A DNA stretch of 64,000 bases. It comes from Fistulifera solaris (Eukaryota). Position numbers and translations under genes: made by a program. Within the stretch, counting starts at the first letter, position 1, and each line of letters begins with the position of its first letter. Below the pieces are notes generated by a model. The model did no database searches and was not told the origin of the DNA. It saw nothing but the letters and a program-made list of their open reading frames with translations. Location of the stretch: contig AP026133.1 of NCBI GenBank assembly GCA_030295235.1, forward strand, positions 62,001-126,000, in the 5' to 3' direction. Shown here piece after piece: positions 1 through 64,000 of the stretch.

Positions 1-1420
1 ACCCGGTACCGTACCCGGTACCAGGTACATTGCGATACGTTTATTGAAAAAGGAAAGCAAGGGATTTCATTTTTGACAAAAATTTGACGAAAAATCATTG
101 TCAAAGAAAAAAGATGTTACTACGTAGGATGTTAGGTTTATTGTTCTTATACCAGTAATTATTTATCATTGTTCATGGTTGTTATTGTCAGAAAAAAAAA
201 CTCCAAAAAAATCCAAAACGAAAATATAATATAAAATATTAAAGGCCCTGATAATATATAATGACTGTACTCCATCAATATCATGTTTTACCTACCCTCT
301 CTTGTGTGACAAAGTAGTATCTGGTACTCCGGAATGGTTTTCGTCAAAAAGGGGAACGTTTCATTTTTTTTTCTTACCGATGACTGGTTGTTTTAGGAGT
401 CATCAGCACCGGGAGATAAATACCAGGTAGTCCTACAAAGAATCATCATCGAATTATTCAGCAATGCCAATTTACATGTATCGACGATCGTCGGGTATTG
501 CGGCTGGCAACAACCCAAAAAAAGCTGACTTTTGAAACAGCACACAAGTACGGCGACTCGGAGATACCTTTTTTTTTTCGTCTCTGCGGTAGCATGCATG
601 CAGCAAAACGAGGATGGATCGTCAAAAGATTGCTGGATGGCGGCAATGTATTCTTTGAGTAGTAAAAAAGGACGGCACGTGACGTGCTGGAACTGCTGGA
701 CGCATCAAAAGTGGCTATATGGACGATGATGATGCTTCGCGTCATTGTGATTCAATGCAATTTCTTTCAGGCGTTGATGATTCCTGCGCAGGCTGCGACA
801 GTGAAAAGTCGTTTTTTTTTGAAAAAACCAACCTTTTTCATGGAGGAGTCATGCGACGAACTTTCCATATGATTGTTGTTGCCTTGACTTTGCGAGAGAA
901 CGAATGACATTGGTGAATACCGCCCAAACGGAGTTTAGCTTCACGAGCCAGAAGTACCTTTAACTTTTTTGGGAGTTGCTCTCGCGTCTTTTCTCTTGTT
1001 TCTACCGGGCAGGATGGACGCTCGGGATGACGCGCGGGCTTGCTGAGACGTTCTGGGAGATTCGATAATGGCTCTATGTCGGTATCGGAAGCGCCAACTG
1101 TGTCAATGAACCTTGTTCCAAGAAAAAAGAAGACCTTGTGCCATATATAGGTAAGGGGAAGCTTTACTGAGACACAAAAGAGCAGTCTTCTTTCTTGGCC
1201 CGTTCGTTGTTTTGTTCACACGCCAATTTTTGTTATTATGATTTCCTCTTGCTTGTTAAACAGTGTTCCCCCCATTTGATTCTTTGCGCATTCATCGCTG
1301 AACCACTGGACAAGGAGCACAATATCACATAAAGAGCTAACTTGGTTCATGGGGAGTGACCTAATGAGAACGTCGGAGAAATAAAAATCGAAATGAATTA
1401 ACGTTACCAATGAAAATGAA

Positions 1421-4400
1421 TTAATGCAAACCAGGTGCATCCAACCGTGCCACCATTTCAGCCACCACTTGTCGGCCTTTGGCTTCCCACTCTTTGCGAT
1501 TCGTTTCGGCATAATTCAAGTATTCATCACTCGAAACACCAAAGACACCACATTCTTTCAATTTCTTGGCCAGTGGGATGATGTAAAAGTCAAAAAGCCA
1601 ATTTCGCCTTCGTACCAGACATCGGCAGGATTCTTTTGCGCCCGTCCTTGACGATACGCCGTCATCATTTCTTCAAACAACCGAGCATTCCATTTGCGGT
1701 AAATGTGCCAATGTTGCATCGTGTGCGAAACATCCGAGGCTTGAATGACATGCTCCAACACAATTGTCGCCTTCGCGATTGATTTGTTCTTCTAATTCTT
1801 CGGGAAACACACTGTTGTTGTTGTTGTTTTCAGCAAAGGCTTTGGCCCAGCGGTCTTTGCGCGCCTGACTCAGTGACTTGTCCATGATATCCGTGGCCAT
1901 GACCAAGTTGACAATTAGTTGACGGAAGCGATTGTATTCGGCCGGTGTGGTGTAAATACAGTTGCGCAAATCAATGAAAGCATCGTCCATGAGTAATGAC
2001 CAGGCAATATCGACCGAGTTTTGTTCGGCGACACTCTTGTTGTGGTAAACGGCAGCAATAGGAGACTGTTCTTCGATTAAAGTGGCATTGGTGACACCTT
2101 GGTGATCGACGTCATGAATGAGAGCAGCAAAGGCGGCAGCAAATTGGGTCAATGGTTCAGAGGTAATGCCGTACGTGTGATCGTGGAGAGTGCGGTCGTC
2201 TCCGGAGACTTCGGGGGCGACAATGCGTGAAAAGAGCTTTGTTACCGACATAGTGACATGACTCACGTGTTCAAAGTTGTGGAAGGCATTGTTGCGATAC
2301 AGTGTAGCAATGGCGTGGACGTATTTTTCGAGTTGTTGCATGACCTTTTCTTCTAAAACAACTGGTGCCAGCTTCTCCTGACGCGCCGCTGCTTCGGCAT
2401 CAAAGGTCGGCAGGGCGAGAATTTCAGTGACTTCCCCGAGTACGTGACCCACTTGAGTGACTTCTTCAATCAATCGGACGGCCTCGAAATTTGGGATAGT
2501 GTTCAACGCCCTGACGTCGTTGGACAACGTCCTTCAATATCTTGGCAAGGACTTCGGCATTCCACTTCACCAGGGCGTTGTGCTTTTTCCGACAATGCGT
2601 TGCTCTTTGAAGGGGTAGCATTGCTGAAAAGAGACGTCGTATCATCCCACATTCTGCCTTCGTCTTCACCTTCGCTGGATGAGACACCCGATGAAGTCGA
2701 CCGGGGACCGTCGTCTTTGACCAGCCAGTAGGTTGTCAATTCGCCCTTTCCTTTGGCATTGACCTTGTCTTCTCGCAACTTGGTCCAGTGGCCCTTTCCG
2801 AATGCCTGCAAAATGTTTGCAGTTTCTTCGGAAATGTGAATCATGTTCTTTTTCCCGTGGTTTCGATACGAGCCGTCGTATTCATCGTGTCACCGAAGAG
2901 TTGGAACCGTGCCTTTTCACCACGGAGAACTCCGCCCTGTTTGGAAAGGAAAGAAGGATAGCGGTTGAGTTTATGTAATCGAATCAAGGTTTCAATTCAG
3001 ACGCAAGTTTTGTGCTGTATTTGAGACGTACCGTCACAGGGCCGCTGTGCAAGCCGACTCGCAATCCCAGCTCTCCGGTATCGGGGCCTAATGTAACCTC
3101 GAGCTCATTCATCAATGACATCATGCAAGCGCGACAATCACGTGCGAAACGAGCCATGGCGACAGCATGGTCGCGACGCGGATCCGGAAGACCACACGCT
3201 GCTACATAACAATCACCCACTGTCTCTACTTTGAATATGCGTCTCCTCTTGGCAATAGTATCGAATTCGGAATAAATGGTCTCAAGTAAAAGGAATACTT
3301 GCGCCGGTTCTCTCATCGAACTCCATGCAGTAAAACCTGAAAACAAAAGAGCATTCCAAAGGTGAGTCCAATACGGTCTGGAGTGAACTTAAAGGTTCTC
3401 CTCAAGTTCGGTCGGTTACATACCAACAAGATCTGCAAACTTCGCATTTTTGGTAGTAACGATAGCAGGGAGTGGGCTTGTGAGTCTCCGAAAGTGACTT
3501 CAACGTAACAACGTGACAAAATATGGGAGGGGGATCATGTGTTTGTAAACGTACCATGATTGTCGTGGATGGAAATAGATCAGCGATGGGTGGCATATTC
3601 TTGTGTACCGACTCGTTGCGATCTCCCGCGTCTAACGTTTCCTTAAGTCGGTCCTTCATGCTAATACGGAATGTTCCTTTCCCCATACCTTTCTCGACCA
3701 TTTCCGCCTCCTGCTTGGCCTCGGCCATGATGCGTTCCTGGACGTTTTTGGGAAACAACGACTTGACAATATCCGTGGTGCGCTTTGCGACTCGTGAAAT
3801 GTTTCGTTGACGTCGCTCCACGGCACAATCGTAGCAGAAGAATATGCCGGTTGTAAAAGGAAGACCCCGAGAATGGCCAACGCAAATAAATAAGGATCAT
3901 TTGTCATATACTTGTCCTTTAGTTCGTCGGTGGGGTAAACATCAATTGTATAGTAGCAATGCTCGACGGAAGTGTCCGCTCCGTCGTACTGCGCGAATCC
4001 AGCAAAGTTCGCTTCCATATGTAGGTAGTTGTACTTAGTGTTGTGCAAGTTTCCCTGTCCGACAACTGTGGCATTGTGTCCGTCGACTCGATACGTTACG
4101 ATTGTGCCACAATGATCGTTGACTTCAACGATAAATCCATGAATATCGTGAGGGAGAACGTTCTTGAAATACTTTTCCCACGGCAGTACGGCCAAGACAA
4201 AACCACCCGGGTCGGTGTAGGTCAGATCAAGATTATCACTATGGAGAGTCTTCTGGACAGCTTCAAGGATAATCGACCGCGGATGCCATTCCGACACCTC
4301 TTGTTGACGCGTGGCCTTGAGCAAGTATTCCACATCCACAATACCAGACATGACGACATGCTGAACTTCGAGAACATCTTGTTTTAATTGATGAAACCAA

Positions 4401-5206
4401 GGGAAAGTGTCCATGTCCAACAGCATGATATCCAAGTCATTCGCCGGGGGTGCCACTTGCCATACCGGTATAAACGTAGAATCTTGGTCATCTTTTTCGG
4501 ACATGACTTCACCTTGAACATTGTGAATGTTTGGGGGGATCTGCCCCTTATTGTGCTTGGGCCATTCCATTGCAGCGTAAGCTTCAAAGGACTGCCGCTG
4601 TTCCAAGGGAACCATTGGAGTGAACGCAAAAGTTCAGATCCGGTCAAGCGGATGGCTTCTTGAACTTGCTGCGTGAAGAAAGGCAGAGTAATGTTGGGCC
4701 AGACCTCCGCCGTTTGTGATGTGCTGGCATGAGATGATATCGCCGTGGCCAGACTACGAACTTGCCCAACGGTATTGGCGGCGTTGGTTTCCGACAATTC
4801 AATGATTTCACCAGCCAAATCACGAAACTGAATGAAAAGAAGAGTAGAATGTAGAACAGAAGAAGGTGATTGATGGGTAAAGATGGATGGATTATATGGA
4901 TGATGAGTGAATGCCAAAACCTGAACTTACCTCGGCTTCAAAGACACTTTCTTCACTCTTTTTCACAAAAAAGAAAGCTGCCACAGATATCGCTATGCTA
5001 GCGAGGAGCAGACAGATGTAAACAATCGCCTTGGTTCGATTTACAATTCGAGTGTCTTCTCGAACGAAACTGCCATTGGAAGTAGAACCATCGGAACGGG
5101 CGTTGGTTTGAGACTGTGACGGATCCGAAGTGCTTTCCCCTTCATGCTTGGACGAAAGCGACTTGGAGGATTCCGAATGCTCCAATTGAATGATTTGCGG
5201 AGGCAT
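1421..5206 (-). CDS. Membrane-bound class III guanylate/adenylate cyclase fused to a cyclic-nucleotide phosphodiesterase (TM - extracellular sensor - TM - cyclase - PDEase I), multi-exon, with several apparent frameshifts
   Basis: Cyclase motifs IADLFPSTTIM|FADLVG|FTAWSS, FKVETVGDCYVA, RVGLHSGPVT|GGVLRGEKARFQLFGDTMNT and IHISEETA. PDE motifs FHNFEHVSHV, HDVDHQGVTN, AEQNSVD, MATDI and IQASDVSHTMQHWHIYRKWN. N-terminal TM segment AIVYICLLLASIAISVAAFFFV. Stop TAA at 1421-1423. Confidence 0.9.
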
Positions 5207-7298
5207 TTTTGGCTTTTTTATGAGCTAAAAGAACGAATAATCGATATGCTTCGTCGAAGGGTATTGTTGTATAGATGATGATGACTTGCCCTATTTTGGG
5301 AGATCAACAGGAAGGGAGAACATTATTATAATTTTCTCGTTATTTCGACCTTCGCGACAATTCGTTGAGGCCCGAACGAGAAATAATACAGTGTGCCAGT
5401 ACGGTCATTTTTGTCTTGGATGATACGATCTGTACTGTACTGTACTTCATTGTTTCTCATCGGATCGAGACACTCCGAGCATTATTGCCAAGCTCTCCGC
5501 TCTCCGCCTTTTTTTAAGGGCGTATTTAAATACTCCGTAGATGTTAAAGTTTACGTCATTCTGGCTTTGTTCCTGTTTCTCGGTCTTGGTATCCGTGTTG
5601 TAGTCGAGAAACACTACTGAATACATTAATTGACTACCGGGTTTTCTGGTACTTTGTACTTCAATTGAAGCAGAGAGCAATGACTCGGCTGCTGACGTGG
5701 CTCGTTTCCAGCACTTAAGGATGATACGGATACGGAATAGGACACGAACACAATAACTGGTAGTCATCCGTCCGCCTTGCGCCTGTGCCTTTCCGCTGCC
5801 CACTGCCCAGCGGCCACGTGGCCACGGCCCCATGCCACGCACTTCCCAGAGCTATTCAGTGTCATTTCCGGCAGATAGTGAGTAGTGAGTGGTGAGTCAG
5901 CAGTCAGCAATAATGTTGGTTTGGTAAAAATCCGAGCACCTCTGTACCTCTGGGCTCTGGGCCTGTTCGAATAGGTACTGCCACTGCGCACAAGTACTTT
6001 CGTCAAAGGTATCTTGGCCTCTGCGGTATTATCGATACTGGAAAGTGGGGAGACGTGGTCGACCGTTAGATATGACCTCAAACTCTTTGGTGATATGTGA
6101 TATTTGTTTTGGACCTCTTTTGTCCAAAGGTACAAGTATCACTCCTCACTCCCTCACTCATCACTGGGGGGTCATCTCAGTCCCAGGTCTAAGGTCATTC
6201 GTTCCATTGGGTTTCTCGCGGATCTTCTTCGATCGGCATTCCATATTCCATTATCTCAAAACCTCAAAACAGTATCCTTATACACGAGCTATTCTCTTTT
6301 CCACGTGCATCGTTCTTGCCCTTCGTTAGCCGTTTGTGTTCTCGACGGACAAAGAGCGAAAGATAAATAATAATGGAATGAATGATTGTTCATGGCTCAT
6401 GGCCGACGTCAATGAATGACGAGGAGCCCTACCAAAAATGTGAGGCCTTCGCTTGCCATGACTTGCAATCGGTAAAGTGACAACTATCAAGTTAGATTTC
6501 AAGGGTTTTTGCTCAAAGAAATTGGACAGCCGGACTAAGGACTTCACTACACCTCTGTAAGGTTCAAATTATTGGTAGCAAAATACATTTTTGGTTGGAA
6601 TAAAAATGCCAAACAGATACAGAAACAAAAAAAACGAAGAGTACCAGGTACTACCGTAAGATCAAATGTCTTCTTCATCGTCACCGGATACTTCCGCCTC
6701 TTTCACTTGAATTAAAAGATGGACCGGATCCAAATTTCGCACCCGCCACCAAATAGTAAAACTGTTGCAGTGTCGTATGTGCCAACTCACCCTGCGTGAA
6801 GGTATGGTAGGGTGCATTGTCAACTGTCGAATGGCAAATGATCCATTGCTGATCCATTTCACCCTTTTGCCAATTTGGTAGTTGTATCCGCATCAAACTC
6901 GTACAAGCCGGCTTGTTCGATGAGCGGTACCATCTGTTGTGTCAACGTCATGGACAAATCATCGACCATGGGAGTGAAACATAGATTGACCGATGGAGCT
7001 CCATGTAACGAACTCGTAACTCAGATCCTGGGAGGATGCGATTGCAACTTGCGCCCACTACTGGGAGAATACGTTCCGGTTTGGGGTACTTTGCCATGTC
7101 ATCGGGTGGGCAAATCTGACAATCTTGGCCACGTGCGTTTGTTGGCTGCGCCTACGGGAATGTTTTGTTAATGCAATGCGACCGTTTCTTATCAGCTGCT
7201 TGAAAGTTCACAGACATGCTGCAGTAACTATATAATAGCTACAATATATTGTAGTGAGTCTATATTTATTTGTTGTTAAGGCAAAAAATAATGAATCA

Positions 7299-7719
7299 TC
7301 ATAAATTGAGCAAAATGCCACATCGCTGTTGTTGGTAACAATGCGACGAATCACTCATTGATCCCCACAATCCCCACGGCTGATCAAGTTCCGAAAGGCG
7401 CCTTGATGTTTGAATGATTGACAATTCTTTGCGCGTTGCAAGTAAACACATGTCGCTCGCACCATGATGACGGGCCATTTCTTCTCGTTCCGACGACTCG
7501 AAAAACGGGAGACCATTTCGACACCGACTTTCGTGCTCATCTAAATCAATGGCTTCACTGTATTCGACACTCCAGTCGAGTGTGAGGGGGAATGCCTTCG
7601 GATACCGAAGGGTGATCTCCTAGAATTAGTTTGTGATGGTGTACTTCGACGGTCGGTGAAAATGCGACTTTGCGTTTTCCTGGCATCATGGCAGTTTGCG
7701 GTGGGCCCTTGCTTTCCAT
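7299..7719 (-). CDS. Small diatom-type protein with a V.F..V....LGDHP.V..G.PL.LDW motif (CSRNP N-terminal-like), one frameshift near 7590
   Basis: KRKVAFSPTVEVHHHKLILGDHPSVSEGIP. After a one-base shift in a C-run it continues LTLDWSVEYSEAIDLDEHES...EREEMARHHGAS to TGA at 7299-7301. Paralogous to 35827-36333. Confidence 0.55.
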
Positions 7720-9973
7720 TTTATGAAATGACAACCACATGCTGCAAAGGGTTCCATCGTGCCTCTCTGCTTTCCTCCTCGGAAGAGCTCTAGACAAGAA
7801 AAAAATGTGTTCATGTGTGTTGTTTTCGGAGCGCGTAAATAATCCGATGGGAAGGCAACAGGAGAAACTTTCTCTACTATTGCCTTCAGTACTAAAAGTA
7901 AAAGTTAACGATGTTTTACTTCGATACTTCATTACCGTATCAATGACCGCCAATACTACGCAAAACGTGGACGAACTACAAGAACGGAAGACACTGAGTT
8001 CCGGAAATCGCGTCGCGATCATGAATATGATCATTTTTGTATATTCGAGAGCCGCTTCGAGCCTTGTCAAGATCAAAGCACAATCACTGACTAAGAACTG
8101 TGCCCGGTTTAGTACGATGTCCCAGGCTCCCCTGGCTTGCACCGTTTTCGCCCCAACTCAAAAAGATTGCAAAACAGTAATTATTTCATTCCGTTCCTTA
8201 TCAAGATAACATCGTGTCTATCCAAATCGATGCAGGGAAACTATCAATCGAGGTTTTGCGTTGTTGGTATTGGACTTTGGACCGTTCAAAAGGGAAAAAT
8301 CGCACTCGACATTCATCAGTCCAACGAAACGATAAAGCCATTGGATGCCCATCCGACTCCTTTATCAGTCGAAGAAAATGAGCCCCTCATCAATATTCCT
8401 TATGGATTTTAAGTCGGTCAAGAATGGTTTCACTGGTGTACAGAAATGTCCGCCATTCGCTGGAGGAGGAACGAGCAGCAAGCACAGCTGCACGGAAGTC
8501 ATCGCCGTAACAAATTCATCAGTCTTCACATTCAAAGAAAGCGTGTTCCGTGTTGTTTTAGAGCGGTGTCTTGCACATAACACCTCGGTGTGGTTCTACA
8601 AACCTATCGAAACCACCAAATCAGTCACAAATTTAACTTGAAATCTTAGTTCGTCTGAAAGAAGCAAACGAACCCAGGCCACAAAGTCATCTCTCGTTTT
8701 ATAAGCTGTTTTGTTTACTATGATCACAACGATTATGCACTATTGTTGGTCCCTCCAAAGCAAGAAAACTATCAAGGATGATGAAAAGAGTATTCAGTTT
8801 CGGTCGTGCGCATCCATGAACACCAAATGATACAAGGAGACAAACGATGCGGATTTTGGTGTGGTACTTTGAAACTTGTTCTCTGTTCATCGTCGTCATC
8901 CATTGTTAGGACAAGCGCCAACTTGCATGGGGAAGGCAACTCTCAATGAGCAATGATAGCTCTGTTACCATTCTCAATCACAAGGCTATATTCTGTTGTT
9001 GTACACGAACGAAAAACAGGTGGCGGCGCCAACGGGCAACGATGTTTTTGAAATTTGAATTTCTCACTGAGACACACACCTTCCACACAAAACGAGAGAC
9101 ACACCCTGCCAAACACACCTACCTAAAAACGGAGGGAAAAGGGATCAGCTGGCGAGAGAGCCTTGGACCCATTAACAACTCTTTGTGCTATTGCGATTTT
9201 CCCATGGGGTTTCTCACTACTTAAAAGACCAGATAAATTGGGGCTATTGAACTTCTTTGAGCTTCGCATTCGGAACTTGTCAAAACTGTAGAAAAAACAG
9301 GCAAGACAAAACCGCATCTGAAATTAGAATGACCGCATAGAGAAGAACAGCTGTTTTTGTTCTCATATATTAAGTAGTGTTTAAATATTCATGGGGAAAC
9401 CTCCTTTCCATCCTTTGTTCTCTATAATATTCTTTATGACATTGTACCAGGAGAAAACTGAGTCCTTTCGTGCCTACTACGAGCACTTCAAGTTTCTCTG
9501 ACAGAAAATGTTCCACCGAAAATTCAGTTTAGCCTATAGTACATTCGGATGGTTGTGTCGTCACAGTTGTCCGGTATTCACCTTTCGAGACATTGAATGC
9601 GGGGACTACAACGGGGTTAAGTTCAACGTAATCGGACGGCATTCTCGTTTCGGTGTTGCAACTGACGCGGCGTCTACTAATTTGCTATGAGCTAGAACCC
9701 GAACACTTCGTTCCAAGATTAGAAACGAAGCCTGGTCGTTTCGAATATCGTTAAAAAAGTAGGATAAAAACACCGGCCGGCTCGACCGGGCGTTGCTTTG
9801 GATCCCAAGCAATTTCAGCGATGGTGCTCTTTCGGAGAGTGTTTTTTTATATGGTCCATATAATTCTCATCCATGATTGTTTGACACCTTGTCTTTTGCC
9901 ATCATTGACATAATTATTTTTTGAAAAAAGTATTCGAATTCTGCACACTGATAATAATACTTTTCTTTCGGCA

Positions 9974-10408
9974 ATGATATTAATACTCCTCGATCATCAT
10001 CGAACCTTCGATTCGGTGCAAATAGTGAATGACAATGCCCGTTTACCCGCTCGCAGTGAAACCTTATCGGTTCCTCCCGTCCGACGACGTCGAGATCGGG
10101 ATGCATGGAAACAACGGCGGAGTTCCAGTTGCAGTGATTTACAACACTCACAGCATCATCAACTATTGCACTTGAATCACTCCTGGTTGGACTTCAAAAC
10201 CACGTCGCGTCCCCACTATACCAATCGATGGGATACGAATTGTCCACAAGGACTGCTCGCGCCGCAACAACCCCGTTGCGTATACGACAGTTCACCACCC
10301 CGGAAACCCGTGCGCCGGATGAATTCTTTTGAGCCTAGCAGAGATACTGCACGATTGTTGGAACAAGCCTTGTTGATTACGAATCATTGTGCGAGTTGTG
10401 AATTTTGA
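9974..10408 (+). CDS. Hypothetical low-complexity protein (IV.DNA and P..P.R..S motifs common in diatom orphan proteins)
   Basis: 144-aa ORF containing VQIVNDNA and SPPRKPVRRMNS. No recognisable catalytic domain. Confidence 0.4.
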   Translation: MILILLDHHRTFDSVQIVNDNARLPARSETLSVPPVRRRRDRDAWKQRRSSSCSDLQHSQHHQLLHLNHSWLDFKTTSRPHYTNRWDTNCPQGLLAPQQPRCVYDSSPPRKPVRRMNSFEPSRDTARLLEQALLITNHCASCEF

Positions 10409-11285
10409 ACGTTTTCCTTTGTATCCTGTGCTACAGCGCTATCGCTATTATCAATAGATTTATAAAAAACTAGTAACGATTGTATTCTGTTTCTGATGCT
10501 TCTACTTGACGAACGAACTTAAAACGAGCAAATTTCGAACAGTTTCGGCTTCCTGCACCCACAGTTACCATCGACAGAGGTCCCAAATCTCTCTCATTCT
10601 CTTTTTGTTAAGGGACTGAAAATGCCTAAGAGATTTGGTCTATGTAGACCTAAGCTGCTTTAGCTCTAGAGATATTGATCCTCTTTTCGCTAGGAAAGAA
10701 CGCGCCTGCGTTAGGTCGAACGGAGCGATTAGATGATGAATCATCCTAGCCAAAATCCAAACGAAACGAATTACTCAGTCCCGTACCGGGCACAGCACCA
10801 ATTTAGAAAGCAGTACCTGGTAGAAGCGAGTGGCCCAAATCCTCCGCCCGTCTGCCGCGTTTCAGTCTGTCTGTCGAACGGTACTCGGGAACGACGATCT
10901 TACTATTTATTTTTTTCTCAACGGTCACCATTTCTACTACTCTCACCTTGTATCCATGCGTCAATTTTGTTGAAAATGAGGAGGATCACTTTCTCTTCGA
11001 AAGTGCTCTGCTTGTTTCCTATTCTATCCTTATTCGTTCTTAACAATACCTTTGGTATTACAAATTCTCTTTCCTAGAAAAGAGAGAAGAGAAGAGCGAA
11101 AAAACGCAGCAAAACGCGAAATTGCTTCGTCAGCCGACTCTTTCTTGTTGCGAATCAATCGTGTACTTTGTAAAAGAGACGTCGTCGTCCTCCCGAGCAC
11201 TTTAGTTTCACGAGCTTCGATATTTTTCTATTGTAAAAAGAACGAAAACGAAAAAAGAAACAAGCAAACAAACAAACAAAGTAGT

Positions 11286-13627
11286 ATGAGTCACGCAACG
11301 AACGATTTGTTAGCGTCCTTGACGGGTGGTAGCGATTTGTTTCCCGAGGAACTCGTTGCTGGAAATCACACGACGTTGACGACCCACCAAACCACCACAA
11401 CATCGAAATTGATGCAATCGGGATTGTTGGGAGATGTAACGTCGGGAGATGGTTTGTTTGATGCCGTCGATGCACAGCAACAAGAACAGCAAGAAGAGGA
11501 AGAACAAGAACAACAAAAACAAATTCAGCAACAACAACAAGAAGTGGCTCGACGGCAGCAAGAAGAAGCGGCACGTCAACAAGCCGAATTGCAGCAACAA
11601 CAACAACAACAACAACAACATCAACATGAAATGAATCAACAAATGATGGAAAGTGTTTCATTAGGAGGAGGAGGAGGAGGAGGAGGAGGAGGAGAGTCGT
11701 ATCCGTTTGTTATGACACAGCAGCAGCACCAACAACCAGCGTATCCGCAACAGCAACGTCTCGTATATGCAACGCCTCCACGCATGACGCAACAGGGGAT
11801 GCCATTGCAGATGTCGCAACAACAGCAACAGCCGGTCACAATGCCTCAACCACCGCAACAACCGGGTATGTCTACCATGGGAATGCCTCCGCAGCAACAG
11901 AACTATCCGATGAATTCACAACCGCAGCAACAACAGACAGCCAATCAGCTGATGAGTCAATCTATGATGATGCCGCCGTCTCAACCGAATACGAATATTT
12001 CAATGATGAGTCAATCTATGATGATGCCTCCCGCGTCGTCGTATCATCCGCACCCGAATCCCAACAACATGACGGTGAATCATCCTCCGCAACAACCACA
12101 CGTGATGATGAATCATCCATCATCCACTACTTCTACCATGAATCAAAACGCTTCGTACGGACCACCCCATCCACCTACTTCTCATTTGTATGGGCCACCA
12201 CCCTTGGGTAATCCCATGGCGGGGATGCACAACATTCATCCGCAACAAGGAATACCACCCCAAATGCGTTCGTATCCGGTTCCGGCGGCGCCGACGCAGT
12301 ACGGGGCAGTCACAGTCGATCAACCCCTACTGTTGACCGGAAAAGGTAGTCTCTTTGTCAAATCGACGCCGTTTTGGTCGTATCAAATTGCCACGCAAGT
12401 GCCGCCGCATGTGTGGGTCGTGAGACGTCGGTTTCGGGATGTCGTGGCGTTGGAAGATCGATTGCGACAAGATTGTCCCGGGTGTATTCTGCCTCCGAGG
12501 TGAGTTTTGTATTTTTGTTTGTTGATGTGTATCTTCAATGGTGAAAAAGGTATAATATAGCCTTATATTTTGTGCTCGTCTCTCTTTTCCACAGACCGGA
12601 CAAACACGCGACCCGCGCCATTGAAGAAGCATCGGCACAACAATCGCAGGAATTTGCCATTCAACGTGCCAATGAACTCCAAGTGTATTTGCAACAACTC
12701 GTACAACATCCTATGGCTTCCCAATCAGGAACCCTCCGTTTCTTTTTGTCATTGCAAGACGAATTGGGCACGGCCTGGCCAGAAGTCAGTAGCAATGCCA
12801 TTACACGATTGGCAAATGCCGGTGTCGAAGCCGCCGTGAAAACTGCCGAGCAATGGACCCCGGAAACAGACAGTGAAGACAATGCTGAATTGTTGGCCTT
12901 GTATTCCATGGAAAGTATTCGGATGGGTGCGGTTTTACAAGCTGTTCCGAAACTCGAAGGTGCCTTGTCGTTGGTCCAAGAACATTCCGAATTGTGCGGA
13001 ACGGCTGGTATGGAAATGGGTCGATGGTTGAAACCGTCCGATGGAAACAGTGAAGGTTTGGAAATTGTGGCCGGCGCCTTGTTGCGGAGTGGTCGTCGCT
13101 CGAAGCGACTTTCGTTGGAATTGTCGGCCGCTTGTGCCTCGTATTCGCAGCAGTACAAATTGTGTCGGAATGAACGGTTGGCGTTCAGTGATCGTCGCGC
13201 CGCCTTACAACGTCGTTCGAAAGAACGCAAAAGTATGATGTCGGGGTATGCCGGCGCGTATGGATATCCCGCCGGCCAAGAAGCGGACGAAATCGGTCGT
13301 CGTTTGTTGTCGGAAGTGAGTCGGATTGCCGTTGATCGTCGTCGCGACTGGTCCGCCAGTCTAAAAATTATCGCCGCCAGTTTCAAAGAAGCCGCCGCGG
13401 AACGAGCGGCCATTTGGGAAGCCACCTTGACCCAGTTTGATCAACATTATCCTGGTTATGTCGAGTCGTATGCGCATACGCAGCAGCAGCAGCAGCAGTA
13501 TGCACGACAGCCGGAGCAGACACCGCAGTATACACAACTACAGGCCTCTGTGTATTCAGCATCTACCCCGCCACAAAGTCAAGTCATGCCTTCAACTGTT
13601 CCCCAGGGCATCTCTCAATCCAACTAA
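11286..13627 (+). CDS. PX-domain sorting nexin with Q/P/M-rich N-terminus and helical (BAR/Vps5-like) C-terminus; intron 12500-12594
   Basis: PX signature WSYQI...VVRRRFRDVVALEDRLRQDCPGCILPPR|PDK...FAIQRANELQVYLQQLVQHP...LRFFL. Intron GTGAGT...ACAG restores the frame. CAA/CAG and GGA microsatellites encode polyQ and polyG. Confidence 0.85.
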
Positions 13628-13748
13628 ATAAGATGAAAGGTTAATACACAAAAACAATATAAAACAAGAATAAGAATCAATAAACTTTTCTCATCATGAT
13701 TATTCGATTGTAGAGAATACACTACACCTCCATCTCATCCGCAAAAAC

Positions 13749-14357
13749 TCAATTTCGCAAACTCGCTAGACGAGCTTCCAAATCACTGGTATCTCCAATT
13801 TTTTCTTGAGGTACTTTCTTCTTCCCAATCGGTCCCGCTTCGGTGAAAGCTTCTCCCAATTCTAGATTGTTCGCGTCGGCCACGACACTGATCAATTCAT
13901 CGACTTGTTCCGCCGGTGTCGAAGTCGCGGTGGTCGCATTCATAGTACCTTCCATATATCCCGCCTTGACATCCAAATCTTCAAACTGCTGCTCAAATTT
14001 ATCCATCGTCGCCGTCAATTGTTCAATATTCATCGATTGAATACTCTTGTCCATGCCTTTGACGACACCTTTCATACTGCTCGTAACTTGATTCATCCGG
14101 ACGGCCGTTTCGATCCGACTGCAACACGCCTCGAGACGACTCGCCATTCGCAAATGATTGAGAGCTTGATTCTTTTCGCGGATCGCATCTTGTCCATAAA
14201 TACGAGCATTTTCACTCAAATTAGCCGCAATGGCTTTTTTGAGCTTTTCGATGGCGGCTTTTTCGTTCTTTTGACATTTTTGGGCAGATCGTTGCATTTG
14301 TTTCGCGACAATTCGCATATTGATCATTTCTTCTTCTAAACTGATTTTGTTGCCCAT
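13749..14357 (-). CDS. CHMP1: ESCRT-III Snf7-family protein CHMP1 (Did2/Vps46)
   Basis: KQMQRSAQKCQKNEK...ENARIYGQDAIREKNQALNHLRMASRLEA...MDKFEQQFEDLDV...TPAEQVDELI and C-terminal MIM DLEARLASLRN; intact 202-aa ORF. Confidence 0.93.
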   Translation of the reverse strand: MGNKISLEEEMINMRIVAKQMQRSAQKCQKNEKAAIEKLKKAIAANLSENARIYGQDAIREKNQALNHLRMASRLEACCSRIETAVRMNQVTSSMKGVVKGMDKSIQSMNIEQLTATMDKFEQQFEDLDVKAGYMEGTMNATTATSTPAEQVDELISVVADANNLELGEAFTEAGPIGKKKVPQEKIGDTSDLEARLASLRN

Positions 14358-17300
14358 TGTTTGTGGTTTTCTTTTGTTATTATATAGAGTGTGTTGTAGT
14401 CGAAGAAAAGAAATGACAAAAGAAAAGAAACTAGAGGGAAAGGAAACGGAAAGAGAAGAAAGAATAATAACAGAAGAGAGATGCGTTACAATAAAACACT
14501 CCGTATAGTAGTAGTTGCGGCAAGAGTGAATGTTGCCTTGTGAGTCGTGCAGAAAGGTGGATCCAAACAGTCACGAGTCGCGAGATAATGTAGATCATGA
14601 GTATGACGTAAAGTCTTTGAAGTACGTTATATTATGTTATATTGCATTCAAACTATTCTACTTTCCATTGTGGTTGCTGGAACCCGGCCCAGCTTTTCTA
14701 CAAGCGATCAATGATACTAGTACATGAATTCTATAAATAGATTATTCATTTTGGTAGGAAAGAGTAGCCGAAACGCGAGAGAATGGATGTCAAGATGAGA
14801 AAAGGTCGTCGTCGATGCTTCCGAGATCGACACCAAAAGGAAACTTCGGCGTCGTGGGCCATAATGGAAGGCACTTGTACCTCAACCTTCAAATCCTTGA
14901 CGCTGATAATTATGGGATGACAAGGTCCACCGTAGAAAGATCTCGCATTCTTGGATCCTTGGCGCTTATCCTTTGGAAGTTCTTAGCGTGTCGCCCAGCC
15001 ATTGACAGTTGGGTCCGAAAGGCTTTGGAACGGACCATTCACGGTCGATGCGCTGTCCTACAGTAAAACATCAGGGTTCGAAGAGCCAGTTCTTCATCAA
15101 AAATTTCCATTCAATCCGTGGGAAATTAGGAAACCTGTTCTCGCTTCGCTCTTTGCCCCACGGCGTTACCACTGTAGTGCGAAAACAAATCATTGTGGAT
15201 GTATCGATGTTCTTTGCTTGTTTAAGAAAAGAATGTTGGATTTTACAATCCAAACCAAGAAGACAGGATTCTACAATCTGAACCAAAAAGACAGGATTTT
15301 GACAGGCGGTGGTGCATTCTTTCGCTAGGTCAACTGATGATTGATGTTCCCACACCAGCGGCGTAAGGTCACGGTCGGAATTCCTACAAAAAGGATTCTA
15401 CAAATGTTCGTTTGCTTGCAAAAAGGCTTAAATGCGACTCAAGGGATACGGAGAATAAAAGCCATCCTCTGCCAGGCCTGTCTTGGCAGCAATGGATCCT
15501 ACGATGATTTGTGATCGAAGCCAGAGACGCCTCAAGATTAACAAGAGATTTATCTGTCAATATCGTGAAGCACCCCGCTCAACAGTTCTCTGACCAAGGC
15601 ATATTTTTTGTGACAACAACCCAAAATCCAGTCGCATCAACGGTCGAAACTCGTCAAAAGCTGCATGTCAATTCGAGCTATTTCGTCAAAACAGGTCACG
15701 CGCGGACACAGAAGCCCACTCTTGAAGTTTTGTCTTTAATTTTTTTTAACCTTGAGCATATCAGCCTCAGAGTTCTATGCATGAACTGCAGGCACCCCGA
15801 TGTCGCTTACCAATACTTAACACTCGACAGAAATTTACAGTGCTCGTCCAATCCACAATTTTCGTTCGAACGGAAACCACAGTTAAAAAGATAAGAGTTG
15901 GTCATCTTTCTTTTATAAACTGGGTCTCTAGCAACGAATAAGTGGTACAACAATTCGAACAGGAAATGGTGATTAGTGCTTTTTTGGTAAATACTTTCTT
16001 TACATATTAATGTCATTACGATAAAAAATCTCCTAATTCACTGCTAGCTCTACGAGATCGACCGAGATAACTCTGCTTTCCGACCACCTGCAGTGAAACG
16101 CATTTATTCGATTGTTAAGGCTAGTCTCTGTTTGCCACCGATCCGAATTCAAGGGGGTAACGGATGAATTGAAGTAAACGATTTGGTTCAAGTCCAAATT
16201 CATCCGCACTTTCTTGGGGATAGCCGGGAGCACCGAGGCTGGCATATTGTAATTATTTAGGAAATGTTTTTAATGGATAGCCGGACTTTATTTGAAATGA
16301 AAGGAAGTCAAAGAGCTCCAACGATGAAGTTTGTGCGAGATCGGAGAAACAGGTGGAGGATTTTTCGGTGACTGCCTTGGGCTTCTTCGTCAACGGGCAC
16401 GAATTACAGCGTAGGGCAATAGTGTTTCCGGTATTTTGTGTTTATTGTCACTATTGAAGAACACGTGGTATTTGTTCTTTGAACTAAATTTGAAGCAACA
16501 TTTTCCCGTGTTTATGTTTGTTGTCACTATTGAAGAACACGTGGTGTGTTCTTCGAACTGGTTCGTTAGTACAGTCAAAGGAGGAAAATGAAGATGAATG
16601 ATGATTGATGATTGATGATGGATGATGGCTTCAAGATTGAAGACATAACCTAGTACCATTAGGGTTCCTGGAATTCCTTATTCTTATTCCCTGTCATCCT
16701 TTAGGTACCGGTAATAGGTAACACTAAGAGGTCGACCTCTCCGACGACTACAGACTACGGACCTCTCTCCGGATAGGATAGCGATACAGAACAGAGAACA
16801 CTTTGTGTATCATGAGTCAAGAGTCAAGAGGAGTCGTAGTGCCGTGCCAAAACACACCATGAGAATCATCATCGCCATTCAGCATTCAGCATCCATACCT
16901 GGTACCGGTACCGGGTACCAGTAAGCAGTAAGCAGTAGGCACCACATGCTTCAACGAATCCGTAGTAAGGACAAAAAAATTGAACATCAATTCCTGAATG
17001 TGGACTTGAAAAGGCTTTGTGGATCCACTCCACAACCAAGTGGCGAGTTGCCCTACAGACATGTGGGACGATCCAAGCACCGAAATGGTCATTGTGATCT
17101 GTCGCATATCAGTGAATTCCAACACCAAATGAGAGGGGGAAAAGGAGTCGTGATCAGGTTGTGAGTTGACCATAGTACATGCACTTCGGTGATGCAACAG
17201 CATGCAGCATTCGGGATTCCAATCCATTACGATGCTGGTGGTGGCGTACTTTCGAAATCGCACCACCGCATTCCGTACCGCCAAACGTTGCGTTTCCGTC

Positions 17301-17574
17301 ATGTCATGTAAATACTCAGGATCATGCAATGGAACAAAGATACGTGGTTGTATCATTCTAGTTACTATGCTATTAGATAACACAGCAAGTATCGTACATG
17401 CAAAAGTAATTAGGATGATTTGTATCCAAAGTTTAAAAGGAAATTATGGACAACGCAAGGGGCACAATTTGGGATGTAAAAGGCTTTCTCGTGAAAGAAA
17501 AGGCCACACAGTGTGGGCCGATTTTTGCGCCATCCGTTACTCGTAGACTCTTCCAAGGCTCATTGCTCTCAGGC

Positions 17575-17598
17575 CTCTCTCTCTCTCTCTCTCTCTCT
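17575..17598. repeat. (CT)n microsatellite
   Basis: Direct reading. Similar tracts at 27071-27096 (inside the SLC34 intron) and 31866-31887. Confidence 0.9.
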
Positions 17599-17706
17599 TT
17601 CTCGAACTATCAGCTCTCACTTTTCATTCCTTACTTGTTTACTTCCCTGTTCCCGTTCAGTCAAGACTTTTTTCTATAAAATATTGTGGTCCATGAGCAC
17701 GGTTCC

Positions 17707-18084
17707 CTAAAACACTGCTTTTGGTTGTGTCGCAACCAAATTGGCAGGACTACTCCCAACTTTCGTCGTTGCAATGTTTTCCGGTATGGTGGTAAGAACT
17801 GGCAGAGGACTCCGTAACCCCATCAATGACAAGGGTGATGCATTCCGATCGGCTTCTAATACCAGTTTCGATGGTGTTATCATTGGGTCATCGTGAATGA
17901 CCGTAGGCGGCGGCGGTAGCAGTGGTTCTCTCTTGATTGCTCTAGATGATGACAAGGATTCGTTTGCTACATGGTTCTGAGTCTTACAACAAGAGAACAG
18001 AGTTTGGAATGTTTGCTTCCATCCGCGTTTTCGTGTCGGACGTTCGGATCTCTGCGAAGAGTTGTTAGCGGTTGAATGATTCAT
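17707..18084 (-). CDS. Hypothetical protein
   Basis: ORF MNHSTANNSS...WKQTFQTLFSCCK...LTTIPE; no recognisable domain. Confidence 0.3.
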   Translation of the reverse strand: MNHSTANNSSQRSERPTRKRGWKQTFQTLFSCCKTQNHVANESLSSSRAIKREPLLPPPPTVIHDDPMITPSKLVLEADRNASPLSLMGLRSPLPVLTTIPENIATTKVGSSPANLVATQPKAVF

Positions 18085-18795
18085 AATCCTTTTCTTGTTT
18101 CTTTCATTTCGTATGTGCATTTGTATGCAGCGAAAGTGATGCATGGTTTGCGTGGAAGAGAAGCACGACGATTGCAATGAATGAATGAGAGAGAAAGCCG
18201 GCAATTTATCTTTTTCTCTCTCGAAAGGTCTCGACCGATCGAAATCGAGTCCAGTCGTATTGTGAACCACGAAAGCGTCATAAGTCATAAGTGAGTGATG
18301 AGAAGGACAGACTGACACTTCCGTTGTGATCCCAAATTTCCGAACGCGAAATAGGAGTGGTACTCCGTTTGTACTTTTGTGAGAATACGGATCGCAGATT
18401 CCACGTACAGGTGAACTTTGTCTTGATAGTGAACAGATCGAAACTCGAACGGTTCGTTGAAGAAACGCTTGATCGACTCCGCGTCCTGTTGGTAGTTTGC
18501 GATCACAACGGAACAAATCAACCACAAAAACATCACATCATAATCCGAAAAGTCTCTTTATAATTCAAACCACAAACAAAATAATAACGAAATAAGATCC
18601 TCTCCGCGGAACGTTTTCAAATCCTTGCTTTTCCTGTGGCATTAGCGGTTCTCTTTCACGCAACTTGACACTTTGATTCTTCCACCATACAAACTATTCA
18701 AGGCAACGAAGACACAGACGAAGGCGAACTACTAGAGACTTTCTTGTTTGCGATAAGGTTACAATCAATCATCGACCTTGCTGAAATCTAATACC

Positions 18796-19287
18796 ATGAT
18801 CTACAAGTTCCCTTCTCGTCGAAAGCGGCAAAACAGTCATTCGAGCATGCCGGTGGTTTCCCCGATGGCGACTGATTCCTCCTCGTCATCGTTGACACTC
18901 AAGACGATCGTTCAAAACATTTATCATCGTCGCACTGCACCAAGTAACAACAAGACCAACAACAACAACAACAAGTCTCTCGAAAGATTATTCAAAGAAG
19001 GCGAAGGCAAAGAAGAAGAGCGCCATGATATTCCCATACAGGATAGCGATTTGAGCGAACCATTGCCAACTACCGACGAAGACCACGAAGAAGCCGAACA
19101 ACGCGAACCCATGGTCATCAAAACACATCGACGAACGTCTGCGACGGATTGGAACGAATTGGTGCAACGTGCCCAAAATACCCACAAGCAACATCATCGA
19201 CGGACTTTGGCCATGACGAATGACGAATTCATGGATGTCACCATGGTGTGTGACGAATTGCACGGCTCCTCGCTGTGTGTGGTATGA
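18796..19287 (+). CDS. Hypothetical protein
   Basis: ORF MIYKFPSRRKR...HRRTSATDWNELVQRAQ...HHRRTLAM with coding-like composition; function unknown. Confidence 0.45.
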   Translation: MIYKFPSRRKRQNSHSSMPVVSPMATDSSSSSLTLKTIVQNIYHRRTAPSNNKTNNNNNKSLERLFKEGEGKEEERHDIPIQDSDLSEPLPTTDEDHEEAEQREPMVIKTHRRTSATDWNELVQRAQNTHKQHHRRTLAMTNDEFMDVTMVCDELHGSSLCVV

Positions 19288-19659
19288 CACCCACCCTTAT
19301 ATTTGCCCACGATCCATCGAAAACGAAACATCAAACCGTGGCTGTACCATTTTCTATTTGCATAAACTCCACTGCCGAAATCCAATGTATGCATGCATGT
19401 ATATATACGTATTCTTTAAATACCACTAATATGAATTCAAACTGAACACAAAATAGATCCTAATTTTGCTGAAAAAAATATTGTGAGAATCGAGAGAAGT
19501 TCTACAAGACAATGGCACGAGTACAATTGTCACGGGCCCGCGAGCAAGAACAATCCATTTGCTTTCCATGCGTGTTTAGTTTGTCCAATATAGATGAATT
19601 TATAGTATTAAGTCTTTCGTGGACCATCGCTGCCTTTCTTCGCTCACTCAAACTTGCTT

Positions 19660-20286
19660 TTAAGTCAATTTGGGCATGAAACTACCGACGACATTGGCAT
19701 ATAATTCCGATCGTTTCTTCCAACGGCCTTCATTGCGAGCATTCGCATCCAAACTCCACAATTTACTCTTGTGGATAGTCAGCAACAACAATTGATGTGT
19801 TTGATCTGGCAAGGCGAATTCGAAGGTATAAAACAAGATACCGTCCGTGATGCGTTCACTGGCTTGCACAAGAGTAGCTTGATTGCGTTTGGCGGCCAAT
19901 TTGGGCCCCAATTCCTCCACAGTGCCCAAAGCAGCGACACTTTCGATACTCGATTTGACCGGTGTACTACTGAGTTTGATTTGCTCGAGAGGATCGACCA
20001 AATCTTGCCATTTGACGTCATAGGCACCGACTTCGCCATCGAATTTGTTCCATCCAGACGGTGCTAGCAAACGAAAGCCACGAGGACCATCTTGATACGG
20101 TTCCAACAAACCACCCATGCGTGTGACGACACGGGGTGTTTCTTCTGTCGGAAGTGCGAATGCTGCACTGGAAGAGGTAGCAATGACGGCTGTTGTCATG
20201 TGTTGCAGCGCTTCACGGCGTGAAGCAGGTGTCGTCCAAGCGGTAGTGAACGCGAGTAAGAGAGTGAATGTTGTGAATCGGAGCAT
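19660..20286 (-). CDS. PsbP-domain thylakoid lumen protein (nucleus-encoded, plastid-targeted)
   Basis: Signal peptide with TTA-W cleavage (ASAFAP-like), twin-Arg RREAL...SAAFA lumen signal, then YQDGPRGFRLLAPSGW, LVQASERITDGILFYTFEF, HQLLLLTIHKSKLWSL and RWKK...VVGSF, typical of the PsbP family. Confidence 0.85.
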   Translation of the reverse strand: MLRFTTFTLLLAFTTAWTTPASRREALQHMTTAVIATSSSAAFALPTEETPRVVTRMGGLLEPYQDGPRGFRLLAPSGWNKFDGEVGAYDVKWQDLVDPLEQIKLSSTPVKSSIESVAALGTVEELGPKLAAKRNQATLVQASERITDGILFYTFEFALPDQTHQLLLLTIHKSKLWSLDANARNEGRWKKRSELYANVVGSFMPKLT

Positions 20287-21013
20287 TTTTTCTCGTTTGT
20301 GTCTCTATTGAATGTTGCCTGTTATTGTTTGTCACTTGATTTATTTTTTCAAGTGATGAATGAATGGATAAATGTATGAGTGAACAATTCTTTCTATGTT
20401 ATTCTTCTTTCGAATAAAATTATATCTGTTGCTGCGTTTTCATTGCGGTCGTCGGCTCACCGGATCATCAATTATCATCATCATCATCATCGCCGGTTCA
20501 AAATGTGTCGGAGGGTCTGCGCGATGACGACTGACTCACTCATTGAAACATACGTATGGGTCACGAATCCGACGTGACTCAATGGATCGCTGTTGACTAC
20601 CGAGGGCCTTATTTTCTGGTTGTCTGCAGGTCTAAAAGGATGCAGTCAATATCACAAACAGGATGTAGATGCCAATTCTTTCGAAAAATAAATTAATTTA
20701 CTTGTTTAATACGGAGTATTTGGGACGCACCTGCTGGTAGCTGGTACCCCAGTACAAGTACCAGGTACTTGTACAGGAGTTACTGAACCTTGCTTCGATT
20801 TTGGAATGACAACATCCTGTCGCACTGGTACCTCTCAGCCGTTTGACGGTTCCTTGGAGAAGACAGACCCTACCTGTTACTGTCGTAGCGGTTTGATTCG
20901 ATACCGTAATTCATCCCCAATCCCCAATCCCCAATGCACTCCCTCATCTAATCTGTACCTGGTACAAAGTACAAAAGTGCGATGTCCGTGGACGAGAGCT
21001 CGTCGCCTTTTAG

Positions 21014-21033
21014 GAGAAGTCTCGGAGCTCGCA
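21014..21033 (+). promoter_or_regulatory. 20-bp element GAGAAGTCTCGGAGCTCGCA upstream of SLC34 copy 1
   Basis: Identical 20-mer at 26687-26706 upstream of copy 2, while the flanks do not align by eye. Regulatory role is inferred. Confidence 0.5.
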
Positions 21034-21302
21034 GCCTTACAGAAATGCCCATTCGAAGTTCATTGCGTTTCAAACGACGAAATAACAAAGTCTCTACCAT
21101 TTATCATTATTCTGTGTTCTTGTACGATACATAATGCATATCAAAGAACAATAACAACGCGAAGAAGAACAGAACTTGACCAGATCAGAGCGTTATAATC
21201 ATAATAAGAATACTATCGGCAACTTTCCTTTTTTCTCTTTCTCGCAATCGCCTTGTTTCGATCAATCGCTTTCTTGACAACATAAATAATAACATAATAA
21301 CA

Positions 21303-23187
21303 ATGGTAGGTTTCTGTAATTAGTCTTGTGATATAGCTTGACCTCTTTAAGTATCGTTCGGTGTTTCTCTGACACACAATTCTTTACTTACTCTTCTTCT
21401 TTTTTTTTCTGACTTCCCTCTTTCTTCAGTCCGACACGGATAGCGAAACCCGAAAGCCCATTATCACTCAAGATGATCATTCAATTCCAGCTTTTATTCA
21501 CTTTGGCGATCAGGACAGGATCGACGCAGAAGAAGAGGATGAGCAGCAGGAGGAGGATGAGGAGGAGGACGCCACTTGGGGTGAAGTTGTTCAAGCTTGC
21601 TGTGTGCGCACTCCAACCGAATGGGGATACGTGTTCGGAAGATTATGCGCGGTGGTGTTCTTCATGTACTTCTTTCTCTTTGGTTTGGAACTCATGAGAA
21701 CAGGGGCCAAGGTCATGACGGGTTGCACCGCTGGTGCACTCTTTGGAGATGAAACGAATCCGGTGGCCGGCCTCACCGTGGGTCTTTTCGCAACAGTCTT
21801 GTTGCAATCGTCCTCAACTACAACTTCTATTATTGTTTCTTTAGCTGGATCGGCCATTTCGGTCAGCCAGGCCATCTACATGGTCATGGGAGCCAATATT
21901 GGTACTACTGTCACCAATACAATTGTTTCATTGGGGCAACTGGGCGATGCGGATCAGTTGGAGCGCGCCTTTGCGGGGGCCACTGTACACGATATGTTCA
22001 ACATGATGACAGTGTGCGTGCTGTTTCCTCTGGAAATTGCTACGGGGTATCTTCGTCGCCTAACTGAGGTTATGGTCAGGGGCGCTTTTACCTCGAATGT
22101 GGAAACTTGGGAAGGGCCCATACGGAAGTATGTCGCTCCTTTAGGAGACAGAATTATCATGTCAAACAGCGACTTGTTAGCTGCGGTTGCTAGTGGTGAA
22201 GGCTCATGTGCAGAAGGTGATGGCTTTTATCCAATTCTTTGCGAGCCTGGAACCCCTTCTGCATCCAAGTGCCCCCAAGTCGGCCTTATTTCCTGCAATA
22301 GAGAGACAAATACTTGCCCATCGTTTTTTCAGCCCAATGCAACGTCCAAGGAAGACAAGATCTCAGGAGGAGTTGTCTTTGTGCTGGCTATAGTAATGCT
22401 TTTCTTTTGTCTGTTTGCACTCTTGAATATCTTACAGCGCATGTTGATGGGCTCATCTACTCGCATCGTTCACAAAGCTACCAGTCTAAATGGGTATGTG
22501 AATATGGCTCTTGGTTGTGGTCTCACTGTCCTGGTACAGTCTTCCTCCATCGTCACTTCTACCCTGACGCCGTTAGTGGGAATTGGTGTAATTCACTTGG
22601 ACCAAATGTACCCGTTAACATTGGGTTCCAATATTGGCACCACCATCACGGCTTTGTTAGCTGCCATGGTTACGGAGAGTCCCGAATCACTTCAAGTGGC
22701 CTTGAGCCACTTCATCTTCAACAGTATGGGCATTGTCATTTTCTATCCGGTTCCATTTATGCGTGCTTTCCCCCTACAGGCTGCTCGTCACCTCGGCAAA
22801 GCCACCCGCCAATGGCGTGGCTTCCCTTTTCTATACATTGGTGTCATGTTCTTCTTGCTCCCGCTGACGTCCTTCGGCATATCCTTTTTGTTCGCTCGCG
22901 GCAGTATGGGACTCACGGTTTTGGGTTCCTTCTTGGTAGCCGTGATTGCAATCAGCGGTGCGTACGGTTTTTACTGGTGGAGATTCCAAGACGGGAAACA
23001 GTACTGCAATAATCGTTTCGAACGACGCGAACGCCTGCGGGTTGCCATCCACAATTTGCCGGACGATATGGATTATCTCAAAACCCAGATTGCTTTGCTA
23101 ATAAGCCATACGCGTCTTCCAGACAGTGAGGATGAGGATGATGATGATGATGATGATGATGAAGAAAGTGCCAATGTTGAAAGATGA
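21303..23187 (+). CDS. Na+/phosphate cotransporter, SLC34 (NptA/NaPi-II) family, copy 1; first coding exon is ATG only, intron 21306-21429
   Basis: Two QSSS repeats (LLQSSSTTTSIIVS, LVQSSSIVTSTLTP), MGANIGTTVTNT, FAGATVHDMFN, LGSNIGTTIT and LQVALSHFIFN. Frame is intact after splicing (M|SDTDSETRKPII). Confidence 0.95.
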
Positions 23188-23595
23188 TAAGACGTTTCTT
23201 GTGTTTATAGTGCTATAAATAGGTTATTATTTTTACGGGACTCGGATGAAATGATCAACTTTTGCGTACTGGTACCGGTACCAGGTACCGTACTTGTACT
23301 CGGGCCTCATTTTGGTTGTGGGTCTCCATGTAGTAGGGATCAGGGGATTTAAGTCGTGTTTGGCGCCATCGTTTCGTGAGGAGGAGGACGAGTCAGTCGT
23401 GTCGCGGGCCACCGCACCGAACCCTACTTGGATGGTACAAGTACTCGTAATGACTTCCGGCCGGCGCGCGGACACATCACGATTAGCGAGACGCACACAT
23501 TGACACACACACACACAGAGGGACGAAAACCAAGTTGTTTGATTGTTTGAGTAAAGCATCGTTGTGGCCTTTATTTCTTTAACAATAACAAAATA

Positions 23596-24045
23596 ATGAT
23601 ATTTCGATACACGCGATTCTTACGATTCACACAACGTAGCAATAAACGAGCTTTTTCGACGCCGTCGCCGCCATCCGGCGATCCGTTTGCTGTATACTGG
23701 AGTGGTTTAGCAGCGTTTGCTGGTTGGTCGGTAACCTTGTCGACGTTCTATCCACACTACGATAATAGTCATTTGTCGTCGTCGTCGTCGTCGTCTTTGC
23801 AAATGACACAAGACATTGCTCTCTTTAGCTCCATCTTCGCTTTACTGTCGTGGAACTCTGCTTGGTTGTTTCGCTGTCATCTTTTGAATGTAATGACCAT
23901 TGTCGGTACGGCTCTCCATCCTTGGCCGTCGACGACGCCGTTATTGCAACGATACCATACAACTGACTGGCAATGTCATGAAGAAATAATACAAACAAAA
24001 CATTCTTCTCGAAATATTCTACCCAACAAAGAAAAGATGGCGTAA
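23596..24045 (+). CDS. Small uncharacterised membrane protein with mitochondrial-presequence-like N-terminus; paralogue of 29307-29732
   Basis: Shares YWS..A.AGWS.T, S-run + MTQD..L.S, CHL.NV.TI and Y...DWQCH.E with the ORF at 29307-29732. Arg-rich, acid-free N-terminus ending in RAFST. Confidence 0.65.
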   Translation: MIFRYTRFLRFTQRSNKRAFSTPSPPSGDPFAVYWSGLAAFAGWSVTLSTFYPHYDNSHLSSSSSSSLQMTQDIALFSSIFALLSWNSAWLFRCHLLNVMTIVGTALHPWPSTTPLLQRYHTTDWQCHEEIIQTKHSSRNILPNKEKMA

Positions 24046-24524
24046 TAGATTCGAATCATCAAAAAGAGACACATTGAATATACGGAGGAGTGAGTCGTCT
24101 CGAAGGGATGATGATTCATGGTGTTACATGGAAGCACTTCCATTTGTGTGCGTTAAAGGCTGTTCAACCGTACGACCACTACTCTTTCTTTTTCTTTCCT
24201 TTTCCAATCAGCGACTCTTTTTGCGACAAGAATCTACCCAACGCCAGGGAGTCAAAGATCGTCATGCAGGACGATGCACATGGTACTTGTCCCACCGATC
24301 GAAAATGAGCACTGAATCGATGAGAGGGTAAAAGGACACTATTGTTCAACGTGTTCTGCGCGATAGAGACCATTCAATGCTAACTTTTTGCTACAATAGA
24401 CATAGAATACACAAGTAAATAATACTTACAAATAGAAAAGAAAAAAACCGTTGTTTTGCTTGGTCGAATGGTACAATGGTTTCCAATCTAGAATTCCTCA
24501 TAGACCGCTTCTAAACAACCACCT

Positions 24525-26143
24525 TTACTTTCGTGCACGACCAAGCCATTGCTTTGTTCTTTGCCATATCCAGTTGCGACTCGACGGCGGAGACGTTGTA
24601 TCATCATCACCATCCATAATGGCGTGTTGCAGGAGTTCACACAGCACATCTGTATGATCTGACAGTAAGAGCGCCGTGCGTTGAAAATTTCGCAAAAGCA
24701 TCAAAGCAGTCGCGACGAACGAGGGTCGCTCAACGCGGAGTTGTTTTTGCATAAAGGTGGTTTCGCGAGAACCTTCGATCCTCGATAAAAGTGATTGAGT
24801 GAGTACAATTCATCCATAACCCGTCCATTCGAAAGGATATTTCCAACATCATCTTTCACGACAATTTGTTGATTGTGCGTGATCAATTTTGAATCTGAGC
24901 CAAATTGGGACCAAAGGCGCGTTCTCTGTGGCGAACAAATGTTTTGATTTCACGCAATCCCGGATGATCTTCTATACCTTCTAAAATGGTCCCCATGTGT
25001 AAATCCCAATCCACTTCCGATGATTCGCGATCACATACATCCCAAATTTGCAAGTCCCTATTTGCTTGAACCGCGTATATCATTTCTTGGACGACCGACT
25101 TGGGTGCTGCAATGACAGTGTCAGAAGCACTCAACTTGACACGAATTTGGAGTTCTTTGAAATGACTCAATTCCATCACGCGCCGCCAAAACAAAAGCAT
25201 ACATTCGGTAGGAAAGGTATCACCATCATTATCATCATCATCATCATCATCATTATGATAGATGGTGAGAGCCAATTGTCAATAAAAATAAGCAACGAGG
25301 GTATACCCAATTTCATCAATGTCATTGTCGTGATTTCGTAGTGTAACGAACCCGCTTCTCTCCAGAACGGGATTGAGGCAGAGATATCATTCAATTGAGG
25401 CAGACGCAAAGTATCAATCGTTGTAGCTTGAATCACGCAACTAAAAGCGTTGAATTTCCATGAGTAAGGTGTGACTTCATCATCACTTTCGGTGAATGTT
25501 AACGATCCAAATGGGGTGGAACGCTTGTGGAGGGCATTTACAAACGTCATTCCACCATCTTCCAACAAACAACGAGAAAGTATCAAAGAGATACGATGCC
25601 GTCTCGTTGCCAGTATTTTGGATTGTTCTGGACGGAGTTGCACATTGACAAAGTGTATAGTACGTGATGGAATTGCTTCTAGCATATGCTGCAAAGAGTG
25701 TGTTCGAGCGGCACTCAAATTCAAGACAGGATAGCTGTGCATGCCTTGGATCCGCAATAACGTTGACGATTTCTGGTGTTGCCAAGGTTCTTCTAACGCC
25801 ATAAAATAGGCTGCCGTTTTCGCAATGGCGTCGTCTGTTTTTCCGACAATATACAATCGGGGAACGCTGCTCTTATCATTGCCATAATCGAAGAGCAAGC
25901 ATCGTTGATTGTAAGGCGGACGGTCGTGACTCGTTGGCGGCGTTACGTAAACAAGAGTTTCGTCCTCTCGCCAATCCATCACTACTTTCTTCTTGCACTG
26001 GAGGATTTCATGCAGGTTGACGGGTTGACGACGGAGTGTGTGTATCGGCGTCTTTTCTCCGCTACTCCAATGAGCAACGTGCTCTGGTTGGCGAGGAGCT
26101 TCGAGCAAAAGGAGCGAATCTTCTTGTTATTATTTCTCGACAT
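24525..26143 (-). CDS. Member of a lineage-expanded RNI/LRR-like hypothetical family (Fistulifera-type), frameshifted, possibly a pseudogene
   Basis: Consecutive ORF pieces: WREDET...LYIVGKTDDAIAKTAAYF, VQLRPEQSKILATRRHRISLILSRC.LEDGG.TFVNAL..R.TPFGSLTF, ILEGIEDHPGLR and ERPSFVATAL...NFQRTALLLSDHTDVLCEL. Family resemblance is from memory and was not searched. Confidence 0.6.
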
Positions 26144-26686
26144 GTAGGAAAGCACAGTTTAAAAAAAGGAGCCAAACGGATTGACTTTCAACACGCGTGT
26201 AAAGTATACAACAAAAGATGCGAAAGGAATGATGAATGGGAGACAAAATAATAGTGAAGAAAGCAATCGATAACGTAACGAGGGAAATGTAATACCTGGT
26301 ATTTGGTTTGTTATTATTGACCAAAATTATATTGCAACACTCAACATACGCAAACATAGATCTCGTCCTCTCGCGCGTTTGTTTCCGATCTTTGTCAATG
26401 TCTGTACGTCGGTCAGCGAGTACAAGAAGTACGCTCTTTCTAAAAGACTTGTCTCCAGTCACTATTACTCGAGACGCGGATGACAGATGACAGATGTTGG
26501 GGCAAATCTCGCGCGCTTCGCCGCGCGATCTACCGAATACTCACTCTGATCGAAAATGGTTTTTTCGTTGGCGAAAACGGCGACCATGAAGGATCCTAAA
26601 AATCCAAAGACAATCACACACAAACTCCATCACTCCACCAAAAACTGTTTTTCGATGATCTTGGTTGACGCAGAACCTTTCTTTTT

Positions 26687-26717
26687 GAGAAGTCTCGGAG
26701 CTCGCAATATGAATCTT
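26687..26717 (+). promoter_or_regulatory. 20-bp conserved element followed by TGAATCTT upstream of SLC34 copy 2
   Basis: 26687-26706 is identical to 21014-21033. TGAATCTT at 26710-26717 fits the YGAATCTH motif I recall for the diatom phosphate-starvation regulator PSR. Confidence 0.45.
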
Positions 26718-26917
26718 GTTGATTCATTGAATAGATTCTTTTGTAAGAGATATACGAGATGCCAACCATTGGTGGCAGGGGGAAATACTTGTAATCACAA
26801 TCGCCTTCCCTTTCCTCAAGATCGTGTCAAAAACACAATTTGGATCTGAAAACGTTTTTTCCTTGCAAACACTTCTGACTTTTGATCCATCCCTGTTGAA
26901 AACTCTTTCTATTTGTC

Positions 26918-27069
26918 ATGGTAAGCAATTGTATTTGCTCTCGTGGTCAATTTTCTTGTTTACCAAGTGCGGGCTTTTCCATCAATACAAAGTACATACA
27001 TTCCTTCTATCCAACGAAAACGGTTATTGCTGGTTGGAATACATCATTACCACGATCTTCTGCGTTGCT

Positions 27070-27101
<32 letters not shown>

Positions 27102-28878
27102 ACACCCGTAATCACACCAAACACCTCTTTTCACATAACACACAGTCGGACGAAGATAGCAACGAACCCAAAAAACCCATTATTACATCACGCAAGGATC
27201 GTCCTACTGGATCGATTCACTTTGGTGATGATGATTTCAACGCTGACGAAGAACCGGCCGATGCCACTTGGGGTGAAGTCTTTCAAGCTTGCTGCGTACG
27301 CAGTCCTACAGAATGGGGCTACGCGTTTGGAGGATTCCTCGTCGTCTGCTTCTTCCTATACTTCTTCCTGTTTGGATTGGAGCTCATGGGAACAAGTGCC
27401 AAAGTCATGACGGGTTGCACTGCCGGTGCCCTCTTTGGAGATGAAACCAACCCCGTGGCTGGTCTCATGGTGGGTGTCTTGTCGACCGTCTTGTTGCAGT
27501 CGTCTTCGACCACTACTTCCATCATTGTGTCCCTCGTGGGTTCGGCCATTTCGGTTCGTCAAGCGATTTACATGGTCATGGGAGCCAACATTGGTACTAC
27601 CGTCACCAACACGTTGGTTTCTTTGGGTCAATTGGGAGATGCGGATCAGTTGGAACGTGCCTTTGCCGGTGCCACTGTACACGATATGTTCAACTACATG
27701 ACCGTGTGCATCCTTTTCCCCCTCGAGATTGCTACCGGGTACCTTCGTCACTTGACGGGTGCCATGGTCAAGAACGCCACCACCTCGGACGGCGAAACTT
27801 GGGAAGGACCCGTCAAGAAGTTTGTCTCGCCGCTGGGAGAGCGCATCATCAAGTCCAACAGCAAGTTAATTACGGCCGTTGCCAAGGGAACCGGTTCTTG
27901 TGACGACGGCGATGGCTTTTATCCCGTTCTTTGTGAGCCAGGAGAACCCACCGCTTCCAAGTGCAAGCAAGTTGGTCTCATTTCGTGCAACAGCGACAAG
28001 AATACATGCCCGTCGTTTTTCCAACCCAACGCAACCGCCAAAGATGATAAGGTTTCGGGTGGAGTGGTCTTTTCATTTCCATTGTCATTCTCTTTACGTG
28101 CTTGTTGGCGTTGGTGAATGTCTTGCAGCGCATGTTGCTCGGCTTGTCGACTCGTGTCGTGCACAAAGCGACCAATGTCAATGGGTACGTGGCGATTGCC
28201 GTTGGTTGCGGTTTGACCATCTTGGTCCAGTCTTCTTCGGTAGTAACTTCCGCTTTGACCCCTCTCGTGGGAATTGGTGCGATTCACATTAACCAGATGT
28301 ACCCCTTGACCTTGGGTTCCAACATTGGCACTACCGTCACGGCGTTGTTGGCTTCCATGGTCACGGAAGGAACCGAATCGTTGCAAGTTGCATTGTGCCA
28401 CTTGTTCTTCAACATTACCGGTATTGCCATTTTTTACCCGATCCCCTTTATGCGCGCGATCCCCATTCACGCCGCCCGTCAGCTCGGAAAAGCCACCCGT
28501 CAGTGGCGTGGATTCCCGTTCTTGTACATTGGTGTCATGTTTGTCCTTCTCCCCGCTATTTGCTTGGGTATCTCTTTCCTCTTTGCGGACGGCAGCAAGG
28601 GTCTCACGGTGCTCGGGTCGCTCTTGGTGGTGGTCCTCGTTTTGTCCTTTGGCTACCTTGCCTACTGGTGGCGTTTTAAAGACGGCAAGCAGACTCTCAA
28701 TGCTTGCTTTGAGCGTCGCGAACGTGCCCGCCTCACCATGCAAGATCTCCCGGATGACATGGAGTTTCTCAAGGCCAAGGTGATGGCCCTGATGGAACAC
28801 ACGGGCCTTCCGGATGATGAAGAACAGGGCGCGACGGACAAGATCAAGGACGAGGATGAAGAAGAAGTGGCGGCTTAA
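26918..28878 (+). CDS. Na+/phosphate cotransporter, SLC34 family, copy 2; ATG-only first exon, intron 26921-27145, one frameshift near 28070
   Basis: M|SDEDSNEPKKPII with the same QSSS, GANIGTT, GATVHD and GSNIGTT motifs as copy 1. Frame break lies in a T-run (GGVVF/F). Confidence 0.93.
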
Positions 28879-29306
28879 AAAGTCGATGAGCGTTCTATAT
28901 ATGTGGTAGTTATTTCTCTTGTGGAGTAGAGTTCGGTCGAACTTTTATTAGAACTCCGTGTTTGCACAGTGATATATATATATATATTCTAGTTCTAGTT
29001 AGACGTGTTGTATGGAATGAGTTTATTATTTATTTGCAAGAGTTCGGTATCATGTCCGAAGCCGGAAGGACGTTCTGACTTTTCATCGACCGGAAATTTG
29101 TTAAATCAACGGATAGTGTAAGGAGAGTGAAGAAACTCGGATTCAGCAAAAAAAACGCTCTGGAAAAAGTGTCGTATTATGTATGATTTGGAAACAACAG
29201 GGCTGTGCGACTTGCAGTGTATTTGTCAATTTATTTGTTATGCGTTTTTACTCATTTCTATGGACTATCTATATCTCTCTCTCTCTCTTTCTTTCTCTCT
29301 TTCTTT

Positions 29307-29732
29307 TTAGGACTCGGTTCGTTCACCGTGACATTGCCAATCATCGGCACGATACGATTTAATGTGACATCGTTCTGCATGGTTTTCCAAATAATGATAC
29401 AAAATGGTTCCGACATTCGATAGATGGCAAGCTACCAACGATAAATTGCGCGTCACGCACAACGAAGCGATGGCCCAGGCGGTCGAATAGAGGACGACAT
29501 CTTGTGTCATCGCTAACGAAGGTGGTGGTGACGACGACGACGACTCGGAAGACGCGGTCATGCTCCATCCCGCACAGGCTCCCAATAGACTCCAATATGT
29601 GAAAAAGCAATGATGATGATTCGTTGGATCGGCATGGAACCACAACGACAGCAATCCTTGTGATCGACGTTGTTGTTGTTGTTGTCGTCGCACAATTTGT
29701 TGCAACAACGTCGAATATCGTTGCATTGACAT
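29307..29732 (-). CDS. Small uncharacterised membrane protein; paralogue of 23596-24045
   Basis: FTYWSLLGACAGWSMT, SSSSSPPPSLAMTQDVVLYST, ACHLSNVGTI and YRADDWQCHGE; Arg-rich N-terminus. Confidence 0.65.
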   Translation of the reverse strand: MSMQRYSTLLQQIVRRQQQQQRRSQGLLSLWFHADPTNHHHCFFTYWSLLGACAGWSMTASSESSSSSPPPSLAMTQDVVLYSTAWAIASLCVTRNLSLVACHLSNVGTILYHYLENHAERCHIKSYRADDWQCHGERTES

Positions 29733-30540
29733 GGATTTGATCTTTATGTTTTTATTAAGTGTTGATGAGAAATAATAAAGAATGGTTATGAGGATCGTCG
29801 AAACGTTGGGAATGCAAATCGGAGAAATTATTTGTGCTTTTTTTGTGATGTTTTCCGAGCGGTCGGAGAAACAAACACCATCATGTCCATCTCGCGTAAG
29901 GGAGGCATTTCTCGCCTAAAAACAAATGAATGGTGGATAGTGGGTGGTGGGTGTCTGCTTGGCCATTATCAACTTGAACTTGCCGGACAGAATAAGCTTT
30001 ATGCGAGATGCGAGTATCAGCTTTCTTCTAATGCAGCGTCAAACGAAAGTGTACTTTCGATTTACTATGAGAAAGCTTTCGTGGTGCCAGCGCACACTTG
30101 TTCTTTGAGCTTTGTCCTTTGCCTTCCGCGTCGATTGTGCTTGTACTTTCGTTTCGCCCAACCGGGACCGTCGGGAAATTCTCAATCCCGAGCGCTATCA
30201 CGGTGGTTTCTCGCTAGAATTGCTCGTTTTCGTTCACGGCATCGACCTTAAACGTGGGGGAGGGTTCTAATTTCCAATCGACGCATCCAAATTGTGTCTC
30301 CCGCCACCGCCTTCCAGGCGAATGTACAAATAATACACTATGCCAAAAACGAGCTGCTACCTTTTGGCCGTGGACGAAGCAGTAGCATCACCTTCGTTCC
30401 TACGAAGTTTAGAAAAGTTCTATCACTCATTTCGCCAATAACAGCCTCGTTTTTAAAGTAAACGAAAGTAATTTAATAACTTATGCATATCATTAGGATG
30501 TTCCGAAAAGCCGCCCCCGACGTCTCAAGCGTTGCTTGGC

Positions 30541-31304
30541 TTACAATTGTGTCAAGTAAGGTTTCAGCATAACGTCCACCACACCTCGTCCAGTGCGGAG
30601 ATTCTCAGTACTCACGCAGATCGGATCAGTTGCTGTGAACGTAAAGGTGTCTTTCACATCCTGATTTTCGTTTTGTGACAACTCTGTAGGAATCATTTGG
30701 TTGAAGATTTTCGTGACACATTCGGCACCAATTTCTACGCCCGTGCCACCTCCGCAGGGCGTGCAGGGACAAGATTCTCCACCAATCGATGCGGTACATC
30801 CACTGACGCTAATCGTACGATCACGGAGACTCGGACGACTGTTGCTGGAAACATCCAAACACGCGTTGGGAATGGTGAAATTTAATTTGGGGGCAAATCG
30901 ACATCGGACGCGCTATATTCGGGACCGGCAACCTTATCGACGAGCTGTTCGGCGTCTACTACCATGAGAGCTTGTCCGGTGCAGCCACCAATCTCCACGT
31001 CTCCATTGGCTCGTTTGGGGAAGCGTCCTTTGAACGTCGGATTCAAGCAGGTCGATTCTTCGTAAATAATAGGCAACTCCACAGGAAGAAGACCATCGAA
31101 CAATCCACCGACATCACTGATACAAACTTCAGTGGCACAGTCGAAAAGAGGACGACGAATGAAGCGAAGTCCGCAGTCGCATTCAAAGGGAAAGGGAGGA
31201 TCGATGGCGGTGATGACTTGGCTCATGAGTCCATTGCACAAGGGGCCGGCTTGTGCGGGGGCAATCGATACCAATAGCAGCAAAGAAGAAAGGGAGAGTT
31301 TCAT
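30541..31304 (-). CDS. Secreted Cys-containing protein of unknown function, one frameshift near 30885
   Basis: Signal peptide MKLSLSSLLLLVSIAPAQA; two consecutive Cys-rich ORFs (30882-31304 and 30541-30858) on the same strand. Confidence 0.55.
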
Positions 31305-32073
31305 TTTGATGTGCTATAAAGACGTTGAGAATAATCGTCAAAACGAGAGGAAACAAAAAAAAGGAAAAGGCGATTTTGTGTGATCGTTGTCGCTAACCAG
31401 CGTGTTCCAATCGGTCATAACTCGTTTTCTTCAGTCATCGGCGTGATAGTCGAGAAGATCATTGCTCCACTATTTATTGAGAACGGAATTCCAATACCGG
31501 TACCGTGTACCGTACGTGATACTCCAGTAAGTAGTGATAAGACGTGCTTCGTCAATCATTATTTATCAAGTCAAAGTACATCTTGTACTATTTTCTAATC
31601 TTGAGTCATTTACTCTTTACTCCCTACGAAGACTATCGTTCATCGTTCGTGGAGAACCGAGGAATCAAAGGATGTTTTTCTTGGCCCAACCTAATGTCTG
31701 GCAGAGCCAGTCACAAGTCCAATAGGCACTTGCTGGCCGTCTGGCGTCTGGTGTAGGCTTCTCTGCTCTCTGCTGTCTGCTGTCTCCGACTTTCTCATTG
31801 GGCCTTCGAAAGTCGTCCCAAGTAGTCGTCCCGAAACTGGACAGTCGCGATAAACGAACTTATGGTCTCTCTCTCTCTCTCTCTCTCGAAGAGAGAAAGA
31901 AGCCGGAGTGATGAAAAGAAGAGGTCAAGTTGTGTTTTTTTTTGTTACTCTTTATTAATAATTTTATTTCAAATACTCTCATGAAATATGACTATGAATT
32001 GATTGGAAAAACGGTTGTCTTATTCTCTCGGTAAGAGAATGACGCACTCTGGGTTTGATTCCCTCCATTTTTA

Positions 32074-34515
32074 TTACCATGTCACACACTGCATCGCGGA
32101 ACCGTTCTGTTTGCATTTGTAACCGGCATTGCAGCAGCCATTCGCGACCGTGCAGGGCTGCCAGTTACCACCACAAGCCAATTGCTTCGGTTGGCACTGG
32201 CCGTTGCGGCATTCAAAGCCACTGTTGGCACAGCAATTGTCTTTAGCGCCACATTGTTGATAATCGCCACCACACGCCGGTTTGCACGTCTTGGTGGCGG
32301 CTTCGCAGGCAAATTTGGGATCGGAGCAGCCGAGCATACCGCACATGCCGTAGTTGTTGCCGTACGAGGGACGGCAAACACCATCGACTTCGCAAGAAAA
32401 GGTATTGTCGCAACATTTACCGCTGGATGCACAGCTTTGATACGCCGATCCGCACGTTGCTTCGGGTTGGCACGTGCCGTTTTGACATGTGTAACCGCTG
32501 TTGCAGCATTTGCGATCAGCACTGCATTGTCCGCCGTTCGCGGCACACGTCGGTTGGCATTGACTGTTGCCGTTGGTGACCACGCAAGCTTGAGGAACTT
32601 GATCTTGGCAACAGCCGACAAATTTACAGCTTTGCCAAGTCGCTGCACACGTGGGCAAGTCCATGCATGTCTTCATGCCGTTGTCGTCGACACACGTCAA
32701 ACCACCGCAGCAGGCAAAGTCTTCACTGCATTGTTGTCCTTGGTTCTGGCAGACTGCTGTGCTCTTGCATGTACTCATTCCGGTGTACTGATTTTGGAAG
32801 CACTTGGTACCTTCACAGCATTCACCCAAAGCACAAGTTTCGTGTTCGGGGACGCATGTCGGGATAGCGCGGCACTGTTTGTTGCCACCGCCCATGTCCT
32901 TGCATTCCAAACTGTCGCAGCAATCATCTGACATTTCGCACGTACGAAATTCGGGGTAGCACTTTTCGATGACGCGGCATTGCTTGGGGCCATCACTTTC
33001 CGAAATGCAGGACATGCCGCTGCAGCAATCCGCCTCGCTTTGACAGAGGTTCCATTCGTCAAAACAAGCGGGCTTTTGGGCCAGACATTGGTGCGTAAAG
33101 CCGACCGAGTAGCATTGGAATCCAGCACAGCAGTTGGCGTCGGAAGTGCACAAACCGAATTCGTTGTTGCACGTGGCAGTGGTAGCGGCGGCGGCGCGGC
33201 CATCGTTCGAGGCGGTTGCTTGTTGAATACCAATGAGAGCGGTATCAATGATGCAGGTGATTTCATCGTTACAGGCTTTCTTGATCGCCGGACTGACATC
33301 CTTGAGGAACTGATCGAGCGTGTTACCGAATGGGAGCTCGCAGTGACGAATGTCGTCTTGATAATCAACTCCCTCCGTAAATGTAAAGAGCGATTCGCGT
33401 TCGTCGATGCACCAGTTTTTAACGCAATACTCGTAACCATCTTGACGCAAGCGCGCGTTGATATCCGAGGGAACCGGAAGGGGCTTGCCATCACGATCCA
33501 TCCAGTCGTTCATGGGGTTGCCATCGGCGTCACCCCACAATCCGAGGAAGGTATCCACGTCGGGAACCCATCCGTACATGTCAAAGAAGCATCCGTTGTC
33601 AGCGTAGTGCACGTTGGCCTCGACCTTGAAACCGGTGGCGGGATACACAATGTTGATGCGGCTTCCGGAGAATTCGAGAACAACATCATCGGAACCAGTT
33701 CCGTCGGCAACTTCGCGCTTGACACCGTCTACGAAAAAGAGCATTTTGCAACCGTAATCGACCGTGTTGCTGTTTCCAGTAAAGGTGGTATCTTTAAAGG
33801 GGAAACTGATTTCAACTTTGGGAACTGGGCCTTCGTCTTGCATGACAATACCTTTGATACTCGACCAAGCCCATCCCGGTCCGGAAACACCGGGCAAGAA
33901 GCGGAATCGGGCTTGAATTTGACGGCGAGTGACGGCTGACTTCATCAAAATGAATTCACCACCGGCTTGGCAATCAAAACCGAGACCATCGTACGTTTGC
34001 ACGTGTCTGCGTGTCAGACGATGTGAGATAAGGGGGCGAGAAATGAGAGACAAAACAACCCGTTTTTTCCGGTACTTACGGGTCACCCCAACTTCCAGCG
34101 AATTCCAAATTCGATTTGCCCAAAGTAATCATGTTATCAGGTTCATCAGCCTTGGTAGGAGGCAAGGTGGGTTCCGTAACGGAATTACCCGGATCATAGA
34201 GACGAGTATCGACGGTTTGGACTTGACATTCCGCGTTTCCAGTGGACGTTTCGGCACAGACAAGGTCATCACAGCATCCCATACCGGAACTGCAATCATA
34301 CCATTCAGGGAGACAGGAAGGAGGCGGCTGGCACTTTTTGAAGAAGTTGTATCCAAAGCACGCAAAACCATCACAGCATCCGTCTTGATTAACGAGACAA
34401 GAGCCATTCTCAGCGATGCACAAGGGGTTCGTGACATCTTCATCGCATTCCTTCAACGCGTGGATGGCAGAAGGAGCCAGAGCGGATAAAGGAACACGCC
34501 AAACGACAATTTCAT
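32074..34515 (-). CDS. Secreted von Willebrand factor D (VWD) domain protein with about 13 six-Cys (knottin/CBM1-like) repeats; intron ~34007-34079
   Basis: GSWGDP|HVQTYDGLGFDCQAGGEFIL...LGLWGDADGNPMNDW is a VWD signature. C-x6-C-x4/6-CC-x3/6-C-xn-C repeats: 2 N-terminal and ~11 C-terminal. Signal peptide MKLSFGVFL...SAIHA carries a frameshift. Confidence 0.8.
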
Positions 34516-35826
34516 GTTGGTGTTTGGTGGTCAAAGGATTTAAAAATAAATGATTTTTATGAAGGGAAAGAGATCTCGATGGGTAAAAAGCTTCCCAGTG
34601 AGCTACACAACGCAGTCATTATCTCATTTTCGGATTAACACAAAGAGTACTATGATATTGTCCGCAAAAGCAACTGTTTAGAACTACGACTAACTCAGTA
34701 GAAGACAGTCTGATGAAAGTGTTCAGCTGGATTCGCCTAGCCCAAACCTCTTTACGTAGTACATGTAATGTTATTGTCAATCAAACGAATGACCGAATCT
34801 ATTCTTAGAATTTCGGCTGCGGTGTTTGCCGCGGGCCGCGGCCACGTAAATTTTTGGTATCTCCTCTACAAATTACGAAAGTGGCCAGCGACATCGACAA
34901 GTCGACAATAAAACTCCGAAAGGGAAGGGGGCTATTCAACCGCAAAGATGGAGAACTATCCGTGAATCAGAACTCGGGGCGTCGTTGTTTAGTGGATTTC
35001 TATGCCAGAGAAGCGTAAGACATCGGACTTTTGCAAATGGAATCTGGACCCTGTTCCGTTTGTACTGTACTTTCAGACTCGAGCTGGGACTGTCTCATTT
35101 TCTAAGGGCGCTGTTCCTGTAGCTCTCTTTAGAGGCCCTAGACCTAGACTTAGGCTTGAAGCTCTAGTTAGCTACTAGACTTTACCTCCGGCGATCGGCG
35201 TCTACGAGTAAACAACAAAAAGAGATCAAAAAAAAGGTAATGAAAAGACTACAGCTTGAATCTGTCTTCGCAAGAAACCGCCAAGAACGGCAAACCTCGT
35301 AAACACAATAGGCTAACGTACCGGTACCTGGTAGTCATTACAAGTGCTGTATGTAGGACAAAAACGAATCTAATTGCTAGATTACCAGTAACGTTCTAAT
35401 TTCCAATTCAATCCGTAGCTTCTACAGAGTCGCTTTAAAAACTACCCTTTACTATTATTTTTGATCAAATCATCGCCCTGACCACAAGCTCAAAGGTTTT
35501 CTTCGTAACATTACAGCCAACACGGGTTGACAGCTTACTTTTGCCTTTAGACTCCAGAGATACCCATGAGGTTAGGCGCGTTGTTTCTCGCTCGTTTCCC
35601 TTCACTGGACTAAAGTACTGGTATTTCTTTCCACTGTTCCTATCTTTTGTGTTTGTACAAGGACCGAGAACAGCAATGATACTTGATATAACATAAAACA
35701 ACAATATTAACAAATGTTTTAGTCATCATGGAGTCGTTGCTATGATGAATCCTTGTTTCGTAGAACTGGGTTCCTTGCTCCAAAATATCCGCTTGTTGTT
35801 CCTCTCTATGATGCCTCACCAATGTG

Positions 35827-36333
35827 TCATCTCGGTCCGAACGGCCACCATTTCTGGTACGCCATCGATTGTTGCCTGGATTGTTGAATGGCCCGTACTT
35901 GTTCACGAGCCGCCCGCAATTCGTCTTTGGTGGCACCCCCTTGCTGTGCCAAGACTTCTCGAACGTACAAGGACAAGGCGGGTACCACTTTTGGTTGAGA
36001 ATACTTCTTATCGCGCAGGGATCGTTCTTCGATGTAGACCGCATTCCAGTCGAGCATTAAGGGAACGCCATTCCGCACCGCCGGATGATCGCCGAGGATC
36101 AATGGATGATGATACACCGAGACGGTCGAACAAAACGAGACAGATTTCTTTTTGTTGCCTGTCTTGATGGTATTATTGTGTGATGAAGTGCTGCTTAGGG
36201 AGGGTTCCAGCACGACTTCTTCTTGTTCATCCTCTTGTTGCTCCGAGACGGTCTCTTCCGTATGCGTGCGTTGTCGCTTCAAATCTGTCAATGTTTTCCG
36301 TCGGAGCCAACACAGATCGTTTGTTGCCTTCAT
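35827..36333 (-). CDS. Small protein with KKSVSF..V....LGDHP.V..G.PL.LDW motif (CSRNP N-terminal-like); paralogue of 7299-7719
   Basis: KKKSVSFCSTVSVYHHPLILGDHPAVRNGVPLMLDW...VREVLAQQGGATKDELRAAREQVRAIQQSRQQS. Confidence 0.6.
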   Translation of the reverse strand: MKATNDLCWLRRKTLTDLKRQRTHTEETVSEQQEDEQEEVVLEPSLSSTSSHNNTIKTGNKKKSVSFCSTVSVYHHPLILGDHPAVRNGVPLMLDWNAVYIEERSLRDKKYSQPKVVPALSLYVREVLAQQGGATKDELRAAREQVRAIQQSRQQSMAYQKWWPFGPR

Positions 36334-38303
36334 GCTATTTGTGCTTTGAGCAGATTTTTGTGCTGTATCATCGATTAATATGGAAATTGATTTGTTGAGA
36401 AAGGTTATTAACATCGTGTGCACGCCGCGTGTTTTGCGGGCTCGATGGCTTTGGACTTCGGGACGTTTGGTTCTCGATGCTTCCAAAATGCGGACACGCG
36501 AGGTGCGAGGTCCGCAGGAAGTCAAAAGATACGATGACGTTGAACGAGGCTGGCTTTCTCGCAGCACAATAAGCATGAGAGATATCACGATAATAGTGGT
36601 TAAACTACTTTGATGATATATTTAGCTTGTGTTACCACCTAAAAATGAAATTTTGATTGACGTTGTGTCTAAGTAACGATACCGTGCCAATTGTACTGAG
36701 AAATGATTAGGTACATGAACTACTTTTGCATTTAGTGTCTTTGGTCGTGGAACGGAATACAAAACCAGAAATCGTGCAAGCGGCAAACCACACGGATCAG
36801 ATGTCCGGTTCACGTACACTATCATTCTAGAGAGCAGTCTTTAAAGTCACACTGCGTCTTCTGCGGCTTCGAGGCGTCGCGAGGGAGATACGTAGGAGGC
36901 GCCTGCCTTATTCTTTTAAATGAAGGAAACATGACATGCTAAGATCTTTTCAAAATATGACGCTTCATGCCGAGCTTTTGGATTGACAGAGACAGTTACA
37001 TCACTTCATTGTTGGAAAAAGCACTTGTGCGTCCGAGTTCTCGTCGTGATGGATAAAGTCTCGTTAGGAGAGTATAAGGCGCTGTCTGGTCTATCTTATT
37101 TAAGCTCCCGCTTCCGCCTTACGTTTAGCTGAACAAAGCAGCAAAGTCTCTGAGATATTTTTGTTCCGGCTGTGCAATCGAAGAATATAGTTATTGTAAG
37201 CATGAAGCTCGATACCTCCTACCAGTGCAAGTGCTATGTGTCTTAGCTCATGCCAATGAATAGGTGCGTACATCAATGACTGACAAGCAGCATCCATCTG
37301 CGGTTTCTCCGAACCCCCATGATCCACGGCAACACTAATTAGGATTGCTTCTCTTGGGCGTCACTGCATTGCATTCGGACTGGAATGTTCCCCATGACTC
37401 GTGCCGCTAGGCGGATGCCATACAATGCTTGTAGAACAATTCCAGTCCCCATGTGTTGCACCATTCAATTCGAAACAATACACCACGAGTGATGATTCAT
37501 TCCGATGATATTTCACGTCACGACAGAGGGCATTTCCTTTTCATAAGGCATGATACAAGAGTTTCACCATATTCTCTTGTTGATACACAATGTCGAGGAC
37601 GTCATCATTTGTTGAAGTAAAATTTAGGTCCTGCGGGGATGTACGTTTTTTTTGCTTTTTTGTTCGAGATTTCCTGTAACGATTCTGTTTTCTTCGTGTT
37701 CATTGTAGAGTCCGGAGTCTTCAAAGGAACAACATGGTTGCAAGCCATCAAAGCTTCGCACAGAATAGAAACCATGAAACAAAAGGATATACAAAGAAAA
37801 CCGTGATGTCATGATTTTTTCACGTAACGTGGGGTAGAGTCAATAATGACTGCATTGGGAAATGTCTCCTTCTTCACTTCATGCAAGCAGCCATCAGAAC
37901 TCAATTTGATACCAGGTGACGAGTAAGAGAGAATAACCATCGACTTCCTTTCGATCAAATGAAAGCTTTGAATAAGACAAAATAGGAAGGAGTAAACAAG
38001 ATGGTAAGAACAGAAGAATTAGGCTTCTGCATGCGATGCGATGGCAGTGCACACGAGAAACGCAAAGGAAAAGATAAATACAGGAATTAACTAGTCATCA
38101 GTCATCTTTATTGTGTACCTCTCCGACCTTGTTTGTGAAGCCTTCTGCAGCGTAAGGAGTCGGACCGTCATTAATGTTTATAATGGGAAAAATCATCGTT
38201 GTGAACCGAACTAAAGCGAGCGTTCTTGCTCCAATTCATTGCTTTGATTTGTATGTGACGTTTCTATTAGAGGTGATGAAAGATCTGATTCAGCTAGACG
38301 CTC

Positions 38304-41300
38304 TCAAACATCAGTTACTGTTTCTGCTGTTTCAGAAATCCCGTCATTTGATCCTTTGGCTATCCATTCTGTTTGCTTCGAATCGCCTGCAGCTGTTGTA
38401 TCCAAGACTTGTCTTTTTCCAGAATCGACAAAAGCAAAGCGCCAAGCACGATGAGTCGCGGCGGGCGGATGATCGGCGGCACACGTCAATACAGGGAATC
38501 CACAGAGTGAAATGGTAGCAACCGCACTCACACCAAAAGTCTCTTGTCCATCCCCATCATCATCATCACCTTCGTCAGCATCACGTAATTTTATTGATAT
38601 CTTTGCCACAGCTCCTAAAAGTTCCAACAGTTCTTGTTGCGGGTGTTGGATCTGATCCTCATTTCCAATGACCGTTTAGAGAATAGGATGCAACACTTCT
38701 TGCTCGCGTGCACTCCGGCCGTACATCCTCCATCAACAAAGATGGCTCAACACGGCTTCGACTATATCTGCCAAGGCCTTGGGAGGCTGCGTGCTCCAAA
38801 TACCGCGATTCTCCCGGTTTACGCTGGCCCAATATGCTTCAATACGACCCGGTAAGGTGGCATCGTGATGACGCAGGTAACGGTGCCATCCCATCCGGCA
38901 GGCCAGAAACGCCAAAGTCGAATTGCAAACAAACTGTTTTTCAAAATTCACCATGTCGCCCGACCGACATACCATCCTCCTTCGTGTCACTGTATTGATC
39001 AAAGATCCACAACCGGGCCGTAGCGACAAGACAGCATCACCGATCCACTCCAAGCGTTCGTAGGCCGGCGACATGCACGTCCAAACATGTGGGATGTGTG
39101 AAGGCTTCGAGCAATAAAGCAGGGCGTCACGAAGCGCAATATAACCAGTCTCTTGCGATATAGTCTGTTCCAACAATGCAGAAGCAAATCGCGTTCCATT
39201 CATGACTTCGGTTATGCGATATGGAAGGATCCCATTCTAACGTCAAACCCAGTTCATCGGCCACGCCGGACGGGCGGCTTGATAACCACCACAACGCACA
39301 TAAACCCGAGTATAGCTTCTATCACATCGGCTAAAATCTTGCCACGGGGTGCCTTGATATTACTTTTTGTGCTAGAACTTTCACTGAATACCAACTTCAT
39401 GACGTGCACGGTGTCCATCGACCACGCCAAGTTCGGAGGTGAACAGAAATCGATCGATGGACAGCATAATGCAAGCTTCTTCCAAACGATCGTTGCAACA
39501 CAATGCGGATCGAATCACATCCAAATCTCCTTCGTGAAAGCCACGCATCCACGGTCGGAGGTGTGGAGATCGGAGACAGACATCCGTCAATACCAATTGT
39601 AAGACTGCATCACCCAACCATTCCCAGCGTTCATAATTTTCTTCAGCCCACACAACTAGCGGCTGTCAAAAGAGTGGCAATCTCAGTGTCTGTACTGTGC
39701 TCTTCAAGGCATTGGGCCAAAAGGGAAGATGCTTGCGACAATGCTCAACAAATGCCCGTGTAATTTGTATTCGCTCCAGGAAGTACAAGCATTGCGGTAA
39801 CAACAACGCCTCAAGATACAAAGCAGCGTCTGCCAGGGGGAGCTTCGCTGAATATACATTTCGGAAGCATTCGTCCTTTCAAAAAAGGGCAGATGGGAAC
39901 CTTAGATTGATTGTCATTTGAGTGGGTCGCTCCCTCACATGAACCGCGATTTTTATGCAAGATAGTGATAGGAAGTTGCCAACAGTATTGACAGAAGAAA
40001 GAATCATCTATGGCATCAACGTTTTTATCCGTCTGAAATCCACCACCATACACCAAAAAGACGCCTCATCGGATCATGATCCGGAATCCAGAGTCGAGGA
40101 CGGACGAGAGGTTGCACATTTGACACTTGCTGAGCCGCTGCTTTCAACTCAGCAGCATCACGCTTGCTTTCATTAATGATACTTTGCATGTACATCCACT
40201 CCAAGTTGTGCTGAGCATCTACGCAGCCCACCACATAGGGAGGAGTTATCATTGATTGGTTCAATTCAGCGGAGTTCAAAGACGCCATCCTTGGTCCGTT
40301 TCTTCCAGCGAGCATTAAAAAGAACTACAAAAATTCACGGAGAAGCCTGATCTGGCTTTTGGTACACTGAATCGGGCACCGCTTTTCATGGAACATGTCA
40401 ATCGACCAAACTGAGGATGGTCATGTTGCATGACGGACATCTCTTTAGGTTCCAGTAGCGGTTCGAAACATACTAAGGCCAAGGATCTACCGAAATTGCC
40501 AAGCGCTTTGCGCGTTTCATCTAGTCTCTCTCCTTCCATGCAAAGTATACCGATGTAGCACGTCGTTTTATCAGTCAAAGACGGCAGGGAAAACATTCTC
40601 GGTCTAGTTGCCACATTGTTCTTGTTCGGTCTTGGCTTGACGAAGGATAGGATCTTCTGGCGGAGTTCAGCTCTTGAAAACGGCAACAATCGATGAGACA
40701 ATAACCCATTCTTGTGCAAGCGAACACATGCGATCAATGCCAGCATCTTTTGCTTATCTTTTTTCGGCATGGCAAGAGTCGATTCGGGAAGCGAGATGGA
40801 CCGCAAACCATTTCCAGCTCCACAGTATGCCGGCAGTGTGAGCTGGTTGCTCTGTTCGTCGAAGAAAGGCAAATATCGACTGCAAGGCGCGTTTTGATGA
40901 TCGTGTCACCCAGTCAATGGGCTGGCTCAGGGCAAAGCGATACAATAAAGACTTGGCCGAATTCAAAAAGACAGCACCGAAGTTCTGCCGTGTAGCTCCC
41001 ATTCGCGCAACACAAGTAGCTCTTCTGTGGTGAGCTCTTTGTTTTGCGTTACATCGAGAAAAGTCAAACCAGACAAACCGGCCGTGATATATCTCCTCTT
41101 GCTTCCTACTTTCATTTGCCACAGCATTCTGGATGCGCTTCTCCAGGCGGCTGGCTTGTTCTGTATTCAAACCAGTGACGTGATCATTTTCAAAGAAATA
41201 AAACTTGGCTCTTTTGTCGAGCTCGCCCTTTCATTTGAATGTAGCTCTTGATTGTCGTCAATGCATCAAACGCAATGACAAACGAACAGGCTTGTAAATC

Positions 41301-42746
41301 AACACCTTCTTCCACCACGGAAGTGGCCACCAGTACATTGAACGTTCCTTTCGCAAACCATCCAGCGTTTCTCGAATATTGTTTTTCTTCCTCTTTCATC
41401 AACTGCGTCTGTTGATTCATCTCTTCCTCGCGAAAGCTTGGCACCGGCACAAAACATTTGGCTTCCCGTACTTTTTCGAATCATACTGCAACATCGAATC
41501 AGGAGTTGATGCGGCATTCGTCCCTCCCAGCTCATGATGTCGTCTTCGGCATCCGCAAATTGACCATTTAATTTCTCATGATGGGCTTGCTGCAAGCCGT
41601 TCTTCTTTGTTGCTCATTCCAATGTTGAAAATACTGATCCAAAGCACAAGCCGTGATCCGACGCTGCACAAAGACGACCCCCACGGCATGCTTCGTGCGC
41701 GACAATTCTTGTTCCAGCAACTGTTTGAGGCATTGCAATTTGTGACTGATGCAATGAATTTCACGACATGCCGCCACAAGCTCCAAATACTGTTGTGCCG
41801 CTTGAAATTGGTCTCGTGTTTCGTGCTGATATTGATTCCGTTTCAATTGCAGTGATCGACAATACCATATCACCGGCAAAGGCCCCAAATCCACTTCTAA
41901 TTGTTCCAATTGTTTGAATTCTTTGAGACGCTCGGATGCAAATCGTCCGAGGGAATCCGGCAAAGGACTTTTCGCAACACCACTCGGCATCCGGTAAGAG
42001 ATGCAATGTTCGAACATTCCTGTTCATGAAAGCGACTGTCTTGATCATTCACCGGGGGTGCGACAATCTTGGCATCCATTTGGACTTCCAGTTGCCGTCA
42101 AGAATTGTGTCAATTGTTCTTCAGTATGATTGACTTTGACAGCAATCAAAGGCGAGGCTGTCAATCCCAACACGCGTGGTCTCTGATGTTGTGGTAACGT
42201 ATGATAATAATCGCGCAAAATCATCGCTGCACGGAGAATTCCCAATACAATGATGACATTCATCCAAGATCAATAAACTGACTTGCCCAAGAGAATACTG
42301 ATCGGGATAATGTCGCAACAAATCCAAATATCGCCCGTGAGTCGCCACCAAGATTTTACTTGAGGTTTCTTCCGTGACGCGATGCAACGTGATATACACG
42401 CCAATTGCACCTGGTCCAAATGCACACTCAAGACGGCATGTTGTTGCACCGCCAAGGCGACACTGGGCACCAAAAAGACCATGGATCGTTGTTGATTGAC
42501 ATAGTGTTGCAATAACAAAAGTGCAATCCACGTCTTCCCGGTACCGGTGCCTAAATGAACAATGATGTTTTCGTGTTTGGCACGTTCAAACAAACTGCGT
42601 TGATAGGAACGTGGATCGTGTGTGGTTTTCAAGAGAGAATTCATCCACTTGTCGTGTTCCGTGTCATCATCCAGTGTCGTGTGTTTGGTTTTCTTATTGA
42701 CGGACAGCACAGGATCGGCCGAACGATGTTTGATTTTCTCATTCAT
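38304..42746 (-). CDS. DCR: Dicer-like endoribonuclease: DExD/H helicase - HelicaseC - DUF283 - RNase IIIa - RNase IIIb - probable dsRBD; multiple frameshifts, ends approximate
   Basis: Helicase: [65 protein letters not shown] and [24 protein letters not shown]...[13 protein letters not shown]283: AKSLLYRF...LTLP...[25 protein letters not shown]. RNase IIIa: [13 protein letters not shown]...EGDL...[12 protein letters not shown]. RNase IIIb: [13 protein letters not shown]...[12 protein letters not shown]. Confidence 0.92.
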
Positions 42747-43542
42747 GATCTTTAACACTTTGTGCAAATTGTCTTCGACACTTTTTTGAATCTGAGAAAC
42801 ATCTTCCCGGCCGTCACTGAGGTTTCAAAGAGGAATTGTCGAACATCCTCATGTAACGAAAAATGTGGATGATGATTCATGATGCGTTTGTTTTGATGCT
42901 TTATTGACAATGAATGAATCACCGTGTGTACTTCAGTCAAGTAGGCTTACAGCAAAAGAGGAGAGTTGAAGAGGAGATGAAAGTCACTTGCTTCAGCTAG
43001 TAAATGATTCTTGACACAAGAGGAGAGAGAAATCACTCAAAAGATATGCACTCGAAGGGTACGCTCATAACGAAGTGTGATCTATTTCTTCCGCTTCATT
43101 GAAAATTTATCCTATTTTCTTGCCCCGAAGCAATACAAGTATCACCTTTCTCCTTTGCATACCGGTACCATTATTATCCTCATTCAAAAAAAAAAGTTGG
43201 TTGTTTATTGTCCTCGCGTTTTCGTGTTTTATTTATTTCTATTATTTTATACTGGTACAGCGAACGTTGTTGATTGGAGGATGAATATTCGCAGTGGTGT
43301 GGTACTTGTATCTAGGAGAGTTTTGATTGGTGGATGAAATTTTCAAGTGGTATGGTTTTGAATGTACGAAGGTCCACAACCGGGACACGATTGAAACAAA
43401 ACACGCGACAATATTCATAAAAGACGCGACATAGCAACCTTTGCAGCAACAACAAATCTTCCATTTCTTTGTCAATTTGCAAGATCCATCCATACGATAA
43501 TAATAATCATTTGATTCAACTACCAATAAACTCTTTACGAAC

Positions 43543-46500
43543 ATGCATCGCGGTGGTAGAGGTGGACGCGAAAATCGCGGCGGCAGAGGGTACGTCTTGC
43601 TTCGCGAGAGTTTGTGAGCCTCGTTGCGAAACGAAATGGAATGCGTACAAAGTATTGTCTCTCAATCATTTAATCTTTCCTCATAAACAGCGGACAAGGT
43701 CGTGGACGTGGTGGTGATAGTCATCGAGGCGGAGAAGCTCGAGGAAGAGGTGGGGAAGCTCGAGGTGGAGGTAGAGATTTCCGAGGAGGAGGACGCGAAG
43801 GGCGAGGCCGGGGACCGGATTTCTCTCGGTTGACATCCTGCCGTACAAATATCCTATCAGGTACGAATGTGGAGGAGCAAATAATATATTACATTGCCGT
43901 GCTTTTAGTCAACGGAGAGTTCTCACTTTTACTCTCGCTTTTACTACAGCACAAGTCTCTCCCAACTTTTCCGTTTGGATGTTCAGTCTCGAGTGTCGTG
44001 ATAAGAACAACAAATTGATTGATGCACGAACTCGACGATATCAACTCTTTCAGACAGGCTTTTGGGATCAGTTTATGGCCCGGCAGCAGCTGTTGCCGCA
44101 GCAAATCGAAGATTTGAAGCGAGTGGGTACGTAGAAAGAAAGCGAATCAATTGTGATCGAACAAACCTCTTACAGTTCCTTTTATGCGCTAGTCTTTTTT
44201 CAAAATTCGACATTTATGTCGGGTCGTGACATTCCTGGTTTGTCGTCACCTGATCAGTTGCCGCTCACGCTGTGTGATGGATCCACCACGAATGGAGATG
44301 TCATGCGAATTGTGCGTATGCAAAAATTGTCGGCCCCACAAGAATTATTGGTAGCGTGGAATCCGGCCGAAGAACATGTCGTGTTGGCGGATTTGCGATG
44401 TGCGGATTGTACGCCAAGGCTTTCGGGATGAGCAGTCGCTTTTGCAGCACTGGTACGTTTTTAAATTGTAGAATGTGCGCATCCGAATAGCAAGCTAGAC
44501 TCACTTTATGCTGCTACTATTTTTTAAGTCGACAAAGGGACATCAACCGGTCTATTTCGACGAGACTTCTGTGACTAAACCGGCATCAGCAGCAGAATTT
44601 GAAATGTTTGCCAATGTGGCGTTGGAAGGGGCTTTACGTGAACGAATGGCACGCTGGGGACGTGAATTTATCGACCCGCAGTCGTTTACCGAGCCGAAGG
44701 ATCGGAATGGTCAGTCGTTGGGTGTCAAGATTTTTAAAGCCTACCGCTGCAACTTCAACTTGATGCGACAGTCGAACACGAAAAGTGCTTTGGCTCGTCT
44801 TACTTTAACTATTGATCTACGTGCCAAAGTAATTCGTACTGCGACGTTGCTGGATGCCCTTTACAAAGGCAATTACTCGCCATCCAAGGGTAACTTGTCC
44901 AAAGCCGATATGGATAATGCTAAGCGCACCTGGGTGGGTGAGACCGTCATTACCACATATGACAAGAAGTGCTACCCAGTTGTTGATTTGCTCTTTGACC
45001 ATAGTCCTGACTCGTTAATGATTCCGGGGACAAACACATCTCATACGCATTATTTCGCTACTCGCAAGAAAATGAAGCTGAAATATCCCAGTGCGAAGCC
45101 CATGGTTGTTGTTCAAGGTCGAAACAAAAGTAACATTTTCCTGCCTGCAGAGCTTGTGACTGGGAATGAATTGGATCCCGAGGTGAAAGAGAAACTTCCC
45201 ATGATTGCTGGTTTCAATCCCGAGAAAGAACTAAGGCTATTGATGTTGTCCGCGACTATCTGATTCCTGGAGCACAGACAACTCGTGGTGCCAGTGGTCT
45301 TTTGCCCGCATTGGGTATTGCGTTGCAGTCGCCAATTAATGCTACTTGCAAAGTCATGCCCGTCCCTTCCGATTATTGCTGCTGGAGTTTCAGTTCCGAA
45401 AGAGAAAGCAGACAATTGGGCACCAGTTTTGAGCAAAGCAAAATTCAATGTCAACACGTCTCAAGCAACAACTTTGAATGTTGTTTTGGTGTGCAGCGCA
45501 TTTCTGATCGAAGAGGCGGTGGGTACAAGGACACGTACGATCGAATTAGCGACCTTGTAAACGGGCACAATGCAAAATTTCGATTGGGCAACAAGCCTCA
45601 CGAAGTGGTGAAAGTGGGTAAGTCATTACTTTATGTATGAAGTACGATACGGTGAATTTTTCATTTAGCAATCTAACGTAACACGCTCCCAGACATGAAC
45701 AAAAGTCATCATGGAGCTGTGCAAAAGCACTTTTCCGGAAAAGTTCCTGCCAATGTGTTCATCCTTGACTTTACAAAGCCCCGTGGCTCGATGGACCCTG
45801 ATTATCCTGTCGTGAAAATGATTTTAGCTCAAAACGGTTACATATCTCAGGTAAGATATGACACATCATTTTTCGATTCCTCATCCCGATTCTCACGACG
45901 CTTCTGTGCCTCCCTTGCCTTGTTAGTTTTTAAATTTCAATACCTATCGTCACGATGAACCGCGTGACATGAAACGTTCAAACATCATCTTGCAAGGAGT
46001 TGCTCGACAAATTCTAGAAAAGGTTGGCGTTCGTATCTGGTGGGTAGCAATTCCCAAAGAGCTCCCTCTGCCATCGGTGCTTGTGGGTGTAGACGTGTTC
46101 CACGCCCCCCGTGTTTTCAATCCTATCACCAAGGAAAAGGTCGGAAAAGCGTCTGTGGCGGCAATCGTCGTTCAGATTGTTCGAAAAGAAAATGATATTT
46201 TGACGTACGAAGACCTTCGTTCGAAAAGCAGGTCAGGAATATCAACTTAATGAGTGTTTGGAGCAAACAGTGAAAGCTGCACTGAAATTACTTCACGAGA
46301 AACCTAAATCATGCGTGAATTTGGCTGACGGAATCGGAGAGGGTGCACTCGCCACGGACGCAATAGGACGAAATAAAAGGAATTGAAAAGGGCTTGGTGC
46401 AGATGCAGTCGTAGGAACCAAGAAGATTGAAGATTCGGTCCCTCTTGCTTACATCGTCTGCCAGAAACGAATCGCAACCAAATTTTTTTGCCATGGAGGG

Positions 46501-46836
46501 ACAGCAGCCATTCGGAGCACCTAGTGGTACGTTGGTGGAAGGCTTCCAAGGTTTGGCGTCATCACACCTTCTATATCAATGGAAGAGCTCCGCCGTTTAG
46601 CACCCCCAAGCCGGTCCGGCTTCATTACAGTTCACCGTGATGCTGGTCTAGCTCGAGTTGATATTCCATCCCTGACTTGGTCGTCGTGTCACAACTACGC
46701 CAAATTGGGCAGGTCCCGTCAAGCTTCCTGCACCAACACAGTACGCACAAGTTAGCCGAGCTGGCGGGAAATATGCCGGACCATGGTGGCTCGATTAGCG
46801 CCCGAAAAATACGCCAATACTCTCTATTTCCTCTAG
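43543..46836 (+). CDS. AGO: Argonaute/PIWI protein: RGG-rich N-terminus, N/L1, PAZ, MID, PIWI; about 6 GT-AG introns, several frameshifts
   Basis: MHRGGRGGRENRGGRG|GQGRGRGG... with introns 43590-43690 and 43861-43949. PAZ: VITTYDKKCYPVVDLLFDHSP...HYF...KLKYP...IFLPAELV. PIWI: QILEKVG...LVGVDVFH, DGIGEG, YIVCQKRIATKFF, PSGTLV and NWAGPVKLPAPTQYA(HK)LAELAG. Ends NTLYFL-stop (TAG 46834-46836). Confidence 0.93.
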
Positions 46837-47079
46837 AGCATGCGCTTGTTCCTTAGCTGCTTGACGGCGAAGTTTACATATGTTGCACTCTTACAAATAA
46901 GTAATTCTATTCATTCGATAATATAGCACCCTAGTGAACAGAATATGGAAAGAGTTTCAAACCAAATTTCCTACTTTCTTTTCCTCGACTATTCGTTGGC
47001 GAAAAGAGACAGTATTTTGCTCGTAGCTCCAACACAGAGTTCTATGACCTCCGACGTGCTCTTCTCCTATGAAGACACA

Positions 47080-47550
47080 TCACCTGCACACTCTACATTC
47101 TAATATCACCTTTTTGCCGAACAATGTTGCTGACGTAACCTTGGGTAGAGGACAGATGCGATTGTCATAGATAGGAATGAACACCTCGTAGTGCTCGCAA
47201 ATTTTTGTCATTTCTTCAAGAAAGACTTTTGGATCCGAGTTCTTGAATCCTTCTCGATTATTCCATCTCGAGAGATTTGCTCGATGCATTTGTTTCTCAA
47301 TGAGATCAATCTTCTCCTTGACCTCGGCAGTCGTCTCTTTACGGACCACACCCGAAGCATTGATGTATTCCGCAATTTCTTGTGAAATACGAATCCAGTG
47401 CATTCTATCAAACTCACGGTAGCAATTGTAATTCCCTGGTTCCATCATCCAGCGAAGTAACAAGGCTTCGGATGTATTGGGATCCTCCTTGTCGTATTTC
47501 CCATCTTTCTTCCGCATAAAATGAAGGTTCGTTCGTATCTTCTGCCGCAT
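47080..47550 (-). CDS. Myb/SANT-like protein of the type carried by PIF/Harbinger transposons in stramenopiles; probably truncated or degenerate
   Basis: KDG...DPNTSEALLLRWMMEPGNYNCYR...ISQEIAEYINASGV...TAEVKEKIDLIEKQMHRA...MTKICEHYEVFIPIYDNR matches my recollection of this family. No DDE transposase found adjacent. Confidence 0.6.
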   Translation of the reverse strand: MRQKIRTNLHFMRKKDGKYDKEDPNTSEALLLRWMMEPGNYNCYREFDRMHWIRISQEIAEYINASGVVRKETTAEVKEKIDLIEKQMHRANLSRWNNREGFKNSDPKVFLEEMTKICEHYEVFIPIYDNRICPLPKVTSATLFGKKVILECRVCR

Positions 47551-48252
47551 CAAGTAGCATTGTTTTGTGCAGACGACACTACGATACAACAGTAAGTTGT
47601 GCTTCGCAAAGACATGAGTCTCACAGCATTTCTGGTGTATCAAGCGGCGGCACCATTTGCAGTTGACCAAGAGTGTATATGATCCTTTTGCATCCTCGAA
47701 TGCAGCAAAACGCACGTAGTTGTTCTGACGTATCACTCTGGTTAGAATAATGAACATGGTAAAAGGCGAGATTATTGGCAAGATGCAATCTCTGTTCCGC
47801 AACAATTCTCAATGCTGATGATGAAGTTGGGATTGTTGGGATGCGAGCTGCGATGCAAAAAAATGCGAAGGGGATCGAAAAATGTGGTGCAACAAAATCT
47901 GAATCGCACCGGTACAGTTATTTACATACGTAGTACGTCGTAGTACCAATACTCCTTTGAATATACAGTGAGCACGACTCAGGACTCAGGACTCAGGAGT
48001 AGTTTTTATACTAATACGGAGTAGAATAAAAATCTTACTTTGCAATCATGTCCGGAAGGTAAGTCCCGGTCAATTTCATCCACGCTCACGCTGCACTCTG
48101 CACGCGGCACGTTGTACTTTTTGCGGCCATTTTGGTTGACGCTACAATTCTCGTTTGACGTAATCCTTTCTTACATTCTTTGCATAAATTTGCATAAACC
48201 ATCTTACACTCATCTCCTCTATCCTCTTTAACGCATTCGACGTAACAAAGGC

Positions 48253-48918
48253 ATGCAACAACACAATTGTGACGAATACGGCCGCTTGGCGATTGCCAAG
48301 ACGATGCCGAAACGCCGCAACAGCAGCAGCCCCACCGCATTACCGTGTGACAACTTGCGGCGGAAGCATTCCCTTTCTCCACGTCTTCCGCGAAGGAATT
48401 CTAGTAACGATAGTTTCTTCAATAGCAATGACTGCTTTAGTTTACCGGAGGACGAAAATTCACAATACGATGATTATTCGTCCGCCGCTTCGTCGACGAC
48501 GACTCATGCTGGGTGCGCTCCGATGACAAACATTGTTTGCTCTCCTCGGAATCAAATTACTTTAGGAGAAGGAGACGATATCACCACCAGTGATGTTAGT
48601 AGTCACATTTCCTCGCTGGTGGACTACGACGACAAAGAAGAGCGATGGAATACACCCAACCGCGAGATAATCGGTCCTACGACGGCTCCACGACGCTTAC
48701 CTTCCCTACTGGCGTCCTCGCAACGACGACCTCGATTAGTTGTGCGAGCTCATTCATGTAGTGCGGCCAACCAAAAGTTACATTTGCGACGGGATTGTTT
48801 TCCGGTCAAACCGATGCGCCTCCGGAGCACTTCGCAACTCTTGGTGACCCATCGTCGTCCCATGTCGTTTAGTGGTATTTTAGCCGAAAGACTGATGGAA
48901 ACCAGATCGAATAAGTAA
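48253..48918 (+). CDS. Hypothetical Ser/Arg-rich protein
   Basis: Intact 221-aa ORF with repeated P..P.R..S motifs (PRLPRRNS, PVKPMRLRS). Confidence 0.5.
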   Translation: MQQHNCDEYGRLAIAKTMPKRRNSSSPTALPCDNLRRKHSLSPRLPRRNSSNDSFFNSNDCFSLPEDENSQYDDYSSAASSTTTHAGCAPMTNIVCSPRNQITLGEGDDITTSDVSSHISSLVDYDDKEERWNTPNREIIGPTTAPRRLPSLLASSQRRPRLVVRAHSCSAANQKLHLRRDCFPVKPMRLRSTSQLLVTHRRPMSFSGILAERLMETRSNK

Positions 48919-49199
48919 TAATAGAAATGCAGCTAAAATTCTTAATCCAGATTTATTGTTTGTTTATAAGATAGATTTTGGTCTGTGTACTACTACAGTC
49001 AAGTGACATGACAATACGATTTAAAGGGCCGAACCTCAAGATTCGGCCAGTGACGCCGCTTGCGATTTCCCTTCATTCTGTGATGAATTCTATGCGGTGG
49101 AAGATATTGTGACCATTATCATCATATTTTTGCACTTTCCGAGTATCTTTCGCAAGATCTTACAACAGCATTGACTCCCACACTGTCGAGGTAACAGCT

Positions 49200-50609
49200 T
49201 GCCATAGATCCAGCCCCGGTGTCCATCGACTGGCCAACCAAGAATGATGTCGGTATTTACGGAAGATATTGCAGGATGCGAGGTCAGAATCGTCCTGCAT
49301 ACTACTTTGTAAGCTCTCATGAGGTCATTGTTTCTCCTGTCAGCAAAAACGATGAATGGCGAAAGAATGTGCGACCGTTGGAACTTGAAGACATTGTTTG
49401 GCGGCTCGGTCGGGAACAGCATTTGGAAAATACTCCACAAGTGCTGATCATTTTTTAAGGAGCAAGAATAAGCCAAAGGAAGTGATACAATCAGAGCCAG
49501 GAAAGAAACCAAAACGAACAGAGAAAGTCTCATATCAAGCTGTTGAGTCTGCCAAGCAGCTGCTTGATGATCTTCGGGTGGTCGTAGAGTCACAAGACAG
49601 CCGTGTCAAAAATAACATCGTTTCATCAAAGATTTTGAATCAAATGCTTGAGCTCGCACAAGTAAAATGCATCAGACTTCACCTTCCGACAATGCATCAC
49701 AATCCGAAGACGACCAAGAACTTAAAGATGCGGCGTCAAAGGACAAGAGAATACATCAAAAGATGACAGTAGCCGATGGAAATCAACAGATTTTATGCGC
49801 AAGGACATTTTCAATGAAGTCGACAGGTTTTTTGAAGTCGCAACTGCAAACGCAAACAAGTATCTCGCCGAACAATGGTGTGGTGACGAATTACTGATGT
49901 GCACAGTCGCCGCGGAGAAAGAGAGAAGCGTGCCGTTTTGCAAATGGTTGTTGCATGGAGTCTGCGAAGGATATTCAGCGTTCGAATGTGATTTCCATGG
50001 AACAGAAATTGAGATTGACGAAATTTTCGTTTCTGGAGCACCTAGGCCGACCGCGAGAGCGTCAAGAACAAATTCTCTCCTGAATTATTGTAAGTGATCG
50101 CCCATGTTGCTAACGGAGACGATGTCTGGACTTCCGGAAAGACAAGGTCGTTGCGAATCTTCTGCCAGAAGCATATTCAACCCCTAGCCTCTTCAACCTA
50201 TCGCGTCGAAGGAGGGCTGCACAAAATGCTCCCACGTTTCCTCTACAAACCGCGGAGAAGAAGCTCGGAGCGATTACATTCTCCGTTACTCCAATTATAT
50301 GGAGGTGACTATTGATGCGCATCCAAATGCCGCAAGTAAGCAAACAAAAAGAAAAGGAATGAGAACACACGGGTCGAGGAAAGCGGCGTCGATCGTTCCG
50401 TTGATTCAAGGAATTCAGAGGCTATGTCAGCTTTGCGAGCCAAGCATCTTCCGCAAATCATGGAAGAGCTGCGGCAACTATACGTTGAGACAACTGGCAA
50501 AGAGAACTTCACAACGGCGAAGAAGCTGTTGCTGAGTCGTCGGAACAAAAGGACAAAAGACGCTTTCATGCCCGCGAGTGATAATCTTCGAGCGCTTTTC
50601 TTAGAATAA
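49200..50609 (+). pseudogene. Degenerate DNA-transposase-like remnant (C-terminus resembles the hAT dimerisation motif)
   Basis: Chain of broken plus-strand ORFs. Across a frameshift it reads QPLASSTYRVEGG.TKCSHVSSTNRGEEARS, paralleling the hAT P.SS..vER.fS....t..R motif. No TIRs identified. Confidence 0.35.
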
Positions 50610-50706
50610 TGGTGATAATAAAGCCATAGAAAATGCAAAAGAACAATGGAAAATCCAGACGAATGTCAAATTTGCATTCTGACTTATGGAAATTAGTTTT
50701 TCCTCT

Positions 50707-53700
50707 TCATTACCGTCCAGGGTTAAGGTTACAGTCACTATTCCTGAAGCCCTCCTCGAATCCCTGTCATCCTTCCTGGTCAAGTCGACGACGCTGAATA
50801 CTTTTTGCACTCAATTTCTCATCAGATCAACCGATCATCCGCTTTTCAGCATGAACAACCATGATTCAAACGCTGCATCGCAGCCGAATCAGCGATCCGT
50901 GAGATTTGGCGAAACATCAATTCATCTTGTCGATCCTGAACAACTGACACATTCGAGTACTAAACACCGGCAAGTAGAAGGTACCAGAACTCGGAACACT
51001 AGGACACAAAGTACTAATTCGACAATTCACTTAGCACAGAAGGATAACGCGTCGCGCTGCTGCAAATGTACTCCGAAGGCCCATTGCAAAACAAATAGAT
51101 GCCGGTGCAAACAAAACGGCATTTACTGTACCAATTGCAAATGCTCTGACTGCCATAACAAAGATCGTCTTCAAAACTCCTACAACGTCAACGGAAGAGA
51201 ACTCATAGTGGAGTTCTGCCAACCAATTTATTGGACCTTCGCGTGAAATTGATCATGGCACGAACCCCAACCCTACCAATCAAAACACGGGAAACGAGAC
51301 GATCCAAAATAACAGGAATCTCGAAGTCATCAACTCTCAACCTCAACCAGAACAAAACCAAGAAACAGGACATACTGACACTATTCAAGTTGAAGTTTAT
51401 GACGGTTCCCCTGTCGATTTTCGAACTGATGACAGTGACGATGATGATGAAGAAGAAATGTACGAACGTCACACTAACTCCACATTCAACCAACTTTCTA
51501 CATCGGAACCAGATGCTGACCTCCGGGATTTGTTGACACGGAAGCACATCATATTCTTCGCTAAATTTTTGGTGATCATATCCATGATAATGATGGAACA
51601 CATCTCACAGGTGGACTGCCTGAAGAAGCTGACAAACAATGGCAAAGCTGGTACAAATCTCTAATTGCAGTACCGCCAAGAGCTTACACTCTCCGCAGAA
51701 ATGGCACTACAAAGCGCTTTCTTTCCATTCTGATTGAAGAACTACAGAACGTCAGAAAGCACCGAACAGCAAATTTTGAGCGAAGTTCTTGTTTTCATCA
51801 TGGTCATTCTTGAATCCACTCCACACATCAAACGGCAAAAAGATATTAACCGAAGATTGAATGATCGAATGGATCTATGGTTATCGGGCAATCATTTGAC
51901 TCTGTGTCATGATACAATTCTTGAAAAAGGAAAACGGGAAAAGCCATCTACAGCCCCCCTTGACCCTAGACGAACGGGCACGACGATTCGACGCCATGTT
52001 GAAATCCGGAAGAATTAAAAAAGCAATGCAAATACTCACTTCAACCGAGACTGACAGAAATTCCGAGCGCACAGATAGCTCACGGAATTCGAATGCGGAA
52101 TGATCTCACTTAATAACGACAATCAACCAACTCAACACTCTTTGATGAGATGATCAATTGACAAACACCAGCACTGATATCGCAAACACTCTTTGATTGC
52201 AATGATCAGCAAGGACAACCACACAGTGCGCCTGTAACGTACTTACTCACTGTCTGCCTGTCTGAACTCAATGGATGTAGATCGATTCACAAGGTATATC
52301 AGACCTTGGGAATTTCACCACAAAAGAAAAAGACTCAGTAAACTCGGTAACAATTGATTGATTTCTAATTCATTTTTATTTTTATAAGACCTATTCTAAT
52401 TGAAAATGATTGCACACCTTTCTCCAATCTTCATGAACTTGTGCTGAGGTGGCGAAGTTGGCAAGTACTACATTGCCGTAGAAAATGAACATAGCTCTGT
52501 AGGTTTCCGTAGGTTGGCTACGTTACGTAGGAAACGTACTGCAGGTCTACGTAGCAGTCAGTCGTGGCAAGAGAAGAAACATGTCCACGTCTGCGAAAAT
52601 GTCGACGTTTGCACTCTCATTGGTATCCAAACCTTGTAACTGCAACTTCAAATAACTCCAAATGGTATCCAAGTGACTCTATCTTCAAATAGACAGTCGA
52701 CGTCTAAATAGCGATACCGGTGTACCATCATTGTGTAGTATAAGTAGTACGCTGCACAAATACAATGGAAATTCAGTCACTAACATGACTCGATCTTGCT
52801 AAGAAAATTGTCAGAGACAACAGGAGTCCTTGATCCTGAAGCTATTGACCCGAAAACCAATCGTCAAGTGATAGAGGTCCTACGCGATAAACATCCGGAC
52901 TTACATCCCAGATCTCAACACAACCCAGGGTTGTCTTGCTTTTGAACAGTATGATTACCTTCCTGATGCAGTTCCTTTACGAAGTTTCTGCCAAAGCAAT
53001 TGCAACCACAGCAATAAAACTAAAAGGAAGCGGGGGACCAAGTGGAACAGATGCGGTCACTTTAAAGAATTGGCTCCTAGGTCATGGGAAAGTTTCTTTT
53101 CGGCTTGAGATGCGAACTAGCTCACTAGACAGAATTGCTTGCAAACAACAGCCCTCCCTATGCTGCAATTCGGGCCTTACTAAAGCATAAGACTTATCGG
53201 TTTGGACAAAAGCCCTGGTGTCCGTCCAATTGCAATTGGAGAAATTCTCCGTTGGCTAATGGCCAAAACGGTGGCTATTCTCAAGGGAGACTTCGGCGGC
53301 AGAAGAATGCGGTAACCTCAACCTCTGTACGGGACTTTCTTCAGGCACCAAAGGATCCATTCACGCAATGCTAAAGTTCCTAGCGTCACCCCACCAAGAA
53401 GCACTTCTCCAAAAGTCCATTCTCCTGGAAATGGGATTCACCGATGAAGAGGCCCAAGATCTTGAAATGAACCTAGAAGAGGTCCAAAAAGAAATCACTG
53501 AAAGACTACTGGATTATGAAGATGATCTTAACCGAAAAGAAGGCTACGATGAAAATGACCCCGAAGCAATGCTCCTAATTGACGCAAGAAAACGCATTTA
53601 ACGAACTTAGCAGATTTTAAATGCCATGGACTGTGCGACATCTCTGGCCCGCCGGAGCAAGGTTTGTTTTCAATGCTACAGACATGCATCTACTCTATTT

Positions 53701-55526
53701 GTAATGCATAGAGAGTTTGACTTTTGTGAAGAGATTCAAAGCAGGGAAGCAGTAGCTCAAGGCGATCCCCTAAGCATGATTCTTTATGGCTTAACTTTAA
53801 CTCCTATCACAGAGAAAATCCGTGATAATGTCAAAGACATAGTCCAGCCCTTCTATGCAGACGATGTTGCTCTGGCAGGAAAATCTTCTGACATCTCAAA
53901 AGCAATGGAAATTCTAATGCAGTATGGACCTGCCCGGGGCTACTTTCCTGAACCAAGCAAAAGTGTCTGTCAACAAAATGACGAAGAAAAGTGCAGTGAG
54001 ACCTGTCTAAATACAAATTCAAATATGTCCGAGCGGACACAGATATCTCGGTGGATATATTGGATCGGCAGCCGCACGAGATGAATACGTCAAAGAAAAG
54101 ATCAAAAATTGGACACGAACAGTCAATCTGCTTGCTGAAGTTGCCAAGAAATACCCTCAGTCCGCTTACTCCGGCTTTCGTCACTCTCTCCAAATGGAAT
54201 GGCAATACATTCAACGGGTCATCCCACGCATTGAACCACTATTCAAGCCTTTAGAATCTGCAATCCAAGTCAATTTTCTTCCCGCGCTCCTTGGACAAAA
54301 AGAGCCAGTAACCGGTGAATTGAGAAAAAACCTTGCTTTAGGAACCAAAGCCGCCGGTATCGGAATCTGGAACCCAATGGAGACATGCGGCCATAATTTT
54401 TCAACATCTGAGAAAGTCACAAAGCTCATTTCAGGCAGCTTGCTCGAGAATCTTAATCTAAATGTGCGACAACATCAAGAACGGGCAAAAGCTGAAAGAG
54501 CTGCGGCCTCTGCAAGTCGTCATGCTGGTGAACTCCAAACTCTGAAAGATATTTGTGCAACAAAAGGGGATGATGAACAAGGCAAACAAGAAATGCGACG
54601 CCTCTTGCAAGCAAAATCGACAGGAATTTGGCTATCCGTTAGACCCAAAACTCTCACAGACACAGATTTGTCAAAAGATGAATTCAGAGACAGTCTTCGC
54701 ATTCGCGCAGGTCTACCTATCCAAGCACTTCCTCAGAAATGTGATGGATGCAATAAATCTTTTCGGTAGAAAATGCTCAAACATGCAAACACGGCGGTCT
54801 TGTCATCCTTCGACATGATGATGTTAAAAACGAGTTCATGTCTCTCTGTGCGCAGGCGTATGGCCCGAAAGCAGTACGCAACGAACCGACGATTCACACA
54901 TACAGCACCGACAATCAGAATGCACAAAAGAACAAGAACTACGAGGTGACATTTCTACTTACGGATTTTGGAGCGATTGCAAAACAACTATCTTTGACGT
55001 CCGCGTTACTGATACAGATGCCCCTTCATACAAGAATCGTGATCCAATGAATGTACTCGCTTCTCAAGAACTGGAGAAACGAAGACTCTATGGACAGCCT
55101 TGCATGGACCGTCGTCGCGATTTCACGCCTCTTGTCTTTTCCGTTGATGGGCTTATGGGTAAACAAGCCATCGCAGCCTCTCGCCAGCTTGCAAGAAAGC
55201 TGCAAAAGAAATGGAAGAGACCTTACTCTGAAATTTGTGGCTTCATCAGATCTTGTCTGAGCCTCTCGTTGGTTCGATTGGTAAGCATGTTATTGCGAAA
55301 TCCGAGAGATGGCGCGCCACAGCGCAATCCACCGCACTGGGAATCCGGTGCAGGTTTGTCACTCTACTACTAACTGTGGTACAGTGATTCAGGAAACGGA
55401 GCTTCTGAGAACCGGAAGAAAAATGCAAATGAACGTCAAATTTGCATTCTGACTTGAGGAAATTTGGAATTAGGAATAAAATTCAGTCGAATGTCAAGAT
55501 TAGATTCTGACGATAAATATCAGTAT
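50707..55526 (+). mobile_element. CRE-clade non-LTR retrotransposon (CXC Cys-rich N-terminus, RT, CCHC knuckle, restriction-like endonuclease); near full length, frameshifted, interrupted by a solo LTR
   Basis: [105 protein letters not shown]...CDGC...CKHGG...RHD, RGDI...FDVRVTD and EKRRLY...FTPLVFSVDG. Flanked by identical TTAGTTTTTCCTCT at 50693-50706 and 55527-55540 (candidate TSD). Confidence 0.9.
52052..52813. mobile_element. Solo LTR (762 bp) inserted into the CRE ORF
   Basis: Begins TGACA and ends TGTCA (TG...CA); flanked by 5-bp TSD GAGAC at 52047-52051 and 52814-52818. Removing it restores the in-frame ...ILTSTET-TGVLDPE...VLRDKHP. Confidence 0.85.
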
Positions 55527-55792
55527 TTAGTTTTTCCTCTGTCGCCTCAAAATAAATATTACTGAGTACTACGTAGTTGTTTAAAAAAAGATACATGAGT
55601 TTTTATTTTGTTAGTACAAAAAATGCGTAGGAAAATGCGTATGTAGAAATTTTTCCGCTTTTGTACCAAGGATGAGCCAGGTACCATACCTAAACTGCTT
55701 TTCCGCCTTCGAAGAAGTATAAAACCAACTGAATTGTCGCGTTTTAGTGACTAGAGCCCGAATTTTTTTGTTCATTCATCTATCCGATTGCT

Positions 55793-56906
55793 ATGAGTAG
55801 TGGCTACCTTTTCACCGCAGTTTATTTTTTTGTTGCTGGTGTTTTCCGCTATCAAGAGAGCGGTCGTGTCGGCTCAATCGTCATGCAGCGCGGCGCAAAG
55901 TATTCAAGTGCAGATTTCGATCACTCCTGGAAGCATTGAAATGTCAGAAGGCTTCGAAGACATCTATTTTCTATGCGAGCGACCATTGTCTTCAACTGAT
56001 TTGCCACCAGGCCTTTGGTTCACCTACCTTCCTTCCGAAACAACAGTTGCACGTATTTCCACAGATACTGTAACAAATGAAGAATTCTCCTATGCTTCAG
56101 CAATGGCCATCTTTGCGGACTCCTGTGATTCTCTGACCTGCATTGAGGAAATTTCTGGGGATGGTGAGGTACTGTTTCAAGCCGAGGCTGGTATTAAGTA
56201 CTTCATCCTAGTTTACCGGGAATGGGGAACAACCGAGGATCCCTTGACGCTATCCCTTGATGAAATTGTTGCTCCATCAAACGATAACTGGGAGAACGCC
56301 ATCCCATTGACCCATCAAGATCTTCCTTACAAAGGAGACTTTACGACATTTGGTGCACTTTCTGATTTTAATCAAGATGCATGCGGTTTGGAAGCATCTT
56401 ATGGAGTCTGGTTTACATATACCACCACTCTTCCTGAAGAAACGGTTTTACTTAAAACCACATCAAGTACCTTAGCTGATGTCATTGGCATTCAAGCTCG
56501 ATCGGGTGAAGGTGTCGCTTGTGTTGCGATGGGGAACCCACAATCAACAGAGTGGACTGCCGTGGCTGACACACAGTACTATATTCTGATCACAGATCAT
56601 GATCCGGCATATGGAGCAGCATTTGAATTGTCGTTACAGTCCCGTACCTTCTTAGGACCACCCACATCACCTGCCATCCCAGATTCACCCAATCCTGCAT
56701 CTGCTGCCGGTGATCAAACCTCAGTCCCCGTGATGCCTCCTTCGTTGCCAATTGGGGCTCCGATGCCATCTATGGTGGTCCATCCAGCAGCAACTTCTCC
56801 TGTAACTTCTCCAGAAACACTTCCGTCAGCATCCGAGGCTTACCCTTCAGAGGACTTATTCAAGGCTTGTCTTTACCTTGTGGTCTTGTTTTTATTTGTT
56901 GTGTAG
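55793..56906 (+). CDS. Secreted or surface protein: signal peptide, two repeated beta-rich modules (G[LV]WFTY...YxIL), Pro/Ser stalk, C-terminal hydrophobic anchor
   Basis: ATG at 55793 is joined to the 368-aa ORF by a shift in a T-run. VVSA-QSSC cleavage site; GLWFTY...KYFILV and GVWFTY...QYYILI modules; tail LYLVVLFLFVV. Confidence 0.7.
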
Positions 56907-56935
56907 TTCTTTTCCAAAAAAAACAATAACCAAAA

Positions 56936-57103
56936 CCACAGCGCAATCCACCGCACTGGGAATCCGGTGCAGGTTTGTCACTCTAGGTACAGTGATTCAG
57001 GAAACGGAGCTCCTGAGAACTGGAAGCCGAAGAAAAATGCAAATGAACGTCAAATTTGCATTCTGACTTGAGGAAATTAGGAATTAGGAATAAATATCAG
57101 TAT
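56936..57103 (+). mobile_element. 5'-truncated copy of the CRE element 3' end
   Basis: Near-identical to 55317-55526 (CCACAGCGCAATCCACCGCACTGGGAATCCGGTGCAGG...GTCAAATTTGCATTCTGACTTGAGGAAATT...TAAATATCAGTAT) with small internal deletions. Confidence 0.9.
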
Positions 57104-57270
57104 GTCTTAAAAAAAAATCAGTATAGTCTATCCTTTGATTGAAAATTATTATAAACGTAACTCACAGTACTTCTTCCCAACTTCTCCAGTGTTAGTGTTA
57201 ACGAATGTAATAAGACGGAGATAAAACCGATCCTCCTTCATAAAAATCTAAAGAAAAAAAAAACTTAAAC

Positions 57271-57487
57271 GGGAATGCTGTTTTTTTTTCATTCCCAGAT
57301 AATCTGGGAGTGCTATGTTATCCCGTTCCCAGTAAATCTCGGACTGCTGTGTTTTCACAATCCCAGAAAATCTGTGAGTGCTGTGTTTTCACGTTCCCAG
57401 ATAATCTAGAAGTGCTGTGATTTCCCAATCCCAGTAAATCTGGGAGTGATGTTTTTTTTCCGTTCCCAGTTAACCTCGAACTGTTTC
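57271..57487. repeat. Minisatellite, about 6 copies of a 34-bp unit containing the palindrome TCCCAGAT-A-ATCTGGGA
   Basis: TCCCAG recurs at 57293, 57327, 57361, 57395, 57429 and 57464; consensus TCCCAGATAATCTGGGAGTGCTGTGTTTTCMCRW. Confidence 0.9.
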
Positions 57488-57530
57488 AAAAAAAAATGTG
57501 TGAACACAAATCATACTCTTAGGCCACAAG

Positions 57531-57640
57531 GGTCCAGCAGGAACTGCTCCTGTAACTGCTCCAGAAACACTTCCTTCAGCATTCGAGGCTTACCCTACAG
57601 AGATCATATTTAATGCTTGTCTTGGCCTTATTTCTTGTTT
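57531..57640 (+). pseudogene. Diverged duplicate of the 3' end of the 55793-56906 gene
   Basis: CCAGCAGGAACTGCTCCTGTAACTGCTCCAGAAACACTTCCTTCAGCATTCGAGGCTTACCCT aligns with 56784-56890. Confidence 0.8.
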
Positions 57641-59092
57641 CGAACATATGTATTACTAAACGAGACTAACCATACCAAAAACTTATTAAAGACTTGTCTT
57701 GGCCTCAATTATTTTGTTTTGACCACATATATAATTTTAAACGTTACCCAAACACGTCCCTTTCTATAAAACTTGATGACACAAATATACGTCTGTTCAG
57801 AGATTTTTTCATGGTCTCACATAATCATAGCTTTTTCGACATCGAAACAGGAATACACCAGGGCGACTCTCATCTCTCTGGTAATGTTTTCCATGACATG
57901 CGAATACCATTTAAGGCCAAAACAGGATAATGATTATTTACCAAGTCAAGGTTATTATACGAATAAATCGAGATCCCGTTTATAAGCAGCCAAATTGTTT
58001 AACAATAGTTTGTTATTATTTAAACCATTGTTCATTTTTTCTTTTCAATGAATAAATAAAAAACCTGAAGTATTAAATTACTGGCAACGCGACAGAAATA
58101 ACGGCTATAATTGGGCAAGAAACCTGTCTCACAAATTGCACACGATATAAAACAATTGGAGACAACTCATTTTTACGTTGAGAACTGGGATTTCTGTCCT
58201 TTTTCATTATTATCACAGCATCAATCCCCATCATCTCTTCTTTTACTCGATCATTTAGTATCACGAAGATTTATTCCTAAAGTGGTAAGGGAACTTTCGC
58301 TTTCGGTTTTAATCAATTTTAAGTGATGATCGCAATATTATTCGCATGATCGTGTTATGGTTCGTTAAGGTAGGATAGACGGTGATTTCTTTTATCGGGA
58401 ATAGGTGTTAGGATCAGCCCTCAAATAGCATTTGCCAAAGACTACTTAACCCGAATGAATAAATCTGAATTGGACTTTAGAAATGAGGGAACTATTCAAG
58501 TCAGACATGTTATTATATCATTTATGTTTTTTAACGTTTCCGATTTACTTATTCGTCGTGTTTTGACCGTTATCGTTTGTGTATGTCTCTTAGTTAATGA
58601 AAGTATACTCGACATAAGACCTGCTGCTAAAGCACCTTCTTTGGTTTGACTGGTTATTTTTATGGTTGTTTTTCTTCGACTTATTTTTTATCGGAATACA
58701 CAACCACTGTCGTGCGATCTACCAAGCAGCGCACTAAGGCTAGGGAGTTAGAACCAAAGCTTACTCATTGAAGTGTCAGACTGAAATATATATGAATGAA
58801 AAGTGGAAAATTCAGTCGAATGTCAAGATTAGATTCTGACGATTAAAAAATTAGGAATAAAATATATATGTGAAAAATTATTTGAGGACAAGAAGAACCT
58901 TAATTTGTTATTTTTATTCCCTTATCTCACAAAGTCAGAATGCAGTTTTGCTATTCGGACTGATTTTTTTATTGTTCATTTTCATATTCTTACAAATGGA
59001 CCCTTGCTGGTGCTGCTGAGTTAGCTCTAGCTTCAATCAATGCAATGATTCTTCCACAGGGTTGGAGCAAATTTTTGATTACGATTGTGTCA

Positions 59093-61231
59093 TCAATCTT
59101 CCTGAGTGACTTCAGTATACTCACTCTCGGTTTCTCCGATGTATGCGTCTGTGTATTCCTCCGAGTTACTGAACTCAAGCTCGATATAGACTGGCTTGTA
59201 AAGCTCAAGCATACGAGGTTTTGCTCGGAGGAGTCCGTAGATTGTGTCAAGGCTGGCGAGATTTTTCCTTATACGTTTCTCGGTATATGTCACATTATCA
59301 TTTTGCAGGTGAATTTCCCGACATCTCAACGAAGCAGGCTCAAGTGCTACGACAGCGGCAACCATAAATGGAAACATTCCTTCGACAGCCAAAACAGGGT
59401 TTACCCACTCAGAATCGACCGACTCGTTATCATTGTACAGGTCAACACTCAGTAATTTTGCGTTCTCGTCTTTGACGAACCTTAACGAGCGCGGCACGGA
59501 GAGCGCTCCTGGATACGAGCGCACCAAAGCATGGATTCCTCGCTGATAGGGAGTCTGTGATTCGATAGCCAGTTGTAAGGGAGTTTCTCCATAGATATTC
59601 TTCATCCGAGAAACCTTTGGGTTCAGACGCAGTAGGCATTGAATAGCTTCTTGCTTACGCTGATTTATAAATTCCGTCATCTCCTCTTCGTTTTGTTCGC
59701 CAATCCACATACACACTTCGTGCAAAGGCGTATTGCCCGAGTCATCAACGGCTTGACTAAGGTGGTCAGGATAGTTTTGTGCGGCAATTTTCAGTATTGC
59801 TACTGGGCATCCATTTAATCCAGATACCGAATGGAGAACATTGGTTCTTGACGTACCAGAGCAACTTCGAAGCAAATTGTTAACCCATGTCCACGCCCAC
59901 CACGAGTCCGGAGATTCCTTTTGCTCGATATCTTCTTGAATTTTTTCTCTGTTAGATCGATATAGCATCTCGATCGGCCCGCGTACTTTATCGTTATAGC
60001 ATCGTGTGTTCGCCAAACGAGGATGGACGTCGAGTAGTGTCTTGAGCACAATAGTACTATCTGTCTTTGGCTCCTTTTTGAACAACCGCGAACATGTTAA
60101 AATGTGCACGTCCAAGGCCGATAAGCCGTCGTCTGTGAAAACATATGCACTGTGCGGGGCATGCTCTAAAAGGATTCGAGCAATGATTTTTGCATTTTGC
60201 ATATTGTACTCTCGTTCATAGATAGAACAAGCGTAGCACAAAGGTGTATATGATTTCAAATGACACCTAATAATACCAGCTTCTGGACAAGCTGCAGCTA
60301 GTTCTTCAATGAGCTCTAAGGGTGCCGGAGGCGTATCTTCCTCGTATAGATTCCGAAACGTCGGATTGGTTCGACTGATCACTGCTAGATGTAGCGCGGT
60401 CGTACCATCCGTCGGATCGACACATTTTGCATCGCGAGGTTGCTTTTTGCACTGTCGACGGACAGCTCTCCAGTTCGCTTGGCGTGCATAGAGGTACAGG
60501 GGTGTCCAAGACGGATCTTGCGCTATCTCCTCTAAGTTCTTCACCTTTAATTGTGAGGTTGTCTTTCGCGATCGATTTGAGTGTGAACTGGAAGTCAGAA
60601 TGAATAGTTGCTGTTGCACATCCTTTGACCTTGAAATTTGATCGGGAAAGGTGGCAGTCAATGATTTACTTCGCTCGCCATTCGTACGGGAGATACCTCT
60701 TTGCCTTGACGACAAGCTCCCTGAACTCAAAGCCCGTTCCATTTCTTGGTTAGATGTCTCTACTGTGAGATTTGATCGGGCACTATGAGTCCGTCGAATG
60801 TCTCGACGTTTCGTTTCATTATTTCCTTTCTTGTCAATTGTTGATTGGGGTAGGACCGGATGAGTGAAGATTGCATTCGCAATATCCTGATCGGAGACAT
60901 CTGCAGTCTTTCTGACTGATTGAGAACTGTGAGTACGCCGAATATCTTTTCTTTTCGGTTCAGTGTCTCCTTTACTTTCCTTGGTCGATTTTGGAATTGC
61001 AGGATCGATGAAAGTGGAATTCGCCGAATCGATCTGATTTCTTTCGAGACGGTGCGATTTGCTTCGAGTCGGTAGCTTTCCGGAACTTCGAACTCGAGGC
61101 ATGTCTAGTGCAGACGATTGCGGAAACGTTTCGTTGGGCGTACCGACTCTCGCGCTTTGTGTGCGAGCGGGCGTCTTTCTCTTTGTCGTCAGGCTCCCCG
61201 AACTCGAGTTCTTTTGTATTTCATGTTTCAT
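59093..61231 (-). CDS. Ankyrin-repeat-like protein with a long Ser/Arg-rich N-terminus
   Basis: Intact 712-aa ORF with DGTTALHLAV, YTPLCYAC, DGLSALDVH, SGNTPLHEVC and YGETPLQLAI, and C-terminal GMFPFMVAA...LDTIYGLLRAKP typical of diatom ankyrin-like proteins. Confidence 0.85.
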   Translation of the reverse strand: MKHEIQKNSSSGSLTTKRKTPARTQSARVGTPNETFPQSSALDMPRVRSSGKLPTRSKSHRLERNQIDSANSTFIDPAIPKSTKESKGDTEPKRKDIRRTHSSQSVRKTADVSDQDIANAIFTHPVLPQSTIDKKGNNETKRRDIRRTHSARSNLTVETSNQEMERALSSGSLSSRQRGISRTNGERSKSLTATFPDQISRSKDVQQQLFILTSSSHSNRSRKTTSQLKVKNLEEIAQDPSWTPLYLYARQANWRAVRRQCKKQPRDAKCVDPTDGTTALHLAVISRTNPTFRNLYEEDTPPAPLELIEELAAACPEAGIIRCHLKSYTPLCYACSIYEREYNMQNAKIIARILLEHAPHSAYVFTDDGLSALDVHILTCSRLFKKEPKTDSTIVLKTLLDVHPRLANTRCYNDKVRGPIEMLYRSNREKIQEDIEQKESPDSWWAWTWVNNLLRSCSGTSRTNVLHSVSGLNGCPVAILKIAAQNYPDHLSQAVDDSGNTPLHEVCMWIGEQNEEEMTEFINQRKQEAIQCLLRLNPKVSRMKNIYGETPLQLAIESQTPYQRGIHALVRSYPGALSVPRSLRFVKDENAKLLSVDLYNDNESVDSEWVNPVLAVEGMFPFMVAAVVALEPASLRCREIHLQNDNVTYTEKRIRKNLASLDTIYGLLRAKPRMLELYKPVYIELEFSNSEEYTDAYIGETESEYTEVTQED

Positions 61232-61787
61232 CGCTTATGTTCCCTTAGTCGTCGCCGGCAGCAAGTCAATCGTTGTAGTGTTTTGAATTATTGATAAACG
61301 AGAAGGGTCGCGGCCCTTTTCACCACAATTCTTTTTCCTTCATCGTCTCGAGTTGCGAGGCGCAAGGACAATAAAAGGTCAAAGAAAAAGGATGCAGTGA
61401 CTTCGCGGCTTTGCGGAGATACTGGTACTCTCGAAATCGGTTGATGCGTGACTCAGTTGTTATGACCAACAATGACCGATGACCGACGATCGATGACCTA
61501 AGGCTTGCACACAATACATACATTCAGTACACAATGATTTGCTGTGGCAAATAAAGTGCTTAATGGTCCTTTCAAATTTTTGAATTGTTGGCAAGACGCA
61601 AGACGCGAAGGAAAAAGAAAATGGCATGTACAAGTGCTTGTAGTTGTAGCTCGAGCGAGTGTCAGCTGGCGGCGGACGAGGAGGTGAGCACTCAACGACA
61701 AAGGTTGAAATAAAAGTTGGAAACAATAGCATCTTTGGTTTGTGTTTCCGCCTTCCTAACTCTGCTCGAAGAAGAAAATCAGATAGA

Positions 61788-64000
61788 ATGTTTACATCAT
61801 TAGATGATCGAGAGAAACGGAAAAGCCCGCGCGTCAGTCCATTGGGAAGAAAGATGACCATTCCTGGAAACGCGTCCCCTTCTGGACAAAGCCTTAGGGC
61901 ACCTATGCTAGAGCAAGTCAAGGGTCAAGGTGAAAAGATAAAGAAACTATTCACGGGAGAAAAAGAAAAAGACTAGCAAAGTATGGGAGTCGAAAGGGAG
62001 TCTCATATTCGGGCCGAAAAGCGAATGTCAGAGTCAAAGTTCAACAACGACTCCGAACAGCAAGCAAATAACTACATCTGAAGTGTCTAGCGGCAGTTTT
62101 AGATCGTCAAAGAGCAACAATAAAAGCTACCTGTCAACCAAATCACCCATACAAAGCCCAGCTACTCTTGGTCCTGAGTCTCCCGTTAGAAGTTTTAGTG
62201 CGACACAATCTCCCAGATCGACGTCGCATCATTCTCCAAACCAATCGTTTCTTGTTTCAAATTCACCGAGCTCTAATCCATCGGCCGAAAGATATCGCAA
62301 AGTTATTATTCGGAAAGCAGATGGCACTACGACTACTCGTATTTTGGAAACCAGGTGAAGAATTGCCCAAAAATGTGAAAAAGACTCCAGTCAGAACTCA
62401 TCGAATACGACGACAATCACTTGGGAGCATTCCCGCTATACCACTCACCGAAGACGACATATCACCGCAACCAGTAAATGCCAAATCCGAAAGAGCGAGA
62501 CAGAGCAAAGCATTAAGTACGCCAACAACGTCAAAAGCTGCAGGGAAAATGTATCGCCGTAGTTCGTTGGGTGCGATACAAAGACCATCGACCAGTGTTG
62601 CTAGAGAACTACCAGTTGGATCCGAGCTAATGCCGAAATATCAGGAGGGTAATCCAAAAGTAACAAAGCCTACGGCAACGAAACCTTCATCGAAGTTTCA
62701 CACTCAGCAGAGTCCCGTCCAACAGACTCCGCTCACCCCTGGTTTGACACCTCGGCAGCGTTATCGCAGAGCCACGATGTCTCACGTTACTACAGCCGGG
62801 GTTCCAATCACTCCTACGATTCTTCCGAAACGCACTGTCCCCAGGTCTCCCAAAGTGCCCACTGTTCATGATATTTTCGATACGACACAATGGCCAGAAA
62901 CACCTTCACTACGAGCTGCGCCTTCCGAACTTGACGGCACTCACGCAATAATGCTATCAGATACCATCGATAGTGCTACCGCGAAGCTTCCTATCACTCG
63001 CTTGTATAAGTACGCAAGGCAATGCAATTGGGAAGCTGTCGGTTGTGAATGCAAATTATACCCTCGTGACGCAAAGTGCGTCGAGCCATCCGATGGAACA
63101 ACTGCGTTGCATTTGGCAGTCATGAGCCGCATCAATCCATTTTTGCGAGAAGGCAGCATCCCAGATGTGGAAATGGCTCCACTGGAACTCATTGAGCAAT
63201 TAGTGGCCGCGTGTCCCGAAGCTGCCATCACGCGGTGCTCTGTCAAAAAGTACACTCCATTAATTTATGCTTGTCTAGTTCTTGGTCAAGATTACGACCT
63301 GCATGACGGTGTTGCTATGGTGCGCTCATTGCTGCAGCATGCACCACACAGCGTTTATGTGTTTACAGACGATGGATTCTCTGCACTCGACGTGCATATT
63401 TTGAGCTATTCTAGATTCCACCGCTGTAAGCAAGACAGCCAGGACGATAGTACGCTAGTCATGCAGGCGCTTTTAGAAGAACGACCTGATTTAGCTGAAG
63501 CTCGATCCTACAAAAACCGTGTAAGAGGGCCTTTGGAATTACTGTATCGCAGCAACCTGGAGCATTTCAAGGACAGTAGTAAAGTGAGTGATTTTGCACC
63601 GCTCTCAGCTTTGGTGGACTCGCCACAAGAATGGTGGGCCTGGAGATGGGCCGACGTGCTCCTTAGACAACACAACAACTCTTCTGAATACAAGTCGTTA
63701 CACGCCGCATGTGGACTAACGGGGTGCCCGTTGCCGATCTTGTTAATTGCGGCACAGAGCAATCCTGCACAGCTGAAAGAACCTGTCAACGAGTTAGGCA
63801 ACTTGCCTCTACATCAAGTATGTATGTGGATTTGCGATAGCGAAATGATTGCGGGCGATCCCTTTGTTTCAAGAAGAAAGACCGCCGCGATTGAGAGTTT
63901 GTTACAGCTGTACCCTGAAGCGGCACGAATGAAGAATAATATGGGTGAAACACCTTTGCAATTGGCAATTGAGTCTAAGACTCCCTTCCACGGTGGTTTG
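61788..64000 (+). CDS. Ankyrin-repeat-like protein, paralogue of 59093-61231; frameshifts in the N-terminus, runs off the window
   Basis: From ~62990 it reads LYKYARQCNWEAV..CKLYPRDAKCVEPSDGTTALHLAVMSRINP...YTPLIYAC...FTDDGFSALDVHIL...RGPLELLYRSN...MKNNMGETPLQLAIESKTP. This frame is missing from the ORF track because it has no stop within the window. Confidence 0.85.

Follow-up and report, generated by a model that had tools for sequence, protein, structure and literature searches.

Within the 64,000-nt stretch of Fistulifera solaris DNA analysed here (the window), a Dicer gene on the minus strand and a PAZ-PIWI Argonaute gene on the plus strand are true divergent neighbours (Table 1), as the initial annotation had proposed. 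We consider it probable (roughly 0.7) that the locus holds the core RNA-interference genes of this allodiploid diatom in their subgenome-A copy, an ordinary Dicer and an ordinary Argonaute in a lineage-specific gene order, and that the frameshifts which interrupt both genes are mostly assembly errors.

The gene pair and its public counterparts

Judged by sequence match, the pair is that of the F. solaris proteins GAX18424.1 (Dicer; P0050) and GAX18425.1 (‘aubergine’; P0001). Their accession numbers follow one another on a single 268,757-bp contig, and the two records share the locus, the start codons and the neighbour relation with the window, where 1441/1460 aligned residues of the Dicer (98.7%) and 924/934 of the Argonaute (98.9%) are identical to them. 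The difference lies in 48 frameshifts and one stop, present in the window DNA and missing from the public proteins, and the window therefore represents another, less accurate assembly of this locus. A homeologous pair from the second subgenome, GAX24458.1/GAX24459.1, shows identities of 86.7% for Dicer and 94.7% for Argonaute, again with consecutive accessions on one contig (149,689 bp); these accession numbers, rather than DNA, suggest that the two genes are neighbours there too, a relation that carries no orientation. The Dicer–Argonaute neighbour pair in F. solaris is already known from the public annotation, and the novelty once suggested for the arrangement does not stand, while the available text of the literature, including PMC2724275, PMC4247016, PMC13149256 and PMC7335047, yielded no mention of such adjacency in diatoms. 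The proposal of a dedicated second pathway found no backing either: non-exhaustive homologue searches returned no further F. solaris Dicer or Argonaute, and in a similarly non-exhaustive look-up none of ten clusters of short or split Dicer-like proteins names F. solaris.

Table 1. Features of the Dicer–Argonaute locus in window coordinates
Feature	Position	Strand	Basis and remarks
Dicer CDS as GAX18424.1 (P0050, 1461 aa)	38360..42746	-	No introns; frameshift-aware alignment
RNase IIIb core (ERLEWIGD ... ADIVEA)	38748..39059	-	PF00636, E 2e-11
RNase IIIa core (ERWEWLGD ... ADVIEA)	39408..39632	-	PF00636, E 4e-10
Dicer dimerisation (DUF283), weak match	40672..40845	-	PF03368, 21.7 bits, cut-off 23.7 (ORF piece)
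Helicase_C	41220..41372	-	PF00271, E 1.3e-12, ORF piece window:41193-41480:-
DExD/H helicase core 1, GTGKT and DECH motifs	42150..42620	-	Pfam DEAD/ResIII, two ORF pieces in different frames
Divergent intergenic spacer	42747..43542		AT-rich; A-run near 43187; 662 bp if Dicer start is 42880
Argonaute/PIWI CDS as GAX18425.1 (P0001, 936 aa)	43543..46836	+	Frameshift- and intron-aware alignment; seven exons
PAZ	44907..45188	+	PF02170, E 1.8e-11, ORF piece window:44499-45260:+
PIWI, approximate coordinates	45802..46775	+	PF02171, E 1.2e-35, P0001 residues 618-916
Cluster of 48 frameshifting indels, 1-2 nt	38438..46806		Frameshift-aware alignments

On its predicted domain content the Dicer is of the canonical long type, with a RIG-I-like helicase, a weak DUF283 and RNase IIIa and IIIb. 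Pfam identifies an N-terminal DExD/H helicase with Helicase_C and two tandem RNase III domains, both of which carry the acidic motifs E-x-x-E-x-x-G-D and D-x-x-E in the ORF translations. The coordinates of helicase core 1 are approximate because of frameshifts; DEAD/ResIII was also matched on residues 44-199 of P0050. On that protein PF03368 scored 19.6 bits, again under the cut-off, and PAZ and dsRBD were undetected by Pfam at E <= 1e-3 on P0050, P0053 and P0045. The best relatives of solved structure were Arabidopsis DCL1, DCL4 and DCL3 and human Dicer (top E 1.3e-65), with DCL1 and RIG-I helicases among the matches.

For the Argonaute, no single ORF piece from the window was significant for PIWI in Pfam because of the frameshifts, and the full Piwi domain emerged once these pieces were read against P0001, which carries PAZ (PF02170) and PIWI (PF02171) in one protein. 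Residues D690, E739, D769 and H908 of P0001 align with the GxDVxH, QE, RDG and YAHKLA motifs of solved Piwi, columns which we take to be the Asp-Glu-Asp-His slicer tetrad; the first three residues are invariant or nearly so across 14 diatom-type Argonautes. The N-terminus is RGG-rich, and the product as a whole is predicted to be a slicer-type PAZ-PIWI protein. Six introns of 70-97 nt interrupt the gene (~43594-43690, 43861-43949, 44123-44192, 44457-44528, 45614-45692 and 45851-45926).

The start codons first assigned to the two genes, 42746 (-) and 43543 (+), coincide with the starts of GAX18424.1 and GAX18425.1. Relatives of the Dicer suggest an alternative start at 42880, an in-phase Met at which the alignments of three close relatives (P0045, P0046 and P0053) begin, and a C-terminus reaching 38318; P0045 is identical at 1379/1512 positions over the span 42880 to 38318, and the alignment of a further relative, P0051, begins at 42918. 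Because there are two candidate Dicer starts, the spacer measures either 662 bp (42881-43542) or 796 bp (42747-43542), and with either the start codons of the divergent genes are less than 1 kb apart. The earlier statement that no gene lies between them was borne out by the spacer checks, which found no Pfam match on its two ORFs, no Rfam family and no tRNA.

Reading-frame breaks in the window copy

Both genes had been called complete, which does not hold in the window, where neither forms an open frame. Relative to GAX18424.1 the Dicer contains 35 shifts of 1-2 nt and an in-frame stop (38676), and the Argonaute has 13 frameshifts away from introns, 9 of these in 46209-46806; no stop-to-stop ORF on the coding strands at the locus exceeds 254 aa. 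Every one of the 48 shifts is of 1-2 nt, longer indels are absent and codon-sized gaps number one at most. Per kb of coding sequence, 4-14 shifts fall in the Dicer body and at the 3' end of the Argonaute gene, compared with ~1.6 in the region of the shared 5' ends (42250-45250). By reading, only ~3-5 of the 19 residue mismatches in the Dicer stand clear of a shift, and indels therefore exceed substitutions several-fold. These breaks are local to the Dicer–Argonaute locus, because long ORFs in the rest of the window are intact (507, 604, 684, 713 and 643+ aa). Together with a paralogous Na/Pi transporter, which has a single shift in 1.8 kb, the intact ORFs rule out a uniform assembly error. The gene beside the homeolog's Dicer (P0052) has a window match of 42-67% identity over ~200 residues and is too divergent to bound the error-dense stretch.

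From these error statistics and a guess at the assembly involved, the most likely source of the frameshifts and the premature stop is consensus error in a long-read (nanopore-type) assembly, concentrated at this locus, and the Dicer and Argonaute genes themselves are probably intact. An alternative is that the window copy is a truly decaying pseudogene pair, the RNAi genes having been lost from one subgenome or strain, since the breaks are confined to the Dicer and Argonaute with adjacent ORFs intact and loss of one homeolog is possible after allopolyploidy. We regard this as very unlikely: both genes are intact on the public contig, the window copy retains 98.7-98.9% residue identity to them with nearly all mismatches adjoining a shift, and no indel is longer than 2 nt. 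Natural pseudogene decay does not yield indels several-fold above substitutions, and the indel excess found here is the opposite of such decay and therefore counts for an artefact.

A homopolymer cause of the indels was rejected, as the longest runs close to shifts have a mean length of 2.9-3.2, compared with 2.7-2.8 in the background. Shifts lie at a median distance of 2 nt from a CpG versus 5 nt for coding positions (Mann-Whitney p = 2e-4), an association that persisted after matching for GC content (0.69 vs 0.50, p = 0.0024) and was modest when GC content and GpC were included (logistic likelihood-ratio p = 0.035). The consensus errors perhaps arose at methylated CpGs. According to the available text of the preprint, the chromosome-scale assembly of F. 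solaris was built with Canu and Nanopolish alone, using MinION R9.4 reads (bioRxiv 10.1101/2021.11.10.468027), and methylation-unaware polishing is described, in the part of the source at hand, as leaving errors on native DNA (PMC6045860). A more specific reading, which we hold as tentative and somewhat doubtful, is that the frameshifts, instead of being random assembly noise, record dense CpG methylation across the Dicer and Argonaute bodies, as read by a methylation-unaware nanopore consensus. It is suggested by the shifts adjoining CpG, sparing the spacer and the 5' ends, and being absent from neighbouring genes.

Linkage in other diatoms and origin of the pair

A divergent Dicer upstream of the Argonaute occurred at none of 58 environmental diatom Argonaute loci, of which 9 (7 distinct sequences) have at least 1.8 kb upstream and thus give 0/9. 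Among loci with at least 2 kb downstream, a Dicer lay nearby in 1/10 and in another arrangement: on contig L020 a PAZ-PIWI Argonaute, 44% identical to that of the window, and a full-length helicase-DUF283-RNase III Dicer are 2.6 kb apart, but unlike the window genes they share a strand, and a HisHF gene on the opposite strand separates them. HisHF is the conserved Argonaute neighbour on two further contigs (L049 and L053), with no Dicer after it. No contigs were common to Argonaute and Dicer homologues beyond those of F. solaris among the 44 and 120 proteins listed. While L020 could mean that such linkage arose earlier, or has been selected more often, than assumed, these observations point to an adjacency which is not general in diatoms and is confined to Fistulifera plus one distant contig.

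Linked RNAi genes have precedent in some fungi. As the initial annotation proposed, the pair might be a selected, co-regulated silencing cassette in which a bidirectional promoter coordinates the Dicer with the Argonaute. The genes are divergent with nothing detected in the 662-796 bp between them, the pairing is present in both subgenomes (by consecutive accessions) and L020 provides a distant instance of proximity. Given about 10,000 genes per subgenome, we roughly estimate chance adjacency of two named genes at ~2/10,000. We nevertheless think this explanation rather unlikely, as the two subgenomes are non-independent observations, a divergent Dicer is missing from all nine informative environmental loci, the Argonautes of L049 and L053 adjoin HisHF instead, and compact diatom genomes commonly have short divergent spacers. 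The evidence points to an ordinary pair of annotated genes in preference to an old selected module. One supplement of PMC5935921 contained no expression table naming Dicer or Argonaute genes.

The initial annotation had also entertained inheritance, loss or transfer of the genes as a unit, at the edge of a transposon-rich block. Of this block, what was recovered is one RVT_1 match at 53611-54081, which is sub-threshold (22.6 bits vs a cut-off of 29.6), and some short repeats. Acquisition or movement of the pair by horizontal transfer or a transposon, at the edge of mobile DNA, could draw on this gene-poor stretch, 7-10 kb downstream, with its weak reverse-transcriptase match and repeats. We consider it extremely unlikely, since that evidence is itself below threshold, terminal repeats and transposase were not found flanking the pair, and a scan of viral contigs with the Argonaute alignment gave no relative. 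The best relatives of both proteins are proteins of other diatoms (34-54% identity), the nearest named ones among the matches listed being from Seminavis, Pseudo-nitzschia, Amphora and Mayamaea for the Dicer and from Nitzschia, Odontella, Cylindrotheca and Chaetoceros for the Argonaute, which counts for vertical descent of both genes. These relationships and the gene orders at the environmental loci speak against a unit that travels together.

Comparison with known silencing systems and proposed role

Plant DCL1, DCL3 and DCL4 and animal Dicer (7eld, 9kby, 7vg2 and 5zak) share with the window Dicer an N-terminal RIG-I-like helicase and tandem RNase IIIa/IIIb, whereas in the latter Pfam finds neither PAZ nor dsRBD, and DUF283 falls under its cut-off. 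Dicer-like proteins of Phaeodactylum tricornutum and Thalassiosira pseudonana are, in the available text of De Riso et al. 2009 (PMC2724275), short proteins with a dsRBD and two RNase III domains, or with two RNase III domains alone, and the helicase is absent or separately encoded. F. solaris differs from these descriptions in uniting helicase and nuclease in one 1461-aa protein. The Argonautes of the two species, as far as that source covers them, are of the same diatom type as that of the window, both sets representing diatom RNAi core genes, and it places diatom Argonautes in their own clade. Among solved structures, PIWI-clade Argonautes (Piwi, Piwi-A, Siwi and MILI) are the best matches of the window protein and align at the DEDH positions; in phmmer comparisons with P0001 they reached E 7e-27 to 1e-20 against 3e-9 for human AGO2, values that are similarity scores and not a tree. 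Animal piRNA biogenesis is Dicer-independent according to the accessible part of PMC4247016, whereas the Argonaute of the window has a Dicer next door.

For the core RNAi pair that we favour, both genes would be transcribed divergently from the 0.66-0.8 kb spacer, which would probably give some correlated transcription. By analogy with their families, the two RNase III domains of the Dicer would cut long double-stranded RNA into small duplexes, and these would be loaded into the Argonaute, which would cleave or silence complementary transcripts, transposon transcripts being the most plausible targets. The adjacency would be a lineage-specific gene order kept in both subgenomes by descent, neither a general diatom feature nor a mobile cassette.

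Without accurate reads, this copy of the locus should neither be interpreted as pseudogenes nor serve as a basis for gene models. Diatom RNAi would gain a handle if the linkage proved to be an old selected module, in the form of one knockout locus, one promoter and a marker for the gain or loss of silencing. The local error cluster with its CpG association offers an inexpensive hint that the RNAi genes may lie in a methylated domain. If the methylation footprint is true, the RNA-silencing genes of one subgenome sit in methylated chromatin beside a repeat-rich stretch, which would point to the silencing pathway feeding back on its own genes, or to silencing specific to one homeolog, in an allopolyploid diatom.

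The divergent Dicer and Argonaute genes

From 38.3 to 46.9 kb, the stop-to-stop open reading frames (ORFs) are short and switch frame repeatedly. Pfam searches of the minus-strand pieces recovered DEAD/ResIII, Helicase_C, a weak Dicer_dimer and two Ribonuclease_3 matches in the order of a Dicer; on the plus strand, PAZ was found on one piece of 254 aa and no piece was significant for Piwi on its own. The best match of the PAZ piece was ‘aubergine [Fistulifera solaris]’ (GAX18425.1), at 95 %, followed by many diatom-type Argonautes at 44–54 %, and one Dicer piece matched three long Dicers at 67–90 %.

Gene models were derived with a purpose-written aligner of protein to DNA that tolerates frameshifts and GT-AG introns. 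The window Dicer is intron-free and colinear with its relatives. From 42746 to 38363 it shares 1441 of 1460 aligned residues with the public Dicer GAX18424.1 (1461 aa), with 35 frameshifts required and one in-frame stop passed. The Argonaute has six introns of 70–97 nt and 13 frameshifts outside them, and matches GAX18425.1 (936 aa) at 924 of 934 aligned residues from 43543 to 46833. These alignments confirm both start codons and the outer coordinates of the initial annotation and refute its description of the genes as complete, as far as the window DNA is concerned. An alternative Dicer methionine lies 134 nt upstream, at 42880, where the alignments of three close relatives (P0045, P0046 and GAX24458.1) start; that of a further relative, P0051, begins at 42918. 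The statement that no gene separates the pair was upheld, as Pfam searches of spacer ORFs, Rfam and tRNA searches were all blank. Shared divergent transcription from the spacer is plausible, and nothing so far points to special regulation of the pair.

GAX18424.1 and GAX18425.1 are consecutive accessions on a single contig of 268,757 bp (cluster look-up), and GAX24458.1 (Dicer) and GAX24459.1 (aubergine) share one of 149,689 bp. Published abstracts describe F. solaris as an allodiploid diatom with two subgenomes, and these are one pair per subgenome (homeolog identity 86.7 % for Dicer, 94.7 % for Argonaute). The arrangement is thus already visible in the public annotation: this is a real, previously annotated neighbour pair of F. 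solaris, conserved in both subgenomes. No comment on Dicer–Argonaute adjacency in diatoms was found in the literature searched, including passages of PMC2724275, PMC4247016 and PMC13149256, and a term look-up in PMC7335047 gave no matching passage. The GAX24458.1 model (1989 aa) is probably a fused gene model; its C-terminal 396–420 aa (residues 1570–1989) are identical to separate ORF calls (P0052 and P0054) and have no counterpart in GAX18424.1. A weak homologue of this part lies just downstream of the window Dicer, at 37217–37775 (-).

Feature coordinates in the window, the public proteins GAX18424.1 (P0050) and GAX18425.1 (P0001), and environmental contigs (L handles)
Feature	Location	Remark
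DEAD/ResIII	P0050 residues 44-199	Pfam
Helicase_C	P0050 residues 456-510	Pfam
Dicer_dimer	P0050	sub-threshold Pfam match
Two RNase III domains	P0050	Pfam
PAZ	P0001 residues 345-438	Pfam
Piwi	P0001 residues 618-916	Pfam
Intergenic spacer	42747-43542 (or 42881-43542)	between divergent Dicer and Argonaute
Dispersed 79-nt repeat	50639, 55409, 57023	three copies
Reverse-transcriptase (RVT_1) match	53611-54081	sub-threshold
34-nt tandem repeat	57284-57457	~5 units
Argonaute-HisHF microsynteny	L020:1710-6646; L049:2-4738; L053:3696-8835; L038:1148-10262	

Protein architecture and linkage in other diatoms

Neither PAZ nor dsRBD was detected by Pfam on GAX18424.1, whose best matches among solved structures are Arabidopsis DCL1 (E 1.3e-65), DCL4, DCL3 and human Dicer. 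Window translations retain Walker A, DECH and the catalytic motifs of both RNase III domains. This is a long, fused Dicer, in contrast to the short Dicer-like proteins of Phaeodactylum and Thalassiosira described in passages of PMC2724275. P0079–P0084 and P0087–P0100, from other diatom-like sources, are helicase-only proteins (~1300 aa), matching the N-terminal 45 % of the window Dicer, and RNase-III-only proteins (about 860–920 aa), matching its C-terminal 58 %, a pattern suggesting that Dicer occurs in both split and fused form among diatoms.

Among solved structures, PIWI-clade proteins are nearest to the Argonaute (E 7e-27 to 1e-20, versus 3e-9 for human AGO2), and D690, E739, D769 and H908 of GAX18425.1 align with slicer positions. 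The N-terminus is RGG-rich, with a run of RGG/RG repeats encoded at 43543–43720 (+). By the standard pathway, Dicer would cut long double-stranded RNA, Argonaute would take up the products, and the loaded Argonaute would cleave or silence complementary transcripts, with those of transposons the most plausible targets. The proposed second pathway found no support in word-limited searches, whose listed best matches included no other F. solaris Dicer or Argonaute.

An alignment of 14 Argonautes retrieved 58 environmental loci, many of only 3–4 kb with little flank. In tblastn searches of all 58 with 13 Dicers, L020 was the sole match at E <= 1e-5 and at E <= 0.05. The head-to-head layout of the initial annotation did not recur: a divergent Dicer was present in none of the nine loci whose sequence extends 1.8 kb or more upstream of Argonaute; three of these (L001, L002 and L016) agree in ORF layout and were counted as one sequence. 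A full-length Dicer was present in one of the ten loci that extend 2 kb or more downstream, namely L020, where it lies 2.6 kb off on Argonaute's strand with HisHF between them on the opposite strand. Dicer–Argonaute proximity thus occurs in two distant lineages, in two different layouts, and is absent from the other environmental loci visible.

Several environmental diatom contigs carry this imidazole-glycerol-phosphate synthase gene (HisHF, GATase + His_biosynth) tail to tail after Argonaute. It is directly downstream in L049 and L053 and nearby in L038, with no Dicer after it in any of the three. Argonaute–HisHF is a conserved microsynteny in environmental contigs and is missing from the window, where no HisHF was found.

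Genomic surroundings and mobility

The suggestion that the pair was transferred as a unit found no backing; its nearest relatives are from diatoms, flanking mobile-element features are lacking, and there is no evidence yet of mobility. The supposed transposon-rich block reduces to the sub-threshold RVT_1 match, the tandem repeat and some dispersed repeats at 47–58 kb, all in a strongly AT-skewed stretch that lacks clear genes. Elsewhere, pieces of a guanylate/adenylate cyclase catalytic domain are followed immediately downstream, on one and the same strand, by a cyclic-nucleotide phosphodiesterase domain (1676–3388, -); the two may form a single cyclase–phosphodiesterase gene. Two long, intact ankyrin-repeat ORFs, at 59096–61234 (-) and 62072–64000 (+), form a second head-to-head pair.

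Origin of the frame breaks

The frame breaks are local: ORFs of 507, 604, 684, 713 and 643+ aa are intact elsewhere in the window, and the second Na/Pi-cotransporter paralog has only one shift in 1.8 kb, at a T4 run near 28074. (The two paralogs, at 21373–23184 (+) and 26900–28875 (+), are 3.7 kb apart and share 422 of 595 aligned residues.) Shift density ranges over 4–14 per kb through the Dicer body, reaches 14 per kb towards the 3' end of Argonaute, and is about 1.6 per kb (3 shifts) over 42250–45250, around the shared 5' ends. The denser stretches, 38438–42391 and 45226–46806, are similar to this interval in CpG density.

The 48 shifts comprise 26 of +1, 15 of -1, five of -2 and two of +2. 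Codon-sized gaps number one at most, and nearly all residue mismatches adjoin a shift, so indels exceed substitutions several-fold. Such an excess is characteristic of consensus error rather than of decaying pseudogenes, and decay of the window copy was judged very unlikely. The shifts have no tie to homopolymers. Their median distance to CpG is 2 nt, against 5 nt for coding positions in general (Mann–Whitney p = 2e-4), and 69 % lie within 3 nt of one versus 42 % of coding positions, the strongest signal among 16 dinucleotides tested. Matching for local GC left a difference (0.69 versus 0.50, p = 0.0024), and in a logistic model CpG reached significance (p = 0.035), unlike GpC and GC content.

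The frame breaks in the window copy are thus most likely local assembly errors. A chromosome-scale F. solaris assembly is described as using MinION R9.4 reads with only Canu and Nanopolish (bioRxiv 10.1101/2021.11.10.468027), and methylation-aware polishing is noted in a review to lower errors on native DNA (PMC6045860). We take the window to derive, in all likelihood, from a nanopore assembly of this kind, and both genes to be probably intact in the organism. The shape of the shift distribution resembles promoter-sparing gene-body methylation. More speculatively, the frameshift cluster may mark a CpG-methylated domain over both gene bodies, and this CpG-linked, promoter-sparing error pattern is the sole feature that merits follow-up.
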